From IMG/VR virus record IMGVR_UViG_3300045135_001635: a DNA stretch of 64,000 bases; one strand, given 5' to 3'. The DNA comes from a virus. The notes under the pieces were generated by a model. It searched no databases, had not been told where the DNA came from, and was given only the letters and a program-made list of their open reading frames with translations. A program made the translations under genes and the position numbers. This document shows positions 1 through 64,000 of this stretch, piece by piece; position 1 is the stretch's first letter; the number at the start of each line of letters is the position of its first letter.

Positions 1-2053
1 TAGTTGACGGGTTTTCAGAAATAAATTGTCCAGTAACCGTGCGCGTAAAATCTAACCAAACAGGTTCTCTAGGATTGCCCCCTTCTCTTGCGGATACAAC
101 AGTTCTTTCCCCTGTATAAGAAGCAGCATAGCTACTTGATCTGGTGTTCGAAAAGGTTAAAGTTCTTGAGTAGTTTCCAACGAAGTCTACATATGTCGTA
201 TTTGTAAACGTCTTAGCGAACGTTGAAGGAACTGTTGGAGTTTGAACACTTCCGCGAGTGTATTGATACCCTTCAGCGTTTAACGTGGTAATATTACTTG
301 CGCTTGTCGCGATCATCTCGCCGTTCCAGATAATACTCACCGCACCAGTATTATCATCAACACGCCACATCGTTTCACCTTGAGTGAAGATTGGTCCTTC
401 TATAGGAGCTGCGCCAGAGCCTAACGTTACATTCTCTGTTACCGTAGCGATACCTTTCTCTCTTACTACAGGAGAAGGAACAGCAAAGTAATATGTTATA
501 ATATATGCTGTTGATGGAGATAGTCCTACAATCTTATTAAGAGAAACGTTCCAACCAGTAGCAACGCCAACACCAACTTCAAATATAACAGGGTTGTATG
601 AAGCATCCATAGTTTCAGGAATAAATACTTCTCCCGAAGCGTCCGAAGAAACTTCAATTGTACGTTGAGCTGAATAATTAGTATCAGTTATCGCTTGAGG
701 ACGTGGATTAGATAAATGGAATAATAATGAATTATCAATACCGCCTAATAGACCAGAAGGTTTAACTGTAACAGAACCATTAGCTCCTGTTATTGTAGTA
801 ACTTCTCTGAAACTAGAACCGATATCCATCTGAACATTAAATAAGTATAAACGATATTCACCGCCAACGTTTTCAATACCACGTACATTAGCTGTACCGA
901 TTCCGCTCAAACTTACTTGCCCGAACGTAGTTAGTTCTGAAATCCCTGTACTTAATGTTTCATCAATAACAACATAGTTACCGTATTGAGCAATTACGCT
1001 GTCGTTGTTTAGGCTGTCTGTTTCTCGAGCCTTTTCTAAATCTATATTTGTCGTACCGAAGTCTAAGCGATATCCGTCAACATAAGCAGTTCCAGGAGTT
1101 ACTTCTAAATCTAAATTAAGGTCGTCTTTTTCATTAAGTACAGTTTTAAATTCTTTGGCTACATAGTCACCAGATTCTTCTTTTGTACGAGTAGCAAGTA
1201 GATCATTAATGATGTTATATGCGTCGTTAGTTTCAACTTCGCGAGTAATAACACCGTCAACTATACGCGCAACGAATACGAAGTTTTCTTCTTCTTGGAC
1301 TTCATTTCTTGTTGTAGGAGTAAGTTCGATTTTAAATCTATGAGCACCAGGAGAAGAAGTATTTGGAAGATCTCCTTGGTTATCAAATAGCCCTTCGTCT
1401 TCACTCTCAGTGATAATAGTTTCTACTATTTTAAATCCGAAGTCTACAGTAGGTGTTGAGCTATACATATCAATATAAACTGACTGTTGTTCAACTTGTA
1501 CAAAGTGGCCATGTACGAAGAATACACCTTCGCTGATTGAGATAATCGTTCCTGTACCAACAGCTGGAATAGTATCGTCGCTTGCTACAGTTAAAGGAAA
1601 GGTTGTAGAGCCGACAGGAGTTAATGTTTGATTTGACGTAACGCGTGGCGCTTCTTCTGAATTAGATAAAGCAGTTGTATCTGTATATTTTACGATAAGT
1701 GTTTGCGGTGAAGTATCTGTAGAAGGGTGATACTCTTCAATTAAGAATTTAACACCTTGACTATTTTGGTATTCTTTCCCTACAATATTATCTGGTACAT
1801 TACTGTTTGTTTGTAGTCTAATATATTCTTTAGAATTATCGACCATAGAACCGCCAGCGTGAACCATAGCACCTTCTTTGAAAATGTTACGTCCAAATTG
1901 AGCCAGTTCTTCATGAAAGATAGACTGTAACTCATTTAGTTCTCGAGCTTGAAGAGCTTTACCAGCATTAAATAATACTCGATGATATCCGTTTGTTTTA
2001 TCGAAGGAATCTCGATATGTTTCTTTAAATGTTTTACTTGTAAAATTAGTCAT
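1..2053 (-). CDS. DUF4815/VrlC-like large baseplate/structural protein (3' end outside window)
   Basis: Not in ORF track because it runs off the edge. Manual translation from ATG at 2053 gives MTNFTSKTFKETYRDSFDKTNGYHRVLFNAGKALQARELNELQSIFHEELAQFGRNIFKEG, the typical N-terminus of this T4-like family; it follows gp8. Confidence 0.8.
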   Translation of the reverse strand, partial: MTNFTSKTFKETYRDSFDKTNGYHRVLFNAGKALQARELNELQSIFHEELAQFGRNIFKEGAMVHAGGSMVDNSKEYIRLQTNSNVPDNIVGKEYQNSQGVKFLIEEYHPSTDTSPQTLIVKYTDTTALSNSEEAPRVTSNQTLTPVGSTTFPLTVASDDTIPAVGTGTIISISEGVFFVHGHFVQVEQQSVYIDMYSSTPTVDFGFKIVETIITESEDEGLFDNQGDLPNTSSPGAHRFKIELTPTTRNEVQEEENFVFVARIVDGVITREVETNDAYNIINDLLATRTKEESGDYVAKEFKTVLNEKDDLNLDLEVTPGTAYVDGYRLDFGTTNIDLEKARETDSLNNDSVIAQYGNYVVIDETLSTGISELTTFGQVSLSGIGTANVRGIENVGGEYRLYLFNVQMDIGSSFREVTTITGANGSVTVKPSGLLGGIDNSLLFHLSNPRPQAITDTNYSAQRTIEVSSDASGEVFIPETMDASYNPVIFEVGVGVATGWNVSLNKIVGLSPSTAYIITYYFAVPSPVVREKGIATVTENVTLGSGAAPIEGPIFTQGETMWRVDDNTGAVSIIWNGEMIATSASNITTLNAEGYQYTRGSVQTPTVPSTFAKTFTNTTYVDFVGNYSRTLTFSNTRSSSYAASYTGERTVVSAREGGNPREPVWLDFTRTVTGQFISENPST

Positions 2054-2062
2054 CAATCAATC

Positions 2063-3394
2063 CTAAACCGTTATAACCACTTTAATATCTTCTTGTTGTT
2101 CTGCGTCACGTCTAATTCTATGACGGTTTTCGATATACAAAACATCACCTGTGAATCTATTTATATTGTTACTTGGAGTGATATAAGATACAGTACCTGT
2201 AAGGACAACACCGACTTGAGTGAGTACTTCACCCACTTGGAAATTGCCGAATCCAGTACTTTCGTTTTGATGAAAGTGAATAATATTATCAACAGATTCA
2301 TCTACATAAGCAATAGCGCCAGACTGAGAACCAACAATAGTTTTACCTGATACAAAAGGGGAAGAGTCTACAAGAGTGATTGTAGGTAATACTTTAGCGG
2401 AAGTATCATCAAAAATATTTCCGTCAGTACCTAATGGAGATTTAATCAACCCAATTTGACGGAATTCGTTTTCAACAATGAATGTTCCATCTTCTTCACC
2501 ATTAGGTTTAGCTGTGAACATAATAGAACTTGTTTTTAAATCATTTATCGCATCAAAGCCAATACCATTTGCGTCAGTAACAACAGTACGAGCAATAGCA
2601 CCAAGACCATCACCTTGAATCTTAACAGAAGCGTGAGTGTAACCAGAACCCATATTAGTCATTTCAATTTTAGTAATATGACCTTGAGCGTTAACATAAG
2701 CAACAGCTGTCGCGCCAGTTCCGTCTCCGATGATTTCAACAGTTGGAGCAGAACTAAAGCCAGAACCTTCTTCTATAATTTCACAACGAATAACTTGACC
2801 GCCAACAGCAGCTTGTTTAACGTTGAATTGTAGATCTTCAATCGGATCTCCAGTGGCTAAATCTGATTCAGGAATATGTACAGGAATATAATTAGATGAA
2901 AGAAAATTTCGAATCGAATTTGGAGTTAACGAATATAAGAACTTCCAAGTATAACCGTCACCCGTCGTAAATGGTTGAGTATAATCTACGCCAAGGACGC
3001 CATAGTTAGGTTCGATTGTTGATACATTAGTTGCGCCTGTTTGAGTGATACCTTTTTCTAAACAGATGTATACTTCTTTAGCGTCATTAATAACATAGAA
3101 TCTTTCTGACTCTTGGCTATTTTTATCAGACCAACCTTCATATTTAGAACCTGAGTTCCAATTATGTCTATTCGTCACATACGTAACGCCTTCAATCTTT
3201 TTTATGGATTGAAGGTTATTCCTGAACTCGCGTTCTTCTAATAGAGAGTCAATAGGGTCTATTACAACGTCTTCTAAGTTATAGACGTCAGACTTACCAA
3301 TACCTATGTAATAACTGTTAACTTGACCTTCTGCATCATTAAGTAGTTGTTGTGATAAACTTTTGCTAATAGATTGTCTAACAATAGCTGACAT
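2063..3394 (-). CDS. gp8: baseplate wedge subunit gp8
   Basis: YYIGIGK, FYVIND..VYICL, TGDGYTWKFLY and C-terminal GDVLYIENR..I.R...QQEDIKVVI motifs. Confidence 0.85.
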   Translation of the reverse strand: MSAIVRQSISKSLSQQLLNDAEGQVNSYYIGIGKSDVYNLEDVVIDPIDSLLEEREFRNNLQSIKKIEGVTYVTNRHNWNSGSKYEGWSDKNSQESERFYVINDAKEVYICLEKGITQTGATNVSTIEPNYGVLGVDYTQPFTTGDGYTWKFLYSLTPNSIRNFLSSNYIPVHIPESDLATGDPIEDLQFNVKQAAVGGQVIRCEIIEEGSGFSSAPTVEIIGDGTGATAVAYVNAQGHITKIEMTNMGSGYTHASVKIQGDGLGAIARTVVTDANGIGFDAINDLKTSSIMFTAKPNGEEDGTFIVENEFRQIGLIKSPLGTDGNIFDDTSAKVLPTITLVDSSPFVSGKTIVGSQSGAIAYVDESVDNIIHFHQNESTGFGNFQVGEVLTQVGVVLTGTVSYITPSNNINRFTGDVLYIENRHRIRRDAEQQEDIKVVITV

Positions 3395-3426
3395 TATTAA
3401 TTATTCCTGTTGAAATTATATAAGTT

Positions 3427-3434
3427 TATTTATA
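3427..3434 (-). promoter_or_regulatory. T4-type late promoter TATAAATA upstream of gp8
   Basis: Exact TATAAATA on minus strand in intergenic gap. Confidence 0.75.
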
Positions 3435-3454
3435 CTCGTTTCAACAGGTTGTTT

Positions 3455-4726
3455 CTATTTTTTATTCTCGACTATTACGTCTAATTGTTGATTAGTTTTG
3501 GTGATACTCAAAATACTAAGATATTGAGATAATTTATTAACCCACCAAGGCATGTCTTCGATGATTAAATGAGCGTTTCTTCCGTCTTGTAAGATTCTCA
3601 TCGCAGGATACATAGCGATAGTCAAATAACCTTGAATCTTTATAGAGTCCGCAATTTGCTTAATAACATTATCAATGAGGTTCGGTTCAACGTGTTCTAA
3701 TACATCTATACAAATTAAGAAGTCTTTTGGTGTTTGTACGCCCTCTTTACCCTCTATTCCTGGGTCGTATTCATATACTTTATACGGAGCGTCTTTTGGT
3801 ATATTATTTTTAAAACTACTTGACCCACAACCATAATCTAAAACCTCTTTAGCGTCATTAGATAGTAGCCAGTTATGAAGTGTATCTATCATAGCGCCAG
3901 CACTTGTACCCCAGTGTTGAGTTTTATGTTCAGACTTTAGTAACGTCATATAATCGTCAGATACAAGATGTTCTGTAAAGAATGCTGAGGAGTGTTTCAA
4001 TTCTGTTTGATTAGGTAAATCTAAATTTTGATTAAGATCATCTAAATTTACATAAGGAACTAAATCGTTTATTTTAGAATCAGGACTAATAGAGAAAATT
4101 TCAATACCGCGCTTCATACACTCTTTTGAGAACCAATCTAAATAATGATAAAGATGATTATATAAGTTCATATTCCAAGCGTCTTGGTCCTTCGTCATCT
4201 CTCGACCATCAAAGTACGACTTATCACTTACCTCAAAATCTACCCCAGCAAGATAAATCTTTTTAAATCCCATATGTAACATAATGTTCATCGTAGTAGA
4301 GAAAACGTTCTTTTCCCATATAATGTTCTCACTTTCGGGCGAAGCGCATTCAAATATATCCATAGGTTCTTTTGTAGGGAACATGTTTCCAAAATATGTA
4401 AATGGATATTCGTATAGTTTACGACCGTCAAGAATACGTTCGTGTAAACCACCTCTTAGAATTTTAGGGAAAGATTCTTTATATACATGTTCGTCATAGC
4501 AAGAAGGTTCATCCATTCCAACCCAAATATCAGGGCGAACTTTAGGATAAGTTGTATTGACTCCGACAACAGTTTTCCCTGAACCCGATAATTTTGAAAT
4601 GTCGATTTTATTTAATGAAGGACCACCGCCGACGAATATTCCGACATTCATATTTTCTTCTACATACGACTCAAGAAATTTCCAACTGTTTCCGTTATGA
4701 TACATTAATGGTGTACGTTTAGACAT
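3455..4726 (-). CDS. fusion: Maf/DUF115-like (GT-like Rossmann) domain + class I SAM methyltransferase
   Basis: N-half VGGGPSL...GVN...HMGFKKIYLAGVDF; C-half VLDYGCG, YDPG, CIDVLEHVEP, GRNAHLI. Confidence 0.7.
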   Translation of the reverse strand: MSKRTPLMYHNGNSWKFLESYVEENMNVGIFVGGGPSLNKIDISKLSGSGKTVVGVNTTYPKVRPDIWVGMDEPSCYDEHVYKESFPKILRGGLHERILDGRKLYEYPFTYFGNMFPTKEPMDIFECASPESENIIWEKNVFSTTMNIMLHMGFKKIYLAGVDFEVSDKSYFDGREMTKDQDAWNMNLYNHLYHYLDWFSKECMKRGIEIFSISPDSKINDLVPYVNLDDLNQNLDLPNQTELKHSSAFFTEHLVSDDYMTLLKSEHKTQHWGTSAGAMIDTLHNWLLSNDAKEVLDYGCGSSSFKNNIPKDAPYKVYEYDPGIEGKEGVQTPKDFLICIDVLEHVEPNLIDNVIKQIADSIKIQGYLTIAMYPAMRILQDGRNAHLIIEDMPWWVNKLSQYLSILSITKTNQQLDVIVENKK

Positions 4727-4778
4727 TATATAGCTCTCAAAAAAAAGGACACCAATATATAGTGCCCTTTTAAGTCAG

Positions 4779-7271
4779 TTATAAATTACCCAACTTCACC
4801 CTGAGTTTTCCGCCAGCATCGTAGATTGTAATGTTATCACCGCCAAATTCTATTCTCGCGCCAGAATCAGCAGTATTACGTAATCCGTTAAGACTTAATA
4901 TACCGCCGGAGTTAGTTGTAACTTCAGTGAAAGTCTTATCAGCTGTACCATTATAGTCAACACCTTGATATTGGAATACTCTACCAGTTTGTATATGCCA
5001 ATAAGTGTCGTGTTTTAATAAAACATTTTCACCTCTAAATTGGCGTATAATATCTGATTTAGAATTAGTACCAGTATCAGAATTAACTGTAGCGTCTGTA
5101 TCAAAAACTATCGCATTACCAGCTGAACCCATAGGACCAGAAGGACCGATTGTACCTGTAGGACCTTTTGACCCAGGATTACCGCGACTACCGCGAGGAC
5201 CAGCCGAACCACGAGGACCTTGCGTACCTTGTGGTCCTTGAGTACCCCTGATACCAGTAGGACCAGCCGAACCACGAGGACCTTGCGTACCTTGTGGTCC
5301 TTGAGTACCCCTGATACCAGTAGGACCAGCCGAACCACGAGGACCTTGAGTACCTTGAGGACCAGAAGGACCTCTGATACCAGTAGGACCAGCCGAACCA
5401 CGAGGACCTTGAGTACCTTGAGGACCAGAAGGACCTTGAATACCCGTCACACCGCGAGGACCAATAGTACCTTTAGGACCTTGTGATCCTTGGATACCAG
5501 TTACACCGCGAGGACCAATAGTACCTTTAGGACCTTGTGTACCTTGCGGACCTTGAGATCCTTGAATACCAGTCGCGCCACGAGGACCTTGTGTACCTTG
5601 CGGACCGCGAGTACCTTGGATACCTTGAGAACCTTGAATACCAGTCGCGCCACGAGGACCCTGAGTACCTTTAGGACCCTGAGTACCACGAGGACCTTGA
5701 GAACCTTGAATACCAGTCGCGCCACGAGGACCCTGAGTACCTTTAGGACCCTGAGTACCACGAGGACCTTGAGAACCTTGCGGTCCAGAAGGACCTTGAA
5801 TACCAGTCGCGCCACGAGGACCAATCGTACCTTTAGGACCCTGAGAACCTTGAATACCAGTCGCACCGCGAGGACCTTGTGTACCTTGCGGTCCTTGTGT
5901 TCCGCGAGGACCCTGAGTACCTTGAGGACCTTGAGTACCTTGAGGACCTTGAGTACCTTGAGGTCCACGAGTACCTTGCTTACCTTGAGGACCAGAAGGA
6001 CCGACTATACCTGTTGGACCAACAACCCCCGTAGGACCTTCAATCCCACGAGTACCTCTTTGTCCAGTTTGACCCCGAGTACCTTGAGGTCCAGTAACGC
6101 CTTGGATACCAGTAGGACCTTGAATACCAGTAGGACCATTAATACCCGTGACGCCTTGGATACCTTGAGTACCTTGAGGTCCTTGGGTTCCTTGAGGTCC
6201 TTGTGTTCCCTGAGGTCCAGTAACGCCTTGAATACCTTGCGTACCTTTAGGACCCTGAGTACCACGAGGACCAGTAACGCCTTGGATACCAGTAACGCCT
6301 TGGATACCTTGAGTACCTTTAGGTCCTTGAGTTCCTTGAGGACCAGTAACGCCTTGAATTCCAGTAGGACCTTGAATACCCTGAGTACCTTTAGGACCCT
6401 GAGTTCCTTGCGGTCCTTGTGTTCCCTGAATACCAGTAACGCCTTGGATACCTTGAGTACCTTTAGGTCCTTGAGTTCCTTGAGGACCCGTAGGACCTTG
6501 GATACCAGTAACGCCTTGGATACCTTGAGTTCCCTTAGGACCCTGAGTTCCCTTAGGACCCTGAGTACCTTTAGGACCGATTGTACCCTGAATACCTTGA
6601 GAACCTTTAATACCTTGACTTCCGCGAGGACCCTGAGTACCTTGAGGACCAGTAACGCCTTGAATACCCTGAGTACCTTGCGGTCCTTGCGTGCCTTGAG
6701 GACCCTGAGTACCTTGAGGACCGATTGTACCTTGAGTTCCCTGAGGACCCTGAGTACCTTGCGGTCCTTGTTGTCCAGTAGGACCTACGATACCCTGAGT
6801 ACCTTTAGGACCCTGAGTTCCTTGCGGTCCTTGTTGTCCAGTAGGACCTTGGATACCTTGAGTTCCTTGCGGTCCTTGGATACCTTGAGTTCCTTGGGCA
6901 CCCGTAGCACCGCGAGGACCAGTAGGACCTACGATACCATCAATACCAGCAATACCCACGATAGTAGGTTCTTCCCACTCACTTTCAATCGTTTCATTAT
7001 ATGAAGGATTGCCGACGATTACGCGACGGCATTCCCAAAGAATAGGAAAAGATTGGCTTAAATTTTCACCGAACGTAGTCCAAGAAATACCGTCAACGCT
7101 ACCTGAAGGTGATGGGTTATTATACCCCCAACTATTTTTAGGTAGTTGACCCGATAAAAAATCAGAAGCGTCTGTTATAGACGCAACTGTTCTTGAGTAA
7201 ATATATTCATAACCAACAGCATCGCTTACGTCTGTAAACGATATTGATGAAGATGCGGTTAACGTCGGCAT
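4779..7271 (-). CDS. collagen-like tail fibre/whisker protein
   Basis: About 205 consecutive Gly-X-Y triplets flanked by globular domains; C-terminal [17 protein letters not shown] resembles tail fibre/tip ends. Confidence 0.85.
5112..6956 (-). repeat. 9-bp-period collagen Gly-X-Y coding repeat with higher-order duplications
   Basis: 1845 nt of ggacc/gtacc/ttgag-type units; higher-order blocks such as [18 protein letters not shown] recur. Confidence 0.95.
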
Positions 7272-7285
7272 TTAAAACCCCTTTT

Positions 7286-8473
7286 TTATGGAGTTGTTAC
7301 TGTCGCTACACAACGAATACTAATTGGAACGCCAGTATCAGGTATATTAGACGGAGATACAATAACCTGATTTGTATTAAACGCTACACCATTCGCTGAA
7401 CGACCTACAGATAAAGGAGCGCCAGAAGCATCAGTTTGAACTTCTAAGCTGTCTGTAGCAACAAAAACTTGTTCCCCTGTAACGAATTCCCAATCATAAG
7501 CGATTGTAACACCGCCAACACCATCGGTCAATTGACTTCCGTCATTTGCGTCAAATACATTAGCGGTTAATGTAACAGGGTCGCCAGAGTTATTACGGAA
7601 TACGGTTGGTCCGTTAGCAGTTACTTCAACATAAACAGCAGCACGACCAGCACGAACTTTTGCGAATGTTACGGCGTCTTTACCTTGCTCACCAGATACA
7701 CGAACTGAAAGAGTTTCAGCAGAATCACCTAAGTTAGAAGGTTGAATTTCAAGACGAGCATTAGAGTTTAAGTTATTTGGTAATGTTCCTGTACTAAACG
7801 CACCAGAAGCATCATTATCAAAACCAGAAATACCACCAGCATCAGCTGAAGTTGCTGTTTGACTTTGGAACGGAGCACCGTCTAAAGAAGTTTCGTAACT
7901 TAATTCTCCAGGATTACCAGCAATATCAAATAAGATAGTACTTGCTGATTGACCTGATAAAAGTTCGCCGTCCGCGTTAGCAGAGAACATTTGGCTTGAA
8001 GGAACCATCTTAATTACAGTACCACCAGCACCGTCTTGGATTCGGTTAACAGATAATTCTAAGTTAAATGATCCTACAGTACCGTTGTTGTTATACGTAA
8101 CAGGAACTACGATTGACGCAGAAGAAGGAACGCCAACAGCATCGGCATAAATTGTACCAGCATCTTTTGTTACGCCACCGCCAATATCGAAGCCATTAGT
8201 TTGAGATACTTGAAATTCCCAACCACTTACGGCTGATATTGAACCAATTGTGAATTGGCCAGCAGAAGGAGTGCCAGTCGTGAATGTTTGAGCTGAACCC
8301 CCAACAAACACTTTTACGTTACACGAGAAATCTCTTCGAGTAGCATCAGATACAACTCCTGCGTCATTTGCCGCAAATGTATGGTTTTCGTTAGTTAAAA
8401 ATGCTGATACAGAACTTTGTCCGTCAGCTAAGTCAGTTAGTGTTATGGCAGCAGTAGCTGTACGAATTGCCAT
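7286..8473 (-). CDS. putative tail fibre-associated beta-rich structural protein
   Basis: Gly/Ser/Thr-rich; LTNENHTF.A...G.V motif seen in phage tail proteins; lies between collagen fibre and gp9/10-like gene. Confidence 0.55.
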   Translation of the reverse strand: MAIRTATAAITLTDLADGQSSVSAFLTNENHTFAANDAGVVSDATRRDFSCNVKVFVGGSAQTFTTGTPSAGQFTIGSISAVSGWEFQVSQTNGFDIGGGVTKDAGTIYADAVGVPSSASIVVPVTYNNNGTVGSFNLELSVNRIQDGAGGTVIKMVPSSQMFSANADGELLSGQSASTILFDIAGNPGELSYETSLDGAPFQSQTATSADAGGISGFDNDASGAFSTGTLPNNLNSNARLEIQPSNLGDSAETLSVRVSGEQGKDAVTFAKVRAGRAAVYVEVTANGPTVFRNNSGDPVTLTANVFDANDGSQLTDGVGGVTIAYDWEFVTGEQVFVATDSLEVQTDASGAPLSVGRSANGVAFNTNQVIVSPSNIPDTGVPISIRCVATVTTP

Positions 8474-8475
8474 GA

Positions 8476-9447
8476 TTAGTTTCCTTTTTCGGTTATAATT
8501 AATTGAATTGGAAGAGTTCCGTTATTCGGAACTGCTTGGGCTTCTATTGAAATTGTTTTTAAATCTGAGCCATTAAATGTATTTAGCTCGCTTTGAGTTG
8601 TAGCAGGTACTCCGTACCCTAATGGACATAATCCGTTAGTATCAACAGTAACGATATTACCGTTAATGTGTGAAACTCGTTTGGTTGTAGGATTAATACA
8701 AACCAATTCATTCCCCCCTTTCAGCCATTCATAATGATAGTTTGAATAATCTGAATCAGAAATTTGAATATCGTTATTTGTTATGAATGCTGATAAATCA
8801 GTTTCGCCTTGGTCGTTTCTAAAAATGTTACCGTTACTTGTAATAATATCAACCTGTAGATTCTCTACACCACGGTCAAAAATAAGTATCGGATCAGACC
8901 AATTACTTGATAGAATAGTTTTTGAAGATTCTGTTGTGAATACAGACACTTGAATAGCGTGAACGTACCTTCCAGATTCAGGAATTAAAAACTGCCATTG
9001 CCCGAGCGTTTCGCCGTTTTGTATAGGCTCAAGAGAATTTGTCTCGAACGAATATATTAAATCAACATCAATATCTTCACTAATAGGTAATGTCTTTTCG
9101 TTAGAAGATTTATACAGCATTATGTTAATTGAGTTTACATTATCTACTGTAGATTCTACTTTACTTTGAAGGTCTATTAAGATGTTATCGTGATTACCTA
9201 TTTTAGCTTCAGTTTGCGAAATTCTATTATCATAATCCGAATCCAAAACGTTCGTTAATTCTAAAGAAACGCTCTGAGATATTAAATCTTCTAATACATT
9301 TAAGTCTATATTTCCGCCAGACCCACCAGCAGATATAAGTTGATTAAGAAAATTAAAGTTCTCATTAATCTTAATACCCACTTGTCTGAGAGTATCGCCT
9401 TGACCATCGTTGGCAGCATTACCTATATTAATTGGTTGAATCGACAT
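8476..9447 (-). CDS. baseplate gp9/gp10-like N-terminal domain protein (fibre attachment)
   Basis: N-terminal INIGNAANDGQGDTLR..GIKINENF motif, then coiled coil. Confidence 0.7.
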   Translation of the reverse strand: MSIQPINIGNAANDGQGDTLRQVGIKINENFNFLNQLISAGGSGGNIDLNVLEDLISQSVSLELTNVLDSDYDNRISQTEAKIGNHDNILIDLQSKVESTVDNVNSINIMLYKSSNEKTLPISEDIDVDLIYSFETNSLEPIQNGETLGQWQFLIPESGRYVHAIQVSVFTTESSKTILSSNWSDPILIFDRGVENLQVDIITSNGNIFRNDQGETDLSAFITNNDIQISDSDYSNYHYEWLKGGNELVCINPTTKRVSHINGNIVTVDTNGLCPLGYGVPATTQSELNTFNGSDLKTISIEAQAVPNNGTLPIQLIITEKGN

Positions 9448-9456
9448 CTTTAGTTC

Positions 9457-10365
9457 CTATAAGTAAATATCTTGATCGAAAGTTGGTAAATTTGCGTTCG
9501 TCTCATCTATTGTCGCCGGAGTATTTAAATCCGCGAGGTCATAAATTGTTAAGTAACCTTGGGCAATTAAACTTTCGAATGTTTCTGACGAATAATCACT
9601 CAACAAAGGTATAGAACTTATATTTAGTCCTGTATCAGTCAAGTCCGTTTCTGTTAATACTGTTAAAGTCCAATTTGAAGATACTTTAGATAAAACCGTA
9701 TTTTCTAACGGTAATGGATAATTTATTTCTAAAGGATCGATTGTTTCTCCAACACTTACGCCCATTGAAGCTTCACTTTGAGTTACAACGTCCGCAGATA
9801 AGTAGAATCCTGCTGGGTGTACGAACTTACGATATAGCGCTTCATAGTCTGAGAAAGAAAGACCAGTCTTAATATTGACAGAGAATATTTGATATCTTCT
9901 ATTATCGGTAATGTATTTAAGACTTTCGGTTCCAATCTTAGAATCATTTAAAATAAAGACATTATTCTTTGGGTAGGATATCTCAACGTCTTCAGCAAAG
10001 AATGATTTAAAGAATTGCTCAACAGATATTTGAGTACCCTTCGCGCGATAGAAGTCAGAAATTAACTTAACCATCAAGCGAGGGTTTTGCGCGAACGAGT
10101 TAGTTTTTAATCCTTCGCCAACTTCAGATAATATTAGATCCAATGTTTCTAAATTAGTAGAGGTTATGTCGCGGATATCAAATAACGTTTTAATTTGGTG
10201 TTCAAACGATCCAGGATTACTTTCACCAGCATATTCATAATATGTTTCTAAGAATGATACAAGATTCGGATACATTTCTACCATTGCTTCAGGTAACAGT
10301 TGAGTTACCTGATTGGAATGAAATCTTGTTTTTAATCGAGGACTATTTAAACGAACATTTAACAT
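9457..10365 (-). CDS. gp7: baseplate wedge subunit gp7-like (short form)
   Basis: YP.LVSFLETYYE, FYRAKGT..S...FF and FVHPAGF motifs; directly after gp6. Confidence 0.7.
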   Translation of the reverse strand: MLNVRLNSPRLKTRFHSNQVTQLLPEAMVEMYPNLVSFLETYYEYAGESNPGSFEHQIKTLFDIRDITSTNLETLDLILSEVGEGLKTNSFAQNPRLMVKLISDFYRAKGTQISVEQFFKSFFAEDVEISYPKNNVFILNDSKIGTESLKYITDNRRYQIFSVNIKTGLSFSDYEALYRKFVHPAGFYLSADVVTQSEASMGVSVGETIDPLEINYPLPLENTVLSKVSSNWTLTVLTETDLTDTGLNISSIPLLSDYSSETFESLIAQGYLTIYDLADLNTPATIDETNANLPTFDQDIYL

Positions 10366-12182
10366 TATAAGGTCACCTTGGCCATATCGGTTTCTACAAC
10401 ACTTTGTACGCTGAGTAACGGTTCATTAAGAGTGATTATATAATTACGTAATGGTCTAATCGTACTTGTGTTAGCAGGTTTTGCCGTAATTTTTAAAGAA
10501 GTTAAATTATCAACAGTAAAGCTATTCAAAATGACTAATCCATTCGCTGGATCATATGAACCTATATTTAAGAGTTTAACTTCATCATTTGTATCTAGTA
10601 GTTGTAATCTAGTTGAACCTAATTCGTTTCTAATATAACAATTTTGCCCCTTATATACAAACGACGAAGAAGTAATAATATGATCGTCTTTATCAGGAGA
10701 AGCTAATGTGAACGGGAATGATACGCTATAATCTTTATCTTGATTAGGAATAACGTCCGTTATTTCTTGTTGGGCAAATACGTTTATCTGAGAATTTAAA
10801 ATAGACGTAGATATAGAATCAATCTTATTTAATAATGAAGACCTACGGAAAGAAGCGTCAAATTTATTTAATTCTTTATTAAAGTGATTAATTATAACAT
10901 TTTGTACAGACGTTTGTAGTGACGCTGTTGAAGATCTACTCTTAGTTGTATCTACATTAAATGTAGCCTGTAATATCAACGACGTGATTTCAGGTTCTAC
11001 GAATATCGTTTCAATTGACATTATAGCTAAGTTTGAAGTTAACTCGTCTGCGATAGATTGCTTAATAATACCTTGAGTGTAAGAATCCATTCCGTCTTTA
11101 AATTGAAGACTTACAAAAACTTTACCTAATTGAGCCGGAACATTCTCATTACCACCCCAAGCAATCACACCATCTAAGTACGAACCATAATTATTAAATA
11201 TAACAGACTCATAATCATTCGCAGTAACTAATCGTTGTTGAGTTGTATAAAGTCTTGGCGCGTTAATTTTAATAGATTCAAGAGATTCTTTTTCATCACC
11301 ACCAGCAGACTCAGCTACTGTTGAAACTAAAACAGGATACGTGTTTCCGTTGAAACTGATATTACGTGTAGCAAAGGCGAATCCACCGTTAGCATCAGAA
11401 CCAACAGTCGTCATATAATCAACAACAATCTTATTACCCGCAACTGGAGCCTTACCTAATGTATTGCCGTCACTAAATTGAAGTTCGTAAGAACCTTGCG
11501 AGGTTTCACGAATAAGGTAAATCTGAGATTCGTCATTAATAGTACGAACGTTGTCGATATGATTATAGACAGTAAATTCGGTGGTATTGAAATCGTTATA
11601 TACTGAAACGCGAATTGTAGTTGTGTCTATATTAGTATCAGGAATAACAAATACTGGGTTGTCGCTATTATCACCAACAGCAAAAGTCTTTCTTTTAACA
11701 GTACCTTCTTTTAAAGTGATGTTAGGACTTCCTGCTGAGTTTTTAAACGTATATACACCATTTTCATTAGTAGCTGTATAGCTCTCTATTGTTTTGAATG
11801 AATAAGCAACTTCATCAACATCAACTAAAAATTCAGTATAAGGGTTTAAAACCATAACTTCAGGATTAGTTTCACCTTCAAGTTCTGCTACAGTAGCAGT
11901 AACTACAGCAGTAGAAGCGGTCGAAGACTTTGGAGTATATCCTAATGACTCAGCGTGAGCTAATACTGAAGAACGTAATTGCGCCGTACCTAAAAACGAT
12001 TCGTTGATTGCCATATTAGCGATCAATCCATTTAGGTGAGTGTTATATGATAGTACGTCTAAAATATTAGATACACCACTTGCTTCGAAATCGTAGTCGT
12101 CGAATTCGCCACTCTGTTTTAAAAACGTTTTAAGTTTCGTTTTAATATTGGCAAAATCTAAATCTGACGTTGAAATAGTCAT
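10365..12182 (-). CDS. gp6: baseplate wedge subunit gp6
   Basis: LDF..IK..LK.FL, DYDFEASG, ESFL.TAQLRSSV, Q.RLVTANDY. Confidence 0.95.
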   Translation of the reverse strand: MTISTSDLDFANIKTKLKTFLKQSGEFDDYDFEASGVSNILDVLSYNTHLNGLIANMAINESFLGTAQLRSSVLAHAESLGYTPKSSTASTAVVTATVAELEGETNPEVMVLNPYTEFLVDVDEVAYSFKTIESYTATNENGVYTFKNSAGSPNITLKEGTVKRKTFAVGDNSDNPVFVIPDTNIDTTTIRVSVYNDFNTTEFTVYNHIDNVRTINDESQIYLIRETSQGSYELQFSDGNTLGKAPVAGNKIVVDYMTTVGSDANGGFAFATRNISFNGNTYPVLVSTVAESAGGDEKESLESIKINAPRLYTTQQRLVTANDYESVIFNNYGSYLDGVIAWGGNENVPAQLGKVFVSLQFKDGMDSYTQGIIKQSIADELTSNLAIMSIETIFVEPEITSLILQATFNVDTTKSRSSTASLQTSVQNVIINHFNKELNKFDASFRRSSLLNKIDSISTSILNSQINVFAQQEITDVIPNQDKDYSVSFPFTLASPDKDDHIITSSSFVYKGQNCYIRNELGSTRLQLLDTNDEVKLLNIGSYDPANGLVILNSFTVDNLTSLKITAKPANTSTIRPLRNYIITLNEPLLSVQSVVETDMAKVTL

Positions 12183-12622
12183 TATCTGTTCCTCGATATA
12201 GTAACTGTCACTGAAGTTGTTTCTAATGTATTAATAACTTGAAATTCAACAGTAACTTCTGCCGAATAATAATCAGTGGAGAAATTTGTCTCGACACTGA
12301 GAACCCTAGCTCTTGGTTCATTGTTTTTTATAGTGTTAACTACGTAATTGGCGACGTCGCCCTCATCAACTTCAGTTGAAAGAGAGAAAATTAAGTCGTA
12401 TAAACCAGAACCGTAATATGGATTAAATGGCTTCTCACCTCGACGAGTGAGTAACAAATTCTTAACGGCTTGCTTTACAGCAGCTGCGTCAGTCTTTTTG
12501 TATATATCGCCAGAAAGTTTTGCTTCAAACGAACAGTCAATATCGCTGTATGATCTTGATACAGTTGTGGTGATTGGTCTGTTCGAAAGATTACCATCTT
12601 CGTTTGCGAATACTTTAGCCAT
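12182..12622 (-). CDS. gp25: baseplate wedge subunit gp25
   Basis: AVKQAVKNLLLT..GEKPFNP.YGS and EPRA motifs. Confidence 0.93.
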   Translation of the reverse strand: MAKVFANEDGNLSNRPITTTVSRSYSDIDCSFEAKLSGDIYKKTDAAAVKQAVKNLLLTRRGEKPFNPYYGSGLYDLIFSLSTEVDEGDVANYVVNTIKNNEPRARVLSVETNFSTDYYSAEVTVEFQVINTLETTSVTVTISRNR

Positions 12623-12647
12623 TTTGAACCTTAAACTCTTTTCTTTT

Positions 12648-12655
12648 TATTTATA
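12648..12655 (-). promoter_or_regulatory. late promoter TATAAATA upstream of gp25
   Basis: Exact consensus. Confidence 0.7.
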
Positions 12656-13955
12656 CGGAAAGTTTAAGGTCAAATGACGTTGGAATGCCTAATAGTTTTA
12701 AAACATCACAAAAAGTGAGCGTGATAAGGTCAAGTATCTTGGACAAGCCTATCTTTTTTAAGAACTTTTTAATCTTCTTAATCCACATAAACAGTAGTTC
12801 TTTTTGCCATTGAGCGAACCAGTTCTTTGCTTGTTTGACTAAGTCTGCTATGAGTTCTTCGCCACACAGAACGTTTTCATCAATCTTCTTACCTAATATC
12901 TCAACAAGACTCTTACCGAAGATTGTTACCTTTTCAAGTTGTTCAACGATATAACCCGTGACACTGAAGTTTTCTATCTTATCCTTGAGCGCTTCCGCTT
13001 TATCTCGTAAGCTATCAATATGACCTTGAATGAATGCTGCTACGTCAAACGATAGTATGGCAGGGATGTCAGGTAAGCCCAACGCCTTCCATATCTTTTT
13101 AAACTTCTTAATAAGTGCTTCGAATGCTTTAAACATCGCGTTCGTACACCATTCCATTATTTCCGTCTTAATATATTGCCAAGTGTACTTTGCTCGCCAC
13201 TCGTCACATTTAATACCAAACTCGCCATTAAAGAATTGATATGCTTTAGGTAGTAAAGGGAATATATCTTCAAGCTTGTCGACGATCTCACCTTGAATTC
13301 TTTTTTGTTCTTCACGTTCAAATATTTTCAAAACGTTTATGTTAATCCCAAATATATTAACATTAAAATCAACAGGGATTAGTTTGGAAATCATATCAAG
13401 TATTTTAACTGGAATGAATATGTGAAGTTCTTGGATAAGTTCGTCCCAAGCGTCTTTGGCTTCTTTCTGCCAATTACGTATCTTACCTTTGGACCAATAC
13501 GGAGATAGAATATCAGCAATCTTCTCCATCACATCTTCTATCTTTTGAATGATACTATTAATTTGTTCAACTACATCATCAGCAAGTTCGCGTCTTGCGT
13601 CAATTAGCTTTTGTTTTAACTGAGAAGGAATCTGAGCTATCTTATTAAATTGCTCTACTATTTCAGCTTTCGTTGGTAGTGTACCGTCACACTCAATCGA
13701 GAAGCCTTGTAGATTTATCGCCGAAGCACCTAGTAATCCAAGCAACTCATATTCTTTTTTAGATACCGTTGAGAAGTTAGTTGGAGGAATGATTGGCGTG
13801 ATACTGCCTATTGGATTAGCAATTTCAGGCAAGTCTGTATAAAGCACGCCAGCAGAAGTAGCGTCTGAGCTAAGTCCAACAGATACTAAATTTTCACCCA
13901 AGAATACCTTGTCGATTCGTTGAGAACCAAGATATATCTTCTCAATACCAGCCAT
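12651..13955 (-). CDS. hypothetical helical protein in baseplate operon
   Basis: 434-aa ORF with many amphipathic Trp/Lys-rich helices; co-oriented with baseplate genes. Confidence 0.6.
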   Translation of the reverse strand: MAGIEKIYLGSQRIDKVFLGENLVSVGLSSDATSAGVLYTDLPEIANPIGSITPIIPPTNFSTVSKKEYELLGLLGASAINLQGFSIECDGTLPTKAEIVEQFNKIAQIPSQLKQKLIDARRELADDVVEQINSIIQKIEDVMEKIADILSPYWSKGKIRNWQKEAKDAWDELIQELHIFIPVKILDMISKLIPVDFNVNIFGININVLKIFEREEQKRIQGEIVDKLEDIFPLLPKAYQFFNGEFGIKCDEWRAKYTWQYIKTEIMEWCTNAMFKAFEALIKKFKKIWKALGLPDIPAILSFDVAAFIQGHIDSLRDKAEALKDKIENFSVTGYIVEQLEKVTIFGKSLVEILGKKIDENVLCGEELIADLVKQAKNWFAQWQKELLFMWIKKIKKFLKKIGLSKILDLITLTFCDVLKLLGIPTSFDLKLSV

Positions 13956-14150
13956 TTAACTACTCGCTACAGAACCAGAACCTGTTCCACTTGAAATTAT
14001 AAAATAAAGTGTTTGAGGATCAGGATTATCAATAGATTCATATTCTTCTTCAGTACCTGTCCATATCATTTTACCTACAGTCAGTTGGTCACCCGAAGGG
14101 AAGTTTTGATCTTTTAGCGCATCAGCTATTTGAGCATCTATGTCTAACAT
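13956..14150 (-). CDS. small tail-associated protein
   Basis: WTGTEEEYESIDNPDPQTLYFI motif resembling small phage tail/fibre-associated repeats. Confidence 0.55.
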   Translation of the reverse strand: MLDIDAQIADALKDQNFPSGDQLTVGKMIWTGTEEEYESIDNPDPQTLYFIISSGTGSGSVASS

Positions 14151-14158
14151 CTTATCAC

Positions 14159-14755
14159 CTATGAATTAAGTTTAATTTGTTCACTGCCGTTTACTTCAAC
14201 AACAGGAGCAGAAACAGATACAGCAACGCTTGCTTCAATGATTACCTTCTTCGCAGCTTTGATTTTAATATCAGCGTGAGGTGTATCAATTACAATATTG
14301 CCGTCTTCATCCATCTCATAATATTGACCCTTACCGTGTTGTTCACGTATACGGCGCTTTCCTTCAGTGTCGTCATACTCTTTATAATGACCAAGTTCAG
14401 TTTGATAAACTTTGTTGTGTGGATAGTTAGCGTTAGCTTTATCGTTATCATCACCCTCTTTCGGTATCGTTCCAATAACCATCGGGAGTTGAGAGTTCTG
14501 ACCATCAAGGAACATACCAAATACTTGAGAACCTTTTAACAAGCCAAGATATTGACCATTTCCTTCGTGAGCACCTTGCGTAATAGGTACAACTATTTGC
14601 GCCCAAGGTAAGTCTTTGTCTTCTATTTCATCATACACACCGAACACACGAACCTTTGCTCGTCCTAATTTTTTAGGGTCTTGTAAGTCAACAACAACCC
14701 CGACAAACCAACGAGTTTGGTCACCATAGAAATTTATAAAACTATTTGGTATCAT
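14159..14755 (-). CDS. gp5: baseplate spike gp5 (OB-fold + short beta-helix, no lysozyme domain)
   Basis: WFVGVVVD..DP..LGRAKVRVFG, LPWA, VFGMFLDG...Q.PMVIG, YPHNKV..T..GH..EYDDT.G..RI. Confidence 0.9.
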   Translation of the reverse strand: MIPNSFINFYGDQTRWFVGVVVDLQDPKKLGRAKVRVFGVYDEIEDKDLPWAQIVVPITQGAHEGNGQYLGLLKGSQVFGMFLDGQNSQLPMVIGTIPKEGDDNDKANANYPHNKVYQTELGHYKEYDDTEGKRRIREQHGKGQYYEMDEDGNIVIDTPHADIKIKAAKKVIIEASVAVSVSAPVVEVNGSEQIKLNS

Positions 14756-16074
14756 ACTTCACCATTAGATAATTTAACGCCAGTAAAAGATATATCATAC
14801 CCCTCACGACGGAATGCGTGCTTCGCGGTTAATAATAAGAAATGACCAGACTTCTTTGAATCAAGTCGGTTATCGCTCGCGCCTTGGTCTACTATGTTAC
14901 GTAAAAATCTAATATCTAATTTATTACCAATTGTATTATTACCTTCATTTTGTAAGAAGTCAATACCGTTTACTCGAATCTTAATAGGTTGTTTCATTAA
15001 CAGTCCATACATTGCTCGACTAATAGAATTTAATTTATACATTCCTTTAGTATCATTCTCAGATAATGTCTTTTGTTTTTCAAACGCGTCAGTTCCCCCT
15101 ATTTGAGATATGACTCGACTTTGTATATTGTTAAATGATTTTCCATTTAGGTTATACTGACTCGAAAATAGAGGTGACTTTTTAACTTCGCCGTCATTCT
15201 GAAACGTTTTAATAACATCTTTAGCTAAATCAAAATCAATAGACTTAATCTCATTCTTAGTTATATCAATGTAATTATGACGAGCGCCAACAGCACCCTT
15301 CCCTATAAGTTCAAATAAATTTTCTGTATTATTATAGTCATAATGTAAAATAGTTCTACGTCTTGGTTTATCAGAATAATTATCATCAACACTTGGTATA
15401 GTAGATTCAGTGTAAGTATATGGTTCACCTACATTAGAAGCTGGTCTTTCCATCATAGTCTTTAAGTCTGCGAATAATAATTCATCTTGACCAAACGTAG
15501 AGAACAAATAAAACGGATATCCTTTAGAAGTGGTTGCCTTATTTTTAATCCAAGACATAGCATTCAATGGAGTTAAGTTAGGCACTATTACTTTAAAATC
15601 TTGAGTATCTTTTGATGATGTCAATATAGTTTTGTTTAGATAACCTTTAGAAATCTTATTAATGATGTCAGTAGGACTTCCGCTATACGACTTATTAACA
15701 TTGAATAGGTTAGACTTATATGCTACATCTTCTATTAAATGTAAGACGATAGCATTACCTGCTGTAGAGCCTTTACCTGTCGTGATAATCTTAGTAATAT
15801 AAAATGTCTTTTTAACAGAGACGGCAATTTGACTATTTACTCGAACTTTAATGTCAACAGTTTCCGCACCACTAATATCTAAACCGCCAACAACATCTTC
15901 GGTATCTAAAAACGAAATCAACCCAGTCAAATAAGGCTTGTCAAGATGCTCGAAAATATCCAAGTCAGTTACACTATTGGCTATGTCAACGCGCACTGAG
16001 TTTCTGTCTGAACGAATTACAACTGATTCGAACGCTATAGCTGATTGTTTTTCTAATGCCGAAGGGTTAATCAT
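14752..16074 (-). CDS. baseplate hub protein (gp27-like)
   Basis: IFEHLDKPYLTG and C-terminal SG.FL.....H.F motifs; position between gp53 and gp5. Confidence 0.6.
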   Translation of the reverse strand: MINPSALEKQSAIAFESVVIRSDRNSVRVDIANSVTDLDIFEHLDKPYLTGLISFLDTEDVVGGLDISGAETVDIKVRVNSQIAVSVKKTFYITKIITTGKGSTAGNAIVLHLIEDVAYKSNLFNVNKSYSGSPTDIINKISKGYLNKTILTSSKDTQDFKVIVPNLTPLNAMSWIKNKATTSKGYPFYLFSTFGQDELLFADLKTMMERPASNVGEPYTYTESTIPSVDDNYSDKPRRRTILHYDYNNTENLFELIGKGAVGARHNYIDITKNEIKSIDFDLAKDVIKTFQNDGEVKKSPLFSSQYNLNGKSFNNIQSRVISQIGGTDAFEKQKTLSENDTKGMYKLNSISRAMYGLLMKQPIKIRVNGIDFLQNEGNNTIGNKLDIRFLRNIVDQGASDNRLDSKKSGHFLLLTAKHAFRREGYDISFTGVKLSNGEV

Positions 16075-16790
16075 TATTCTTTCACCGCATCTCTAAATGC
16101 CAATACCACTTGGTTCACTATGTCAGGACGTAATACTGTAATTTGTCGTTGTTTATCGTTCTGACTAATATAATAATCTTGTTGAGAAACTTCGGTAACA
16201 AATTGACCGTCAGGTGTAAATTGGTCATAATCAATTTCTTCGCCGTCAGCATTTAAGTGAAGTCTTGGGGCGAGATGTTCTGGCGTCGCGCTTAATATAG
16301 TGATTGTTTTATCAGTACCGATTTCTCCAACTAACTCGTTGGCTATAAATGAACCAGTAACATCTTCCAATACTACGTGACCAAGATTTAGATCCCTAAA
16401 TGCTACCGTACCTTCGGCACCACTAATATTACCACGAACCTGAGTACCCACTTTGAATTTATCGAATATCTCGTCAGTTGTTCTTAAAACGAGTCCTGGA
16501 TAATCAGTTTTAACTTTCTCTATTACATCAAGATTTTTCATTGGCCAACCTAAATCGCGAATAGAATCATTCAATAAGTATAACGTCCAATGTAGTTCGG
16601 CGTTCTTATATAATTTAAATGCTACTTGGTCAGGTCTTTCGCCATCCATAATATAATAAGAGGAATAGTACGATCCATTGTTTTTAATTTCATCTATGAC
16701 TTCTGCGTAAACAGTCAAGTCTTTCATCGCAGCAACATTTCCGTCGCCAAATGAATAAAGAACCTTTGGGAAATTCTTAAAGTAAGCCAT
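16074..16790 (-). CDS. gp53: baseplate wedge subunit gp53
   Basis: MAYFKNFP, DGERPDQVAFKLY....HW...LLN, N...R.I.VL.P. Confidence 0.9.
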   Translation of the reverse strand: MAYFKNFPKVLYSFGDGNVAAMKDLTVYAEVIDEIKNNGSYYSSYYIMDGERPDQVAFKLYKNAELHWTLYLLNDSIRDLGWPMKNLDVIEKVKTDYPGLVLRTTDEIFDKFKVGTQVRGNISGAEGTVAFRDLNLGHVVLEDVTGSFIANELVGEIGTDKTITILSATPEHLAPRLHLNADGEEIDYDQFTPDGQFVTEVSQQDYYISQNDKQRQITVLRPDIVNQVVLAFRDAVKE

Positions 16791-17929
16791 TATAAACTAC
16801 CTTCTGAATATTGTTCTAGAATCGCAGCACGATCTAATGTTTTCTCTTCAACAAAGTTAAGTGTTAAATCTATCTCAGCAGGAGTTCCGTCTTTATGGAA
16901 AGTCATAGTAGATGGGTTATATGTAGTTGAGATACCCTTCAAGAAGCACTTCTGAAACTTCTGACCAACCGTTACATCTCTTCCATCAGGCGTTTTATAT
17001 TTAACAATAATGTCAAATAAATCAGGAAATTTAAATCCGTAATCAATACCACCAGCTGTAATACTTTCTGGATAAGCTGCGATTCTAAAACGTTTAATTA
17101 TATCTTCTACGACTTTAGATTCTTCTTTTGATTTAGGGATAAATTTGAATGTAAATGAGAACTCTCTAATAGCGACACCTTTAAATGCTGCTCGAGTATT
17201 TGGGTTCATCGTAACTGCGCCAGCAATAGAGATACCTTCTGCGATTTCTGGAGAAGCTTTATTTGCTAATCTAATTGCTCCGAGGGTGGTCGCATCTGCG
17301 CCTGTTGTATTACCTGTAACCGTATCAACTAAGCTTGTAATGCCTTTACTAAACGCGTCAACTCCTGCTCTTAAAGCGCCTTCGCCAGAACCTACTGCGC
17401 CGAATGTTAATGCGCCAGTCATACCCAAATTAGGGGTATCGTAATTCAAGCCGTCATTGAAGGTTAGTGCTGTAGGTAAAAATAATTTAACACTACCACC
17501 CTTTATTTTAACGTCTCTTTTCGTAAGTACGGTCGGAACTTCATCAGATTCAAGTACACTTTTATACAAATTATCAGCGCCTTGCGCTACAGACTCGGCA
17601 GTAACCTTACCGTCCCAAACATCAACAGAAAAATCACCGATAGCGCTCACACCATTAAGAAAACCTTGTAATGGATTAAAGCCCTCGAATAAAGAACCAA
17701 CACCCTGTGTTTGTGCTTTCTCTAAACCATCGGATAAACCTCCTGCGACGGTTTCGGAAACAGATTCAGAAACTGTAGGTGGCGTTATTTCATATGGTTG
17801 AAAAGTTATAGACGCAGAGTATCTGTCTTCGTGTTCAATTGGGTACACTAAACTTTGATTATTTTTCTTATCTTCTTCCATTAAATCACTAACGGTTTTT
17901 CCTTTAGTAATTTGTATCTTTTCTGCCAT
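16790..17929 (-). CDS. gp48: baseplate tail tube cap gp48 (start revised to MAEKIQ at 17929)
   Basis: NP.....FKGV..REFSFTFKFIPKS.EES, P..F.I, C.L..I...YNP, L.L.F.E; late promoter lies just upstream of 17929. Confidence 0.85.
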   Translation of the reverse strand: MAEKIQITKGKTVSDLMEEDKKNNQSLVYPIEHEDRYSASITFQPYEITPPTVSESVSETVAGGLSDGLEKAQTQGVGSLFEGFNPLQGFLNGVSAIGDFSVDVWDGKVTAESVAQGADNLYKSVLESDEVPTVLTKRDVKIKGGSVKLFLPTALTFNDGLNYDTPNLGMTGALTFGAVGSGEGALRAGVDAFSKGITSLVDTVTGNTTGADATTLGAIRLANKASPEIAEGISIAGAVTMNPNTRAAFKGVAIREFSFTFKFIPKSKEESKVVEDIIKRFRIAAYPESITAGGIDYGFKFPDLFDIIVKYKTPDGRDVTVGQKFQKCFLKGISTTYNPSTMTFHKDGTPAEIDLTLNFVEEKTLDRAAILEQYSEGSL

Positions 17930-17941
17930 CAGAGTTCTCGC

Positions 17942-17966
17942 TATAAATACATTGTAACTATTTATA
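17942..17966. promoter_or_regulatory. pair of opposed late promoters (TATAAATA + strand 17942-17949; - strand 17959-17966)
   Basis: Two exact consensus boxes in the 50-bp gap between divergent gp48 and gp4. Confidence 0.8.
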
Positions 17967-17979
17967 ACTAAAAGAATAA

Positions 17980-18495
17980 ATGAAAACATATAAAGGTAGA
18001 TACAAACCAAAGAACCCTAAAAAGTATGCTGGCGATCCTGATAATGTCGTTTATCGCTCAATGTGGGAACGACACGTTATGCGTTGGTGTGATGATAATG
18101 TAAACGTTGCTCAGTGGGTATCTGAAGAAGTGGTCATTCCTTATATTTGTGGAACCGATAACCGACCGCATCGCTACTTTATGGACTTTGCGATTCAATT
18201 CACCGACGGTAAAAAGATATTGGTCGAAGTCAAACCATTCAAAGAGACTAAGAAGCCAGAAAAGAAACAAGGTAAGACTCGAAAAACATTACTCAACGAG
18301 AGTATGACGTATGTCAAGAACCAATCTAAATGGAGTGCTGCGAGAGAGTATGCGCTTGACCGTGGTTGGCATTTTGAGATATGGACGGAGAAGGAGTTGA
18401 CGGCGATGGGGATCATGCCTAAGTCGACACGTAAACCGTTTGCTAAGAAGCCACTTAAAAAACTCCCACCATTCCGTAAAAAGAAAGCTAAATAG
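17980..18495 (+). CDS. gp4: head completion nuclease gp4
   Basis: YKGRYKPKNPKKY.GD...VVYRS.WE, W.SEE..IPY, HRYF.DF, EVKP, N..KW.AA. Confidence 0.95.
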   Translation: MKTYKGRYKPKNPKKYAGDPDNVVYRSMWERHVMRWCDDNVNVAQWVSEEVVIPYICGTDNRPHRYFMDFAIQFTDGKKILVEVKPFKETKKPEKKQGKTRKTLLNESMTYVKNQSKWSAAREYALDRGWHFEIWTEKELTAMGIMPKSTRKPFAKKPLKKLPPFRKKKAK

Positions 18496-18521
18496 TATTA
18501 TAGTTTTTAACGGAGACCCAA

Positions 18522-19112
18522 GTGTCTAACATATTTCAGAAATTAGAGATTGAAGCATTTCGCGCAGGTATTACACCTCGCACGAAAGAGTCGCGTAAGT
18601 GGTTCATGAATAAAATCAAGAACATGCGTAACATCAACCGCGAATCTTTGATGAAGGCTGAACCGTTAAAACAAAAGAATGATGGCGTGGTTGGTAACAT
18701 GTATATGTTTCAGTATGATCCGAAGCATAAAGAAACGTTGCCATACTACGATACATTCCCATTAGTAGTTGTGATCGGACCAGCCAAAGGCGGATTCCTT
18801 GGTCTCAACCTTCATTACCTTCCTCCTCAATTACGAGCGAAGTTACTTGATGGACTAATGGATATTACATCTGACAAAAGATATAATGACTCTACTCGCT
18901 TCAAGGCTTCGTACGAGTTATTAGCAAGGTCAGCAAAATTAAAATACTTTAAACCTTGTTTGAAGCATTACTTGAACGAGCAAGTACAAAGTAATTTCGC
19001 TTTAGTACCTGCGCCTGAGTGGGAGATAGCAACATTTCTTCCGACGGCAGACTTCCGTAAAGCTAACAACTTCAAGGTATACTCTGACTCTAAGGCAATG
19101 ATCAATGGCTAG
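18522..19112 (+). CDS. gp2: DNA end protector protein gp2
   Basis: YDPKHK.TLPYYD.FPLV, GFLGLNLHYLPP..R. Confidence 0.93.
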   Translation: MSNIFQKLEIEAFRAGITPRTKESRKWFMNKIKNMRNINRESLMKAEPLKQKNDGVVGNMYMFQYDPKHKETLPYYDTFPLVVVIGPAKGGFLGLNLHYLPPQLRAKLLDGLMDITSDKRYNDSTRFKASYELLARSAKLKYFKPCLKHYLNEQVQSNFALVPAPEWEIATFLPTADFRKANNFKVYSDSKAMING

Positions 19113-19749
19113 TATAGAACAATTAAAAAGTCAAATGAATAAGACAGCTGGTATCGCATTGACGAACCAGTTTGCTGTTCAATTACCAACGATTGATGGT
19201 TACGAAGCCAGATCATTGAACTTATTATGTAAGAACGTTACATTACCAGGAAAGCAGATCACAACAAAAGATAGAATGATTGGTTTGTTCAATGAGAAGA
19301 TTGTTGATGGATTCATTGTCGAAGATGTTTCCATGACATTCTATGTACTAAACGACTATCACACCAAGTTATATTTTGATGCTTGGAAATCATTAATGGT
19401 TGATGAGAAAACTGGTGCTGTCGGGTATAAGAAAGATTATCAAAAGAGAATTACAATCCATCAGTTAAAGAAGCCAGACGGTTCTGGTGTGCTTGGTAAA
19501 GAGTATAGTGCTGATTTAAATATCGGCGGTATCTTTAGTGCTGGCATAGATTTTTACGCGAACTCTATATATTCAGTCGATCTACTTGATGCGTTCCCAA
19601 CAAGTTTATCAGCTATAGAGCTTACGAATGACCCTGATGGATTGGTCGAGATGACTGTACAATTCTCTTATACTAATTGGGAAGTGAAGCAAGACTTATT
19701 ATCGAAACTGAATCGCGGTATCAAATTTGATATCGGAAACATTATTTAA
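19105..19749 (+). CDS. gp54: baseplate tail tube initiator gp54-like (tube fold)
   Basis: LC..V.LPG, F..W, L.DAFP......L, V.FSY..W; synteny gp2-gp54-gp26. Confidence 0.7.
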   Translation: MASIEQLKSQMNKTAGIALTNQFAVQLPTIDGYEARSLNLLCKNVTLPGKQITTKDRMIGLFNEKIVDGFIVEDVSMTFYVLNDYHTKLYFDAWKSLMVDEKTGAVGYKKDYQKRITIHQLKKPDGSGVLGKEYSADLNIGGIFSAGIDFYANSIYSVDLLDAFPTSLSAIELTNDPDGLVEMTVQFSYTNWEVKQDLLSKLNRGIKFDIGNII

Positions 19750-19766
19750 ATTATAAAGGATATACA

Positions 19767-20474
19767 ATGGCATTACCTAAGTTAAACTCTACACCGAGTT
19801 ATACAGTGAAAGTACCTTCTACTGGTCAACAAGTTTCATTTAGACCTTTTTTAGTGAAGGAACAAAAGAATTTATTAATCGCATTAGAGACTCAGGATCG
19901 TAAAGATCTACTGAAAGCGATTGTAAAAACGATTGAACATTGTGTAGAAGATGAAATTAAATCTCCAATGACAACGGTCGACGTAGATTATCTATTTACT
20001 ATGATCCGTTCTAAGTCAGTTGGTGAAAATGCCGAGATTTATCTTGAATGTAGTAACTGCGAAACAGCGAATAAGATAAGTGTAGATTTAGAATCTTTAG
20101 AAATAGCAAACTTAGATAAACCAAGTAAAATTGAAATATCAAAAGGCATCAGCATAAAGATGCGTTGTCCGACCTATATGGAATTTTTAGAAAGTACTGA
20201 TTTAAGCAAGAGTGAAAGTCAGTCACAACTTATATTCGAACTTGTTATCATATGTATGGAAGCAGTCCTTACTGAAGAAGAACGAGTCGCTATCTCAGAT
20301 GAGAAGCGTGAAGATATAGTTAATTTTTTAGAATCTATGACCGCAGCGCAATATGAGAAGTTGGCGAATTTTATTTTAGAACTTCCATACTTGTATAAAG
20401 ATATTGAATACAAGTGTACTGAATGCGGAACCGAAAATAAGAAAACACTACAAGGAATGGACGATTTTTTTTAA
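19767..20474 (+). CDS. gp26: baseplate hub assembly protein gp26
   Basis: MALPKL..P.Y....PSTG....FRPFLVKEQK, IRSKSVGE, two CxxC, ends G..DFF. Confidence 0.93.
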   Translation: MALPKLNSTPSYTVKVPSTGQQVSFRPFLVKEQKNLLIALETQDRKDLLKAIVKTIEHCVEDEIKSPMTTVDVDYLFTMIRSKSVGENAEIYLECSNCETANKISVDLESLEIANLDKPSKIEISKGISIKMRCPTYMEFLESTDLSKSESQSQLIFELVIICMEAVLTEEERVAISDEKREDIVNFLESMTAAQYEKLANFILELPYLYKDIEYKCTECGTENKKTLQGMDDFF

Positions 20475-20497
20475 TTAACCTCTCTCATGATAACTTG

Positions 20498-20647
20498 ATG
20501 AATTACTATCAAGTTAACTTTCAACTTCTGAATAACTTTAATTATTCGTTAGATGAAGTTGAAACAATGATCCCTTGGGAGAGGGAAATATATCTAACTA
20601 TGTTAATAGATGATATAAAAGAAAAGAACGAACGCGCCAAACAATAA
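20498..20647 (+). CDS. gp51: baseplate hub assembly protein gp51 (possibly reached by -1 frameshift from gp26)
   Basis: Below ORF-track cutoff. Manual translation MNYYQVNFQLLNNFNYSLDEVETMIPWEREIYLTMLIDDIKEKNERAKQ; the frame stays open upstream into the gp26 3' end. Confidence 0.85.
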   Translation: MNYYQVNFQLLNNFNYSLDEVETMIPWEREIYLTMLIDDIKEKNERAKQ

Positions 20648-20659
20648 AGGTAACGACTA

Positions 20660-22279
20660 ATGTCATTAGCAGCTATAGCAAAAATCTTAGAAGAAAGTAA
20701 CGAGGATTTGATCAGCGTCTTTAACGTTGTTGATGACATTGATAAAAAACTTACATCATATATGATTAAAAAGGAACAAGGGGTTCTTGATAAGAAGAAC
20801 TTCGAGTTTCAACAAGCGCATCTAAATGTATCCACTCAAATATTACGAGTACTTAGAGACCCCCAAAAGCCAACAGGCGACGACTTAGAACGTGATAGAG
20901 AAGAGAAAGACTTCAACAAACGCTTATTGAAAGCCGTTGAAGCTATTGGAGGAGGTTCAAAGAAATCTGTAACTAAGAACTATAAAGGAAGTTCTTTTGG
21001 TGGCGCTGTTGGTGGAGCGTTGGCTGGCGGTATCGCACTTGGCGGTAAAGGTATTGGAGCTGCGGTCGCGTTAGGTTCGTTAGGATTGGGATTAGGTGGG
21101 TTCTTCGCGGGATTAGCAGCAGGTGATAAATTAGCTTCAATGGCTAACACCGATTTTGGTTCTGTTAAAAAAGGAATGAAGTCATTAGGTGAAGCAATCG
21201 CTGAAACGCCAAATAAAGGATTAATTGGAATTGGCGCACTTATGGCGGTTGGCGCTAAGTTTGGTTCTCTAAAAGGCGCTGCTGGAATGTCAGCACTTGG
21301 TTTAGGTATTGGCGGATTCTTTTCAGGTCTTGCTGTTGCTGATAAAGCTGGTGATATGATGAATATTGACGGCAGTGGCTTAAAAGAACAAATGAAAAAC
21401 TTCGCCGAAGGTATATCGGCGTTTGATGATAGAAGTTTAATTGCCTTGGCTGGAGTTATGGCGTTAGGCGGTATTATGGGGACAAGCGCTGTATCAGCTG
21501 CCGCAGGAATGACTGCGGTAGGAGCTGGTATAGGTGGGTTCTTTACAGCGCTTGCGGGTATAGGTGATCTCGGAGCCGAATTCGGTATTGACGGAACTGG
21601 TATTAGAGACATGATGGTTAATATCGCTGGTGGTTTGGATAAACTTGCTCAGTTGAACTATGGAAATCTTCTTGGACTTATTCCAGCAGTATTGGGTCTT
21701 GGACCAGCAATGCTCGTTCTACTTGGAAGTAAAGGTTTGAGTAGTATTGGTGATGCGATTACAGGCTTCTTTGGTGTAGGTGATAGTGAAGACGATATCT
21801 TTAGTAAAGTCGCCAAAGGTCTACAAAAGCTTGAAGTATTAGACGTTAATAAACTCAGCGGTCTAACTGCTGTTGCTAATTCTGTAAGAAACTTAGGTGA
21901 TGGTCTATCTACGTTAGAAGATATAGACTTTGGTGATGTGCGTGACCAATTAGAAGAGTTAGCAGAAACATTAACTTGGGCAAGTCCTATGTTAAGTGCT
22001 ATTGATACTTCTGGTATGGATAATACATCATCATTCTTCGACACTGTTAGACAAAATGAAGCATTACAACAAAAAACTATGACTATGAGAGCTAACCAAG
22101 GTGCGACGTTATCTGAAGGAACGAAGCAAATGGAAGAGAATAGAAATAGAACTGCCCCGATCGTAGTTAGCGCACCGACTCAAAATACAAATAACGTAAG
22201 TAATTCGTCAACAGCTGTTATGGGTAATGGCGGTATGTCGATGACTGACGCGTTTGATCCGGGAACACGTAACTGGTAG
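20660..22279 (+). CDS. tape measure-like protein (gp29 position)
   Basis: 539 aa; Gly/Ala-rich hydrophobic repeats (G.GIGGFF.GLA..D x3); C-terminal PIVVSAPTQN.NN motif; follows gp26/gp51. Confidence 0.65.
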   Translation: MSLAAIAKILEESNEDLISVFNVVDDIDKKLTSYMIKKEQGVLDKKNFEFQQAHLNVSTQILRVLRDPQKPTGDDLERDREEKDFNKRLLKAVEAIGGGSKKSVTKNYKGSSFGGAVGGALAGGIALGGKGIGAAVALGSLGLGLGGFFAGLAAGDKLASMANTDFGSVKKGMKSLGEAIAETPNKGLIGIGALMAVGAKFGSLKGAAGMSALGLGIGGFFSGLAVADKAGDMMNIDGSGLKEQMKNFAEGISAFDDRSLIALAGVMALGGIMGTSAVSAAAGMTAVGAGIGGFFTALAGIGDLGAEFGIDGTGIRDMMVNIAGGLDKLAQLNYGNLLGLIPAVLGLGPAMLVLLGSKGLSSIGDAITGFFGVGDSEDDIFSKVAKGLQKLEVLDVNKLSGLTAVANSVRNLGDGLSTLEDIDFGDVRDQLEELAETLTWASPMLSAIDTSGMDNTSSFFDTVRQNEALQQKTMTMRANQGATLSEGTKQMEENRNRTAPIVVSAPTQNTNNVSNSSTAVMGNGGMSMTDAFDPGTRNW

Positions 22280-22281
22280 GT

Positions 22282-22306
22282 AAAAAAAGGGATCCCGAAG
22301 GATCCC
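22282..22306 (-). terminator. intrinsic terminator, UUCG tetraloop, downstream of gp32 between convergent genes
   Basis: Minus strand GGGATCC-TTCG-GGATCCC-TTTTTTT. Confidence 0.9.
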
Positions 22307-22330
22307 TAATGACGTCATGGGTGTCAGAAA

Positions 22331-23275
22331 TTAATCTTCTTGAGCCATTTGGGCGAAGTACGATAAAGTATCATCTTCATCAGCAACAGGAGCCACAGCT
22401 GCAGCTGGCGCTGATACGATAGTTGGTTCACTTGCTTCTTTGATAGGAGCAGTTTCAGCACTTTGAGCTAAACCTTCATTCTTCAACGTAGCACCCGCAC
22501 CAGTCGCTAAACCGAGTACAGTTTCTAAACGAGCTTTCAACTCATCATAAGTCTTGAAGTATTTTGGATCATGCGCTCCAGGAAAGTTAGGAGTAATGAA
22601 TTCATTCAAGTCATAGATAGAATTATATGTCGCTTCTAACTTAGTCTCATCAGCATCGAATAAGGCACTTGGTGCTTTAAAGCCAGACTTGTCGTAGTTA
22701 CGATATCCCTCAACTTTACGGATCTTCAATTCGAAGTCAGCACCTTTCCAGAAATCGAAAGGATTTACTGGTTCTTCACCTGGGAATTCAGGTTGCATTT
22801 GATCCATGATTTTATCAAAGATTTTCTTACCGAACTCATAAAGCATTACCTTACCATTGTTAGCAGGGTTGCCAGGGTCGTTTACAACTAAGATATTAGT
22901 AACATAGTGTAAGCGACGTTTTTGTGTACGAGCTTTTTCTTTATCAGCTTCAACACCAGAGTTCCATAGACGTGAGTTCATTTCACCTAACGGATCAGCT
23001 TGACCGATAGTTGTAAGAGAACGTTCGATATACCATTGACCAGTTGGTCCTTTAAAAGCATGATCCCAGTAGCGTACCCAAGGCAGGTCTTGACCTTCAC
23101 CCGCAGGTAAGAAACGGATTACCGCATAACCATTACCGTTATCGTCAACAGTTGGTTTCCATTTGCGATCATCTTGGTATTTGTTAGTAGATTTAGTTTG
23201 ACCAGCTGCTTCGGTAGCAGCAGAAACTAATGATGAGATGTCCATAGATTTGGACTTTAAATTAGCAAAAGACAT
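22331..23275 (-). CDS. gp32: single-stranded DNA-binding protein gp32
   Basis: DDR.WKP..D..GNGYAVIRFLPA, GKKIFDKI, PFDFW.GA.F.LK, acidic tail DDTLSYF..MA. Confidence 0.97.
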   Translation of the reverse strand: MSFANLKSKSMDISSLVSAATEAAGQTKSTNKYQDDRKWKPTVDDNGNGYAVIRFLPAGEGQDLPWVRYWDHAFKGPTGQWYIERSLTTIGQADPLGEMNSRLWNSGVEADKEKARTQKRRLHYVTNILVVNDPGNPANNGKVMLYEFGKKIFDKIMDQMQPEFPGEEPVNPFDFWKGADFELKIRKVEGYRNYDKSGFKAPSALFDADETKLEATYNSIYDLNEFITPNFPGAHDPKYFKTYDELKARLETVLGLATGAGATLKNEGLAQSAETAPIKEASEPTIVSAPAAAVAPVADEDDTLSYFAQMAQED

Positions 23276-23349
23276 ATTCTTTTCCTTCGTATAAACTAAA
23301 ATATTTGTTTTTATTTGTTAAGTATAAATTGCCTATGTGGCATATGTAT

Positions 23350-23604
23350 TTATACGTCTAATGTATTGAGTTTCGGTAAAAAATTTAAAGATCTTGCTTC
23401 AGCTTCCAGCTGACTAACGATAGAAGAATTTAAAAACTTCTTCGTATCTTCTACTTCCATTTTGTTTTCTTCACATAAGTGGACAATTGCGTCCATGTAT
23501 GATATATCGTTCTCGTACACAAATAGTTCGACCATACGAGAGAAAGATTTCCTAGTCAAGAATTCAGCTTTATCTTCATTTTCTTTACGCATCGATAACC
23601 TCAA
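23350..23604 (-). CDS. gp33: late transcription coactivator gp33
   Basis: ISYMDAIVHLCEEN..E.E, LEAEA..LNFLPK; adjacent to gp32. Confidence 0.85.
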   Translation of the reverse strand: MRLSMRKENEDKAEFLTRKSFSRMVELFVYENDISYMDAIVHLCEENKMEVEDTKKFLNSSIVSQLEAEARSLNFLPKLNTLDV

Positions 23605-23848
23605 ACGAATTCACGTTTTCAACTTTAAACGAGCGCCATGCTTGTTTGTCAATAGCATACGCGCGTACCACTGTTTCATTTACTGAATGCTTCTCGACAG
23701 CTACCTTTTCTTCGGTAAAGTCTGGAATAAATTCAGCAGATAAAGTACAGGGCATCACACGTTTTTCGCCATTAACTTTAGTAAACGTGACTTCGACCAC
23801 ATTAGTACGTAATTGATTAATAATATCATTATATGTTAAAGTAGTCAT
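23585..23848 (-). CDS. SH3/Sm-like beta-barrel protein (WYL_2/DUF2693-like)
   Basis: V.FTKVNGEKR.M.CTL ... DKQAWRSF. Confidence 0.75.
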   Translation of the reverse strand: MTTLTYNDIINQLRTNVVEVTFTKVNGEKRVMPCTLSAEFIPDFTEEKVAVEKHSVNETVVRAYAIDKQAWRSFKVENVNSFEVIDA

Positions 23849-23864
23849 AAAGTCAACCTTTTAT

Positions 23865-24170
23865 TTAGAAACGATCAAATTCTTCATCATCGTTAGATGA
23901 TACGTCAGCGTCAGCGTGGACATAATCCAAGAACTCAGTACCGCGATCTAACAAGATGATTGTAGTTTCTAAACCTTTCAAAGCATCTTCCATATTACCG
24001 GAAACTGTCTTATCAACGTCAGCTTTTTGCTGTTCAGTAACATACTGATCTAATGTCTCAAGATAGATAATGCGAATAAACTCGCGAGCGATTAATTCTA
24101 CATCTTCTTGCTTATATTTAGACAAGTCGATTAAGTTTTCTAACTGTTGTTGTTCAGCCATTAGTTCCAT
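23865..24170 (-). CDS. hypothetical protein
   Basis: ORF in co-oriented run. Confidence 0.55.
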   Translation of the reverse strand: MELMAEQQQLENLIDLSKYKQEDVELIAREFIRIIYLETLDQYVTEQQKADVDKTVSGNMEDALKGLETTIILLDRGTEFLDYVHADADVSSNDDEEFDRF

Positions 24171-24382
24171 TCCTCTTTAGTTGTGGCTTCAAATGTATCA
24201 GTAAATTGAGCCGTTAAGTGATTAGTATCGCCATAAGATATTTCAGACTTATAATCCTGTCTATCTATGCGTTCTACATCCATAGCCAGTTTCATGTTAG
24301 ACTTTAATATCTTATTGTTTTTTTGTACCTTTAGAGCAGCTCGACGAATCATCGCGTAACGCAACTCTTTACTGATAGACAT
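24161..24382 (-). CDS. hypothetical protein
   Basis: ORF in co-oriented run. Confidence 0.55.
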   Translation of the reverse strand: MSISKELRYAMIRRAALKVQKNNKILKSNMKLAMDVERIDRQDYKSEISYGDTNHLTAQFTDTFEATTKEEWN

Positions 24383-24419
24383 ATTATACCCCTTTTTGAT
24401 TATAAAGTAAAGCTTTTTT

Positions 24420-24677
24420 TTAAACTATTTCAGACCATTGTTTAAGTTTTTCACGTTTTTGTTCAGCGTACTCTTCAATGTTAGTAAATGAGATTAAATC
24501 ATATTCCTGACAAAGATTAATCATACACTGAAGGTCGCCAATTTCTTTTTCAAAACGAACCAAGTTTTCAGGCTGTTGACCGAAGCGCATTATCTTAGCT
24601 GCTTCTTGGATAACTTCACCACACTCTTCCATTAAGACCGTAAGCAGTTCGGTAGAAGATTCATTATACTTTAGCAT
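24420..24677 (-). CDS. MazG-like nucleotide pyrophosphohydrolase
   Basis: LMEECGEVIQ..AK..RFG and EIGDL motifs. Confidence 0.75.
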   Translation of the reverse strand: MLKYNESSTELLTVLMEECGEVIQEAAKIMRFGQQPENLVRFEKEIGDLQCMINLCQEYDLISFTNIEEYAEQKREKLKQWSEIV

Positions 24678-24831
24678 TCAGCGCTTTCCTTTCAAGTTTA
24701 TATTGACGACGGAGCCAATGTTTGTAACGATTAAAATAAACAGAACTCGATTGTTCAGGTTCAATACGATATGATTCAAGTTCTTCAAGATGTTCATACC
24801 ATTTTTGATTTAGCCAATTTCTAAATGTCAT
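24664..24831 (-). CDS. small hypothetical protein (55 aa)
   Basis: Manual translation MTFRNWLNQKWYEHLEE...YFNRYKHWLRRQYK; fills gap in operon. Confidence 0.6.
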   Translation of the reverse strand: MTFRNWLNQKWYEHLEELESYRIEPEQSSSVYFNRYKHWLRRQYKLERKALNAKV

Positions 24832-24839
24832 AATATCGC

Positions 24840-25022
24840 CTACAGTTTAATAATATTTTTACGCGCTTTAGATTCTTTTATTGTCCAAGTTGAATAACCG
24901 TGTTCTTCTACCGCTTTCTCGGCGAACCTTCTTATCTCACTCCATTCGCCCTCTACAATACCTACAGGAAACGGTTTCCTTTGGGTATGAGTAATATCCA
25001 ATAATATTACATTACACTTCAT
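24840..25022 (-). CDS. hypothetical protein
   Basis: ORF overlapping upstream gene by 4 nt. Confidence 0.5.
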   Translation of the reverse strand: MKCNVILLDITHTQRKPFPVGIVEGEWSEIRRFAEKAVEEHGYSTWTIKESKARKNIIKL

Positions 25023-25462
25023 TTACATTCCTCGTAGACAACGCTCTCAAGGTTATATGCTTCAATTTCCCAAGGCTGATCTTTATAGTTGACGCCGACG
25101 TATTCTTGACCATCAAAGATTTGCTTGGTGGTTAACGCGCCAGGATTATCGTCACGAAATACAAAACCCTTGTTGACTAAACGACCGCTCGCCATCTGTT
25201 GAGCGTGAACTAACTCGTGCGCAATATTAATCATTAGGTCTTTTTTAGGAATACGACCTTCGCCGTCTTGACGTGCTAATTCTACTTCAACGTGTTCGTC
25301 GTCGCCGTTACAATAACCGCCCGCACCGCCTGCGCATTCTTTTACAAATTGTAAATCAAATAAACAATCTTCAAACTCGTCTAAACCTAAGTAATTGTAA
25401 ACGCGTTCAACGTAGCTGATTAACTTCTTATCTACTGTACCTTCAATTATCATATTATACAT
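25019..25462 (-). CDS. putative zinc metallopeptidase
   Basis: AHELVHAQQ (HExxH) and PWEIEAY. Confidence 0.75.
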   Translation of the reverse strand: MYNMIIEGTVDKKLISYVERVYNYLGLDEFEDCLFDLQFVKECAGGAGGYCNGDDEHVEVELARQDGEGRIPKKDLMINIAHELVHAQQMASGRLVNKGFVFRDDNPGALTTKQIFDGQEYVGVNYKDQPWEIEAYNLESVVYEECK

Positions 25463-25583
25463 TTTTAACCACCTCTTTCAATTCTACGTAAAGAGTTTTG
25501 ATCGCCCAACCAACGGCGTAAATTGATAGGAAAGTTCCTACTGTTAATAAAGGTAAATTTTCAGGGGTAAAAAAGTTATTCAT
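25455..25583 (-). CDS. small membrane protein (42 aa), early
   Basis: Manual translation MNNFFTPENLPLLTVGTFLSIYAVGWAIKTL...; directly behind early promoter and GAGAG SD. Confidence 0.55.
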   Translation of the reverse strand: MNNFFTPENLPLLTVGTFLSIYAVGWAIKTLYVELKEVVKNV

Positions 25584-25590
25584 AATTTGT

Positions 25591-25650
25591 TCTCTCTCAA
25601 TTCAATATAAGTATTATACTTGTTTCATAAACAAAAGTAAACACTTTTTT
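25591..25650 (-). promoter_or_regulatory. early sigma70-type promoter repeat, copy A
   Basis: A-tract, GTTTACT (-35), 17-bp spacer, TATAAT, then ACTTATATTGAATTGAGAGAG. Confidence 0.85.
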
Positions 25651-25796
25651 TAACTTTTTTTAGATTTTTTTACAATTTCTTCATAAGTAAGGTAATCATC
25701 AAGATAATCACCCTTCTTACGAGTTTCTTTTTTACGATCAGTCATCACGACAGCCTTATTGAATTTTTTTAGATTTTTGGCTACTGGATTTCTCAT
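25650..25796 (-). CDS. small basic hypothetical protein (48 aa)
   Basis: Manual translation MRNPVAKNLKKFNKAVVMTDRKK... Confidence 0.55.
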   Translation of the reverse strand: MRNPVAKNLKKFNKAVVMTDRKKETRKKGDYLDDYLTYEEIVKKSKKS

Positions 25797-25841
25797 TCAT
25801 TTTTCTCCGCATCATTAAGGCACTGTTACTTGTTCTTCTCA

Positions 25842-26351
25842 TTATGCTGCTGCCTCTACATATTGTAATACGTTTTTGATTGCTGCTTTTTTATCAAACT
25901 CAACGTAATCTTTTGCTGTACACTGATAATCTTTTTCAAAAGAACCTACTTCGATATCAATATAGTGGCTACAATGGAAGTAATCAGTCATTGAGTCGCT
26001 TTCGTCAAAGTAATTTTCACCAAGCATTGCGTCTTTTAACTCAACTAAGAAGTCACGAACAACGCCTTCGTAGTTTTCTTCAATCCAATAAGTGTTAACA
26101 TCAAAGTAAGCGCGACTTAAACAATATTCTAAGTTACTGATATGATCTGGGTTAATAGCAACTTCTTTGATAGCGCGTTCTACAGCGTTTTGATTGTAAG
26201 CGCCAATAAGATCGACTTCACCAGATTTAAGTTTAACAACAAGCGTAGAATGGTGCTTCACAGAGATGCTACCTTTCATTTTGTACTTTTTAAGTACCGC
26301 TTTGATTCCTACTGCTAATTCTTTTTTCTTTTCTTGTGATACAAAAGCCAT
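25842..26351 (-). CDS. conserved early phage protein (start revised to MAFVSQ)
   Basis: IKAVLKKY.MKGSISV.HHSTL and FD.SDSMTDYF motifs; ORF-track upstream extension runs through the promoter. Confidence 0.65.
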   Translation of the reverse strand: MAFVSQEKKKELAVGIKAVLKKYKMKGSISVKHHSTLVVKLKSGEVDLIGAYNQNAVERAIKEVAINPDHISNLEYCLSRAYFDVNTYWIEENYEGVVRDFLVELKDAMLGENYFDESDSMTDYFHCSHYIDIEVGSFEKDYQCTAKDYVEFDKKAAIKNVLQYVEAAA

Positions 26352-26369
26352 AATATATTCTCTCTTTTT

Positions 26370-26420
26370 CAATTCAATATAAGTATTATACTTGTTTTGA
26401 TAACAGAAGTAAACACTTTT
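26370..26420 (-). promoter_or_regulatory. early promoter repeat, copy B
   Basis: Near-identical to copy A. Confidence 0.85.
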
Positions 26421-26422
26421 TT

Positions 26423-26626
26423 TCACTTTTTTTCAAATAAATTTTGATTTTCCAAATATATTTTTTGAGATACAAGATTAAAGTCATACGGGAACTCAAC
26501 TTTGCGTTCAATTTGTTGCCGTAGCTTATCGGCTTCAATATCATTCTCAGCTTTAATCTCTATAGATTGAACGACCGTAGATTTAGATGCCGTCCCTACA
26601 TGAAAGCGTATTACATAATCAATCAT
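26423..26626 (-). CDS. hypothetical protein
   Basis: ORF with AAGGA SD. Confidence 0.5.
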   Translation of the reverse strand: MIDYVIRFHVGTASKSTVVQSIEIKAENDIEADKLRQQIERKVEFPYDFNLVSQKIYLENQNLFEKK

Positions 26627-26635
26627 TTTATTTCC

Positions 26636-26950
26636 TTATCGACGCATGTTCGCGTGTTCTTTTGCTTCACTCTCATCAATAATAGGAACAGCGTTAGACT
26701 TATGCATCGTGCTAATACCTTTCACCAATGTACCAGTATATTTCTTTGACTCAACTTTAGCTGTACAAACTTCACCTACTACACCAACCGACTGAATAGT
26801 AGATGCTTGTAGCGCACCTCTACGTGGCGGTGGCGCTGAGTAGTTAGGAATGGCGCTATCACCACCCACATAAGTTTTCTTCTTAGTACTCCAAGCGTTG
26901 TACTTTTTCTTACGACCGTTTGCGTACGTTCTCATATTACCGTGTATCAT
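26636..26950 (-). CDS. conserved T4-like hypothetical protein
   Basis: YTGTLVKGISTMHKSNAVP motif. Confidence 0.65.
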   Translation of the reverse strand: MIHGNMRTYANGRKKKYNAWSTKKKTYVGGDSAIPNYSAPPPRRGALQASTIQSVGVVGEVCTAKVESKKYTGTLVKGISTMHKSNAVPIIDESEAKEHANMRR

Positions 26951-27507
26951 ACTCTTACCTCGAACCATGAAGGGATAGGACGTTTAGTCCAAGCCATAGT
27001 GAATCTATCTTGTTTTGTTTGATAGAAGTTACGGTATGATTGTACCGCGTTTCCGTCAATAATACAAGCAGGAAATTGCTTCATTGCTAATTTAAATGGT
27101 GTAATGCTTTCGGTGCGCTTGATATTTGTAGGTGTCTTAGCAAGCGCTTCCTCTAACTTAGTTCTTGTAGAGTGAACTTTACCGTAGCGATACTCATACT
27201 CTTCACACAACGCAACAAAGTGACGATAGTGCCACTGATAGTTTTTATCAGATTCCATAGTCCATACAGTAGAGGGGTGACCTGTATGTACAGACTTATA
27301 TAATAACCCGTCAAGGTATGGGTCATCTAACTTCCACATTTTCATCTTTCTTCCGCTACTAGATAACACTATAGTTTGAAACCCGTCGATCATACGATGT
27401 GCGGTAGATAACATTTGAGCGGACTCTACTATCATCTTAACAACGTGTTTATCGCATTGCTGGATAGCTGACTCTACAGGACACTCACTTAATACAAAAA
27501 TATTCAT
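26947..27507 (-). CDS. pyrimidine-dimer DNA glycosylase/DenV-like family protein
   Basis: MNIF.L...P...A...CDKHVVKMI.ESAQMLSTAH, HPST.W, EY..RYGK.H. Confidence 0.75.
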   Translation of the reverse strand: MNIFVLSECPVESAIQQCDKHVVKMIVESAQMLSTAHRMIDGFQTIVLSSSGRKMKMWKLDDPYLDGLLYKSVHTGHPSTVWTMESDKNYQWHYRHFVALCEEYEYRYGKVHSTRTKLEEALAKTPTNIKRTESITPFKLAMKQFPACIIDGNAVQSYRNFYQTKQDRFTMAWTKRPIPSWFEVRV

Positions 27508-27600
27508 AATATAACTCACTCGTTTAGGGTATATTCCCATTTCGCTTACAAGATATATTATATACTATAAAATTAGATTCGTCAACAACTTTTTTACAAT

Positions 27601-27608
27601 TATAAATA
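27601..27608 (+). promoter_or_regulatory. late promoter TATAAATA
   Basis: Exact consensus 5 nt before the ATG at 27614. Confidence 0.7.
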
Positions 27609-27613
27609 AACCC

Positions 27614-27868
27614 ATGAAAAAAGAACTTTTTGATTTTGGCTTTACCGCCGTCGACGAAACAGAACTAGAAGCTGCGCAGCAATTAGAGAATGTTTCATCA
27701 GAAGCGGAACGTAGTCAAGAAAAACTCGACGAACTTTACAATGCTATCCAGCCATTGTTAGCTAACCTCAAGATGAACCCTGAAAAGGAATACATCTTAT
27801 GGCCAGATAGACTTGAAAAGATTGAACAGTTTGAAGAATATATTCTAAAAATCTACAAAGGAAACTAA
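27614..27868 (+). CDS. conserved hypothetical protein
   Basis: FDFGFTAVDE..L, LYNAI.PLL.NL..NPEKEYILWP.R. Confidence 0.7.
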   Translation: MKKELFDFGFTAVDETELEAAQQLENVSSEAERSQEKLDELYNAIQPLLANLKMNPEKEYILWPDRLEKIEQFEEYILKIYKGN

Positions 27869-27869
27869 C

Positions 27870-28727
27870 ATGTTTTTTAACCTATTAAACGAACAAATCT
27901 TACGTGACGTACCAAGTGATAGCGCTGTCCTACAGTACGTTTACGGAGAAGAGAAAGAAGGGATCGCACGAAAGGTCAACGGTCAAATTGAAGCTGACCT
28001 TCAAGCAAATGGCGATTATCTTATGTACAAAAACGCTGAAACGAATGCTGTTGAAGAAGCGTTGAACCGTGCGCCAATGTACTTAAACTTATTAAAGCAC
28101 CGTGGATACAAGAACATCCTTTTCGTTGGTCACTATAACACTGGACAATATCAGTGGATCTTAGAGTCACGTATGGATCGTGTTGTTGACGTAATGCCAT
28201 TAGAGCGTTCTAACGAATCTACTTTAGTAGATCCTAACATCGTTCTACAGTTCTTACCATTAGTATGTAAAGCGTTTGCTTACAAAGGTGAGTTCAGTGT
28301 CGTAAAACCTCGTGAGTCTCGCTTCCGTGGTATTATGCATTCTTTATATCAACAAAATGGTTTAACACCTCATTACGTAGAATCAAGCGTACAATACCGT
28401 CACGGTATGTCTGACGTTCAGTTTGCTACTGATAAGAAGTTTGACGCTGTTGTATTCTTGGGTGTACCTAAACACGAAGGCAACTCATTCACTAAAGCGC
28501 AAGTTGAAAGTGTATTTGGTGGTATGTTAGCTGAAGGTGCTGAGTTCGTAGATTTATACTATGGACCAACAACTGAAGGTAAGTTTGAAGGTTCAGAACA
28601 GAAAGATATTACTGAGCACTTAGACTTTACTTTTGCGGTACGTTCTGCTTGGGATGATTCTGTCCAGAAAGATGACGGTCGTCCAGAAGAATATGAGATT
28701 ATGAAACGAACTGTTTCAGTCTACTAA
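27870..28727 (+). CDS. hypothetical late protein, 285 aa
   Basis: Long ORF with AAGGA SD, followed by a terminator. Confidence 0.7.
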   Translation: MFFNLLNEQILRDVPSDSAVLQYVYGEEKEGIARKVNGQIEADLQANGDYLMYKNAETNAVEEALNRAPMYLNLLKHRGYKNILFVGHYNTGQYQWILESRMDRVVDVMPLERSNESTLVDPNIVLQFLPLVCKAFAYKGEFSVVKPRESRFRGIMHSLYQQNGLTPHYVESSVQYRHGMSDVQFATDKKFDAVVFLGVPKHEGNSFTKAQVESVFGGMLAEGAEFVDLYYGPTTEGKFEGSEQKDITEHLDFTFAVRSAWDDSVQKDDGRPEEYEIMKRTVSVY

Positions 28728-28734
28728 AAACAAG

Positions 28735-28760
28735 AAGGGAGCTTAATCGCTCCCTTTTTT
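28735..28760 (+). terminator. intrinsic terminator
   Basis: AAGGGAGC-TTAATC-GCTCCCTT-TTTTT. Confidence 0.85.
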
Positions 28761-28878
28761 ATAACCACGCCGAAATTAAAATCGCTATACACATCCATAT
28801 GATGACGTTAGGGTAATATGCCCAAGCTGTTTTAAAATCAATTGCCGTCAATTTTATAAAATCAATTACTTTCTTCAT
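28759..28878 (-). CDS. small membrane protein (39 aa)
   Basis: Manual translation MKKVIDFIKLTAIDFKTAWAYYPNVIIWMCIAILISAWL; GAGG SD. Confidence 0.5.
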   Translation of the reverse strand: MKKVIDFIKLTAIDFKTAWAYYPNVIIWMCIAILISAWL

Positions 28879-29506
28879 TTATTTCCTCAACCACTATAGT
28901 TACATTGTCAGGAGCTTTAAACTTCAAGCCATCGTGACTATGATATATGAAAAACTTCACTTGGTCAAATTCTCGAAAGAACTTTCCGAAAATAGGTCGC
29001 CAGTTACTTGACATTCTATGAGTATTGAGTGGACCACGATCGCTTTCTAAAAAGTTATCAGTGTGACTTTTTAGGTTCATATCAAACATAGAATCGAATC
29101 CATACATATGAACTTCAGTAGCCTTCATCGTGCGGCAAGCGTAGTCTACCGCCATATGACCGCAAGAGTAGTTAGTAGCTGCTTGCGCTATAGTATGTCC
29201 AGGGAGCTGCGCGTAGGCTGGTATATGAGTGTGAAAACCTTTAATGTTTTGAGCGTACTTCATATAAAACTGTGGCTGCATCTCCATCCATTTACGTGGA
29301 CGAGTACCAAGCACCCAATCATATTTGTCAAGGTTACTCTTGCCCTCAAATAATGCTTTCATCATCTTGAAGTCTACCATACAAGTGGCATTAACTTCAT
29401 CAGAATCAAAATCAATTGGTGGCATATTACAAACAATCAATTTTCCTTCAGTACCACGTTTGAATAATTTCCAGTGGTCACCATTACCTAATACATTAAC
29501 TCTCAT
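28862..29506 (-). CDS. GT-like Rossmann protein (Maf/DUF115/GT29-like; start revised to MRVNVLGNG)
   Basis: VLGNG, VCN, SCGHMA..YA, VHMYGFDS. Confidence 0.55.
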   Translation of the reverse strand: MRVNVLGNGDHWKLFKRGTEGKLIVCNMPPIDFDSDEVNATCMVDFKMMKALFEGKSNLDKYDWVLGTRPRKWMEMQPQFYMKYAQNIKGFHTHIPAYAQLPGHTIAQAATNYSCGHMAVDYACRTMKATEVHMYGFDSMFDMNLKSHTDNFLESDRGPLNTHRMSSNWRPIFGKFFREFDQVKFFIYHSHDGLKFKAPDNVTIVVEEINEESN

Positions 29507-29510
29507 AATT

Positions 29511-29861
29511 CTACTCTGGGTGATATGTTCCATATACGCAGTGAGCTAATTCATGCCCCCACGTTTCTAAGTTATTATTATCGTTTACGCCTTTCGGCTT
29601 CACAACATATATATCACAACCGTAAAGTACACTAGCATCAGGGGAGATAAACCAATCAGCTTTCCCTTCAATTCTTCGTTCTTCATCTTGATTGTCGCGA
29701 AGATATTCACGCATCTCATTCCTAGTTTCGAAAACGTGTACAGTAATAGGAAATTCTACTCCAGAAAAGTCTTGAGTCCCCTTTATAGTGTCTTCACTTT
29801 CTTTTTTAACACAGCCGACGACTAACATCATAAATGCTGCGATTACGATTAACTCTCTCAT
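29511..29861 (-). CDS. putative lipoprotein with HExxH motif
   Basis: Lipobox-like LVVGC; GHELAHC. Confidence 0.6.
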   Translation of the reverse strand: MRELIVIAAFMMLVVGCVKKESEDTIKGTQDFSGVEFPITVHVFETRNEMREYLRDNQDEERRIEGKADWFISPDASVLYGCDIYVVKPKGVNDNNNLETWGHELAHCVYGTYHPE

Positions 29862-30199
29862 TTCATATACCTTTTAGCGTGACCTGCGTTTATCATTTGT
29901 TCGTTAATACTAATATCGAATTGGTTGTTGTAGAACTCACCTAATATTCTTCCGTATTTCCCTTTCTTGTCGAGCTTTGTGCGGAGGATACATGTTTCTC
30001 CCAACGCGCCCTCAAGGAATTTGGTGGCGTCTTTACCCAACTTCTTCTCAACAATATCGCGTGTACGAGACTCAGGAGCATCAATACCGTATAAACGGAC
30101 ACGCTGATTGCTGTAAACAATACCGAAGCCAAGATCAATATCAACGTCAACAGTATCGCCATCGACCACTCGTACAACCTTACAATGATACTCATACAT
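29858..30199 (-). CDS. thermonuclease (SNase-like)
   Basis: RVVDGDT, RVRLYGIDAPE, GKYGRILG, IN..MI..GHA. Confidence 0.9.
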   Translation of the reverse strand: MYEYHCKVVRVVDGDTVDVDIDLGFGIVYSNQRVRLYGIDAPESRTRDIVEKKLGKDATKFLEGALGETCILRTKLDKKGKYGRILGEFYNNQFDISINEQMINAGHAKRYMK

Positions 30200-30200
30200 C

Positions 30201-30404
30201 TTAGTTTCCGAAGTACTTCGCAATGATTTCTAATTGATCTTCGTATTCTGAAATCGCTTTCAGTTCAACTTCAATCGCTTCAATAATATCAGAATGCTCG
30301 CCGATACCAACTGGATTTGCCAAGTAAACTTCAACATTCATTTTGTGTTTATTAATATGACCGATAGCGTGTGAGCGTAAGGTCTCTAATATTTGTTCTC
30401 TCAT
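30201..30404 (-). CDS. conserved hypothetical protein
   Basis: NVEVYL.NPVGIGEHSDI motif common in T4-like phages. Confidence 0.7.
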   Translation of the reverse strand: MREQILETLRSHAIGHINKHKMNVEVYLANPVGIGEHSDIIEAIEVELKAISEYEDQLEIIAKYFGN

Positions 30405-30862
30405 TTTGTTCTTGCCTTTTCAATAGCACGTGAACCAAACCAAAAAGATATAACCGCAGCGAAGATTGCTTGAGTGTCTTCATCCCAAATAACCTGTAAT
30501 GCTTCACTTAAATCCATTCCGTTTTTCAACGCTTCGTTTAATATTGTCACCTCAATCGCAGCGAATAGAAAAAAGAAACAGTATGTTATAACTGGTCGTA
30601 CAGACTTCTGTAACCCAGAAATAAATCCTCTGCCTTTTGCTATCTCGGTATCGTGCGTGAGTAACGCTTTTTGTTCTTCGTGTAATCCCATCTCTCGGAA
30701 TCGTTTTATCTCATGGTCATATCCAGCTTTCTGTAACTCAGCCATCTTTTCCATTTTACTTAATTCAAACTCGTGTTGACGTTTGCTTTTAAAATGGTCA
30801 GTAATAGCTGGAACAACAGAACTTCCGAATCCTAACAATGAGCCTATTAACCCGCTTATCAT
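30401..30862 (-). CDS. 3TM holin-like membrane protein
   Basis: SVRPVITY..F and ISFWFGSR motifs; hydrophobic segments. Confidence 0.65.
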   Translation of the reverse strand: MISGLIGSLLGFGSSVVPAITDHFKSKRQHEFELSKMEKMAELQKAGYDHEIKRFREMGLHEEQKALLTHDTEIAKGRGFISGLQKSVRPVITYCFFFLFAAIEVTILNEALKNGMDLSEALQVIWDEDTQAIFAAVISFWFGSRAIEKARTK

Positions 30863-30863
30863 T

Positions 30864-31547
30864 TTATTCTCCCCAGTAATTCTTTACCCACGGCTGAGGA
30901 AGGTATTCCCTCATCGGAGTAGTTACTTTTTCTGACATTGATTGAATAATGCTTGGTCTGCCGTGAAAGCATATGATAGAAGCAGAATCAATATTATCAG
31001 GATACACTTGGTACTTATATGATTTTAATTGTTTTGGAAACAAATCTTGTAATAAATCTCGATGTTTTATTATACTATCTAAGTATTCGCCATCACCTCG
31101 GAACTTAGAAACGATTTCATCTTTCTGTAGCATAAACTCAAGATAAATCCAATTCATATATTCAGACCGCCAAGCAAGTACACCACTTTGTAGTTTACCT
31201 TTCAAGTGAGGTTGATGAGCGTTAATCGCGCCAAGGTCTTCAATACCTAAGAATGAACCGTCATACTGTAACAACCAATCAATATTACCAGTGATAAGCG
31301 TATCAAGGTCAAAGTATACAACGCGCCCTTTCATATCACCCTTGAACATCTGTAACTTATTCCACCAACCTGTTAATCCAGGAGCCAACAACTTACAGTC
31401 AATCCCTTCTAACATTCTATCACTATAGCATACGAAATCAAAAGGAACCGTCGAGTTTTTCTCTACAGCCTTCTTTAAGTTATACACATAATCAGAGGTA
31501 AATTTATTTCCCCAAAATACACAACAAACTGTAACTTTATTAGACAT
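30864..31547 (-). CDS. glycosyltransferase (GT-A, DxD)
   Basis: CV.WG.KF...YV..L, GWWNKLQMF, YFDLD, FHGRP. Confidence 0.75.
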   Translation of the reverse strand: MSNKVTVCCVFWGNKFTSDYVYNLKKAVEKNSTVPFDFVCYSDRMLEGIDCKLLAPGLTGWWNKLQMFKGDMKGRVVYFDLDTLITGNIDWLLQYDGSFLGIEDLGAINAHQPHLKGKLQSGVLAWRSEYMNWIYLEFMLQKDEIVSKFRGDGEYLDSIIKHRDLLQDLFPKQLKSYKYQVYPDNIDSASIICFHGRPSIIQSMSEKVTTPMREYLPQPWVKNYWGE

Positions 31548-32184
31548 CGACTATCTCAAATCCTTTATCATAATTATGTTTCGACAAACAACCAGTTTCT
31601 TCTTGTATCGTAGTAAAGCTGTCATCTGCTATCGCGACCCAAGGGTAATACTCTTGTAAGAAGTTAAATCTACGCTTATCAAGATATACATCAGTTGTCA
31701 TTGCTTCGCCTTTCGCTTTCTCACATAGTATATTCGCGCCAATCGGAGTTACGATATAAGCGTGAGCGCCAGGAAAGTATGGCTTGCTACAGAGTTCACC
31801 CCAGCCAAGTGTCGTCGGCGGATTAACCTTACCGTAACTTGGGTGACCGATATTACCAACAAAAATAGGTGGTGGTGGTGGCGAGTTTTGTAAGACAGCG
31901 TCGTGCTCAAATATCGCATAAGGTTGATTATGCTCAACACAAGACTTCCATAATGTATAGTGTGATAAGAACGCAGCAATACTGTTAGGTGTCTTTGAGT
32001 ACTTACCTACAAACCGTGTAGGGTCTATACCAATTCGTTCACAAATAGCAAATATGTCTTGATGAGGAGTAATAGCCAAGAACTTTTGAATATCCCAACC
32101 ATAACGCTTACCACTTTCGATACAACGGTCTGCTGCTTGTTGAGATTTTTCGTGTCCGTCTATAGCAATAACAAATGATTTCAT
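31540..32184 (-). CDS. glycosyltransferase family 25-like
   Basis: FLSHY.LW, IFEHDA, GAHAYIVTP.GA..L. Confidence 0.8.
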   Translation of the reverse strand: MKSFVIAIDGHEKSQQAADRCIESGKRYGWDIQKFLAITPHQDIFAICERIGIDPTRFVGKYSKTPNSIAAFLSHYTLWKSCVEHNQPYAIFEHDAVLQNSPPPPPIFVGNIGHPSYGKVNPPTTLGWGELCSKPYFPGAHAYIVTPIGANILCEKAKGEAMTTDVYLDKRRFNFLQEYYPWVAIADDSFTTIQEETGCLSKHNYDKGFEIVDV

Positions 32185-32185
32185 T

Positions 32186-32452
32186 TTACTCTACAATTAA
32201 TTTAACGTGCTCATAATCTACGATAGCGCATTTGATACCATCAAGTTCAACTGGCAACGCTTTCGACCAATCAAGGTACACTGTTGCGCCAGCAACCAAT
32301 TCATTTTTCAACACAACGTCCATACCCATACCAATTACTTTGGCTGGCTTATTACCTGTCGTTACATCAGAGGATAAGATTAATCCGCTCGCCGTTTTAT
32401 TTTCAGTTTGTTTGTCTTCAGTCACGAGTACATTATTATGTAATACTTTCAT
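32186..32452 (-). CDS. groES: co-chaperonin GroES-like
   Basis: MK.L.NNVLV, TASGLIL mobile loop, V..G.G. Confidence 0.8.
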   Translation of the reverse strand: MKVLHNNVLVTEDKQTENKTASGLILSSDVTTGNKPAKVIGMGMDVVLKNELVAGATVYLDWSKALPVELDGIKCAIVDYEHVKLIVE

Positions 32453-32502
32453 GATATTCCTTTTAATTAATTTGTATCATTATATATTTAAATCGTAAAC
32501 GC

Positions 32503-32524
32503 AAAAAAGGAGACCGAAGTCTCC
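32503..32524 (-). terminator. intrinsic terminator, UUCG loop
   Basis: Minus strand GGAGAC-TTCG-GTCTCC-TTTTTT. Confidence 0.88.
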
Positions 32525-32548
32525 TCTTTATTATAACATAGTGTTAGA

Positions 32549-33226
32549 TTATAGACCTAATTCTACAGCCTTTTGGTCGATATACTTAGCTTGTTCAACA
32601 GTTAGTACATCAGCCCAAGCACCTACTTTCTCGATATAAGGACTCTCAGCGTCTAAACGTAAACCACGAACTTCAGAAGCAGTTACAACTTGTTCAACAA
32701 CTTCCATAGAGATTTTTAACTCAGGAATCGCACGTAATTTATCCAATACAGAAACAAGAACCGCGTGAGGGTTTTGTACTAAATCTTCTAATGATACTTT
32801 TGTGTAAGAACCACCTAAACTATCTAAACGTTCTTTACATAACTCAGCACTACGAATAAGTAAATCTATTTTTGGTATCGTAATTTCTTCACCTTCTTGA
32901 CGGATTTTAGAAACCTGAATCGCTATATCATCTTTAAGATCACGCTTAACATAAATTACCTTATCAGAAAAACCCTTAAAATGTGGTTCAACTGTTTTCC
33001 AACGTTGTAGTGGAAAATCTTCTTCATGAGCATAACCTGTAGATAATGTAGAAGGTATTAATGAGTGAAACCCCAATTCCTTTGATGTAGCAGCAATAGT
33101 AAGACTTTGCCCTCCTACGCCATAAGCCTTTGAGATATATTGACCTACTAAAGAAGAAAGTAGTTCGTGACCAGATTCAGCTGAACCTACGACCAAACGA
33201 TCTTCTAATTGAATAATTCTTGACAT
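32549..33226 (-). CDS. sulfotransferase-fold protein (degenerate PAPS motif)
   Basis: VVGSAESGHELL, KVIYVKRD.KD, VSLEDLVQNP, KVGAW...LT.EQ...ID. Confidence 0.55.
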   Translation of the reverse strand: MSRIIQLEDRLVVGSAESGHELLSSLVGQYISKAYGVGGQSLTIAATSKELGFHSLIPSTLSTGYAHEEDFPLQRWKTVEPHFKGFSDKVIYVKRDLKDDIAIQVSKIRQEGEEITIPKIDLLIRSAELCKERLDSLGGSYTKVSLEDLVQNPHAVLVSVLDKLRAIPELKISMEVVEQVVTASEVRGLRLDAESPYIEKVGAWADVLTVEQAKYIDQKAVELGL

Positions 33227-33288
33227 TTAAATGTTCCTTTGTTTTAAAAACCTTGCCTGCGCAGACAAATTAAAGTTTAAGTTGAGAC

Positions 33289-33296
33289 TATTTATA
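33289..33296 (-). promoter_or_regulatory. late promoter TATAAATA
   Basis: Exact consensus upstream of sulfotransferase-like gene. Confidence 0.7.
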
Positions 33297-33298
33297 CA

Positions 33299-34288
33299 TT
33301 AATCTCGGAACTCGTCTAAGCTAAACTCGGTTCCGTGCATCTTATGTAGATCGCGGTCGTGGTTACTATAGACTAATGTTTCAGGATCGTCGATTAAGAA
33401 GTCGCAAGTCTTACAGTAATCAGGATAATTACCTGTACGATGACCTTCACGTAGTGCTTCATATTCTTCACCAAAGAAGATATCAATAACACTATCCTCA
33501 GAAGCGTGACCTAATACAGCTTTCTCATCTTGACCTAATACCTGACAGCAAGGGTGTACAGCACCTGTCTTACCTTTTTCCAAACCACCTGCGCGTATTA
33601 CTAAGTCAGGTGAGAACGGACGACCACAAGTCTTAACGTTACCTGTACGAGCATTATCGCCAATCTCATAAACGCCAGACCAGTTATGCATCTTCCAGAT
33701 TTCAGTCTTAACTTTAAGTTCTTCAACTATCGCCTTGTAGCGTTCGAGTTCTTCCTCGATCTTCTCGTTGTCCGTGATAAGGTGATACGTCGCAACCGTG
33801 CAGTCTGCTCCGCTTTCCTCAACGTATGCCACCATCTCCTTGATGTTCTGTTTAATTTTTTCATAAGCACCGCCAATGGAATTATGCATCCACTTGGTAT
33901 AGTCCTCACCAGTTGAACCAATAAAGGAGAAACGGTAGAAGTCTAATCCAGCGTCAACACAATCACGCATAAATTGCCCTTCCATCTTAAACCCATTAGA
34001 GAATAAGTATGCTTGAGCGCCATATTTCTTAACTACCTTGATATACTCAGGTAGATTCTTTGCCATCGTAGCTTCGCCCGAACCATCTAAGTTTACAACA
34101 CGTAAACCGTGCTTCGCACAATCAGCCACATACCCTTCAAACTCGTCGAGTTTCATAATACGACGAAAACGTTTATCACGTCCGCCTTCGCGAATATCTT
34201 GAGGACACATCGAGCAAGAGTAGTTACAGCCACCAGCAACTTCTATTACTGCTCGGTCGATGTGAAAAGTGTCTCTATTCATTTCCAT
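33299..34288 (-). CDS. radical SAM enzyme with SPASM/Twitch domain
   Basis: CNYSCSMC; C-terminal CGRPF...PCC...CKTC. Confidence 0.9.
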   Translation of the reverse strand: MEMNRDTFHIDRAVIEVAGGCNYSCSMCPQDIREGGRDKRFRRIMKLDEFEGYVADCAKHGLRVVNLDGSGEATMAKNLPEYIKVVKKYGAQAYLFSNGFKMEGQFMRDCVDAGLDFYRFSFIGSTGEDYTKWMHNSIGGAYEKIKQNIKEMVAYVEESGADCTVATYHLITDNEKIEEELERYKAIVEELKVKTEIWKMHNWSGVYEIGDNARTGNVKTCGRPFSPDLVIRAGGLEKGKTGAVHPCCQVLGQDEKAVLGHASEDSVIDIFFGEEYEALREGHRTGNYPDYCKTCDFLIDDPETLVYSNHDRDLHKMHGTEFSLDEFRD

Positions 34289-35150
34289 AACGTTCTCTCA
34301 TTTCTTCTTCATATTTAACAGCTTTGAACTTACTATGTCCTAATAACTCAGGGAACATATCCATCCATTCCCATATATTATTTTTATCTTTCTCGTCAGG
34401 ACTACAGCGTATCGCGTTCGGAGTATGGTATTTAGTAATTCCTTCACTACTAATCACAGCAGTCGGACGAGCAAAGTTCTTCGCAACATAATGCCACATA
34501 CCATCATAACAGACACAAAGACGTGACGTTGATATTAAATACATTGCTTCACGTATTGGTGTACGATAAGTTATTTCGTGACACTCAAAACCATTTTGAC
34601 GTAACTCGGTAATCAACATACCCCAATCACGATCACTGAATAATCGTTTCCAAGTTCTTGGCTTCTCGGCATTAAAAATTGGCGTCCAGAATACAATACG
34701 CTTGTCATTGATAGGTTGAAACGCACTATCACGAAAGATAAAGTTATTATCAGGAACTTCACCACCGCGTTCATCAGTAAATTTACCAGACTCAAACCAA
34801 AAACGCTTCTTGTCGTGAGCGCCTTGTTTCGCAGCAATTCGTTTAGAACCATCAGCTTCCATAACACAATCGTCTTCAAACTTCCAATCACTGTAACGCC
34901 CTGTTGAATTGAAAACATGTACTACATTAACGCGTTCTTTATCCGTATAGAAGTTATGAATATAATCCATACGTTCGATAATCGTTTCTGGATCTTCAAA
35001 GTGATGATAGTAATCCTCGCTGTGTTCCCAGTGCATCTCAAGTTCTACATTAATATCGTTTTTCGCAGCATGAGCATGACAGGAGTTAAGCGCCCACATA
35101 AAGTCACCAACTCCTGGAGTACCTCGCCAACTGACCTTTTCGATAGTCAT
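34275..35150 (-). CDS. glycosyltransferase-like (GT-B/GT9-like)
   Basis: PGVGD near N-terminus; LI..S...V.YDG..H..A.....P..VI near C-terminus. Confidence 0.55.
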   Translation of the reverse strand: MTIEKVSWRGTPGVGDFMWALNSCHAHAAKNDINVELEMHWEHSEDYYHHFEDPETIIERMDYIHNFYTDKERVNVVHVFNSTGRYSDWKFEDDCVMEADGSKRIAAKQGAHDKKRFWFESGKFTDERGGEVPDNNFIFRDSAFQPINDKRIVFWTPIFNAEKPRTWKRLFSDRDWGMLITELRQNGFECHEITYRTPIREAMYLISTSRLCVCYDGMWHYVAKNFARPTAVISSEGITKYHTPNAIRCSPDEKDKNNIWEWMDMFPELLGHSKFKAVKYEEEMRERYGNE

Positions 35151-35480
35151 TTATTTTCCTGTTGTTAGTTTCTTTAGATTACGCGCAGAACCTGTTGAAG
35201 TGTATAGACCAAACCAAGCAGCACCAGCACCAACTACAACCGATATTAAACCAGCCTGAGAAGCCGATGGGTCAGGTAACTCAGTAAACCACTGTATTGT
35301 TATAATAAGGATATACATGTATACTGAGATAAAGATTCTTGGGAAGATACGATAAGCATCCATAACTTCAGCGAAATCTAAGAGAGCCTGAAAGCGACTC
35401 TCCTTATCTTCTTTATTCGTAGTATCAAACTCTACTTCAAGTTCAATCTTTTTCTTTACTGCTTGTACTTCTTCAGTCAT
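35151..35480 (-). CDS. two-TM membrane protein (possibly holin-like)
   Basis: RIFPR...Y TM1; QAGLISVVVGAGAAWFGLY TM2. Confidence 0.6.
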   Translation of the reverse strand: MTEEVQAVKKKIELEVEFDTTNKEDKESRFQALLDFAEVMDAYRIFPRIFISVYMYILIITIQWFTELPDPSASQAGLISVVVGAGAAWFGLYTSTGSARNLKKLTTGK

Positions 35481-37000
35481 TAGAATACCTTCACACCATA
35501 TTTTTGTTCCCACAACTCAGCGTCGTGTTCATCGTTAACCATAGGACGTCCACGAATATTTAGTGACGTATTAAGTAGCATTGGAATACCAGTACGCGCA
35601 TAATATTCTTCGATAATCTTACGGAATACCGATTCACAGTCTTTTGGTACTAACTGAACTCGGGCAGTACCGTCTACGTGAGTGACTGAAGTGTATGGGT
35701 GTAACGCCTTTGACGTAAACTGCATATGCTCATTCATCGGTCCTTCAAAGTATTCGTGAGCGTGTTCCTCTAAGATAGCAGGAGCAAACGGACGATACTT
35801 TTGACGGCGCTTGATAGTATTAACAGTATCTTTTACATCATAGCGTACATCAGCGATTAAGGAACGATTGCCTAATGCTCTCGGACCAAACTCGGCACGA
35901 CCATTAGCGATACCACATACCTTATGTTCGAGTAAGTGATCAACGACAGCTTTGACGTCAACTTCACGATCAATATTATAACCGCAATATGGCGACCAAT
36001 CAAGTTTGTCTTTACCAGTAGCCTTCGCCCAAGAACGAGCAGCAGTACCTAAACCAGAACCCGCATCAGTTGGTGAACAAGCAATATGTACTTCATCAAA
36101 TAATTCAAATAAACGTGAGTTGATTACAACGTTCTGAGCACAACCGCCCGAGTAACATAACTTCTTACCGTACTTGGCAGCTTCGGTCATAATCTGCATA
36201 ATAGCATATTCAGCAAAGTCTTGAGTCGCACGAGCAGCAACTTTATCTTCTACCGCTAATACTTTAGCGCGTAATTCTTCGCGGAACAACACACGATCTT
36301 TCTCGCGCTTAGATACTTCCATATCACCAATCGGAATTCCTTCGGCTAACTCTGGCGCTTCATCTTCTAAGTTATCCCACCAATCAATTAGCCAATCAGA
36401 AATAGCTTTTGATTCAGGAGAGGTATCGTGATACGCAGATAAACCCATTACAACATATTCATCTTCAAGTGGACGTAACCCTAAGAACTTAGTTACGGTA
36501 GTATATACAAGACCAACAGACTTAGGATATTGCCATTCTTTAATAAGATTGAACTCGCTATCCATAATAGTCGCACATTGAATCTCGCCAACGCCGTCTA
36601 TTGATACTAATACTGTATCTTCTTTATCATCCCAAGGACGAGTATAGAAAGCAGCTGCGCAATGTGATTCGTGGTGAGCGTGATTTACATCATACGCTAC
36701 CGAGTGAGGGATTACCATTCGTTGGAAAGTTTCTTCAGCAGTTTCTGGTCTTTCTTTTAAATGATCCTTTGTACCTGTTACCCCATCACCACCGCGCATA
36801 TCAAACTTAACCGTGTGGTCTTCATAGAATGATACGTGGTCATTATCGGAAGTCATATCCCATAAACTTTCAGGAAGAATAGCATCGTTTTTCTTTTTGG
36901 AGTAACGTTCTCCGTGAGTAGCGAAATCTAACTTGCCTGATTCGTCGATAATAGCGAACCCTGCGTCATGATAATATTCACTAAATCCTACATACTTCAT
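35480..37000 (-). CDS. carbamoyltransferase (NodU/CmcH/TobZ family)
   Basis: HDAG, HH.SH, DGVGE, EY.VMGL.AY, GGCAQN, EFGPRALGNRS, RPFAP, HVDGTARVQ, LLNTSLN. Confidence 0.95.
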   Translation of the reverse strand: MKYVGFSEYYHDAGFAIIDESGKLDFATHGERYSKKKNDAILPESLWDMTSDNDHVSFYEDHTVKFDMRGGDGVTGTKDHLKERPETAEETFQRMVIPHSVAYDVNHAHHESHCAAAFYTRPWDDKEDTVLVSIDGVGEIQCATIMDSEFNLIKEWQYPKSVGLVYTTVTKFLGLRPLEDEYVVMGLSAYHDTSPESKAISDWLIDWWDNLEDEAPELAEGIPIGDMEVSKREKDRVLFREELRAKVLAVEDKVAARATQDFAEYAIMQIMTEAAKYGKKLCYSGGCAQNVVINSRLFELFDEVHIACSPTDAGSGLGTAARSWAKATGKDKLDWSPYCGYNIDREVDVKAVVDHLLEHKVCGIANGRAEFGPRALGNRSLIADVRYDVKDTVNTIKRRQKYRPFAPAILEEHAHEYFEGPMNEHMQFTSKALHPYTSVTHVDGTARVQLVPKDCESVFRKIIEEYYARTGIPMLLNTSLNIRGRPMVNDEHDAELWEQKYGVKVF

Positions 37001-37049
37001 TAGTCACCTTGTATAGTTATTTGTTAACGGTGTTATTTATTATTAAAAT

Positions 37050-37072
37050 AAAAAAAGCCACCCGAAGGTGGC
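37050..37072 (-). terminator. intrinsic terminator, UUCG loop
   Basis: Minus strand GCCACC-TTCG-GGTGGC-TTTTTTT. Confidence 0.88.
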
Positions 37073-37091
37073 AAACGCGAGAATCCTTTCT

Positions 37092-37673
37092 CTACTTCAT
37101 TATGAATTCGTAAATTTCTTTCCAGTTTCGAACCTTCGTGACACGTTCGTCTTCAAATGTTCTATTGTGTTCGTGCTTAACTAATAAGCTTGTCAATCCT
37201 AACTCAGCGCCACATACAGCGTTCTCTTGCTTATCTTCGATCCAGTAACACTCAGTTCCTTGATACGGAGCAAGTTCTTCGTCTTTATCAGCGCCAGTGT
37301 CTAAGTATGTATACTTTTCAAAAGCGGTCGGACCAAACAATTCAATTAGGTTTTTAGTCCGTAAGTGTTGCGAGTAATAGTCATCACTCAACGAGGTAAT
37401 TGCGTGGAACACATAACCGTGTTCTTCGTGTAGTTTCTTAACATACTTGATAGCATCACGCAGAGGCGGTAACTTACGGATCGTCGCAGACTCGTTAAAC
37501 ATACGTACAAGCATCTTAGCTAATTTCTTTTCTATGTTATAACGTTTGGCGATGTCATACACGTTAGTGTCAACCTCAACAAAACCGTGACGGCTCATCC
37601 ATTGACCAAATGCGTACACCCAGTCTAATAGGACACCATCACAATCTACTAATATTACTTTATCTTTATTCAT
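37092..37673 (-). CDS. HAD-family 5'(3')-nucleotidase-like protein (T4 30.2-like)
   Basis: DCDGVLLDW, R..NL..LFG, WIEDK..N. Confidence 0.8.
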   Translation of the reverse strand: MNKDKVILVDCDGVLLDWVYAFGQWMSRHGFVEVDTNVYDIAKRYNIEKKLAKMLVRMFNESATIRKLPPLRDAIKYVKKLHEEHGYVFHAITSLSDDYYSQHLRTKNLIELFGPTAFEKYTYLDTGADKDEELAPYQGTECYWIEDKQENAVCGAELGLTSLLVKHEHNRTFEDERVTKVRNWKEIYEFIMK

Positions 37674-37912
37674 TATATATTTTCCTCTAATTTTTTATTG
37701 AAGCGTTCAACCATCTCGGTCGCATATTCTTGTAACGCTTCATCTTCTGATCGCATCGCACGATGTAATAGCATCTCTAAGTTTGCGACAATAGCGCCGT
37801 GAGCACGTGCGAACCCATTACCGATATTACCTTCTTTGTTTCTATAATAAAGTGAATAGCTTTCAACCGCTTCACTCACTTCTTTTAAATCAAATTCACT
37901 AATTGCTTTCAT
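37673..37912 (-). CDS. hypothetical protein
   Basis: TAATG-coupled ORF. Confidence 0.55.
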   Translation of the reverse strand: MKAISEFDLKEVSEAVESYSLYYRNKEGNIGNGFARAHGAIVANLEMLLHRAMRSEDEALQEYATEMVERFNKKLEENI

Positions 37913-38196
37913 TACACTACCACCATTTCATTAAGGAGTTCATCAAAACCTTCGTCAAAAGTCTTTAGCAATTGAATACGACCTTCGTACTCAATCATTG
38001 TTTCAAAGGGAACAGTCAATGTCTGACCATAACGCAACTTGTTAAACTCTTCGCTCTCAGTCACTGACTTTAGAACTTTTACGCTATAACTAAAGGCGTT
38101 TTTTTCAACAACGATGCCAGTGATGTGATCATCGCGACCAAAGAAGTCATAAGATTTAATTTCGTCGCCGATGTCAGCTAGATTTTCGTAGTTCAT
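37912..38196 (-). CDS. hypothetical early protein
   Basis: First ORF behind early promoter copy C. Confidence 0.6.
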   Translation of the reverse strand: MNYENLADIGDEIKSYDFFGRDDHITGIVVEKNAFSYSVKVLKSVTESEEFNKLRYGQTLTVPFETMIEYEGRIQLLKTFDEGFDELLNEMVVV

Positions 38197-38203
38197 AATA
38201 TAT

Positions 38204-38260
38204 TCTCTCTCAATTCAATATAAGTATTATACTTGTTATTGAAACAAAAGTAAACACCTT
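38204..38260 (-). promoter_or_regulatory. early promoter repeat, copy C
   Basis: Near-identical to copy A. Confidence 0.85.
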
Positions 38261-38283
38261 TTTCAGAAAAAAGTGAAAAAAGT

Positions 38284-38835
38284 TTAAATTATTTTTACGA
38301 GGGTCAGACCGTTAGTCTGTTGCTTGCCTTTGAAGTCTGATTGGTAGGTATACTCTTTCACTATCTCGATACGCTCAATCGCGCGTAGATGTTGAAGTAG
38401 AGTACGAACTGTTTGAAGTTCAGTATTATCAAACAAGATATAAGGTATCTTGAGTTCTTTACATAAAAGGTAGTCAGTGAGTGCGCTTACGTAGTCGTGC
38501 TTGCCGTCTAAGAAGCATAAATCAAAAGAGTGAGTCATTGTAAGCATGAATATTTCGGGCGACGGTACGCAGTGTACAGTAACGTTCTCGAAGTTATCCA
38601 TCATATATGTTCCGTACTTACGACCGTTAGGGTGGTCAGGACAGCACGAAATAATCGTAGCATCAGGTGCCAAGTTTGCTAAGTAAGTTGTAGAATGACC
38701 AGCATAGAAGCCAATCTCAAGGATAGACTGCGCCTTGGAAATCTCAATAGACTCCCTCAGCGCGTTAAATACTTCTTCGGACGGTGGTAGGTATCCCCAA
38801 CCATTCTCGTCCCACATTAAATGGTCTAAATTCAT
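38284..38835 (-). CDS. class I SAM methyltransferase (Methyltransf_24-like)
   Basis: ILEIGFYAGHS; FDLCFLDGKHDY. Confidence 0.8.
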   Translation of the reverse strand: MNLDHLMWDENGWGYLPPSEEVFNALRESIEISKAQSILEIGFYAGHSTTYLANLAPDATIISCCPDHPNGRKYGTYMMDNFENVTVHCVPSPEIFMLTMTHSFDLCFLDGKHDYVSALTDYLLCKELKIPYILFDNTELQTVRTLLQHLRAIERIEIVKEYTYQSDFKGKQQTNGLTLVKII

Positions 38836-39659
38836 TGTTGCGTCTTATACTTCTTTTCGTTCCAATGTCTAACCATATCTAATTTCCAATCACCGCCAGT
38901 GTAGTGACAGAACTTAGCTTCCTCAAGGAATTCTTCTTCAGACGCATAATGCGGAGAATCATTCCAAGTTGGGTCAATAGTCTCAACGTCAAAGTCATTC
39001 TTCATAAACTGAGCTGAGATATAAGGTTGGTCATTTTGAATAGACATATGGAAGTCACCGCCATAACACCACTCTTCCCAAGGAGAGAATGTTTCACGTG
39101 CTAATAGACGAGCTTGTTTAGACCATAGTACAACGCCAGTATTCATAATGAATATTTTACTTGGACTGTTCGGTGGCATTACAGGTACGATAGGACAGTC
39201 GTGCATCATAAACTTACGACAGAAGTTTTGATACGTAGATTCTTTATAGTCCCAAGAGTTATATCCACCGCCATTAGCCGTTACATAGTCAGACTCTAAT
39301 ACACCATATACATCCGCACCACTTTCCATAAGATCAAATATGTTTTCATCAGTATTCACTACGATGTCAGTATCAACAAACAATACATTGTCATATTCAT
39401 CAAACATAGGATCTAACCAAGTACGAGCGCATTCGTGTAATAAAGATACGTTACAGCCGTGACCTTTCGTAGTCACTCGCTCATCCCAATAAAAATGGTC
39501 AGCGCCAATCTTATCAGCGTATTGTTTAAACGACTCACGAGATATACGAGCGCACTCTTGATACAAGTCTGCTCGTTTCCATTCACCGATATCACCACGA
39601 CTATTCACCGCTACTTTGTCTGTGGTAATCATATATTGTATAATAATATTTTTAGACAT
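38832..39659 (-). CDS. glycosyltransferase (GT8/GT34-like, DxD)
   Basis: YD.VLFVDTDI, NTGVVLW, DQPYI, WN, HY. Confidence 0.8.
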   Translation of the reverse strand: MSKNIIIQYMITTDKVAVNSRGDIGEWKRADLYQECARISRESFKQYADKIGADHFYWDERVTTKGHGCNVSLLHECARTWLDPMFDEYDNVLFVDTDIVVNTDENIFDLMESGADVYGVLESDYVTANGGGYNSWDYKESTYQNFCRKFMMHDCPIVPVMPPNSPSKIFIMNTGVVLWSKQARLLARETFSPWEEWCYGGDFHMSIQNDQPYISAQFMKNDFDVETIDPTWNDSPHYASEEEFLEEAKFCHYTGGDWKLDMVRHWNEKKYKTQQ

Positions 39660-40152
39660 TCTCTAATCTACTCATTAATCGTTCTGCTCGGTTAGTTACT
39701 TGTTTATGCCAACGACTATCGCGACCTTCTTTAGCAGCTTCTTTCCAGTCACCTACTAATAGCGCAGCATTCATTTTCTTAAATTTGCTAAGACGTGGAC
39801 GTCCCATATTGAACATCATATTCGCTATGATTTCTTGAACTTCTCCTGGAAATTCTTCCCAGTGATCGCCATAAAGAACAATACATTCTTCAATCGTTAT
39901 CTGTAAGTCCATTTCAAACGCAGACCGAACGCGTTCAAATTTAACAGGAGTTCCGACAGGTTGTCCATACTCAATATCATTCTCAGTAATCAAGTGACCT
40001 ACACCAAAAGTTGGATAGCCTAAATGATCTAAGTAGATTTCATAGACAACACCTTCATCTTCGCGAAGTTGTTTGAATAAATTTTCTCTATTTTCTAATT
40101 TCATCTTTCTTTGATCCTTTAGGCATTTTGCCCACTTACTGAGCCAATTCAT
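39652..40152 (-). CDS. lysozyme/endolysin (GH24, T4 e-like)
   Basis: DEG....IY.D.LGYPT.GVGHL, NMMFNMG, F.KM..AL...DW..AA.E..DS.W..Q...RA. Confidence 0.9.
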   Translation of the reverse strand: MNWLSKWAKCLKDQRKMKLENRENLFKQLREDEGVVYEIYLDHLGYPTFGVGHLITENDIEYGQPVGTPVKFERVRSAFEMDLQITIEECIVLYGDHWEEFPGEVQEIIANMMFNMGRPRLSKFKKMNAALLVGDWKEAAKEGRDSRWHKQVTNRAERLMSRLENV

Positions 40153-40826
40153 TAATCATATCCAAGTTCGTGCTTGGCTATTATATAGTCTTTGACGAAG
40201 TCACTTCTTACGATGTCTTCAATTTGGAAATCAATCATATCAAAGTTACCAGTCTTTTCTAATATCTTCATAAACTCGACCATACCAGACTGTTCACGCT
40301 TACCTTTGAAGTCATCCTGACGGAAGTCACCACAAAAGATAATCTTACAGTTAAGACCGACACGAGTAATGATTGAGTCTAATTCGTGGAACGTCATATT
40401 TTGACACTCATCAACAATAATAACTGAGTTATCAATTGTGATACCACGAATGAATGACGTTGTCATAAATTCAACAATAAACTTTTGTTTTAGAATGGAA
40501 TAAGCATCACCGCGTTGGAATAGATTCGCAGCAACATCTTTGTAAGGTTCTTCGTATACCGCTGATTTCTCTTTATCAGTTCCTGGAAGGAAGCCAATAT
40601 CTCGAGTCGGTACAGCAGAACGGATGATTACGAGGTTGGTAAATTCTCTTTCGGTCATAGCACGATAAGCCAAGTAACAAGCGACATACGTTTTACCTGT
40701 ACCAGCAATACCGTGAAGGACTAGATTCTTTTCACTCTGGAACGCGAGTGTTTGATTCTGAGTAAGAGGTTCTATCGTTTGAAGAACTAGCTGATTACCA
40801 GCTAATGAATTACTCTTTTTGGACAT
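40152..40826 (-). CDS. phoH: PhoH-like ATPase
   Basis: GIAGTGKT, IGFLPG, RG.T, DECQN, FCGD..Q.D, DIVRS. Confidence 0.93.
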   Translation of the reverse strand: MSKKSNSLAGNQLVLQTIEPLTQNQTLAFQSEKNLVLHGIAGTGKTYVACYLAYRAMTEREFTNLVIIRSAVPTRDIGFLPGTDKEKSAVYEEPYKDVAANLFQRGDAYSILKQKFIVEFMTTSFIRGITIDNSVIIVDECQNMTFHELDSIITRVGLNCKIIFCGDFRQDDFKGKREQSGMVEFMKILEKTGNFDMIDFQIEDIVRSDFVKDYIIAKHELGYD

Positions 40827-40835
40827 AATAAACCT

Positions 40836-41072
40836 TTAAGTTTTAATAGTATTGTCTTTGCCCGCTTTTTTCTTAATGGCTCCGAGATGTTCTTGCCAAT
40901 CATTTCCAGCCATAGAAAGTGTGGACTTAGTGCCAGAAATCAGACTGGGTGCTGTACCGTAGTAACGTTCCCATTCTGGATTTTGTTCTTTCCAGCTATC
41001 ATATTCAGAGATCCGAAGAAACTTCGTGATAGTCTCTCCGGACTCTGCGTGTTTAAATTCATACTGTGGCAT
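40836..41072 (-). CDS. FmdB-like small regulatory protein
   Basis: MP.YEF....GE N-terminus; typical neighbour of phoH in T4-like phages. Confidence 0.6.
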   Translation of the reverse strand: MPQYEFKHAESGETITKFLRISEYDSWKEQNPEWERYYGTAPSLISGTKSTLSMAGNDWQEHLGAIKKKAGKDNTIKT

Positions 41073-41162
41073 TATTTAATTCAACCTTATTAACCCGATT
41101 ATAACAAAACTCATATACATCAAGAGACTCACATACGCTCTTGAAGAGATGAAATCACCCCC

Positions 41163-41312
41163 TTATCTCGAAACTTCCTGAATAGTTTGGGTTAAGAAAC
41201 TACGCTGTGCAATAAAATTCGTCGTCGTTCGTCGATTTCCTTTTACCGCCGAGGCAAATGACCTCAAAGCGTGTATTGTACCTTTTACTTGTTCTATTTC
41301 ATTGTTCGACAT
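41163..41312 (-). CDS. small hypothetical protein (49 aa)
   Basis: Manual translation MSNNEIEQVKGTIHALRSF...; strong AAGGAG SD. Confidence 0.5.
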   Translation of the reverse strand: MSNNEIEQVKGTIHALRSFASAVKGNRRTTTNFIAQRSFLTQTIQEVSR

Positions 41313-41400
41313 AAAGTCTCCTTATTATTGTTTTAAGAAATTAGATTTTCGCTAAATTGTAGGTTTTTATGGTTGCCCTCCTTAAAAGAATTTTTTTAGG

Positions 41401-41826
41401 TTATTCTGGAATTAGATCTGGTAATGCTTCTTGAACTAATTTTTTAGTCAAGTACTTTACTTGTAAGTCTTTATCTTTCATGCGACAAATTAAGTCTGCG
41501 TCTTTAGGATGAATAGACTCAAGTAATTGAATGAATTTTTGTTCACGTTTGAATGAAGGTAGGTTATCGCCTTTGAACCCCTTTACGAACCAACCAATAT
41601 CTTTATGTCTTTTATGTAAGCTGGATGGGGTGGATTCTTCGCGATTTGCTTCGAACGGTGGTTTGCCTTCAGGCAAGTTGAATTGTAACGAGTCATCAAA
41701 AGTCGCACGTAAAACATCTCTTAATGCCCATGCGTCTTTATATTCGTGAAGGACTTCGATTCGAGCTTTCTTGCTCTTTGCCTTCTCAAACTTTTCGATT
41801 ATCTCATATACTTCTATGCGTCTCAT
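41401..41826 (-). CDS. conserved T4-like hypothetical protein
   Basis: LPEG.PP, KRE..FIQLLE.IHP.DA motifs. Confidence 0.75.
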   Translation of the reverse strand: MRRIEVYEIIEKFEKAKSKKARIEVLHEYKDAWALRDVLRATFDDSLQFNLPEGKPPFEANREESTPSSLHKRHKDIGWFVKGFKGDNLPSFKREQKFIQLLESIHPKDADLICRMKDKDLQVKYLTKKLVQEALPDLIPE

Positions 41827-41866
41827 TTGTTTCTCTCATGATTATTAATGTAAAGTTATCTATAAT

Positions 41867-42181
41867 TCACATATCTTGAATTTTATAGCAACGATATGAG
41901 TTACTGTCTATCTGAACCATGTCACCTTCGACACAAGCTTGGACATACTGTAGTAAAACTCTTTCACGAACTAAGACGTCTTTTCTTAGATTCGAAATTA
42001 ACTTTTTATTATCCTCAAGAGATTGAGTATACTCAACTTCAAGTATCATATACTCAACTTCAAGTATCATATACTCATCGTGGAGGATGTCGTTCTTATT
42101 CTGTAAGTCATTGAGCGCTGGTATTAGTACGAGCAAACAAGACAAAGCGCTTATTGTAGCGACTCTTATTGTTTTGAACAT
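41867..42181 (-). CDS. hypothetical membrane-anchored coiled-coil protein
   Basis: N-terminal hydrophobic segment; internal 7-aa duplication. Confidence 0.5.
   Translation of the reverse strand: MFKTIRVATISALSCLLVLIPALNDLQNKNDILHDEYMILEVEYMILEVEYTQSLEDNKKLISNLRKDVLVRERVLLQYVQACVEGDMVQIDSNSYRCYKIQDM
42028..42077. repeat. 21-bp tandem repeat, about 2.4 copies
   Basis: TATACTCAACTTCAAGTATCA x2 + TATACTCA. Confidence 0.95.
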
Positions 42182-42215
42182 AGATCCCCCTATAATATTA
42201 TATAGGGGAATAATG

Positions 42216-42413
42216 TTACTCAGGAAGCACTTTTACACGTTTTTTTATGAATTTACGACCACTGGTGGAGAACTTCATTGTTCTGAACGGAATGAACTTA
42301 CCACCTTCAGTTTCTTGATAACCGTGTAACGTTGTATTACGGTCAGTTGTATAATAGATAAGATTCTTAGCTTGACCTTTCCAGTCAGTGATTTCAGTTA
42401 GTTTATTGTACAT
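42216..42413 (-). CDS. hypothetical protein
   Basis: ORF in early run; L.EITDW and FS..GRKF. Confidence 0.55.
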   Translation of the reverse strand: MYNKLTEITDWKGQAKNLIYYTTDRNTTLHGYQETEGGKFIPFRTMKFSTSGRKFIKKRVKVLPE

Positions 42414-42636
42414 TTGATACCTGTAATAATTTAGTGTTAAGAACCATATTCTCGACCAAGAGTTTTGTCAACGTAGCAGCAATAATTAACTTATCATCTT
42501 CCATTTCCAAAACGTGTAAAGCCATTAGGCGATATGCTTCGTCTTCGTCGATTTCAACCATACCCCAATCAATAGGGTCGCCGACTTCTACTTCTTTAGC
42601 GATATCGACTAATAGCTCGGCAAGTTTATTGTACAT
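42403..42636 (-). CDS. hypothetical protein (start revised to MYNKLAE)
   Basis: LAKEVE..DPIDWG, A.LTKLLVEN.VLN. Confidence 0.6.
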   Translation of the reverse strand: MYNKLAELLVDIAKEVEVGDPIDWGMVEIDEDEAYRLMALHVLEMEDDKLIIAATLTKLLVENMVLNTKLLQVSNVQ

Positions 42637-42865
42637 TGTCTTCTTCCCAACGATCAATCATATATCGCAACTCAGAAACTATTATACCACCATTTAAGTC
42701 TTCAATCTTTTCTTTAAGTAAAGCGATATCAGAAGCTTCTAATTCGTCAAACGAACTTTTACCAAAAGCATCCTGTATCATATACTCAAGTTGCTCTTGA
42801 ATCTCATAATTAATGATTGAGTCGATCTTATCGATCATTCGGTCGAAACGGTATGTATTACTCAT
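42626..42865 (-). CDS. hypothetical protein
   Basis: ORF with GGAG SD. Confidence 0.55.
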   Translation of the reverse strand: MSNTYRFDRMIDKIDSIINYEIQEQLEYMIQDAFGKSSFDELEASDIALLKEKIEDLNGGIIVSELRYMIDRWEEDNVQ

Positions 42866-42992
42866 AATAATTCTCCAAAGTATTAATTCTCATAAACTCA
42901 ACACACTCGCTCATTGTTCCGCGAAACATTGGGCGAGGGTAACGGTGACGACGCACTTCATAGACGTCTTTAGATACCTTGACGATATGCAT
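42858..42992 (-). CDS. small hypothetical protein (44 aa)
   Basis: Manual translation MHIVKVSKDVYEVRR...; TAATG-coupled. Confidence 0.45.
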   Translation of the reverse strand: MHIVKVSKDVYEVRRHRYPRPMFRGTMSECVEFMRINTLENYYE

Positions 42993-43228
42993 TACTTCAC
43001 CTGTACCTTTTTACCTTGTACCAAACAAGTTGGCGCTTTCTCGGCGCGATACATAAAGACAGAAGCTTCTTTCTTAGCAACGTTAGCCATATACCAATCG
43101 GCTTCCTGAAGTGTCTCTACAGCCTTGCTACGACCGAATACTTCAATACGTTGTAACAACTCTTGAAAGTCTTTACGACCTTCGTTAGACTCAACTACAA
43201 CATCAACTACATACTTAACTAAATTCAT
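42992..43228 (-). CDS. hypothetical early protein
   Basis: Behind early promoter copy D. Confidence 0.55.
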   Translation of the reverse strand: MNLVKYVVDVVVESNEGRKDFQELLQRIEVFGRSKAVETLQEADWYMANVAKKEASVFMYRAEKAPTCLVQGKKVQVK

Positions 43229-43242
43229 AATATATTCCTTAA

Positions 43243-43296
43243 CTCAATTTATACACTAATTATACTTGTTTCAAAACCAAAAGTCAACACTTTTTT
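43243..43296 (-). promoter_or_regulatory. early promoter repeat, copy D
   Basis: TTGACT-17bp-TATAAT with upstream A-tract. Confidence 0.8.
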
Positions 43297-43468
43297 ATAC
43301 ATTAAATGAATATTTTAATCCACTTGTATATTGACGCTCATAAGCGTTGAACAACATACGTTGCTCGACTGTATGCTTTACTTTCGGTGGCTCCATAATA
43401 GGACGGTCTTCACCAAATATCTTATCCCACTTCTTAGAGTTCATTTTAGTACGAGTAACTTTAGCCAT
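43295..43468 (-). CDS. hypothetical early protein (start revised to MAKVTR)
   Basis: AGGAG SD; behind promoter copy E. Confidence 0.5.
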   Translation of the reverse strand: MAKVTRTKMNSKKWDKIFGEDRPIMEPPKVKHTVEQRMLFNAYERQYTSGLKYSFNV

Positions 43469-43482
43469 TTCTACTTCTCCTA

Positions 43483-43535
43483 AATTCAATACAAGTATTA
43501 TACCTGTTTCAAAAACAGAAGTAAACACTTTTTTT
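43483..43535 (-). promoter_or_regulatory. early promoter repeat, copy E
   Basis: TTTACT-17bp-TATAAT. Confidence 0.85.
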
Positions 43536-44199
43536 AAACTTTTTTCAACATTTCTTTGAATTCGTGACATTTTATACATTTACCGCATTTATCTGCGGTA
43601 GCGTGTACGCACGTATGTACGAGCTTTTGAATATGAGGAGGGATAGAGTTCCACTGTTCTAGCTTTGACATATGAGCTAGCGGAGCACTCATCTTAGTTG
43701 GAATGTTTAGTTGAGCTAATACATTCTCTATACTACGAAAGTGATCATCCGCCCATTGCTTGTGTTTGTCACCTAGTCCATCATCCGGCGTACGAAGAAT
43801 ACCACCATTGTAGCCATAGTATATGTTATGTATTTGAGGATTGTTTAGATTGACAAGCTGAGCAATATTAGACCAAGTGAAGATCATTGGAGGAACACTA
43901 GCTCCCCAAAACTCTTGATAATGATCACCAGTGACTTGTCTATCAACTACAGGGTTAGGATTAAAGTACTCTATTATTCGAAGATCGACGTCTAGCGCTT
44001 CAGCTATATTTTGAGCAGCTTGTACTTGTTGTTGCCAAAACATACCTAGCTCTACATGAAAGCATAGAGGTTTAAGACCACGTCTGACGCAATCATGTAC
44101 TAATGCAGTCGACTCGGTTCCGCCAGACAGTGGAATGATACAATCGTACTTAGTCTTTTGGGATGTGTTTGCTGTGGATTTTGCAACCGATGAATTCAT
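43534..44199 (-). CDS. QueC-like PP-loop ATPase
   Basis: LSGGTES PP-loop variant; PL..MSK; C-terminal C...CGKCIKC zinc site. Confidence 0.7.
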   Translation of the reverse strand: MNSSVAKSTANTSQKTKYDCIIPLSGGTESTALVHDCVRRGLKPLCFHVELGMFWQQQVQAAQNIAEALDVDLRIIEYFNPNPVVDRQVTGDHYQEFWGASVPPMIFTWSNIAQLVNLNNPQIHNIYYGYNGGILRTPDDGLGDKHKQWADDHFRSIENVLAQLNIPTKMSAPLAHMSKLEQWNSIPPHIQKLVHTCVHATADKCGKCIKCHEFKEMLKKV

Positions 44200-44572
44200 T
44201 ATAAAAATCTTCTCTTAGTAATACATCATACTGAAACTGTAACTTAGCTTCATAGTATGAACATTCGCCTTTGGTTCTACACAAATGGAGAACCTCTCTT
44301 TTATATCCTTCCCCACCCTGCTCTTTAACTAGCTGCTTCAGTTCTTGGTTAGAACCATAGTACTTCATCCAATCAGATTGGACACGTGTCTTAACTTTAC
44401 GTTTACGTGTTTTGGTAATAGGGAGAGTTTTTGGTTTCCAGAAAAACTTCTTACCGATATATTTCTTACCAGTATCAAGTTCAGTTATCATATAAACAAA
44501 ACCCTGATAATCCTCGAGAAAGGACTCTTCAGGGTTAAATTCTTTTTCTTCGTAAAACCAAGTCATTGGCAC
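44150..44572 (-). CDS. GIY-YIG domain protein
   Basis: GFVY.IT....GKKYIGKK, SDW..YYGS, E...QF..DVL....YN. Confidence 0.8.
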   Translation of the reverse strand: MPMTWFYEEKEFNPEESFLEDYQGFVYMITELDTGKKYIGKKFFWKPKTLPITKTRKRKVKTRVQSDWMKYYGSNQELKQLVKEQGGEGYKREVLHLCRTKGECSYYEAKLQFQYDVLLREDFYNEFIGCKIHSKHIPKD

Positions 44573-44611
44573 ACCTCATATTATTATAAACAATATTTAG
44601 TGTGTTATTAA

Positions 44612-44749
44612 CTAATCTTCTTCAACGTGTTCTGCTTCAACATCTTCACCGCACATAGAGCAGTGACGAGGAACTTCATCCTCATACTTTACTATTACAA
44701 CAGTTTCGATATCGCAGATTGGACATTCAATATTAAATTGCTGTTCCAT
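44612..44749 (-). CDS. small zinc-ribbon protein (45 aa)
   Basis: Manual translation containing CPIC...CSMCG; TAATG-coupled to nrdB. Confidence 0.65.
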   Translation of the reverse strand: MEQQFNIECPICDIETVVIVKYEDEVPRHCSMCGEDVEAEHVEED

Positions 44750-45738
44750 TACGCTACATCCTTTTCAATTTCATCCCAACCAAAGTCATCACCTTCCATA
44801 CCTACAACCGAGTATTCAGTAACACGTTTCTCGAAGAAGTTATCGTGAGACGCGCCATTTAATACCCAATCAAGCCACGGTAGAGGATTATCTTTGACAC
44901 CAAACATAGGCTTCATACCTAATTGTAAAAGACGACGATCCGCAATATGACGAATATATTGTTTCACTTCTTCTTCACTTAAACCAGCAATGTGAGAGCC
45001 GTCATCAGTATTATCTTTATATGCTAATTCGATAAACTTATCTTCTAATGACACAGCATTCTCAGCCATCTTATATATCTTAGATTTTAATTCATCGTTT
45101 ACAATACGCTTATGCTCATCACAGAACGTACGGAACAACTTCGCGTTACCTTGTACGTGTAAAGATTCATCACGAATAGACCACTCAACAACAGTACCCA
45201 TCCCTTTCATCTTACCTTGACGTTGAAAGTTAAGTAGCATAACGAATGAAGCGAATACCGACATCCCTTCGTTGAATACTGACTGCGCTAATGCTAATGC
45301 TAAACCAGTGTTAGTCTTACACTCACCGTCTTTCATAAAGTCAATCTTATCAGCCATTTCCTTATATTCTAAGAACTTATGGAAATCTTCGTCAGGTAAA
45401 CCAAGCGTGTCATTTAATAGAGCATACGCACGTTGGTGTACTGCTTCACGAGCAGCAAACGAAGAAAGCATATTACGTACTTCATTGTTTTTAAAACGAG
45501 GGATTAATAACTCGTGGTAGTTCTCGCCTACTTGTACATCAGACTGAGTGAACAAACGTAGAACGTGAGTTACGAATTCTTTCTCACCGTCGCTTAACTT
45601 TGTTTTCCAATCTTGTACGTCTTCAGAAAGTTCAACTTCGTCTTCCACCCAGTGAACTTCTTCGTGTTTCTTTGATAAATCAACCGCCCACGGATATAGG
45701 AACGGTTTATATGTTTGTGAAAATTTTAATAGAGACAT
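44749..45738 (-). CDS. nrdB: ribonucleotide reductase class I beta subunit
   Basis: D, EAVH..AY (radical Tyr), EG...F.SF, RDESLH, NFFE.RVTEY. Confidence 0.97.
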   Translation of the reverse strand: MSLLKFSQTYKPFLYPWAVDLSKKHEEVHWVEDEVELSEDVQDWKTKLSDGEKEFVTHVLRLFTQSDVQVGENYHELLIPRFKNNEVRNMLSSFAAREAVHQRAYALLNDTLGLPDEDFHKFLEYKEMADKIDFMKDGECKTNTGLALALAQSVFNEGMSVFASFVMLLNFQRQGKMKGMGTVVEWSIRDESLHVQGNAKLFRTFCDEHKRIVNDELKSKIYKMAENAVSLEDKFIELAYKDNTDDGSHIAGLSEEEVKQYIRHIADRRLLQLGMKPMFGVKDNPLPWLDWVLNGASHDNFFEKRVTEYSVVGMEGDDFGWDEIEKDVA

Positions 45739-45759
45739 TTAATAACCTTATTATTTTTA

Positions 45760-47745
45760 TTACCCTTCGCAGGCTTTACAGCCACCGTCGTCTTCGATTT
45801 CAAAGTCGGCGTTATTCAACTGTTTCATCATTTCATCATAACCACCGACATAGTTGCCGTCAATGTATATTTGAGGTACAGTCTTAACATCACGACCAGT
45901 TACTTCAGCAGCAGTCTTGCTGATTTCACCTAAGTCGACATAGTCAAACTGAACACCACGTAACGAAAGTTCTTCTTTCGCCATTTCACAGAATGGGCAA
46001 CCTTCCTTACCATAAATAATAGTTCTATCATCACCTTGTAGAGCGACACGTTCCACTTTATCAGAGACCGTTTCGGCTCGGGACTTCGCTTCAGTACGAA
46101 GGTAATATAGACCTTTCAAACCTTTTCTCCAAGCATTAAAGTGAACCTTATTCACATAACGTTTTGGAGCGCCAGATGGGAAGAACAAGTTAACAGACTG
46201 ACCTTGACATATATATTTCTGTCTATCACCTGCGTGTTCAACAACCCAATTCTGATCTAATTCTTGCGCTGTTTTGAAAACAGCTTTCTCGCCTTCAGAT
46301 AAGAAAGGCAAGTGTTGTACAGATCCTCTTTGAGTAATAATACTCGTCCAGATAGAATCTTTATTCATACCCTTTTCTTCAAGTAACTTAATTAAGTAAG
46401 GGTTCTTAACAAGGAACGATCCTGCGCGTGTGCGGTGCGTGTAAGCATTTGCTTTACTTGGTTCAATACTTGGTGAGGTAGATAAGATAACGCCTGACGA
46501 TGCGTTTGGCGCAATCGCTAATAGGTGGGCGTTTCTTCTTCCTGTACCAACACCGTCTGGGTATTCACCACGTTCTTCGGCGAGAAGTTTAGTTTCGGTG
46601 ATCGCTTCTTGGTTGATATACTTAAACACAACATCATTGATCTCTCGGGCTTTATCTGATTCCCATGCCACGCCGTGTTTCTGTAGAAGTGAATGGAATC
46701 CCATAGCGCCGAGTCCCAATGATCTTTCACGTTCGGCTGAGTATCGTGCGCGTGAAATTTCATCTGGTGCGTGTTCAACAAAGTACTGCAAGACATTGTC
46801 CAACATACGGATAAGGTCACGAACAATAGTCGTATCTTTCCATTCATCATAATACTCCAAGTTGAGTGATGATAAACAGCATACCGCAGTACGGTCAGGA
46901 CCAGTTGGTAAATGTATTTCGTTACATAAGTTAGATCCGTGTATCTTTAACCCTAATGCTTTCAAGTTCTTAGGCAAGTCACGATTCGCTGTATCAATAA
47001 AGTTTAAGTATGGTTCGCCTGTACGGAAACGAACTTCTAAGATACGTTCCCATAATTTACGCGCATTCACAGTATCTTTTACCGAGCCATCTTTTGGGTC
47101 ACGTAAATCAAACGTCGTATCATTCATCACCGCAGCCATAAACTCGTCAGTGATATTAATCGCGTTATGAATATTTAACGCTTTACGTTGTACATCACCC
47201 GTCGGAATACGGATGTTTAAAAATTCGATAATATCAGGATGGTGTACATCCATATAAGCAGCATACGAACCCTTACGAGTTTTACCTTGACGATACGCAA
47301 TCATATCAGCGTCAACCGTATGTAAGAAAGGAATCGGTCCAGGAGCGATATCTGATACAGTACGCAAGTCAGACCAATGACCACCTACACCACCACCCAT
47401 TACAGATAACCAACGTAACTCAGAAGAGTGGTCTATCAGTCCGTGTAGCGTATCAGGCACGTACGTAAGGAAACAGCTAATAGGTAAGCCGCGAGTCTTT
47501 TTACCTTCTTCTGGTGCGTTAGAGAGTACAGGAGAAGCGAACATAAACCACTTCTTAGATACGTATTCATATAAGCGTTCAGCAAGTCCTTCGTCAAGTT
47601 CACCTTTAAAGGTAGACCAAGCATAAGACGCTCGAGCATATGCTTGTTGAGGAGATTCTTCTCCTTCAATCATATAAAAATCTTTTAACATTCCTACAGC
47701 GTAGTCGGTTAATAGATCATCACGATCAGTTTGTAATTCAATCAT
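45760..47745 (-). CDS. nrdA: ribonucleotide reductase class I alpha subunit with fused glutaredoxin domain
   Basis: PISCF, SNLCNEI, VCCLSSLN, APNASS, LYYLR; then CPFC...TVPQI...GG glutaredoxin; terminal CKACEG. Confidence 0.97.
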   Translation of the reverse strand: MIELQTDRDDLLTDYAVGMLKDFYMIEGEESPQQAYARASYAWSTFKGELDEGLAERLYEYVSKKWFMFASPVLSNAPEEGKKTRGLPISCFLTYVPDTLHGLIDHSSELRWLSVMGGGVGGHWSDLRTVSDIAPGPIPFLHTVDADMIAYRQGKTRKGSYAAYMDVHHPDIIEFLNIRIPTGDVQRKALNIHNAINITDEFMAAVMNDTTFDLRDPKDGSVKDTVNARKLWERILEVRFRTGEPYLNFIDTANRDLPKNLKALGLKIHGSNLCNEIHLPTGPDRTAVCCLSSLNLEYYDEWKDTTIVRDLIRMLDNVLQYFVEHAPDEISRARYSAERERSLGLGAMGFHSLLQKHGVAWESDKAREINDVVFKYINQEAITETKLLAEERGEYPDGVGTGRRNAHLLAIAPNASSGVILSTSPSIEPSKANAYTHRTRAGSFLVKNPYLIKLLEEKGMNKDSIWTSIITQRGSVQHLPFLSEGEKAVFKTAQELDQNWVVEHAGDRQKYICQGQSVNLFFPSGAPKRYVNKVHFNAWRKGLKGLYYLRTEAKSRAETVSDKVERVALQGDDRTIIYGKEGCPFCEMAKEELSLRGVQFDYVDLGEISKTAAEVTGRDVKTVPQIYIDGNYVGGYDEMMKQLNNADFEIEDDGGCKACEG

Positions 47746-47763
47746 TTATAAAGTCCAATTTTA

Positions 47764-48099
47764 TTATCTAGAATAATCGTAGAAAGGCTCATCTTCTTGG
47801 AACTCATAGTCCTCGATGATCATTTGTTTGCCAGTTTCGATGAATTTGTCACAACAACTTATAATATACTCTAATTGTTGAGATTCGTCAAGAAGTCCTT
47901 CCCACATCATATGATTTAGGAATGAGTTCTTAAAATTTGATACTAAAGAGCGCTCAGGTAAGATGTATTTAGCTTCAACACCTTCAAGTGCGACAAAGAT
48001 AAGCAACTCTTTTTCATAACGTTTTGTTATATCTTTAAGGGATTCCGTAACTTCAGAAAAGATAACGATCTTGTGATCGCCACGTCCTACTATATTCAT
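47764..48099 (-). CDS. hypothetical protein
   Basis: ORF with GGAG SD. Confidence 0.6.
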   Translation of the reverse strand: MNIVGRGDHKIVIFSEVTESLKDITKRYEKELLIFVALEGVEAKYILPERSLVSNFKNSFLNHMMWEGLLDESQQLEYIISCCDKFIETGKQMIIEDYEFQEDEPFYDYSR

Positions 48100-48139
48100 A
48101 ATTTACTCCAATTTATAGGAGTTATTATATAGTATTTTG

Positions 48140-48328
48140 TTACTTTAAGCTACCATTTTTTTGAATAAATCTGCGTAAAATATTTGTTTGATCATCACGC
48201 TTATTTTTACGGTCGTGCTTCTTGCGCATTATTACCGTAGAGTTATCATCACCAGCACCTGGAACGGCACTTGTGGTGTTAGAAATTTCTTCGTTAAACT
48301 TCTTCATAAATTCTTCGAACGTTTTCAT
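48140..48328 (-). CDS. small putative internal head protein
   Basis: N-terminus MKTFEEF resembling T4 capsid-targeting sequence; basic tail. Confidence 0.55.
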   Translation of the reverse strand: MKTFEEFMKKFNEEISNTTSAVPGAGDDNSTVIMRKKHDRKNKRDDQTNILRRFIQKNGSLK

Positions 48329-48888
48329 TTGATTTTCCTTAGTAGTATCGCGGTATTCTCACCGTCGCGACTATCGTAGTTTATCATTTGAACCTTCTCA
48401 TATCCAAAGTCGTCTTTAGAAGTAAAGTGATCAACAAGGTCAATGATGTTTTGGAACCATTTAGGATGATAATCGTCTACAAGTATATATTCAATTCCAG
48501 CATCTTTGGCGAGATGAATGTCTTTGGTTAAACCGTCGACACTATGGTCGCCATCAATAAAGATTAAGTCAAAGTTAGTAATAGATTCCGCGATAACGTT
48601 CTTAGAGTCTGCGTTTTGTAGGTAGAATCTACCTTCATACATTCCCTCTAACAATCTTCCGTTTGGCTCAGTGTATTTGTGACGGCATATATCTAAAGAA
48701 CGATACTGAACGTCAGGGAGCATTTCAAGAGACATATAGGCACTATGACCAGCATTAAATCCTATTTCTAAGATACGCTTTGGTTGTACTATATCATATA
48801 CTTCTTTGAAAGCTGAGATTGTGTTTTCTGTTGGTAGAAGATGACCTTCTACGTAACTACGACCTTCAGTTAAAAATTCGTAGTTCAT
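48325..48888 (-). CDS. class I SAM methyltransferase (Methyltransf_24-like)
   Basis: ILEIGFNAGHS; FDLIFIDGDHS; VDD. Confidence 0.82.
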   Translation of the reverse strand: MNYEFLTEGRSYVEGHLLPTENTISAFKEVYDIVQPKRILEIGFNAGHSAYMSLEMLPDVQYRSLDICRHKYTEPNGRLLEGMYEGRFYLQNADSKNVIAESITNFDLIFIDGDHSVDGLTKDIHLAKDAGIEYILVDDYHPKWFQNIIDLVDHFTSKDDFGYEKVQMINYDSRDGENTAILLRKIK

Positions 48889-49481
48889 TATTTTTTTAGT
48901 TCCGCAGAAGTGATAAGGATTCGTTGCTTTGAACGAAGGTGAGTTGCTTCATATACACTAATACCAAGTACAGTATGAACTGGCTCACCATTAGAGATAC
49001 GTACTTGGTCGTCTTTACGTACAAGTTCTTCACACTGATCAGTAACAGTGTTATTCGCCATACGATATACGCCTTCAGATAAGTTTCCGTTTGGTAATAC
49101 ATACCACTGAGATTGTTCAGCAAGAATGTCGATCATATCTAAGCCAGTATTACTATGAATCTTCTCAACGTTTGAGTTACTAAGTTCACCGTGTTCTTTT
49201 ATTAACGCGAGAGCAGCACCGTAACGAGCAACAACTGAGTTACCGCCAGGAGCTTTCGCTAAAATCTTCTTTAGGTTATAGACAAGTCTATGGAATGAAG
49301 TGTAATGTTCTTGATACAATTGACGATTCGCTAAAGGAATCATATCAAAATCTTTTCGACGCACACCATTCTCATCGATGATACCTGCTTTGTATGCGTC
49401 AGTTTCTTCGATTGGCGTTGTCAGTAGTTTCAAAAAGCGAATCGTGTAAACGATATCCGCTGCTGATTTTAAGATTCCCAT
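48888..49481 (-). CDS. conserved T4-like structural-region protein
   Basis: D..Y..RFLKLL.TP...TDAYK.GIID..G, YT.FHRLV.NLK. Confidence 0.75.
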   Translation of the reverse strand: MGILKSAADIVYTIRFLKLLTTPIEETDAYKAGIIDENGVRRKDFDMIPLANRQLYQEHYTSFHRLVYNLKKILAKAPGGNSVVARYGAALALIKEHGELSNSNVEKIHSNTGLDMIDILAEQSQWYVLPNGNLSEGVYRMANNTVTDQCEELVRKDDQVRISNGEPVHTVLGISVYEATHLRSKQRILITSAELKK

Positions 49482-49837
49482 TTTAATTCTCTCAATTTGC
49501 TTATTACGTATTTATCCATTTCAATGCCTGTAATCTCATCATATTTAATTGCTCTTAAAAAGATGAGGAATGGCTTGAGCGCGTTCCAATGTTCTAACTC
49601 TATTCTATTCGCAAGCATCTCAATCCCTGCTTCATTTCCGAACACATTAAGGATAACTATCAAATGATTTAATACCAAGCGTTCTGATATCTCTCCGGAC
49701 TGCTTATACTTATTCATCAACCTTTTCAAGTACTTAAATCGATTGAGGTCTTCAAAGAATTCTTCTTCGTCGATACAGGTCGGATTATGGTAATGCTTCG
49801 CAGCATAGAGTAGGAAATTATTCTTTGTTAACTTCAT
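49469..49837 (-). CDS. conserved T4-like hypothetical protein
   Basis: L...NF.LYA.K.Y.NP.C...EEF.EDL.RFKY.KRL, ERL.LNH. Confidence 0.75.
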   Translation of the reverse strand: MKLTKNNFLLYAAKHYHNPTCIDEEEFFEDLNRFKYLKRLMNKYKQSGEISERLVLNHLIVILNVFGNEAGIEMLANRIELEHWNALKPFLIFLRAIKYDEITGIEMDKYVISKLRELKWES

Positions 49838-49996
49838 AGTAAGGTTCGTCAATGTACTCGAGTTGATAGTTTACAGGGAGTTTATCTTTAATCTTATTTA
49901 GTTCATCCCTTAACGGTACTCCAGTTGTATGCGCGTTCTTCATACTCTTTGTCGAGGGTATTGATGACGATAACAACGTCATTTTTTCCGAGGGTA

Positions 49997-50034
49997 AAAA
50001 AAATGTCGGGTGAGACAATTAAGACTCCCCGACA
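49997..50034 (-). terminator. probable intrinsic terminator
   Basis: Minus strand GTCGGGGAG...CTCACCCGAC followed by ATTTTTTT. Confidence 0.65.
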
Positions 50035-50059
50035 CTAATACATAATATTTAAACATTCA

Positions 50060-50278
50060 TTATCCGTGAAGGATATTATTATCCTTGAGCTGTTGAATTA
50101 AGGTTGCTTTACGGCGACGGCGATCTAAGTTAAGACCGTGTTGTTTACCTAAAGCGTCAAGTTCTTCTTTAGTCATTTCTTCTAAAGAACGGTGGTTGAC
50201 TGGAGCTTCAGTTAATACTTTTGGCTCCGATTTCTCTTCTTTACCTTTAAAGATAGAATTAATGAAACTCCACAACAT
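50060..50278 (-). CDS. small protein with HeH/Rho-N-like domain
   Basis: L..MTK.EL...G...G..LDRR..K..LI..L. Confidence 0.65.
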   Translation of the reverse strand: MLWSFINSIFKGKEEKSEPKVLTEAPVNHRSLEEMTKEELDALGKQHGLNLDRRRRKATLIQQLKDNNILHG

Positions 50279-50281
50279 TAC

Positions 50282-50512
50282 TTATTCCTCGTCTAACTCA
50301 TCAAAATCGTCGAATTCAACTTCGACAGGATATTCGTGATGTTCGATAACTTCAGCAATATCTTGCTTTTTACCAACACCATTTAGAGCATCGTGCCATT
50401 CTGACACTTGCTTCTTAGTAAACTTCTGAGCTTTTAACAACTCACCTTTAGGGCTTACCCAACCTTTTACAGTTGGCTCTGCGTCTTTACACCAATTTGG
50501 AGCTTTAATCAT
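50282..50512 (-). CDS. conserved hypothetical protein
   Basis: P.W.KDA.PT.KGW..P.GELL. Confidence 0.6.
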   Translation of the reverse strand: MIKAPNWCKDAEPTVKGWVSPKGELLKAQKFTKKQVSEWHDALNGVGKKQDIAEVIEHHEYPVEVEFDDFDELDEE

Positions 50513-50536
50513 CTTACTTTCCTTTTGCTTGAGTGT

Positions 50537-51472
50537 TTAACTTTTACCTAATTTGTCGGCGCTATTACGAGGACCAGCTTTTTTAATAGACTTTCCGCCA
50601 GCTTTAAACGTTATTTCGCGACTTTCTTCTTCTTCATCTTCGAATTCGTCTTCAGATTGTTTATGCTTCGCTATAAACTCTTTAGACTTTGGAGATTCTT
50701 TTGAGTCAATTTCTTCAGGAGCTGTAGCGCCTTTCTTTGGATCTTTAGCTTCTTCTAAATCAGACCACATAGCGATGAATGCTTCACGGGTATCTACAGA
50801 TTCAATCTTAGATATTTCAGCTTTCCCGTCTTTAGTCTTAGGGTTCTTTTTAATATCTTTCTTTTCTTCGTCATCTTTCGAATCAATCGCGTCATCAGTC
50901 GCAGCGCGTCTCTTGTGTAAGTACTCGTCAGAAGAATCTACGTCGCCGTCGTTGTCGATATCTTTATCTTTACGGTCTTTGAACTTTTTATCATTCTCTT
51001 TATCGTTGACTGCGTCAAGCTCTTCTTTCTTAGATTTACAGCTTCCTTCGCCTAACTCAACTTCTTCTAGTAAAGAACCACGACCCTTTTTAAGTTCGAA
51101 TGTAGCCGATTGACCGCGACCTAAACCGTTCGCTCGTAATGTATTACCCATTTTAGATACAGTCGCGCCTTTAATATCAAGAACAGCCATTAGCCAATCT
51201 TCTAACGTTTTAAAGGTTTTTGCGTTTCCGCCCCTAGCTTCGTCTAATGATTCTTTTACAAGGCAATCAGGCGCAAATTTAGAAACTTTACCGTCTATTT
51301 CTACTGAGTAGTATTCGCCTTTTTGCTCAGCGTCCGTCTTTACGACTTTACCGACCTTTCCGGTTTTAGTACACTTTACTTTATCGCCTACATCAAAGTG
51401 GTCTTCGCTAATTGATTTCTCGGAGACCTTCATTGACTTATATGCCTCCATAATTTTTTGTATATTTGACAT
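50537..51472 (-). CDS. highly charged putative internal head/core protein
   Basis: I.EAY N-terminus; repeated (L/I)xE protease-type sites; SH3/KOW-like VGDKVK..TGKVGKV; DxDxDGD motif. Confidence 0.6.
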   Translation of the reverse strand: MSNIQKIMEAYKSMKVSEKSISEDHFDVGDKVKCTKTGKVGKVVKTDAEQKGEYYSVEIDGKVSKFAPDCLVKESLDEARGGNAKTFKTLEDWLMAVLDIKGATVSKMGNTLRANGLGRGQSATFELKKGRGSLLEEVELGEGSCKSKKEELDAVNDKENDKKFKDRKDKDIDNDGDVDSSDEYLHKRRAATDDAIDSKDDEEKKDIKKNPKTKDGKAEISKIESVDTREAFIAMWSDLEEAKDPKKGATAPEEIDSKESPKSKEFIAKHKQSEDEFEDEEEESREITFKAGGKSIKKAGPRNSADKLGKS

Positions 51473-51486
51473 ATCGTCAATCTCCG

Positions 51487-51795
51487 TTAGTTATCGAAAA
51501 ATATTTTAAGTAAAGCGCCAACAACTACTGTAGTGGCGATACTTGCTATAAATTGCATCAGCTTCACAGTTTTACCCTGTTCAGCTAAATCGTCTTCAAT
51601 TTCGTCCATACGAGCCGAGAAACGGTTCATACGTTCGAATTGTTGCTGACTATTCTTTTCTATATTGATAAGCTTTTCTTCGGCTCGAGCTAAATCGATC
51701 ATTGCGTCTGAAAGCTTATCTATTTTATCTTCTATTCTTTCAAGACGCGATTCTTCGCGTTTAACATGCTCTTTTAAGTCGTAGTTATCTGACAT
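51487..51795 (-). CDS. coiled-coil protein with C-terminal TM helix
   Basis: RL.RIE.KIDKL heptads; hydrophobic C-terminus. Confidence 0.65.
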   Translation of the reverse strand: MSDNYDLKEHVKREESRLERIEDKIDKLSDAMIDLARAEEKLINIEKNSQQQFERMNRFSARMDEIEDDLAEQGKTVKLMQFIASIATTVVVGALLKIFFDN

Positions 51796-51851
51796 TTGAT
51801 GCTTACCTTTTATTATTGTTATGGGTTAACATTACAAAAATATTATATAGC

Positions 51852-51859
51852 TATTTATA
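51852..51859 (-). promoter_or_regulatory. late promoter TATAAATA
   Basis: Exact consensus, intergenic. Confidence 0.7.
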
Positions 51860-51864
51860 ATAGA

Positions 51865-52212
51865 TTAATTATCTACTTTAGCACCTGCACGCCACTGGTA
51901 ACAAGACCAATATCTTGCTTTCCACTTAGGACCAGGATCCGAGCAATTATGACGAGCGCGAAAAGACTTACGTCTCGCAGGGTCGTCACGTTTGATTTCC
52001 ATATTTGGATCACCAAAACCAACTTTTACAACATTACCTTTTTCATTTTTTACATATACGTAAAACTTTTTCTTTCCGTCACTTGAACGCGTAGGATTAT
52101 TCAAAGTAACTTTCTTACCTTGATACTCAGCAGCTTCAACGATTAAGTCTGAATACAAGTCATTACACTCACAAATTTCGTCTATTTTGTTGTACTCGTT
52201 AAACCGTTTCAT
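51865..52212 (-). CDS. conserved basic protein, putative internal head protein
   Basis: MKRFNEY; KKFYVYVK...V.FGD......D.P.RRKSFRARH.C.......A.YWSC. Confidence 0.7.
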   Translation of the reverse strand: MKRFNEYNKIDEICECNDLYSDLIVEAAEYQGKKVTLNNPTRSSDGKKKFYVYVKNEKGNVVKVGFGDPNMEIKRDDPARRKSFRARHNCSDPGPKWKARYWSCYQWRAGAKVDN

Positions 52213-52220
52213 TGCTTATC

Positions 52221-52805
52221 CTATGAAATATAAAAGTTTAGTTCAAATGTGTTTTTAGCAGTTTCGCGGTTATACACTTGAATTTGTAATGCTTTACGTT
52301 GTGGCTTACCGCCCTTCGTTAACTTCAATGTATGACGAACCGTTTTACCTCTTCCTGGTTTACCTTGACCAGTTGTGATTTCACGGAAAACATCGTCTTC
52401 ATCAACTTCATAACCTTTCTTCTTTGCTTGGTCAAGGGCGTGACTAATAGCGCTTGAATAGCTATCAAAGAAAACGTCTTTTGATTCATTAACAGATTCT
52501 TTTAACTTATCACCTTCTTGCTTGTAATAATCCATAGAACCAGATACAAATTTCTTCTCAGGGTTTTTCTTCTTCATAGATTTAATAACGTTTTGAGCGT
52601 GTCTCAAGTCTTTGAATTCAACAGGCTTACCGTTCTTCTTCCAAACTTTACCATCAATCCATATTACACGAGTCTTAGCTTCATCAGCTTTACGCTTGGC
52701 AGAAGCCTTACGTTCCATCTCTGCTTCGAATTCGTGTTCTTGACGTTTGAATGAACGCTTACCTCTAACACCATATTCTTTAAGATATTCATTAAAGCGT
52801 TTCAT
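52221..52805 (-). CDS. putative internal head protein
   Basis: MKRFNEYLKE; G.GKP..GKT, K.LQIQVYN...FELN.YI. Confidence 0.65.
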   Translation of the reverse strand: MKRFNEYLKEYGVRGKRSFKRQEHEFEAEMERKASAKRKADEAKTRVIWIDGKVWKKNGKPVEFKDLRHAQNVIKSMKKKNPEKKFVSGSMDYYKQEGDKLKESVNESKDVFFDSYSSAISHALDQAKKKGYEVDEDDVFREITTGQGKPGRGKTVRHTLKLTKGGKPQRKALQIQVYNRETAKNTFELNFYIS

Positions 52806-53134
52806 TAGTTACCCTTACCTGTTTTAATTACTTCCCACTTACCGTCTGTCGACTTCACTTTTTTGTTTCGAATTGCTACTTGCTTCTCGGCGCTCTCTTT
52901 ACTTTTAGCAAGAACTTCCGCTTCGATTTTACCATTCTTATTTCTAAAGGCGACTGTGTAAGTTCCAGTATCTTTATAACTGACTTTGAATTTTTCGTCA
53001 ACAGAACTTTCTTTTGGTACGCAGTTAGGAACTTCTTTACCGTTCTTCTTCTTCATACCAACTTGTTGATAACCTTTCCAACAAGGGTCTTTTTTATTCT
53101 TTAACGATTCTTGAAGTTCTGAAAAAGTTTTCAT
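52805..53134 (-). CDS. putative internal head protein
   Basis: MKTFSELQE; PCWKGY..VG.K.K.GK.VPNCVP motif. Confidence 0.65.
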   Translation of the reverse strand: MKTFSELQESLKNKKDPCWKGYQQVGMKKKNGKEVPNCVPKESSVDEKFKVSYKDTGTYTVAFRNKNGKIEAEVLAKSKESAEKQVAIRNKKVKSTDGKWEVIKTGKGN

Positions 53135-54240
53135 TATTTTTTTCCTGTAATGTGCGTTCGTAACACATGTGGGTCTAATTTTAAATTATTCTTTCTGATA
53201 ACAGCAGCACTATGATATTCTACCCCGTGTTTAGGGTCTGAGTCAAGCGCTTTCTTGACTAATTTTGCTGCTTGGTCATATGCTTTCTTATTTATAGTTT
53301 TTGCGCCGAACTGTTTGAACGTCTTCATCGTACTCAGTTCTTGTACTGGTTGATTCGGAGTATCCTTTTGATACTTCTTACGAAGTTCATCAGTACCTTC
53401 TTCGCCAGCACCACAATCTTCATCAAGCTTCTCAACAGAGTCTAACCATCTACGAGTCTTAACGCCGTTCGTTTCGGTAATAACATAGTTCGCGCCAAGC
53501 ATTGTAACTTCAGCAAGATTACCGCTTTCTTTAACAACGACAATATCGCCTACAGCAAACAACTCACCTTGTACAAACTTCTCTCTTGTTTCGGAAACAG
53601 GTTGAAGTTCAATATGGTTCTTGAACTCTTTGGTCTCTTTCAGACCCATACCAGAACGTACGTCATTGAATAACTTACGTGCGTCACTATTACTCATAGA
53701 CTTAGATACGCCCTGAGAGAATGTTACAAAGTCATTTTTAGAAGCGTTATCACGTTGCTTCGAAGCAGACATACCTTCAACGCCATCTGCATCAGGATCA
53801 CGTGCGCCAGCAGAAACAACTTTAATAGATTGGAAGTTATAGAATCCGTGACGAGCCTTTTCGCCATTATACTTGTTAAGTAATACGTCAAACTGAGTCA
53901 CACGATCATCACCAACAACCATTGTCACGTTTTTGTAACCTTGGTCATATAACACTACCAACGCATCAATCGCTGTTTTGACTTTCTTATCAGCGACGAT
54001 ATTACGTGCGTGTTTTGGAAACATCTTACGTGTATGCTTAATCTTATCAGTGTATGCTAATGGATTCTTTTTCTTATCTTGAGTCTGTGATACAAATACT
54101 TTGTAATCAGATTTACCTGACTTCTTTGCCAACGTATCCATCACTTTACCGTGACCAATAGTTGGAGGATTCATACGTCCGAATGTGAAGAATACTTCGC
54201 GTTGTTCTTCTACAAGGTATTCCGAAAAATTCTTAATCAT
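53134..54240 (-). CDS. HxGH-family nucleotidyltransferase (cytidylyltransferase-like)
   Basis: FTFGRMNPPTIGH, K.NPL, VVG.DR, SAG.RDPD...V.GMSASK.R; start revised to MIKNFSEYL. Confidence 0.85.
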   Translation of the reverse strand: MIKNFSEYLVEEQREVFFTFGRMNPPTIGHGKVMDTLAKKSGKSDYKVFVSQTQDKKKNPLAYTDKIKHTRKMFPKHARNIVADKKVKTAIDALVVLYDQGYKNVTMVVGDDRVTQFDVLLNKYNGEKARHGFYNFQSIKVVSAGARDPDADGVEGMSASKQRDNASKNDFVTFSQGVSKSMSNSDARKLFNDVRSGMGLKETKEFKNHIELQPVSETREKFVQGELFAVGDIVVVKESGNLAEVTMLGANYVITETNGVKTRRWLDSVEKLDEDCGAGEEGTDELRKKYQKDTPNQPVQELSTMKTFKQFGAKTINKKAYDQAAKLVKKALDSDPKHGVEYHSAAVIRKNNLKLDPHVLRTHITGKK

Positions 54241-54676
54241 TCTTTCCACCACCGCGCTTCTTCTGTATTTCAGCTTGACGCACTTTTGGTAATAACTTAC
54301 GTGCGTTACGCTTAATCTTCTGTTGTGCTTGTGGTTTATCTAAACGTTTCTCAATCTCTTTTTTACGAGCATAAGAAAGTTCAGATTTAGGGATATCTTT
54401 GGTGAGTTTCTTTACAAGCATATTACGCGCATTCTTACGTGCGCGAACCTTTAGCTTATCTAAGTTAGCAACTTTACGTTCAGCACGTTTACGACCGATC
54501 GCAATACGAGCCTTGTTACGCTTCATACGTTGAGCGAGTTTACGTCGTTGAGTAATATCCAACGCTTCGTCGTATGTGCCGTCTTTTCTTTTCTCTGCGT
54601 TCTTAGATAACTGTTCGTCATCAGTACCTAAGTAATCTACAGATGTAAATTGTTTGAATGATAATGGCTTGGCCAT
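54233..54676 (-). CDS. highly basic putative internal/prohead core protein
   Basis: LSFKQF N-terminus; DEAL...QRRK; very Arg/Lys-rich. Confidence 0.6.
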   Translation of the reverse strand: MAKPLSFKQFTSVDYLGTDDEQLSKNAEKRKDGTYDEALDITQRRKLAQRMKRNKARIAIGRKRAERKVANLDKLKVRARKNARNMLVKKLTKDIPKSELSYARKKEIEKRLDKPQAQQKIKRNARKLLPKVRQAEIQKKRGGGKND

Positions 54677-54702
54677 CTTTTCGTTCCTTATTGGTTATCC
54701 CA

Positions 54703-55923
54703 TTACGATTGGGTTTTATCCCAGCCTTTTAATATATTTGGCGAAAAGTTGTTATATGAAAATTCCATACGGTCAACCAATTTCACAGCATCACCACCAA
54801 CAGTATCAATAGCAACATAACCCTCTTCACCAGTTACCTTATAACCGTTCGGAGTCTTTACGAATGTATCAATACGTTTAAGTTCGTTAAGTTTATTTAT
54901 AAGTTTTAATTTCGCTAATACGATGACACGTTGTAGTTCAAATATTTTAATAAGAGAAGCCTTATTAGAAGCCGAGAAGAACTCTAATAGCGCATCTAAC
55001 TTAGCTTGTTGCGCAGACTTACCTTTTTCAGTTTTACGCTTATCAATCTCTTTTTGAAACTTCGCTTCGATAAACTTGATTAAGTTATTAGTATACGCTA
55101 TTACGTCGGAAATTACAACACCTTCTCTCACATGTTTGTTATTAAATTGTTCGATTAACTTTGAAAGTTCTTGATTCGCTTCAAGCTGTCTTAATGTCGT
55201 ACCAGATATTTGATTGAATAGCTTACCTGCTTGAGATAATAGTTTATTGACTTCGTTAGTTTCTTTTTGCGTCATTGTCGCCTTTGACGCGTCAGTTAGC
55301 ATCGCATCCTGAGACCAAACGTCCTTCGTCTTTTTTAGTGCCTTGACGTTAACGCCATAGTCGGCTTTCATATCCTCAAAGGAATTACCCTTGTACGTAG
55401 TGTGCCAAACGATACCAATCTTAGCAGAAAGTATTTCTTTTGCTTGGTCTACAGGTACAGCATAGGCAATAGTATTAGGATGAAAGATTACGTATTTTTG
55501 TCCATCGATAGTTTTACTTTGTAAATCTTTTCGACTAAAAAGAAAGTCACCTTGAATAACACCATTAATACCGAGAGCAGGCAAATATTTAAGAGCGTCT
55601 TTAAGTTTTTCTGCCAAGTCACCGCTCGTATCTTCTTCAACATCTTCATTTGTTTTATATACCTTTGGATTCTTATTAAAGATCCCTTTCTTCGCAACAA
55701 AGAACTTACCGTCCGATGGATCCGTTCCACAAAATATAGCAGGAGCGCCGTCCCATTTTACCGAGACTTTACCGCTCGACTTTCCAGCCAACATATCACG
55801 TAGCGAGCGAAGTGCGAATATCGCTTCACGCGTACCTTTAACACCGCCATATATGACCTTATCCTCGATGTGAGTCATATGCGTGTTCTTTTGTTCTGTA
55901 ATAAAGTTTTTAAAATCTAACAC
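54703..55923 (-). CDS. DUF6267-like protein (ligase-type nucleotidyltransferase motif)
   Basis: KNTHM.HIED, VKWDGAPA (KxDG), QGDFLF, EGYV, KLVDR.EFS..NF. Confidence 0.7.
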   Translation of the reverse strand: MLDFKNFITEQKNTHMTHIEDKVIYGGVKGTREAIFALRSLRDMLAGKSSGKVSVKWDGAPAIFCGTDPSDGKFFVAKKGIFNKNPKVYKTNEDVEEDTSGDLAEKLKDALKYLPALGINGVIQGDFLFSRKDLQSKTIDGQKYVIFHPNTIAYAVPVDQAKEILSAKIGIVWHTTYKGNSFEDMKADYGVNVKALKKTKDVWSQDAMLTDASKATMTQKETNEVNKLLSQAGKLFNQISGTTLRQLEANQELSKLIEQFNNKHVREGVVISDVIAYTNNLIKFIEAKFQKEIDKRKTEKGKSAQQAKLDALLEFFSASNKASLIKIFELQRVIVLAKLKLINKLNELKRIDTFVKTPNGYKVTGEEGYVAIDTVGGDAVKLVDRMEFSYNNFSPNILKGWDKTQS

Positions 55924-57137
55924 TAGATTTTCCTTTTAGCAGACATCAACTCTACTTTGAATTTAGAATAATACTTTTGAGTCACTGCGTTCAATGGCCA
56001 AATTACTGCTCGAGCATTTAAGAATCCGCCTTGTTTAAGACCTTGTGCTGCTGAACGCATAATAAACATTACTGGTTGATACGGTGGTTTCTTAGGAAAC
56101 TTATCTTTAGAACCAGGAACTCTCGGGTTTAACATAATATGGTAGACGCCGTCCCCTTTTTCATCTAACGTTATAACACCGTGTTCGACCATCGAGAACT
56201 TTATATTTCCGTCTACTAAGACGTGACAGTTATCTAAACCGAACTTACCAGTAACATAATCTTTACCGAACATCACTATACCAGAAAGCATATCGTCGTT
56301 AATCGGCTTCGCGAAGTTCGTACCTTTTTTAGTTTTAGCTAAATCGAACATACCATTCTTATCAGGAGTTAGATTATATTCTTTTTCTAATATAAGGTCA
56401 ACTTCTTCTAAGAATTGATTGATGTACGCTGCGCTCGCGCCTTTAACAATTTTACTCTTACGCGAATTTTTAGCGTATCCTAGGTCGTTTCCAAAACCGC
56501 CATATTGCTGGAAGTCCGCAGGCTTTGAACCTAACTTATGAGAAACAAACACGACGTCTTTACCTTTAAAAGTAAACGCCATATCTGCCTTTGGTCTACC
56601 TTCTATTTGTCTAAATCCGTCTATCTTATATTGAGCAGACCCTAATAATAGAGTAACGTGATCGGCTTCTAGTTCATCTAGAATACCTTGGATAGAAGAT
56701 TGAGTCCTGATAGTTTCGGCTGTTTCTTGCTTCTCTGCTTTATCAACTTCTGTACTAATAGAGTTCGGTTGATTAGCTGCTACCCATAAACCGAATAGAA
56801 TAACTCTTGAAAGCTTATCCGTTTTACCGATATTACTCGCGTCTAATATTTCGCTATTACTATTCTTAAAAGAAGATTTAAAACCGGATTTAAAGCCAGA
56901 TATAGATTTAATAGAACTACGACCGATTCTATATGTTACCGTCTTTGCGAATATATAGACTTTAGGTTTTGCCGCAGCATTATCTTCAAAGTGCTTGATA
57001 GCTTCTAATACGACCGCGTCGTTCATCGCAGCCATGTTTATCTTTTCTTGATTATCTTTAGCAAACTTTTTTACGTCAGATATGCTCAAGTCGTTAGAAA
57101 ACTTATCTTCGTTGAGTAGTTCTTTAAATCTTTTCAC
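55923..57137 (-). CDS. PD-(D/E)XK restriction-endonuclease-like protein
   Basis: PKADM...VSHK...FQQYGG motif; GTG start, MKRFKELLNE. Confidence 0.55.
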   Translation of the reverse strand: MKRFKELLNEDKFSNDLSISDVKKFAKDNQEKINMAAMNDAVVLEAIKHFEDNAAAKPKVYIFAKTVTYRIGRSSIKSISGFKSGFKSSFKNSNSEILDASNIGKTDKLSRVILFGLWVAANQPNSISTEVDKAEKQETAETIRTQSSIQGILDELEADHVTLLLGSAQYKIDGFRQIEGRPKADMAFTFKGKDVVFVSHKLGSKPADFQQYGGFGNDLGYAKNSRKSKIVKGASAAYINQFLEEVDLILEKEYNLTPDKNGMFDLAKTKKGTNFAKPINDDMLSGIVMFGKDYVTGKFGLDNCHVLVDGNIKFSMVEHGVITLDEKGDGVYHIMLNPRVPGSKDKFPKKPPYQPVMFIMRSAAQGLKQGGFLNARAVIWPLNAVTQKYYSKFKVELMSAKRKI

Positions 57138-57169
57138 AAATTAAATCCGGAATTAAACTGTATTGGTGT

Positions 57170-57177
57170 TATTTATA
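57170..57177 (-). promoter_or_regulatory. late promoter TATAAATA heading the capsid-targeted gene run
   Basis: Exact consensus about 30 nt upstream of 57137. Confidence 0.75.
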
Positions 57178-57889
57178 TATCAAATGATACGTAGGTATTT
57201 TCTTTTTTATACTGACCGATGGTTTCTTTTAAAGGGCGGACCCAATTGTCTCGATGTTCAATAAAGACTTGAGGTGCATGACCGTCAACCGAGATAATGG
57301 TGACGAGTTGAGTGATAGGAATTCCTGTACGTTCTTCCCACATGATAGCATACGCCGTCTCTTGTAAGAAATAGTTTGTGATCCACTTTGTACGTTTAGG
57401 TTTGCGTGAGGTCTTGTAATCTATAATAGAAATCTTGCCGTCAAATACGCCGACGCAATCCACTCGACCAGCAACACCAAGGTGAGTTGAGTATAATGGC
57501 GCTTCTTGAGCGTAGACTAAACTAAGACGTTCGTCTAAGATAGGTTTTAATTGTAAAAAAGAATCGACAAGATCAGGCGTCGCTTTACGGATCTCGGTTT
57601 CGCCTTCGCTATTCTTAACAGGTATCATTAAATAATTAGGATCATTATTCACATACTTTTCGCATATTTCGTGAACAGCTGTACCGCGAGTAGAAGCTCG
57701 ATAAGAGATCTTTGCTGCTTCTTCGTGACCAACGCGTTTTTTCCATTTAGCGATACTATCGCGAGAAAGAATACTCAATACCGTCGTGATTGACGGAAGG
57801 TCTATTCCGTCAGGGGTTTTATAAGTCCGACCAGTAGGTTTGGTCGTCGCTTCCATTTCGTGTAATTCAATTTGTTCATGTTTAAACAT
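57173..57889 (-). CDS. PD-(D/E)XK exonuclease (RecB/Cas4-like)
   Basis: PSITTVL, RGT.VH, E, AGRVD, IIDYKTS, Q..AY. Confidence 0.88.
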   Translation of the reverse strand: MFKHEQIELHEMEATTKPTGRTYKTPDGIDLPSITTVLSILSRDSIAKWKKRVGHEEAAKISYRASTRGTAVHEICEKYVNNDPNYLMIPVKNSEGETEIRKATPDLVDSFLQLKPILDERLSLVYAQEAPLYSTHLGVAGRVDCVGVFDGKISIIDYKTSRKPKRTKWITNYFLQETAYAIMWEERTGIPITQLVTIISVDGHAPQVFIEHRDNWVRPLKETIGQYKKENTYVSFDI

Positions 57890-58446
57890 TATTTAAAATC
57901 CCTCGCAATAAGACTAGATATGAAGTCAACGACTCGTAAAGTATCATCAGAATTTTCGTGATTAAACTCTACGACGCATCCTTCTTCTTCACCGAATAAA
58001 GTTTGCTTATCGCCATACTCCTCAAGGATATTGTTACACTTGGTACGAACTGTTTGAATAAACTTATCACTTTGCTCGGAACCTCGTTCTTGATATCGGC
58101 GTTGGCGTTCTTCATCTGATACGGTAAGGTGTATTATAACCTTATTTTCAAAAATATCCAAGAACTTTTTATTATTTAATCTATCACCTTCACCGACAAC
58201 AATCTCATCAGGATTCGTTGAGAAGTATTCGACCGCTTTAGGGGATACCGCCATCGATAGACGATCGGTGCCGGAGAACGTTTCCCCTTCTTCATACTTA
58301 CCAAGGACTCGAATATTTCTATGAACGTGACTATCAAGTAAGTCAATCGGTTTATCGTGTTTAAACTCGCCTATTCTATTCATCAATGTTTTCATAACAG
58401 TTGACTTACCGCATCCTGGCATACCAATCAAATATATTAACTTCAT
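57889..58446 (-). CDS. P-loop nucleotide kinase associated with base modification
   Basis: GMPGCGKS Walker A; FSGTDRLSMAV; EGDRL; R..RGS.Q lid. Confidence 0.8.
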   Translation of the reverse strand: MKLIYLIGMPGCGKSTVMKTLMNRIGEFKHDKPIDLLDSHVHRNIRVLGKYEEGETFSGTDRLSMAVSPKAVEYFSTNPDEIVVGEGDRLNNKKFLDIFENKVIIHLTVSDEERQRRYQERGSEQSDKFIQTVRTKCNNILEEYGDKQTLFGEEEGCVVEFNHENSDDTLRVVDFISSLIARDFK

Positions 58447-59630
58447 AACATAAACTCCTCTAACACTGTAGGTTTGGCGTTGTTAAAATCATTTTCAAAA
58501 CACCCCCAACATTTATCCATCATTACTGGTTGCCCTGTTAGGCGATAATGATTTTGTTTCTCGGCACTTAGACCGCAGTCCTCAGGGTTATCTTCAAGGC
58601 GAAGCTCCGTAGGAAGATACTTTTTTCTTGCTTCCCAAAAAACTTTATAATCACTTTCGTTTTGCGTAACTTGTTCAGCTTTACGAATACGGTCATGGAA
58701 CATATCCATATAGACGTTCGGGTATCTACGATTAGGACGATGCCAAGATTTATAGCAACAAAGAGTAGATTCTAATGTGAAGTAACTCACGTCACGCTGA
58801 TTTATATCAGGATTAGATTTAAACCTTTCTTTCGCTTCAGTTAATAACTTTTCACCTTCAGCCTCAAGCCAAGTTATATGCTCGGGACGATACCCTTGAA
58901 AATCAGGGTTTAACTTATCGTGCCAATCAAGGTCGTCCCTACCTAATACGACCGATAAACCGTTCCTATGAGATTTAGAACCCTTCATATCATCTAAAAA
59001 TAGTCTATCACAATCAAGGTTGATACCTATAATTCTCTGATACTCAAGATAAGAAAAGGTCGAAAGCCTACCGAATAAAGAGAAGTTATTTATTACCATA
59101 TCCCAACATGATCTAAAGTTTTCGTACTCGTCGTCGCTACTACAAAGATTCGCCCAAAACTCCTCTTGAGTAGAATGTTCACTAAGTACGATCTTCTGAT
59201 AACTTTTTAACGCTTCGCTAAATTTAGATTTAACATATCGGCGATCCATATCCCAAACAAGTTTCGCCCAGTTTTCAAATATGTACTCTTGTATTTCATC
59301 TGCGTCAGAAGTAAACTTAGGGAACTTCTGAAATAAATCCCAAGTCGTAACGATGTTTTGAGATACGCCATTAATATAACTTATCCATAACATATCTTCT
59401 AACGATAAATTATATTCTTCTTTTAGGTAGTCAAACATGAAGTAGACCGCTCCTGGGTGAGAGCGGTACTTTAAATGAAATTCGTAAAAACGTAAAAATG
59501 TTTCTCTACGAAATTCAGGTCTACGGAAGTCAGACCCAGCCACTAAATCTTTTACGGGTTCAATACCGTGTATTTCACAGTAAGAACCTATAGGATGTTT
59601 ACTTTCTAAGTTTATCATAGAAGCACCCAT
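58443..59630 (-). CDS. amino acid:DNA transferase-like (aGPT-Pplase2, HhH-glycosylase fold)
   Basis: D.DRRY.K, FGRLSTFSYLE, GSKSHRNGL, ESTLC.YK...R..RYP..Y.D. Confidence 0.72.
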   Translation of the reverse strand: MGASMINLESKHPIGSYCEIHGIEPVKDLVAGSDFRRPEFRRETFLRFYEFHLKYRSHPGAVYFMFDYLKEEYNLSLEDMLWISYINGVSQNIVTTWDLFQKFPKFTSDADEIQEYIFENWAKLVWDMDRRYVKSKFSEALKSYQKIVLSEHSTQEEFWANLCSSDDEYENFRSCWDMVINNFSLFGRLSTFSYLEYQRIIGINLDCDRLFLDDMKGSKSHRNGLSVVLGRDDLDWHDKLNPDFQGYRPEHITWLEAEGEKLLTEAKERFKSNPDINQRDVSYFTLESTLCCYKSWHRPNRRYPNVYMDMFHDRIRKAEQVTQNESDYKVFWEARKKYLPTELRLEDNPEDCGLSAEKQNHYRLTGQPVMMDKCWGCFENDFNNAKPTVLEEFML

Positions 59631-61066
59631 TAAAAGAAATCTTCTAAAGATGCTTCTACTTTAAACGCGTCGGGGTGATACTCGCGAGTCATATCTTCAC
59701 CGCCGTGTTGAGTAAGGTAATCAAACCATTCTTGCTCAAACCACATATTCGCGCTCACGCCGTTCCAGAAAGGTTTCCACATTGGATGAGACTCATCTTT
59801 ACGGCGGTCATCGACAAACTGACGACGAAGATGTTCGTATTCCCAAGAGCCTAACCCGTCCATATCCTCACGGAAATAGAATACAAGCGACATACGTAGC
59901 ATATTATCTTCGCCTGATTCAGGAGACTCAATAGGAGTATTACCGTGTATAATACGCATATTATCTACAAGTAACAAGTCGCCAGGACGGCAGTTAATCG
60001 CAGCACGTACTTCAGGAGTTACGAGATAGCCACCATTCCAATCTTTACCGTCTTTTGTTACAACTGTTAAGTTGCTGAACCCTTCATTTAAAGATCCAGC
60101 GTCGCGGTGACAAGCCATACGAGCATTACGGTCTTTAGTAGTAGTATTTACAGTGATAGTCGTAAACGTAGTATCTTCGCCGATTAAGAAACGATTATCC
60201 AAACGATCAGCAAACTCTTTTTGGGCAGCGTAACGCTGAGGAAGTAAACGATTCATTTCTTTATCTAGTTTACGGGCGAATGGATAGCACTTCTCGAACT
60301 TTTTACGGTTGTAATCGGTATAAGCGGTGGCGCGACCGTAAGGGATACGAGGATAACGACCATAAAAACCAGCGATGCCCGACCATAATGGGGTAGCGTA
60401 TGAGGTTGAAGAGATCATTGTAGTGCGAATCTTTTTAGCGTACTCAACTGCTTCTGTAACGGGCATGTTTTTAAAACGTTCAATCGCTACGTCAAAGAAG
60501 TTTTCGTATACACCAAACTCGCCCTCAATCTTAGAACGTAGCCATACAGAACCGCGAGTATCATGCTTAGAGTTTTCGTGCTTCTTAAAGATTTCTTCTA
60601 ACGGATCAGATCCATCCAAACTTGCTGGTTGACCTTGCTCAAAATACTTTAAGATATCTTCTTGTAAAGGGATAACCCAGTCACGCGCATCACTCTTAGA
60701 ACCTTCAGGGCGAGGACCAGCTGCGAGACCACGGTTGTTAGATTTACCTGCTGCGTCGTACAACCCCTCAAAAGCGCCTAGCTGTTCTTCTGGTGTAAAT
60801 ACGTTTTTACGAAACTTAAACGCGACACGACTTTCATCAAGACAACCTAGACATTCATTGTCGCAAGTTGTTGATGTCGTCATATCACACTCGGGGGGAA
60901 GGTAAAAATCCGCGTCATGGTCGATTAGAATATCGTACGAGGTATCGTCGACGAACTGACCTAATACTTTTTCTTCGTCTTCAACGAATAATGCGATGTA
61001 GACCGCTTGACCTTCATCGCCTTGATACTTCTGCCACTGGCGACCGCCAATAGTTATTAATTCCAT
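59630..61066 (-). CDS. TET/JBP-family Fe(II)/2-oxoglutarate dioxygenase
   Basis: SGIAGFY.RYPRIPYGR.T.YT, T.FTTITVN, A.HRDAG (HxD), GDLLL, HGNT, R.SLV.YFRE. Confidence 0.85.
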   Translation of the reverse strand: MELITIGGRQWQKYQGDEGQAVYIALFVEDEEKVLGQFVDDTSYDILIDHDADFYLPPECDMTTSTTCDNECLGCLDESRVAFKFRKNVFTPEEQLGAFEGLYDAAGKSNNRGLAAGPRPEGSKSDARDWVIPLQEDILKYFEQGQPASLDGSDPLEEIFKKHENSKHDTRGSVWLRSKIEGEFGVYENFFDVAIERFKNMPVTEAVEYAKKIRTTMISSTSYATPLWSGIAGFYGRYPRIPYGRATAYTDYNRKKFEKCYPFARKLDKEMNRLLPQRYAAQKEFADRLDNRFLIGEDTTFTTITVNTTTKDRNARMACHRDAGSLNEGFSNLTVVTKDGKDWNGGYLVTPEVRAAINCRPGDLLLVDNMRIIHGNTPIESPESGEDNMLRMSLVFYFREDMDGLGSWEYEHLRRQFVDDRRKDESHPMWKPFWNGVSANMWFEQEWFDYLTQHGGEDMTREYHPDAFKVEASLEDFF

Positions 61067-61092
61067 AATATACTCCTATATTGTATACATCT

Positions 61093-61121
61093 ATTATAGC
61101 ATACTTTTTCAAATTTGTAAA
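61093..61121 (-). promoter_or_regulatory. sigma70-type promoter for the TET/JBP operon
   Basis: TTTACA-17bp-TATAAT, then AGGAG SD. Confidence 0.75.
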
Positions 61122-61135
61122 GCTTTTTATCAGAT

Positions 61136-61351
61136 TTATATAAATGCGTTATACACCATATACCAAAAGAATAATGATATACACGACAAAAGAGTCCATT
61201 TATGAGATTCAAAGAAGAAACTCAAGAAAGACCTTTTGGGTGCTTCAAAGGTAGATAGCTTATATTCAACTTGCTTCTTATAAGCATAGCCCAAGTCTAT
61301 TAAAGTAACTACAACATAAAATGATAGTAGTAGGTGTATAATTTTATCCAT
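61136..61351 (-). CDS. small membrane protein
   Basis: Two hydrophobic segments. Confidence 0.5.
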   Translation of the reverse strand: MDKIIHLLLSFYVVVTLIDLGYAYKKQVEYKLSTFEAPKRSFLSFFFESHKWTLLSCISLFFWYMVYNAFI

Positions 61352-61686
61352 TAGAACTCTCCTTTAGTGCCATATTTTTCGTAGTAGCGTGCTTCCGATT
61401 CACGTTGTTTTTCGAGACGTAGTGCTTGTTCTTGAAGTTTCTGTTCAACTCCAGGACGACTACGAATGTATGTGAATGCTGCTTCGTACGCTTCGTTCAC
61501 CAATGCAATAACTTTCTTATCTTGAAGAAACTCAAATTGTGGCTCACCCTTTGGGGTCATCAAGACTGGGTAACCATTCTCCGCAAGAAGCGCGAGACAT
61601 TCGTGTTTGACGCGTCTAGCATTGTTGAAGTAAAGACCGCAATCAGATACGTCTTTTAAGAATTGTTCAATTAATTGTTCTTTCAT
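61351..61686 (-). CDS. hypothetical protein
   Basis: ORF with AAGGA SD. Confidence 0.55.
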   Translation of the reverse strand: MKEQLIEQFLKDVSDCGLYFNNARRVKHECLALLAENGYPVLMTPKGEPQFEFLQDKKVIALVNEAYEAAFTYIRSRPGVEQKLQEQALRLEKQRESEARYYEKYGTKGEF

Positions 61687-61695
61687 AATGATTCC

Positions 61696-61920
61696 TTATT
61701 TCAAAAAAGCGATTCGTTGGTTCCAAGGTAAGTCTTGACCAACCTGAACTTCATACCAGTAGTTTTTCTGTAGGAATTGTAACTCTTCTTCATTCAATTC
61801 AACTTCGAAGTAATGTCTAACTGGGCAGTCTGGTTCAACTTGACCACACTCTTTATAAAGAACATTGATAAGGATTTCTTTCCAAGCAACCAATGCTTGT
61901 TCAGCGCCATAGAATTTCAT
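61696..61920 (-). CDS. hypothetical early protein
   Basis: GAGGAG SD; behind promoter copy F. Confidence 0.55.
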   Translation of the reverse strand: MKFYGAEQALVAWKEILINVLYKECGQVEPDCPVRHYFEVELNEEELQFLQKNYWYEVQVGQDLPWNQRIAFLK

Positions 61921-61940
61921 AATATATCTCCTCACTAAAG

Positions 61941-61984
61941 AAGTACATTATACTTGTTTTGAGAACGGATGTCAACACTTTTTT
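61941..61984 (-). promoter_or_regulatory. early promoter repeat, copy F
   Basis: TTGACA-17bp-TATAAT. Confidence 0.8.
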
Positions 61985-61987
61985 GAA

Positions 61988-62104
61988 TTAAATTGTAGCG
62001 ATTGAACTCATTAAGAATAACGAAAATCCAACTACACTAAGCAATACAGCCAGTGCTAATCCATATGCGTATATACGCGCTTTTAAATGTTTCTTAAGAC
62101 TCAT
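61988..62104 (-). CDS. small membrane protein (38 aa)
   Basis: Manual translation MSLKKHLKARIYAYGLALAVLLSVVGFSLFLMSSIATI; GAGG SD. Confidence 0.5.
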   Translation of the reverse strand: MSLKKHLKARIYAYGLALAVLLSVVGFSLFLMSSIATI

Positions 62105-62136
62105 AGTTTTCCTCTTAGTTTAATTAGGTGTTAGTG

Positions 62137-62343
62137 TCAATAACTTTGAACCAAGAGTTCGATTGACGTGTTACCCATAAATTGTGAAATAACAAGAGGG
62201 TCTTTCAACTTATACTCTGATTCTAATATCTCTAAACACATAGCCTTTCTTTTATATAGCGGTGCTTCAAATATCTCAGGGTGGTCGTCATCAGTAAAGA
62301 ACACCCGATATTGAGTTATCTTTCTAATACTATCTATTACCAT
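62137..62343 (-). CDS. hypothetical protein
   Basis: ORF track. Confidence 0.5.
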   Translation of the reverse strand: MVIDSIRKITQYRVFFTDDDHPEIFEAPLYKRKAMCLEILESEYKLKDPLVISQFMGNTSIELLVQSY

Positions 62344-62356
62344 AAATTAATTATCC

Positions 62357-62623
62357 TCAGAAGTCAAGTGACTCATACTTTTCGGTGTACTTATTAAGCA
62401 TTGGAGCATATACATCAGCATACCATTTATCAAACTCGTAAGAATCTTTTTGATACTGCATCAATGCCATTATTGAATTTGCTAGGGTTAAGTTATACGA
62501 ATAATCATCTACGTGAATATACTCCGTACCTGTATAAAGAATCGTTTCTAAGTTGTCGTTTAATAAGTCAGCAAACAATGTGTCCATTGACTCTTCTGAT
62601 AGTTCTAGTTTAACCGTATTCAT
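62357..62623 (-). CDS. hypothetical protein
   Basis: ORF track; GGAG SD. Confidence 0.55.
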   Translation of the reverse strand: MNTVKLELSEESMDTLFADLLNDNLETILYTGTEYIHVDDYSYNLTLANSIMALMQYQKDSYEFDKWYADVYAPMLNKYTEKYESLDF

Positions 62624-62836
62624 TAGTCTTTCTCCCGAAATACTTTCAACGTTCGCAAATCGTCTTGTAATTGAAATGTATGCTTTGCGTATGATACAAC
62701 TTGACGACCTTCTCCCTTAATCCACTCTGTAGTAATCAGACACACTTACTACTGTTTCTAAAAAATTAGGGTAAAAAGAAAAGTCACCGTCGGTGGTAAA
62801 CTCCACACCGTCTTTAAAGCGTACAAAAAACTTCAT
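62623..62836 (-). pseudogene. frameshifted small gene
   Basis: 39-aa ORF stops at 62717-62719; another frame continues EWIKGEGRQVV...LQDDLRTLKVF to a stop coupled to the next ATG. Confidence 0.5.
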
Positions 62837-62837
62837 G

Positions 62838-63137
62838 CTATGCTCCTAGGAATTTTTCAAGTGCTTCGTATTGATCATCTTTCAGGTTTTCACCGTAAAA
62901 TGAAAGTTCTTCGCTACCGTCGTCAAACTTAGCGATGGCATAAAACATACCAGCGTAGTCACAGTCGAATTGGATATAACCTTTTTTGTCTAGGCTTGAA
63001 AGATAACCTTTGGCTTGTGCTACGCTGTAACCCTCAATGTCATCGACCATTAAGTGACCACAGCTACGACCAGCTTCTAGGAATGCGCGGTAAGCTTGAA
63101 TTTCTTTAGTAGTTAAGTTGTTAGTAGCGATTTTCAT
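62838..63137 (-). CDS. hypothetical early protein, possible winged-helix
   Basis: LT.KE...Y and AKGYLSSL.KKGYI. Confidence 0.55.
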   Translation of the reverse strand: MKIATNNLTTKEIQAYRAFLEAGRSCGHLMVDDIEGYSVAQAKGYLSSLDKKGYIQFDCDYAGMFYAIAKFDDGSEELSFYGENLKDDQYEALEKFLGA

Positions 63138-63147
63138 AATATAATAC

Positions 63148-63200
63148 CTCTCTCAATTCAATACAAGTATTATACCTGTTTCAAAAACAAAAGTAAAGGA
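63148..63200 (-). promoter_or_regulatory. early promoter repeat, copy G
   Basis: TTTACT-17bp-TATAAT + ACTTGTATTGAATTGAGAGAG. Confidence 0.85.
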
Positions 63201-63226
63201 TTATTTTCCTTTATTTTCATTTATTT

Positions 63227-63553
63227 TCACCATTTCACCTCTTTCCAATCGGTATCTTCTTCCATCAGAGTAATCTGACCTTCAAATGCCTCGTTCTCTT
63301 TTAGTTGATTATACGCACCAGCATTATTCATTCGCAAACCATATGACTTCTTGTGACAACGATACACACTACCACTATATCCATGAAATAGCAGGTAGTC
63401 ACCTTCTTCGGTAACCTCTGAGATACCCGAGTTCATCCGCCAACTGTCACCATAAAGATAACCACCACTCCATCCGCCAAGGACTTTGTATAGTGTTTCG
63501 TCTTTATAATTTATTTTCAAAACAACCCAGTTGTCTGGTGTATATTCACTCAT
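63227..63553 (-). CDS. conserved phage hypothetical protein
   Basis: Y.PD.WVV, YKV..GWSGGYL.GDSWRMNSGI, F.G.SGS.Y.C. Confidence 0.75.
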   Translation of the reverse strand: MSEYTPDNWVVLKINYKDETLYKVLGGWSGGYLYGDSWRMNSGISEVTEEGDYLLFHGYSGSVYRCHKKSYGLRMNNAGAYNQLKENEAFEGQITLMEEDTDWKEVKW

Positions 63554-63938
63554 TATTCTTTACCCATTCTATCTTATGTCTAGTTTGTTGCTCAAACATT
63601 TCTATCAGTCGATAGAACCCAACAACTTCTTCAGTCTCTAAATCCGATAACCAATCACCAAGTAGATTCCAACTCAACTGTTTCATAGGTGGTACAGCAT
63701 ACTCGTCCCAACCATCGTAACCCTCTTTACTACTATCACGAATATCAATACGACCTGCAGCAACATAGTATTCAGGCGTAATTACTTCGATTTCCTTTTC
63801 TAAGATTTTGCTGTACTTAGTTTCAGTGGTACAAGGGATACCGTTGTCGATATACCACTGTGTGTAGTAAACACCCATCTGATTTAAGAAATAATCAACC
63901 ATAAAAAGTATTCCATCCGCAAAATAAAAGCACCACAT
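63546..63938 (-). CDS. hypothetical protein (start uncertain)
   Basis: ORF track; may start at an internal Met. Confidence 0.5.
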   Translation of the reverse strand: MWCFYFADGILFMVDYFLNQMGVYYTQWYIDNGIPCTTETKYSKILEKEIEVITPEYYVAAGRIDIRDSSKEGYDGWDEYAVPPMKQLSWNLLGDWLSDLETEEVVGFYRLIEMFEQQTRHKIEWVKNNE

Positions 63939-64000
63939 TCCAACTGCCTACGCTGTTCAGTGGTGGATACGTTAACGTGTTCAGTCTCTTCACGGCACCG

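Follow-up and report, generated by a model that had tools for sequence, protein, structure and literature searches.

A predicted post-replicative thymine hypermodification operon in an uncultured marine T4-like myovirus

A short early operon on the minus strand of an uncultured marine T4-like myovirus is predicted to hypermodify thymine after replication, and we put the probability of this reading, whose chemistry is deduced from homology and gene context, at roughly three in four. The operon encodes a TET/JBP-family dioxygenase, an amino acid:DNA transferase (AADT) and a P-loop kinase. In the proposed route, phage DNA would be replicated with ordinary T, and the dioxygenase would then hydroxylate thymine in this DNA at its C5-methyl group, producing 5-hydroxymethyluracil (5hmU), with Fe(II) and 2-oxoglutarate as cofactors and H320-x-D322, H374 and R391 as ligands. 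The new hydroxyl would be phosphorylated by the kinase to give 5-phosphomethyl-dU. Cys291 of the AADT, aided by Glu287, would attack C6 with expulsion of the phosphate, and a free amino acid or amine would trap the exocyclic methylene. Because the operon lacks a tailoring enzyme (no PLP, radical SAM, FAD or GNAT enzyme was found in it), the end product is probably thymine carrying an unelaborated amino acid or amine. The original prediction of a post-replicative route from dioxygenase to kinase to transferase is thus supported, since the evidence from sequence, fold and context all fits it.

Operon organization and conserved linkage

The features of the locus are listed in Table 1. Hereafter, the window means the whole 64-kb stretch of DNA that was analysed. 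The promoter, TTTACA-17-TATAAT with a TG upstream, scores 11 of 12 against the consensus and reads from 61121 to 61093; an AGGAG Shine-Dalgarno sequence lies between it and the ATG at 61066. Because 32 promoter-like sites were found across the region against 26 expected, the promoter call is a consensus match only. The dioxygenase and AADT genes overlap by 1 nt (TAATG) and the AADT and kinase genes by 4 nt (ATGA). Three coupled genes behind a sigma70-type promoter, all with intact enzyme motifs, had been claimed for this locus; the minus-strand ORFs lie exactly at the claimed positions with overlaps at all junctions, each motif could be read in the sequence, and the folds of the dioxygenase and the transferase were confirmed. 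The cassette is the minimal three-gene form, and a megablast search with this locus over 50,697 phage records found no close cultured relative.

Table 1. Features of the operon and its downstream border (positions in the window)
Feature	Position	Strand	Basis or remark
Sigma70-type (T4 early-like) promoter TTTACA-17-TGnTATAAT	61093..61121	-	Consensus match only
TET/JBP-family Fe(II)/2OG dioxygenase (5mYOX), 478 aa	59630..61066	-	PF12851, model, fold
Dioxygenase C-terminal tail ..ASLEDFF	59633..59653	-	Resembles gp45-clamp-binding tail of T4-type DNA polymerases
Amino acid:DNA transferase (AADT, formerly aGPT-Pplase clade 2), 395 aa	58443..59630	-	Homologues, fold
Transferase C-terminal tail ..LEEFML	58446..58463	-	Same type as dioxygenase tail
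P-loop kinase (Ploopntkinase3), 185 aa, predicted 5-hmU DNA kinase	57889..58446	-	Pfam, neighbourhood
PD-(D/E)XK exonuclease (PDDEXK_1, phrog_298)	57173..57889	-	Last early-unit gene, translationally coupled to kinase
T4-type late promoter box TATAAATA	57170..57177	-	Over exonuclease stop codon; starts next (late) unit

The linkage of the three genes was counted in 80 related IMG/VR viral loci, of which the informative ones were scored. Upstream of the AADT gene, 52 of 56 informative loci have a TET/JBP gene; downstream of it, 71 of 74 have the kinase gene. The order dioxygenase-AADT-kinase is also found in genes 2-4 of mycobacteriophage Prince. In relatives, accessory families that we call X and Y are located between the TET and AADT genes; neither has a Pfam match or a homologue in the window.

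The exonuclease is a fourth coupled gene, absent from the unit as first described, and its start overlaps the end of the kinase gene by 1 nt (TAATG). No homologue of it was found in the 80 related loci, and it does not belong to the conserved cassette. The exonuclease, a 404-aa protein, DUF6267 and a cytidylyltransferase were considered as pathway members and rejected, because the related loci have no homologues of them, apart from L012, a close relative that has the last two as a pair, and because the T4 late box lies between the operon and every one of these genes except the exonuclease. The late box motif is not enriched across the window (12 sites against 7.5 expected). Genes for a radical SAM protein, a carbamoyltransferase and a methyltransferase at 33-39 kb were also considered as tailoring candidates; they are 20 kb off in a glycosyltransferase-rich block, and no link was drawn.

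The dioxygenase and its substrate

The dioxygenase matches Pfam Tet_JBP (PF12851; E 2.7e-15, 56.4 bits against a cut-off of 34.9), and the motifs CHRDAG, IIHGNT and RMSLVFYF were read in its sequence. Across 45 sequences the residues H320, D322 and H374 never vary, and R391 is conserved in 90% or more. The model of the protein (pLDDT 90) had NgTET1, CcTet and TET2 as its top Foldseek matches, and its comparison with TET2 (Z 20.4, rmsd 3.8, 267 residues; VIA) and NgTET1 (Z 18.3, 245/266 residues; VIA) indicates a TET-type double-stranded beta-helix fold. The enzyme is a long form with a helical insert at roughly residues 115-225. A ParB or other domain fused in the 250 residues ahead of the Pfam match was considered and rejected, because NgTET1 and TET2 align with the model over its residues 1-422; by this alignment, the N-terminal strands are part of the core. 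In addition, no ParB_N match was found in the upstream or large ORFs of the window, tblastn with a mycobacteriophage ParB returned nothing, and ParB_N was found in none of five related cassette-bearing records. The dioxygenase therefore falls outside the ParB-dependent 5mYOX subclass (O'Toole 2026), as no ParB adjoins it.

We predict that this enzyme converts thymine to 5hmU on DNA. Neither a ThyA-type hydroxymethylase nor a C5-methyltransferase was found in the 64 kb covered by the window, and over this range the earlier claim for the latter holds. As a substitute for a whole-genome check, we used five related IMG/VR records with the cassette, one of which is a complete 173-kb genome. A ThyA-family gene was found in none of the five, ThyX in four, and a C5-methyltransferase in one, which was not the complete genome. 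The gene context in the window and the five relatives supports thymine, rather than 5mC, as the substrate.

The alternative is a cytosine pathway, in which a C5-methyltransferase elsewhere in the genome would supply 5mC, the dioxygenase would oxidize it to 5hmC, and the kinase and transferase would decorate the product. Phage TETs of clades A and B act in this way (PMC8256090), and Burke et al. proposed a kinase acting on 5hmC in some contigs. In cultured T4-like phage Melnitz, a C5-methyltransferase and a TET-like gene adjoin a gene of the same kinase family, and the methyltransferase in one of the five relatives agrees with such a pathway as well. However, Melnitz lacks an AADT, and 5-phosphomethyl-dU is the substrate of all characterised AADTs (PMC8989533). 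Together with the absence of a C5-methyltransferase from the window, the operon surroundings and the complete cassette-bearing relative, these points make the cytosine pathway improbable.

The kinase and the transferase

The kinase matches Ploopntkinase3 (PF18751; E 7.6e-16, 58.6 bits against a cut-off of 27) and has the Walker A motif GMPGCGKST. It gave no match to PF18748 (HMUDK_HMUD1), the family of the characterised 5-HMUDKs, whereas M6 gp54 does match PF18748. The two proteins are barely similar (pairwise E 0.002), but the N-terminal Walker A of the window kinase and the subsequent GxY..G.D stretch do align with M6 gp54. The window kinase shares 45% identity with the kinase adjoining a PF18724 gene in the related locus L010 and 31% with mycobacteriophage Prince gp4. 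The kinase is thus outside the 5-HMUDK family PF18748, yet may work in a like manner. Its membership of PF18751 instead of PF18748 counts against the thymine-pathway reading. A further point against the pathway is that in several hundred cluster-B mycobacteriophages the same kinase family is found on its own as gene 1; an AADT homologue is present in only 27 mycobacteriophage records.

These observations could also mean that the small P-loop protein does something other than phosphorylate DNA bases, and is perhaps a nucleotide kinase or a packaging-related ATPase, with some other chemistry for the dioxygenase and transferase. The Pfam family different from that of the proven 5-HMUDKs and the solitary gene in most cluster-B phages would fit this view, as would database records that call the protein adenylate kinase or small terminase and the small terminase label of phrog_800. 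On the other hand, the gene comes after the AADT gene in the 71 of 74 loci counted above, usually overlapping or within about 50 nt, the AADT mechanism requires a phosphate leaving group, and the Walker A and GxY..G.D stretch can be aligned with M6 gp54; we consider a function other than DNA base phosphorylation very unlikely.

The 395-aa sequence of the transferase itself has no reported Pfam match, even at E 10, which counts against the pathway reading. P0122, a homologue with 81% identity to it, reaches 58.4 bits on PF18724 (ADDT; cut-off 26.2), the PF18724-bearing protein in L010 is 28% identical to it (E 2e-36), and most of its close homologues carry PF18724 in precomputed data. Of the families that the original prediction proposed to search for, Tet_JBP and a P-loop kinase family (Ploopntkinase3) were recovered directly, but ADDT was recovered for P0122 and not for the window protein. 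The transferase model (pLDDT 92) matches the crystal structure of PaMx11 gp46/PUGT (8z2m; Z 17.5, rmsd 3.5, 259/287 residues), and this fold search alone connects the protein to a solved structure, as phmmer and a 34-sequence profile gave no such link. The motifs FGRLSTFSY and LESTLCCYKSW were read in the sequence. Within the latter, E287 and C291 show no variation across 34 sequences, their E-x-x-x-C spacing equals that of Glu243/Cys247 in PaMx11 gp46 (PMC11472151), and LESTLCCYKS lines up with VETVLCKWKS in M6 gp51, a protein that requires both its Glu and its Cys (PMC8989533). The middle protein is placed in the AADT family through its homologues, its fold and this Glu/Cys pair. That it is instead a DNA glycosylase, so that the cassette would oxidize and excise bases or would end at 5hmU or its phosphate without group transfer, is suggested by its helix-hairpin-helix glycosylase type of fold (Ogg and AGOG matches at Z 8-9) and by some mycobacteriophage annotation, including one record named 'DNA glycosylase', but is the least probable of the alternatives, as the glycinyltransferase PUGT is by far the best structural match (Z 17.5 against 9.3 for the next), the Glu/Cys pair essential for transfer is invariant, and a kinase that makes a leaving group would be pointless in simple excision.

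Known systems and polymerase-like C-terminal tails

The pathway design is already published, and the present operon is a clean new example of it. Lee et al. (Nucleic Acids Res 2021/22, PMC8989533) predicted that a TET replaces the dUMP hydroxymethylase and that 5hmU is made in situ, and their metavirome TET_JBP, kinase and aGPT-Pplase2 clusters (Fig. 2, sequences 22-25) contain the same three enzyme types with the same logic. Unlike those clusters, which are predicted only, the present one belongs to a T4-like myovirus, has polymerase-like tails, and has a kinase of PF18751, not of the characterised PF18748. O'Toole et al. (PNAS 2026, PMC13229309) proved phage thymine dioxygenases, for other phage enzymes, and noted the link to kinases and AADTs. 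In the literature searched, we found no characterised end product of such neighbourhoods, in agreement with the earlier statement that they had been predicted without a known product.

Like the ParB-dependent and ParB-independent thymine dioxygenases of O'Toole et al. (5mYOX clades C1 and C2), the present dioxygenase is a phage TET/JBP enzyme with no C5-methyltransferase adjoining, and its link to P-loop kinases and AADTs is that described for clade C1. It differs from them in its ParB-less setting (window and five related records), its length and its large helical insert, and a 108-residue alignment with the mycobacteriophage enzyme that is associated with ParB gives only 29% identity. In mycobacteriophage cluster B (Prince genes 1-4: ParB-like, thymidine hydroxylase, AADT-like and kinase), the dioxygenase, AADT and kinase genes have the same order, and the cassette is 41% (AADT) and 31% (kinase) identical to that of the window. 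Rhodococcus phage Tonitrus (PMC11955845), grouped with the cluster B cassette, also has this order. Unlike the phage studied here, these are siphoviruses in which a ParB gene precedes the cassette; their dioxygenase is short (324 aa), and they lack clamp-type tails. PaMx11 gp46, M6 gp51 and ViI gp247 share with the window AADT the fold found above, the Glu-x3-Cys motif and a kinase partner. However, their phages make 5hmdU before replication via dUMP hydroxymethylase and have tailoring enzymes, and the AADTs are about 12% identical in sequence to that of the window and are not connected to it by profile search. The operon thus adds a T4-like, ParB-less, minimal example to this pathway class, and without tailoring genes it offers a simple system for learning what the dioxygenase-fed AADT route installs.

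Both the dioxygenase and the transferase, but not the kinase, end in a tail resembling that of T4-type polymerases. T4 gp43 ends ..KASLDFLFG, and this tail binds gp45 (PMC6212786). As in T4 gp43, gp55 and DNA ligase (..SLDFLFG, ..SLDFLYEAND and LDFLF; PMC6212786), the motif [ST]-L-[ED]-x-F-[FL] stands at the extreme C-terminus after a low-confidence linker. The phage's own gp43 and gp45 lie outside the window, and in each relative checked the tail pattern of gp43 equals that of the cassette; in G002, for example, gp43 ends SSLEGLFG, the TET SSLESLFG and the AADT VGLEGLFE. The strict tail motif was found in 14 of 21 long TETs against 17 of 492 other ORFs, and most of these 17 are another cassette gene. 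Unlike here, the motif in T4 is on replication and transcription proteins; the T4 DNA glucosyltransferases lack it, and according to a 2025 preprint they do not bind gp45.

The tails suggest that the dioxygenase and transferase might be tethered to the phage sliding clamp and act just behind the replication fork. Our tentative proposal, to which we give slightly less than an even chance, is that the T4-like thymine dioxygenase and AADT are gp45 clients which the tails recruit, coupling hypermodification to the fork, and that the clamp would correspond to the ParB CTPase clamp of the siphovirus ParB-dependent dioxygenases. Clade C1 dioxygenases without ParB are reported to have shown no activity in E. 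coli (PMC13229309), which is a point against the pathway reading; recruitment by the clamp, if true, could explain this apparent inactivity of the enzymes when expressed alone. The tails offer a concrete, testable idea of how post-replicative base modification may be directed to freshly synthesized phage DNA. If they are correctly interpreted, such enzymes might become accessible to study, and usable as DNA-modifying tools, once the cognate clamp and its loader are supplied. The same tail is borne by TAGT, the partner glycosyltransferase, and by one accessory protein of related phages.

Genetic setting of the cassette

A Pfam scan of the larger ORFs in the window identified T4-type baseplate and tail proteins (gp5, gp6, gp8, gp9/10, gp53 and the tail-tube cap), gp32, ribonucleotide reductase and PhoH, indicating that the window is part of a T4-like myovirus. 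No close cultured relative was found by megablast, and the database phage nearest to the dioxygenase was Kyanoviridae phage C48C1 (68% amino-acid identity).

The original prediction described three coupled genes with intact motifs behind one sigma70-type promoter, and this description was reproduced. CHRDAG, IIHGNT and RMSLVFYF were read in the dioxygenase, FGRLS and LESTLCCYKSW in the transferase (AADT) and GMPGCGKST in the kinase, the promoter was recovered as a consensus match, and AGGAG is located upstream of the dioxygenase ATG. The cassette genes overlap by 1 and 4 nt, and an exonuclease gene, overlapping the kinase gene by 1 nt, is a further coupled member. Because the T4 late box TATAAATA lies on the exonuclease stop codon, the early unit probably ends there.

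Features of the window and of related viral loci (L-numbers)
Feature	Sequence	Position	Strand	Remarks
TET/JBP dioxygenase	window	59630-61066	-	478 aa; Pfam Tet_JBP
Amino acid:DNA transferase	window	58443-59630	-	395 aa; PF18724 via homologues
P-loop kinase	window	57889-58446	-	185 aa; Ploopntkinase3
PD-(D/E)XK exonuclease	window	57173-57889	-	fourth gene, overlap-coupled like the cassette genes
Promoter TTTACA-17-TATAAT with upstream TG	window	61121-61093	-	consensus match only
DUF6267 and cytidylyltransferase-like proteins	window	53134-55923	-	downstream of cassette
DUF6267 and cytidylyltransferase-like proteins	L012	7490-9577		downstream of cassette
Glycosyltransferase-like block	window	28862-39659		about 20 kb from operon
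QueC-like ORF	window	43534-44199	-	221 aa
ORF with polymerase-like tail	window	62838-63137	-	99 aa
Family X	L050; L041; L016; L067	7244-8020; 1548-2333; 6062-6847; 7244-8023		about 260 aa
Second unnamed family	L037; L088; L066; L012	1730-2737; 6318-7460; 2778-3920; 2289-3416		about 335-380 aa
Polymerase-to-kinase region of Methylophilales phage Melnitz	L106 (MZ577098)	1-6531		T4-like

Elsewhere in the window, glycosyltransferase-like genes are grouped with those of a radical SAM/SPASM enzyme, a carbamoyltransferase and a methyltransferase, and no connection of this block to the modification operon was found. The ORF adjoining the ribonucleotide reductase genes gave a partial, weak match to QueC (E = 5e-8), limited to the C-terminal third of the profile. 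The DUF6267 and cytidylyltransferase-like proteins occur together in the window and in its close relative L012, and both are covered by a single fused profile, PHROG 455.

Assignment of the three enzymes

The HMM search placed the dioxygenase in Tet_JBP (E = 2.7e-15), and its structural model (pLDDT 90) aligned from residue 1 to approximately 420 with both human TET2 (Z = 20.4) and Naegleria Tet (Z = 18.3, 245/266 residues). Judged from this model, the long N-terminal stretch without Pfam coverage therefore consists of part of the core together with a helical insert. A fused ParB or other domain at the N-terminus was ruled out, since the alignment with both proteins begins at residue 1.

For the transferase, the predicted family did not emerge from its own sequence, which gave no Pfam report up to E = 10, and was reached through homologues; a metagenomic protein 81% identical to it scored 58 bits on PF18724, 'Amino acid:DNA transferase'. 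The transferase shares 28% identity (E = 2e-36) with a related phage's PF18724 protein and 26-28% with an Ackermannviridae protein annotated as aGPT-Pplase2. The model (pLDDT 92) matched the crystal structure of the PaMx11 5-phosphomethyl-dU glycinyltransferase gp46 (Z = 17.5, 259 residues), with 8-oxoguanine glycosylases far lower (Z = 8-9). E287 and C291, invariant among 34 transferase homologues, have the same spacing as Glu243/Cys247 of PaMx11 gp46 (PMC11472151) and align with the M6 gp51 motif, where neither residue is dispensable (PMC8989533).

The kinase matched Ploopntkinase3 (PF18751, E = 7.6e-16), in agreement with the predicted P-loop fold, whereas M6 gp54, the proven 5-hmdU DNA kinase, belongs to PF18748 and is barely similar to it (E = 0.002). 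Because of this difference, and because PF18751 kinases occur on their own, as gene 1, in most cluster-B mycobacteriophages, a role as 5hmU DNA kinase is one that we can only infer, from the near-constant place of the gene after the AADT gene and from the need of the AADT for a phosphate leaving group.

Conservation of the cassette and the predicted modified base

Linkage was determined in 80 IMG/VR loci encoding transferase relatives. Upstream sequence was long enough in 56 loci, and in 52 of these a TET/JBP gene precedes the transferase gene on its strand; in 2 more loci it lies downstream. The kinase gene comes after the transferase gene in 71 of 74 loci. In mycobacteriophage Prince the gene order is identical, with a ParB-like gene in front. 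Many relatives carry extra genes between dioxygenase and transferase, namely two unnamed families of roughly 260 and 375 aa, a PLP-type enzyme and a GNAT; the window has no such insert, as is also the case for L019 and L021-L025, and its cassette is thus the minimal form. Both unnamed families, family X (polymerase-like tail ..STLDSFF) and the longer one found in other relatives, are absent from the window and have no Pfam match. The long dioxygenase also adjoins the TET-associated glycosyltransferase TAGT in L006 (75% identity) and GATase, GNAT, ADDT and kinase genes in L010 (69% identity), so that the system is a modular one, in line with the proposal of Lee et al.

Thymine had been favoured as the substrate since no C5-methyltransferase was noticed, and the ORF search confirmed this absence; ThyA-type enzymes and ThyX were likewise not found in the window. 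When the check for a dUMP hydroxymethylase or C5-methyltransferase was extended to five related cassette-bearing records, among which is a complete 173-kb genome, ThyA-family genes and ParB_N were found in none, ThyX in four and a C5-methyltransferase in one. This gene content fits phages that make dTMP, put T into DNA and then oxidise it. The kinase family is not tied to thymine alone, because the cultured phage Melnitz, which lacks an AADT, encodes in order gp43 polymerase, a C5-methyltransferase, a TET-like protein (328 aa, with a clamp-type tail), a 427-aa unknown protein and a PF18751-family kinase of Ploopntkinase3 type. Melnitz appears to carry a relative of the cassette that follows the 5mC route, and it can be grown.

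Lee et al. (2021; PMC8989533) described contigs with a TET_JBP gene in place of dUMP hydroxymethylase beside genes for thymidine hypermodification, and their inference agrees with the original prediction. O'Toole et al. (2026; PMC13229309) demonstrated that T in already replicated DNA is oxidised, with sequence preferences, by phage 5mYOX enzymes, distinguished subclasses that depend on ParB from those that do not, and noted a link of clade C1 to kinases and AADTs. The observed gene arrangement is confirmed, its interpretation as a hypermodification pathway is supported, and the cassette adds one more case to a pathway type already in print; no paper characterising the end product of the full dioxygenase-fed route was found in the literature searched. 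What sets this cassette apart is its place in a T4-like, ParB-less phage, its reduction to the minimal genes, a kinase from a non-canonical family and the presence of polymerase-like tails.

Polymerase-like C-terminal tails

The dioxygenase ends in ..EASLEDFF and the transferase in ..TVLEEFML, each tail preceded by a low-confidence linker in the models, and the kinase has no such tail. In relatives, gp43 DNA polymerase and the cassette proteins of a given phage have C-termini of one type: SSLEDFFV in gp43, ATLEDFF in TET and STLEEFFA in TAGT of L006; ATLEDFFG in gp43 and STLDSFF in TET and family X of the related record G001; SSLEGLFG in gp43, SSLESLFG in TET and VGLEGLFE in AADT of G002; and TTLEDFFG in gp43 and NLNDFLGE in the TET-like protein of Melnitz. 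The T4 counterparts are KASLDFLFG in gp43 and SLDFLYEAND in gp55, and the gp43 tail binds the gp45 clamp (PMC6212786). A strict tail motif was present in 14 of 21 long dioxygenases, 11 of 52 transferases, 3 of 49 kinases and 17 of 492 other ORFs, most of these 17 being family X.

This pattern suggests that the dioxygenase and transferase may ride the sliding clamp. The window covers neither gp43 nor gp45 of this phage, and the gp43 comparison is drawn from relatives. T4 glucosyltransferases, which are tail-less, do not bind gp45 (2025 preprint), and the replication clamp is unmentioned in O'Toole et al. (PMC13229309).

In the related genome G004, the family-B DNA polymerase is split over two separate open frames, L096 and L097 (435 and 444 aa). 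The 99-aa ORF of the window, which has no Pfam match, ends in ..EALEKFLGA, a tail of the type borne by the two tailed cassette enzymes and by related gp43 polymerases, and is similar in size to T4 gp33, a clamp-binding late-transcription co-activator.
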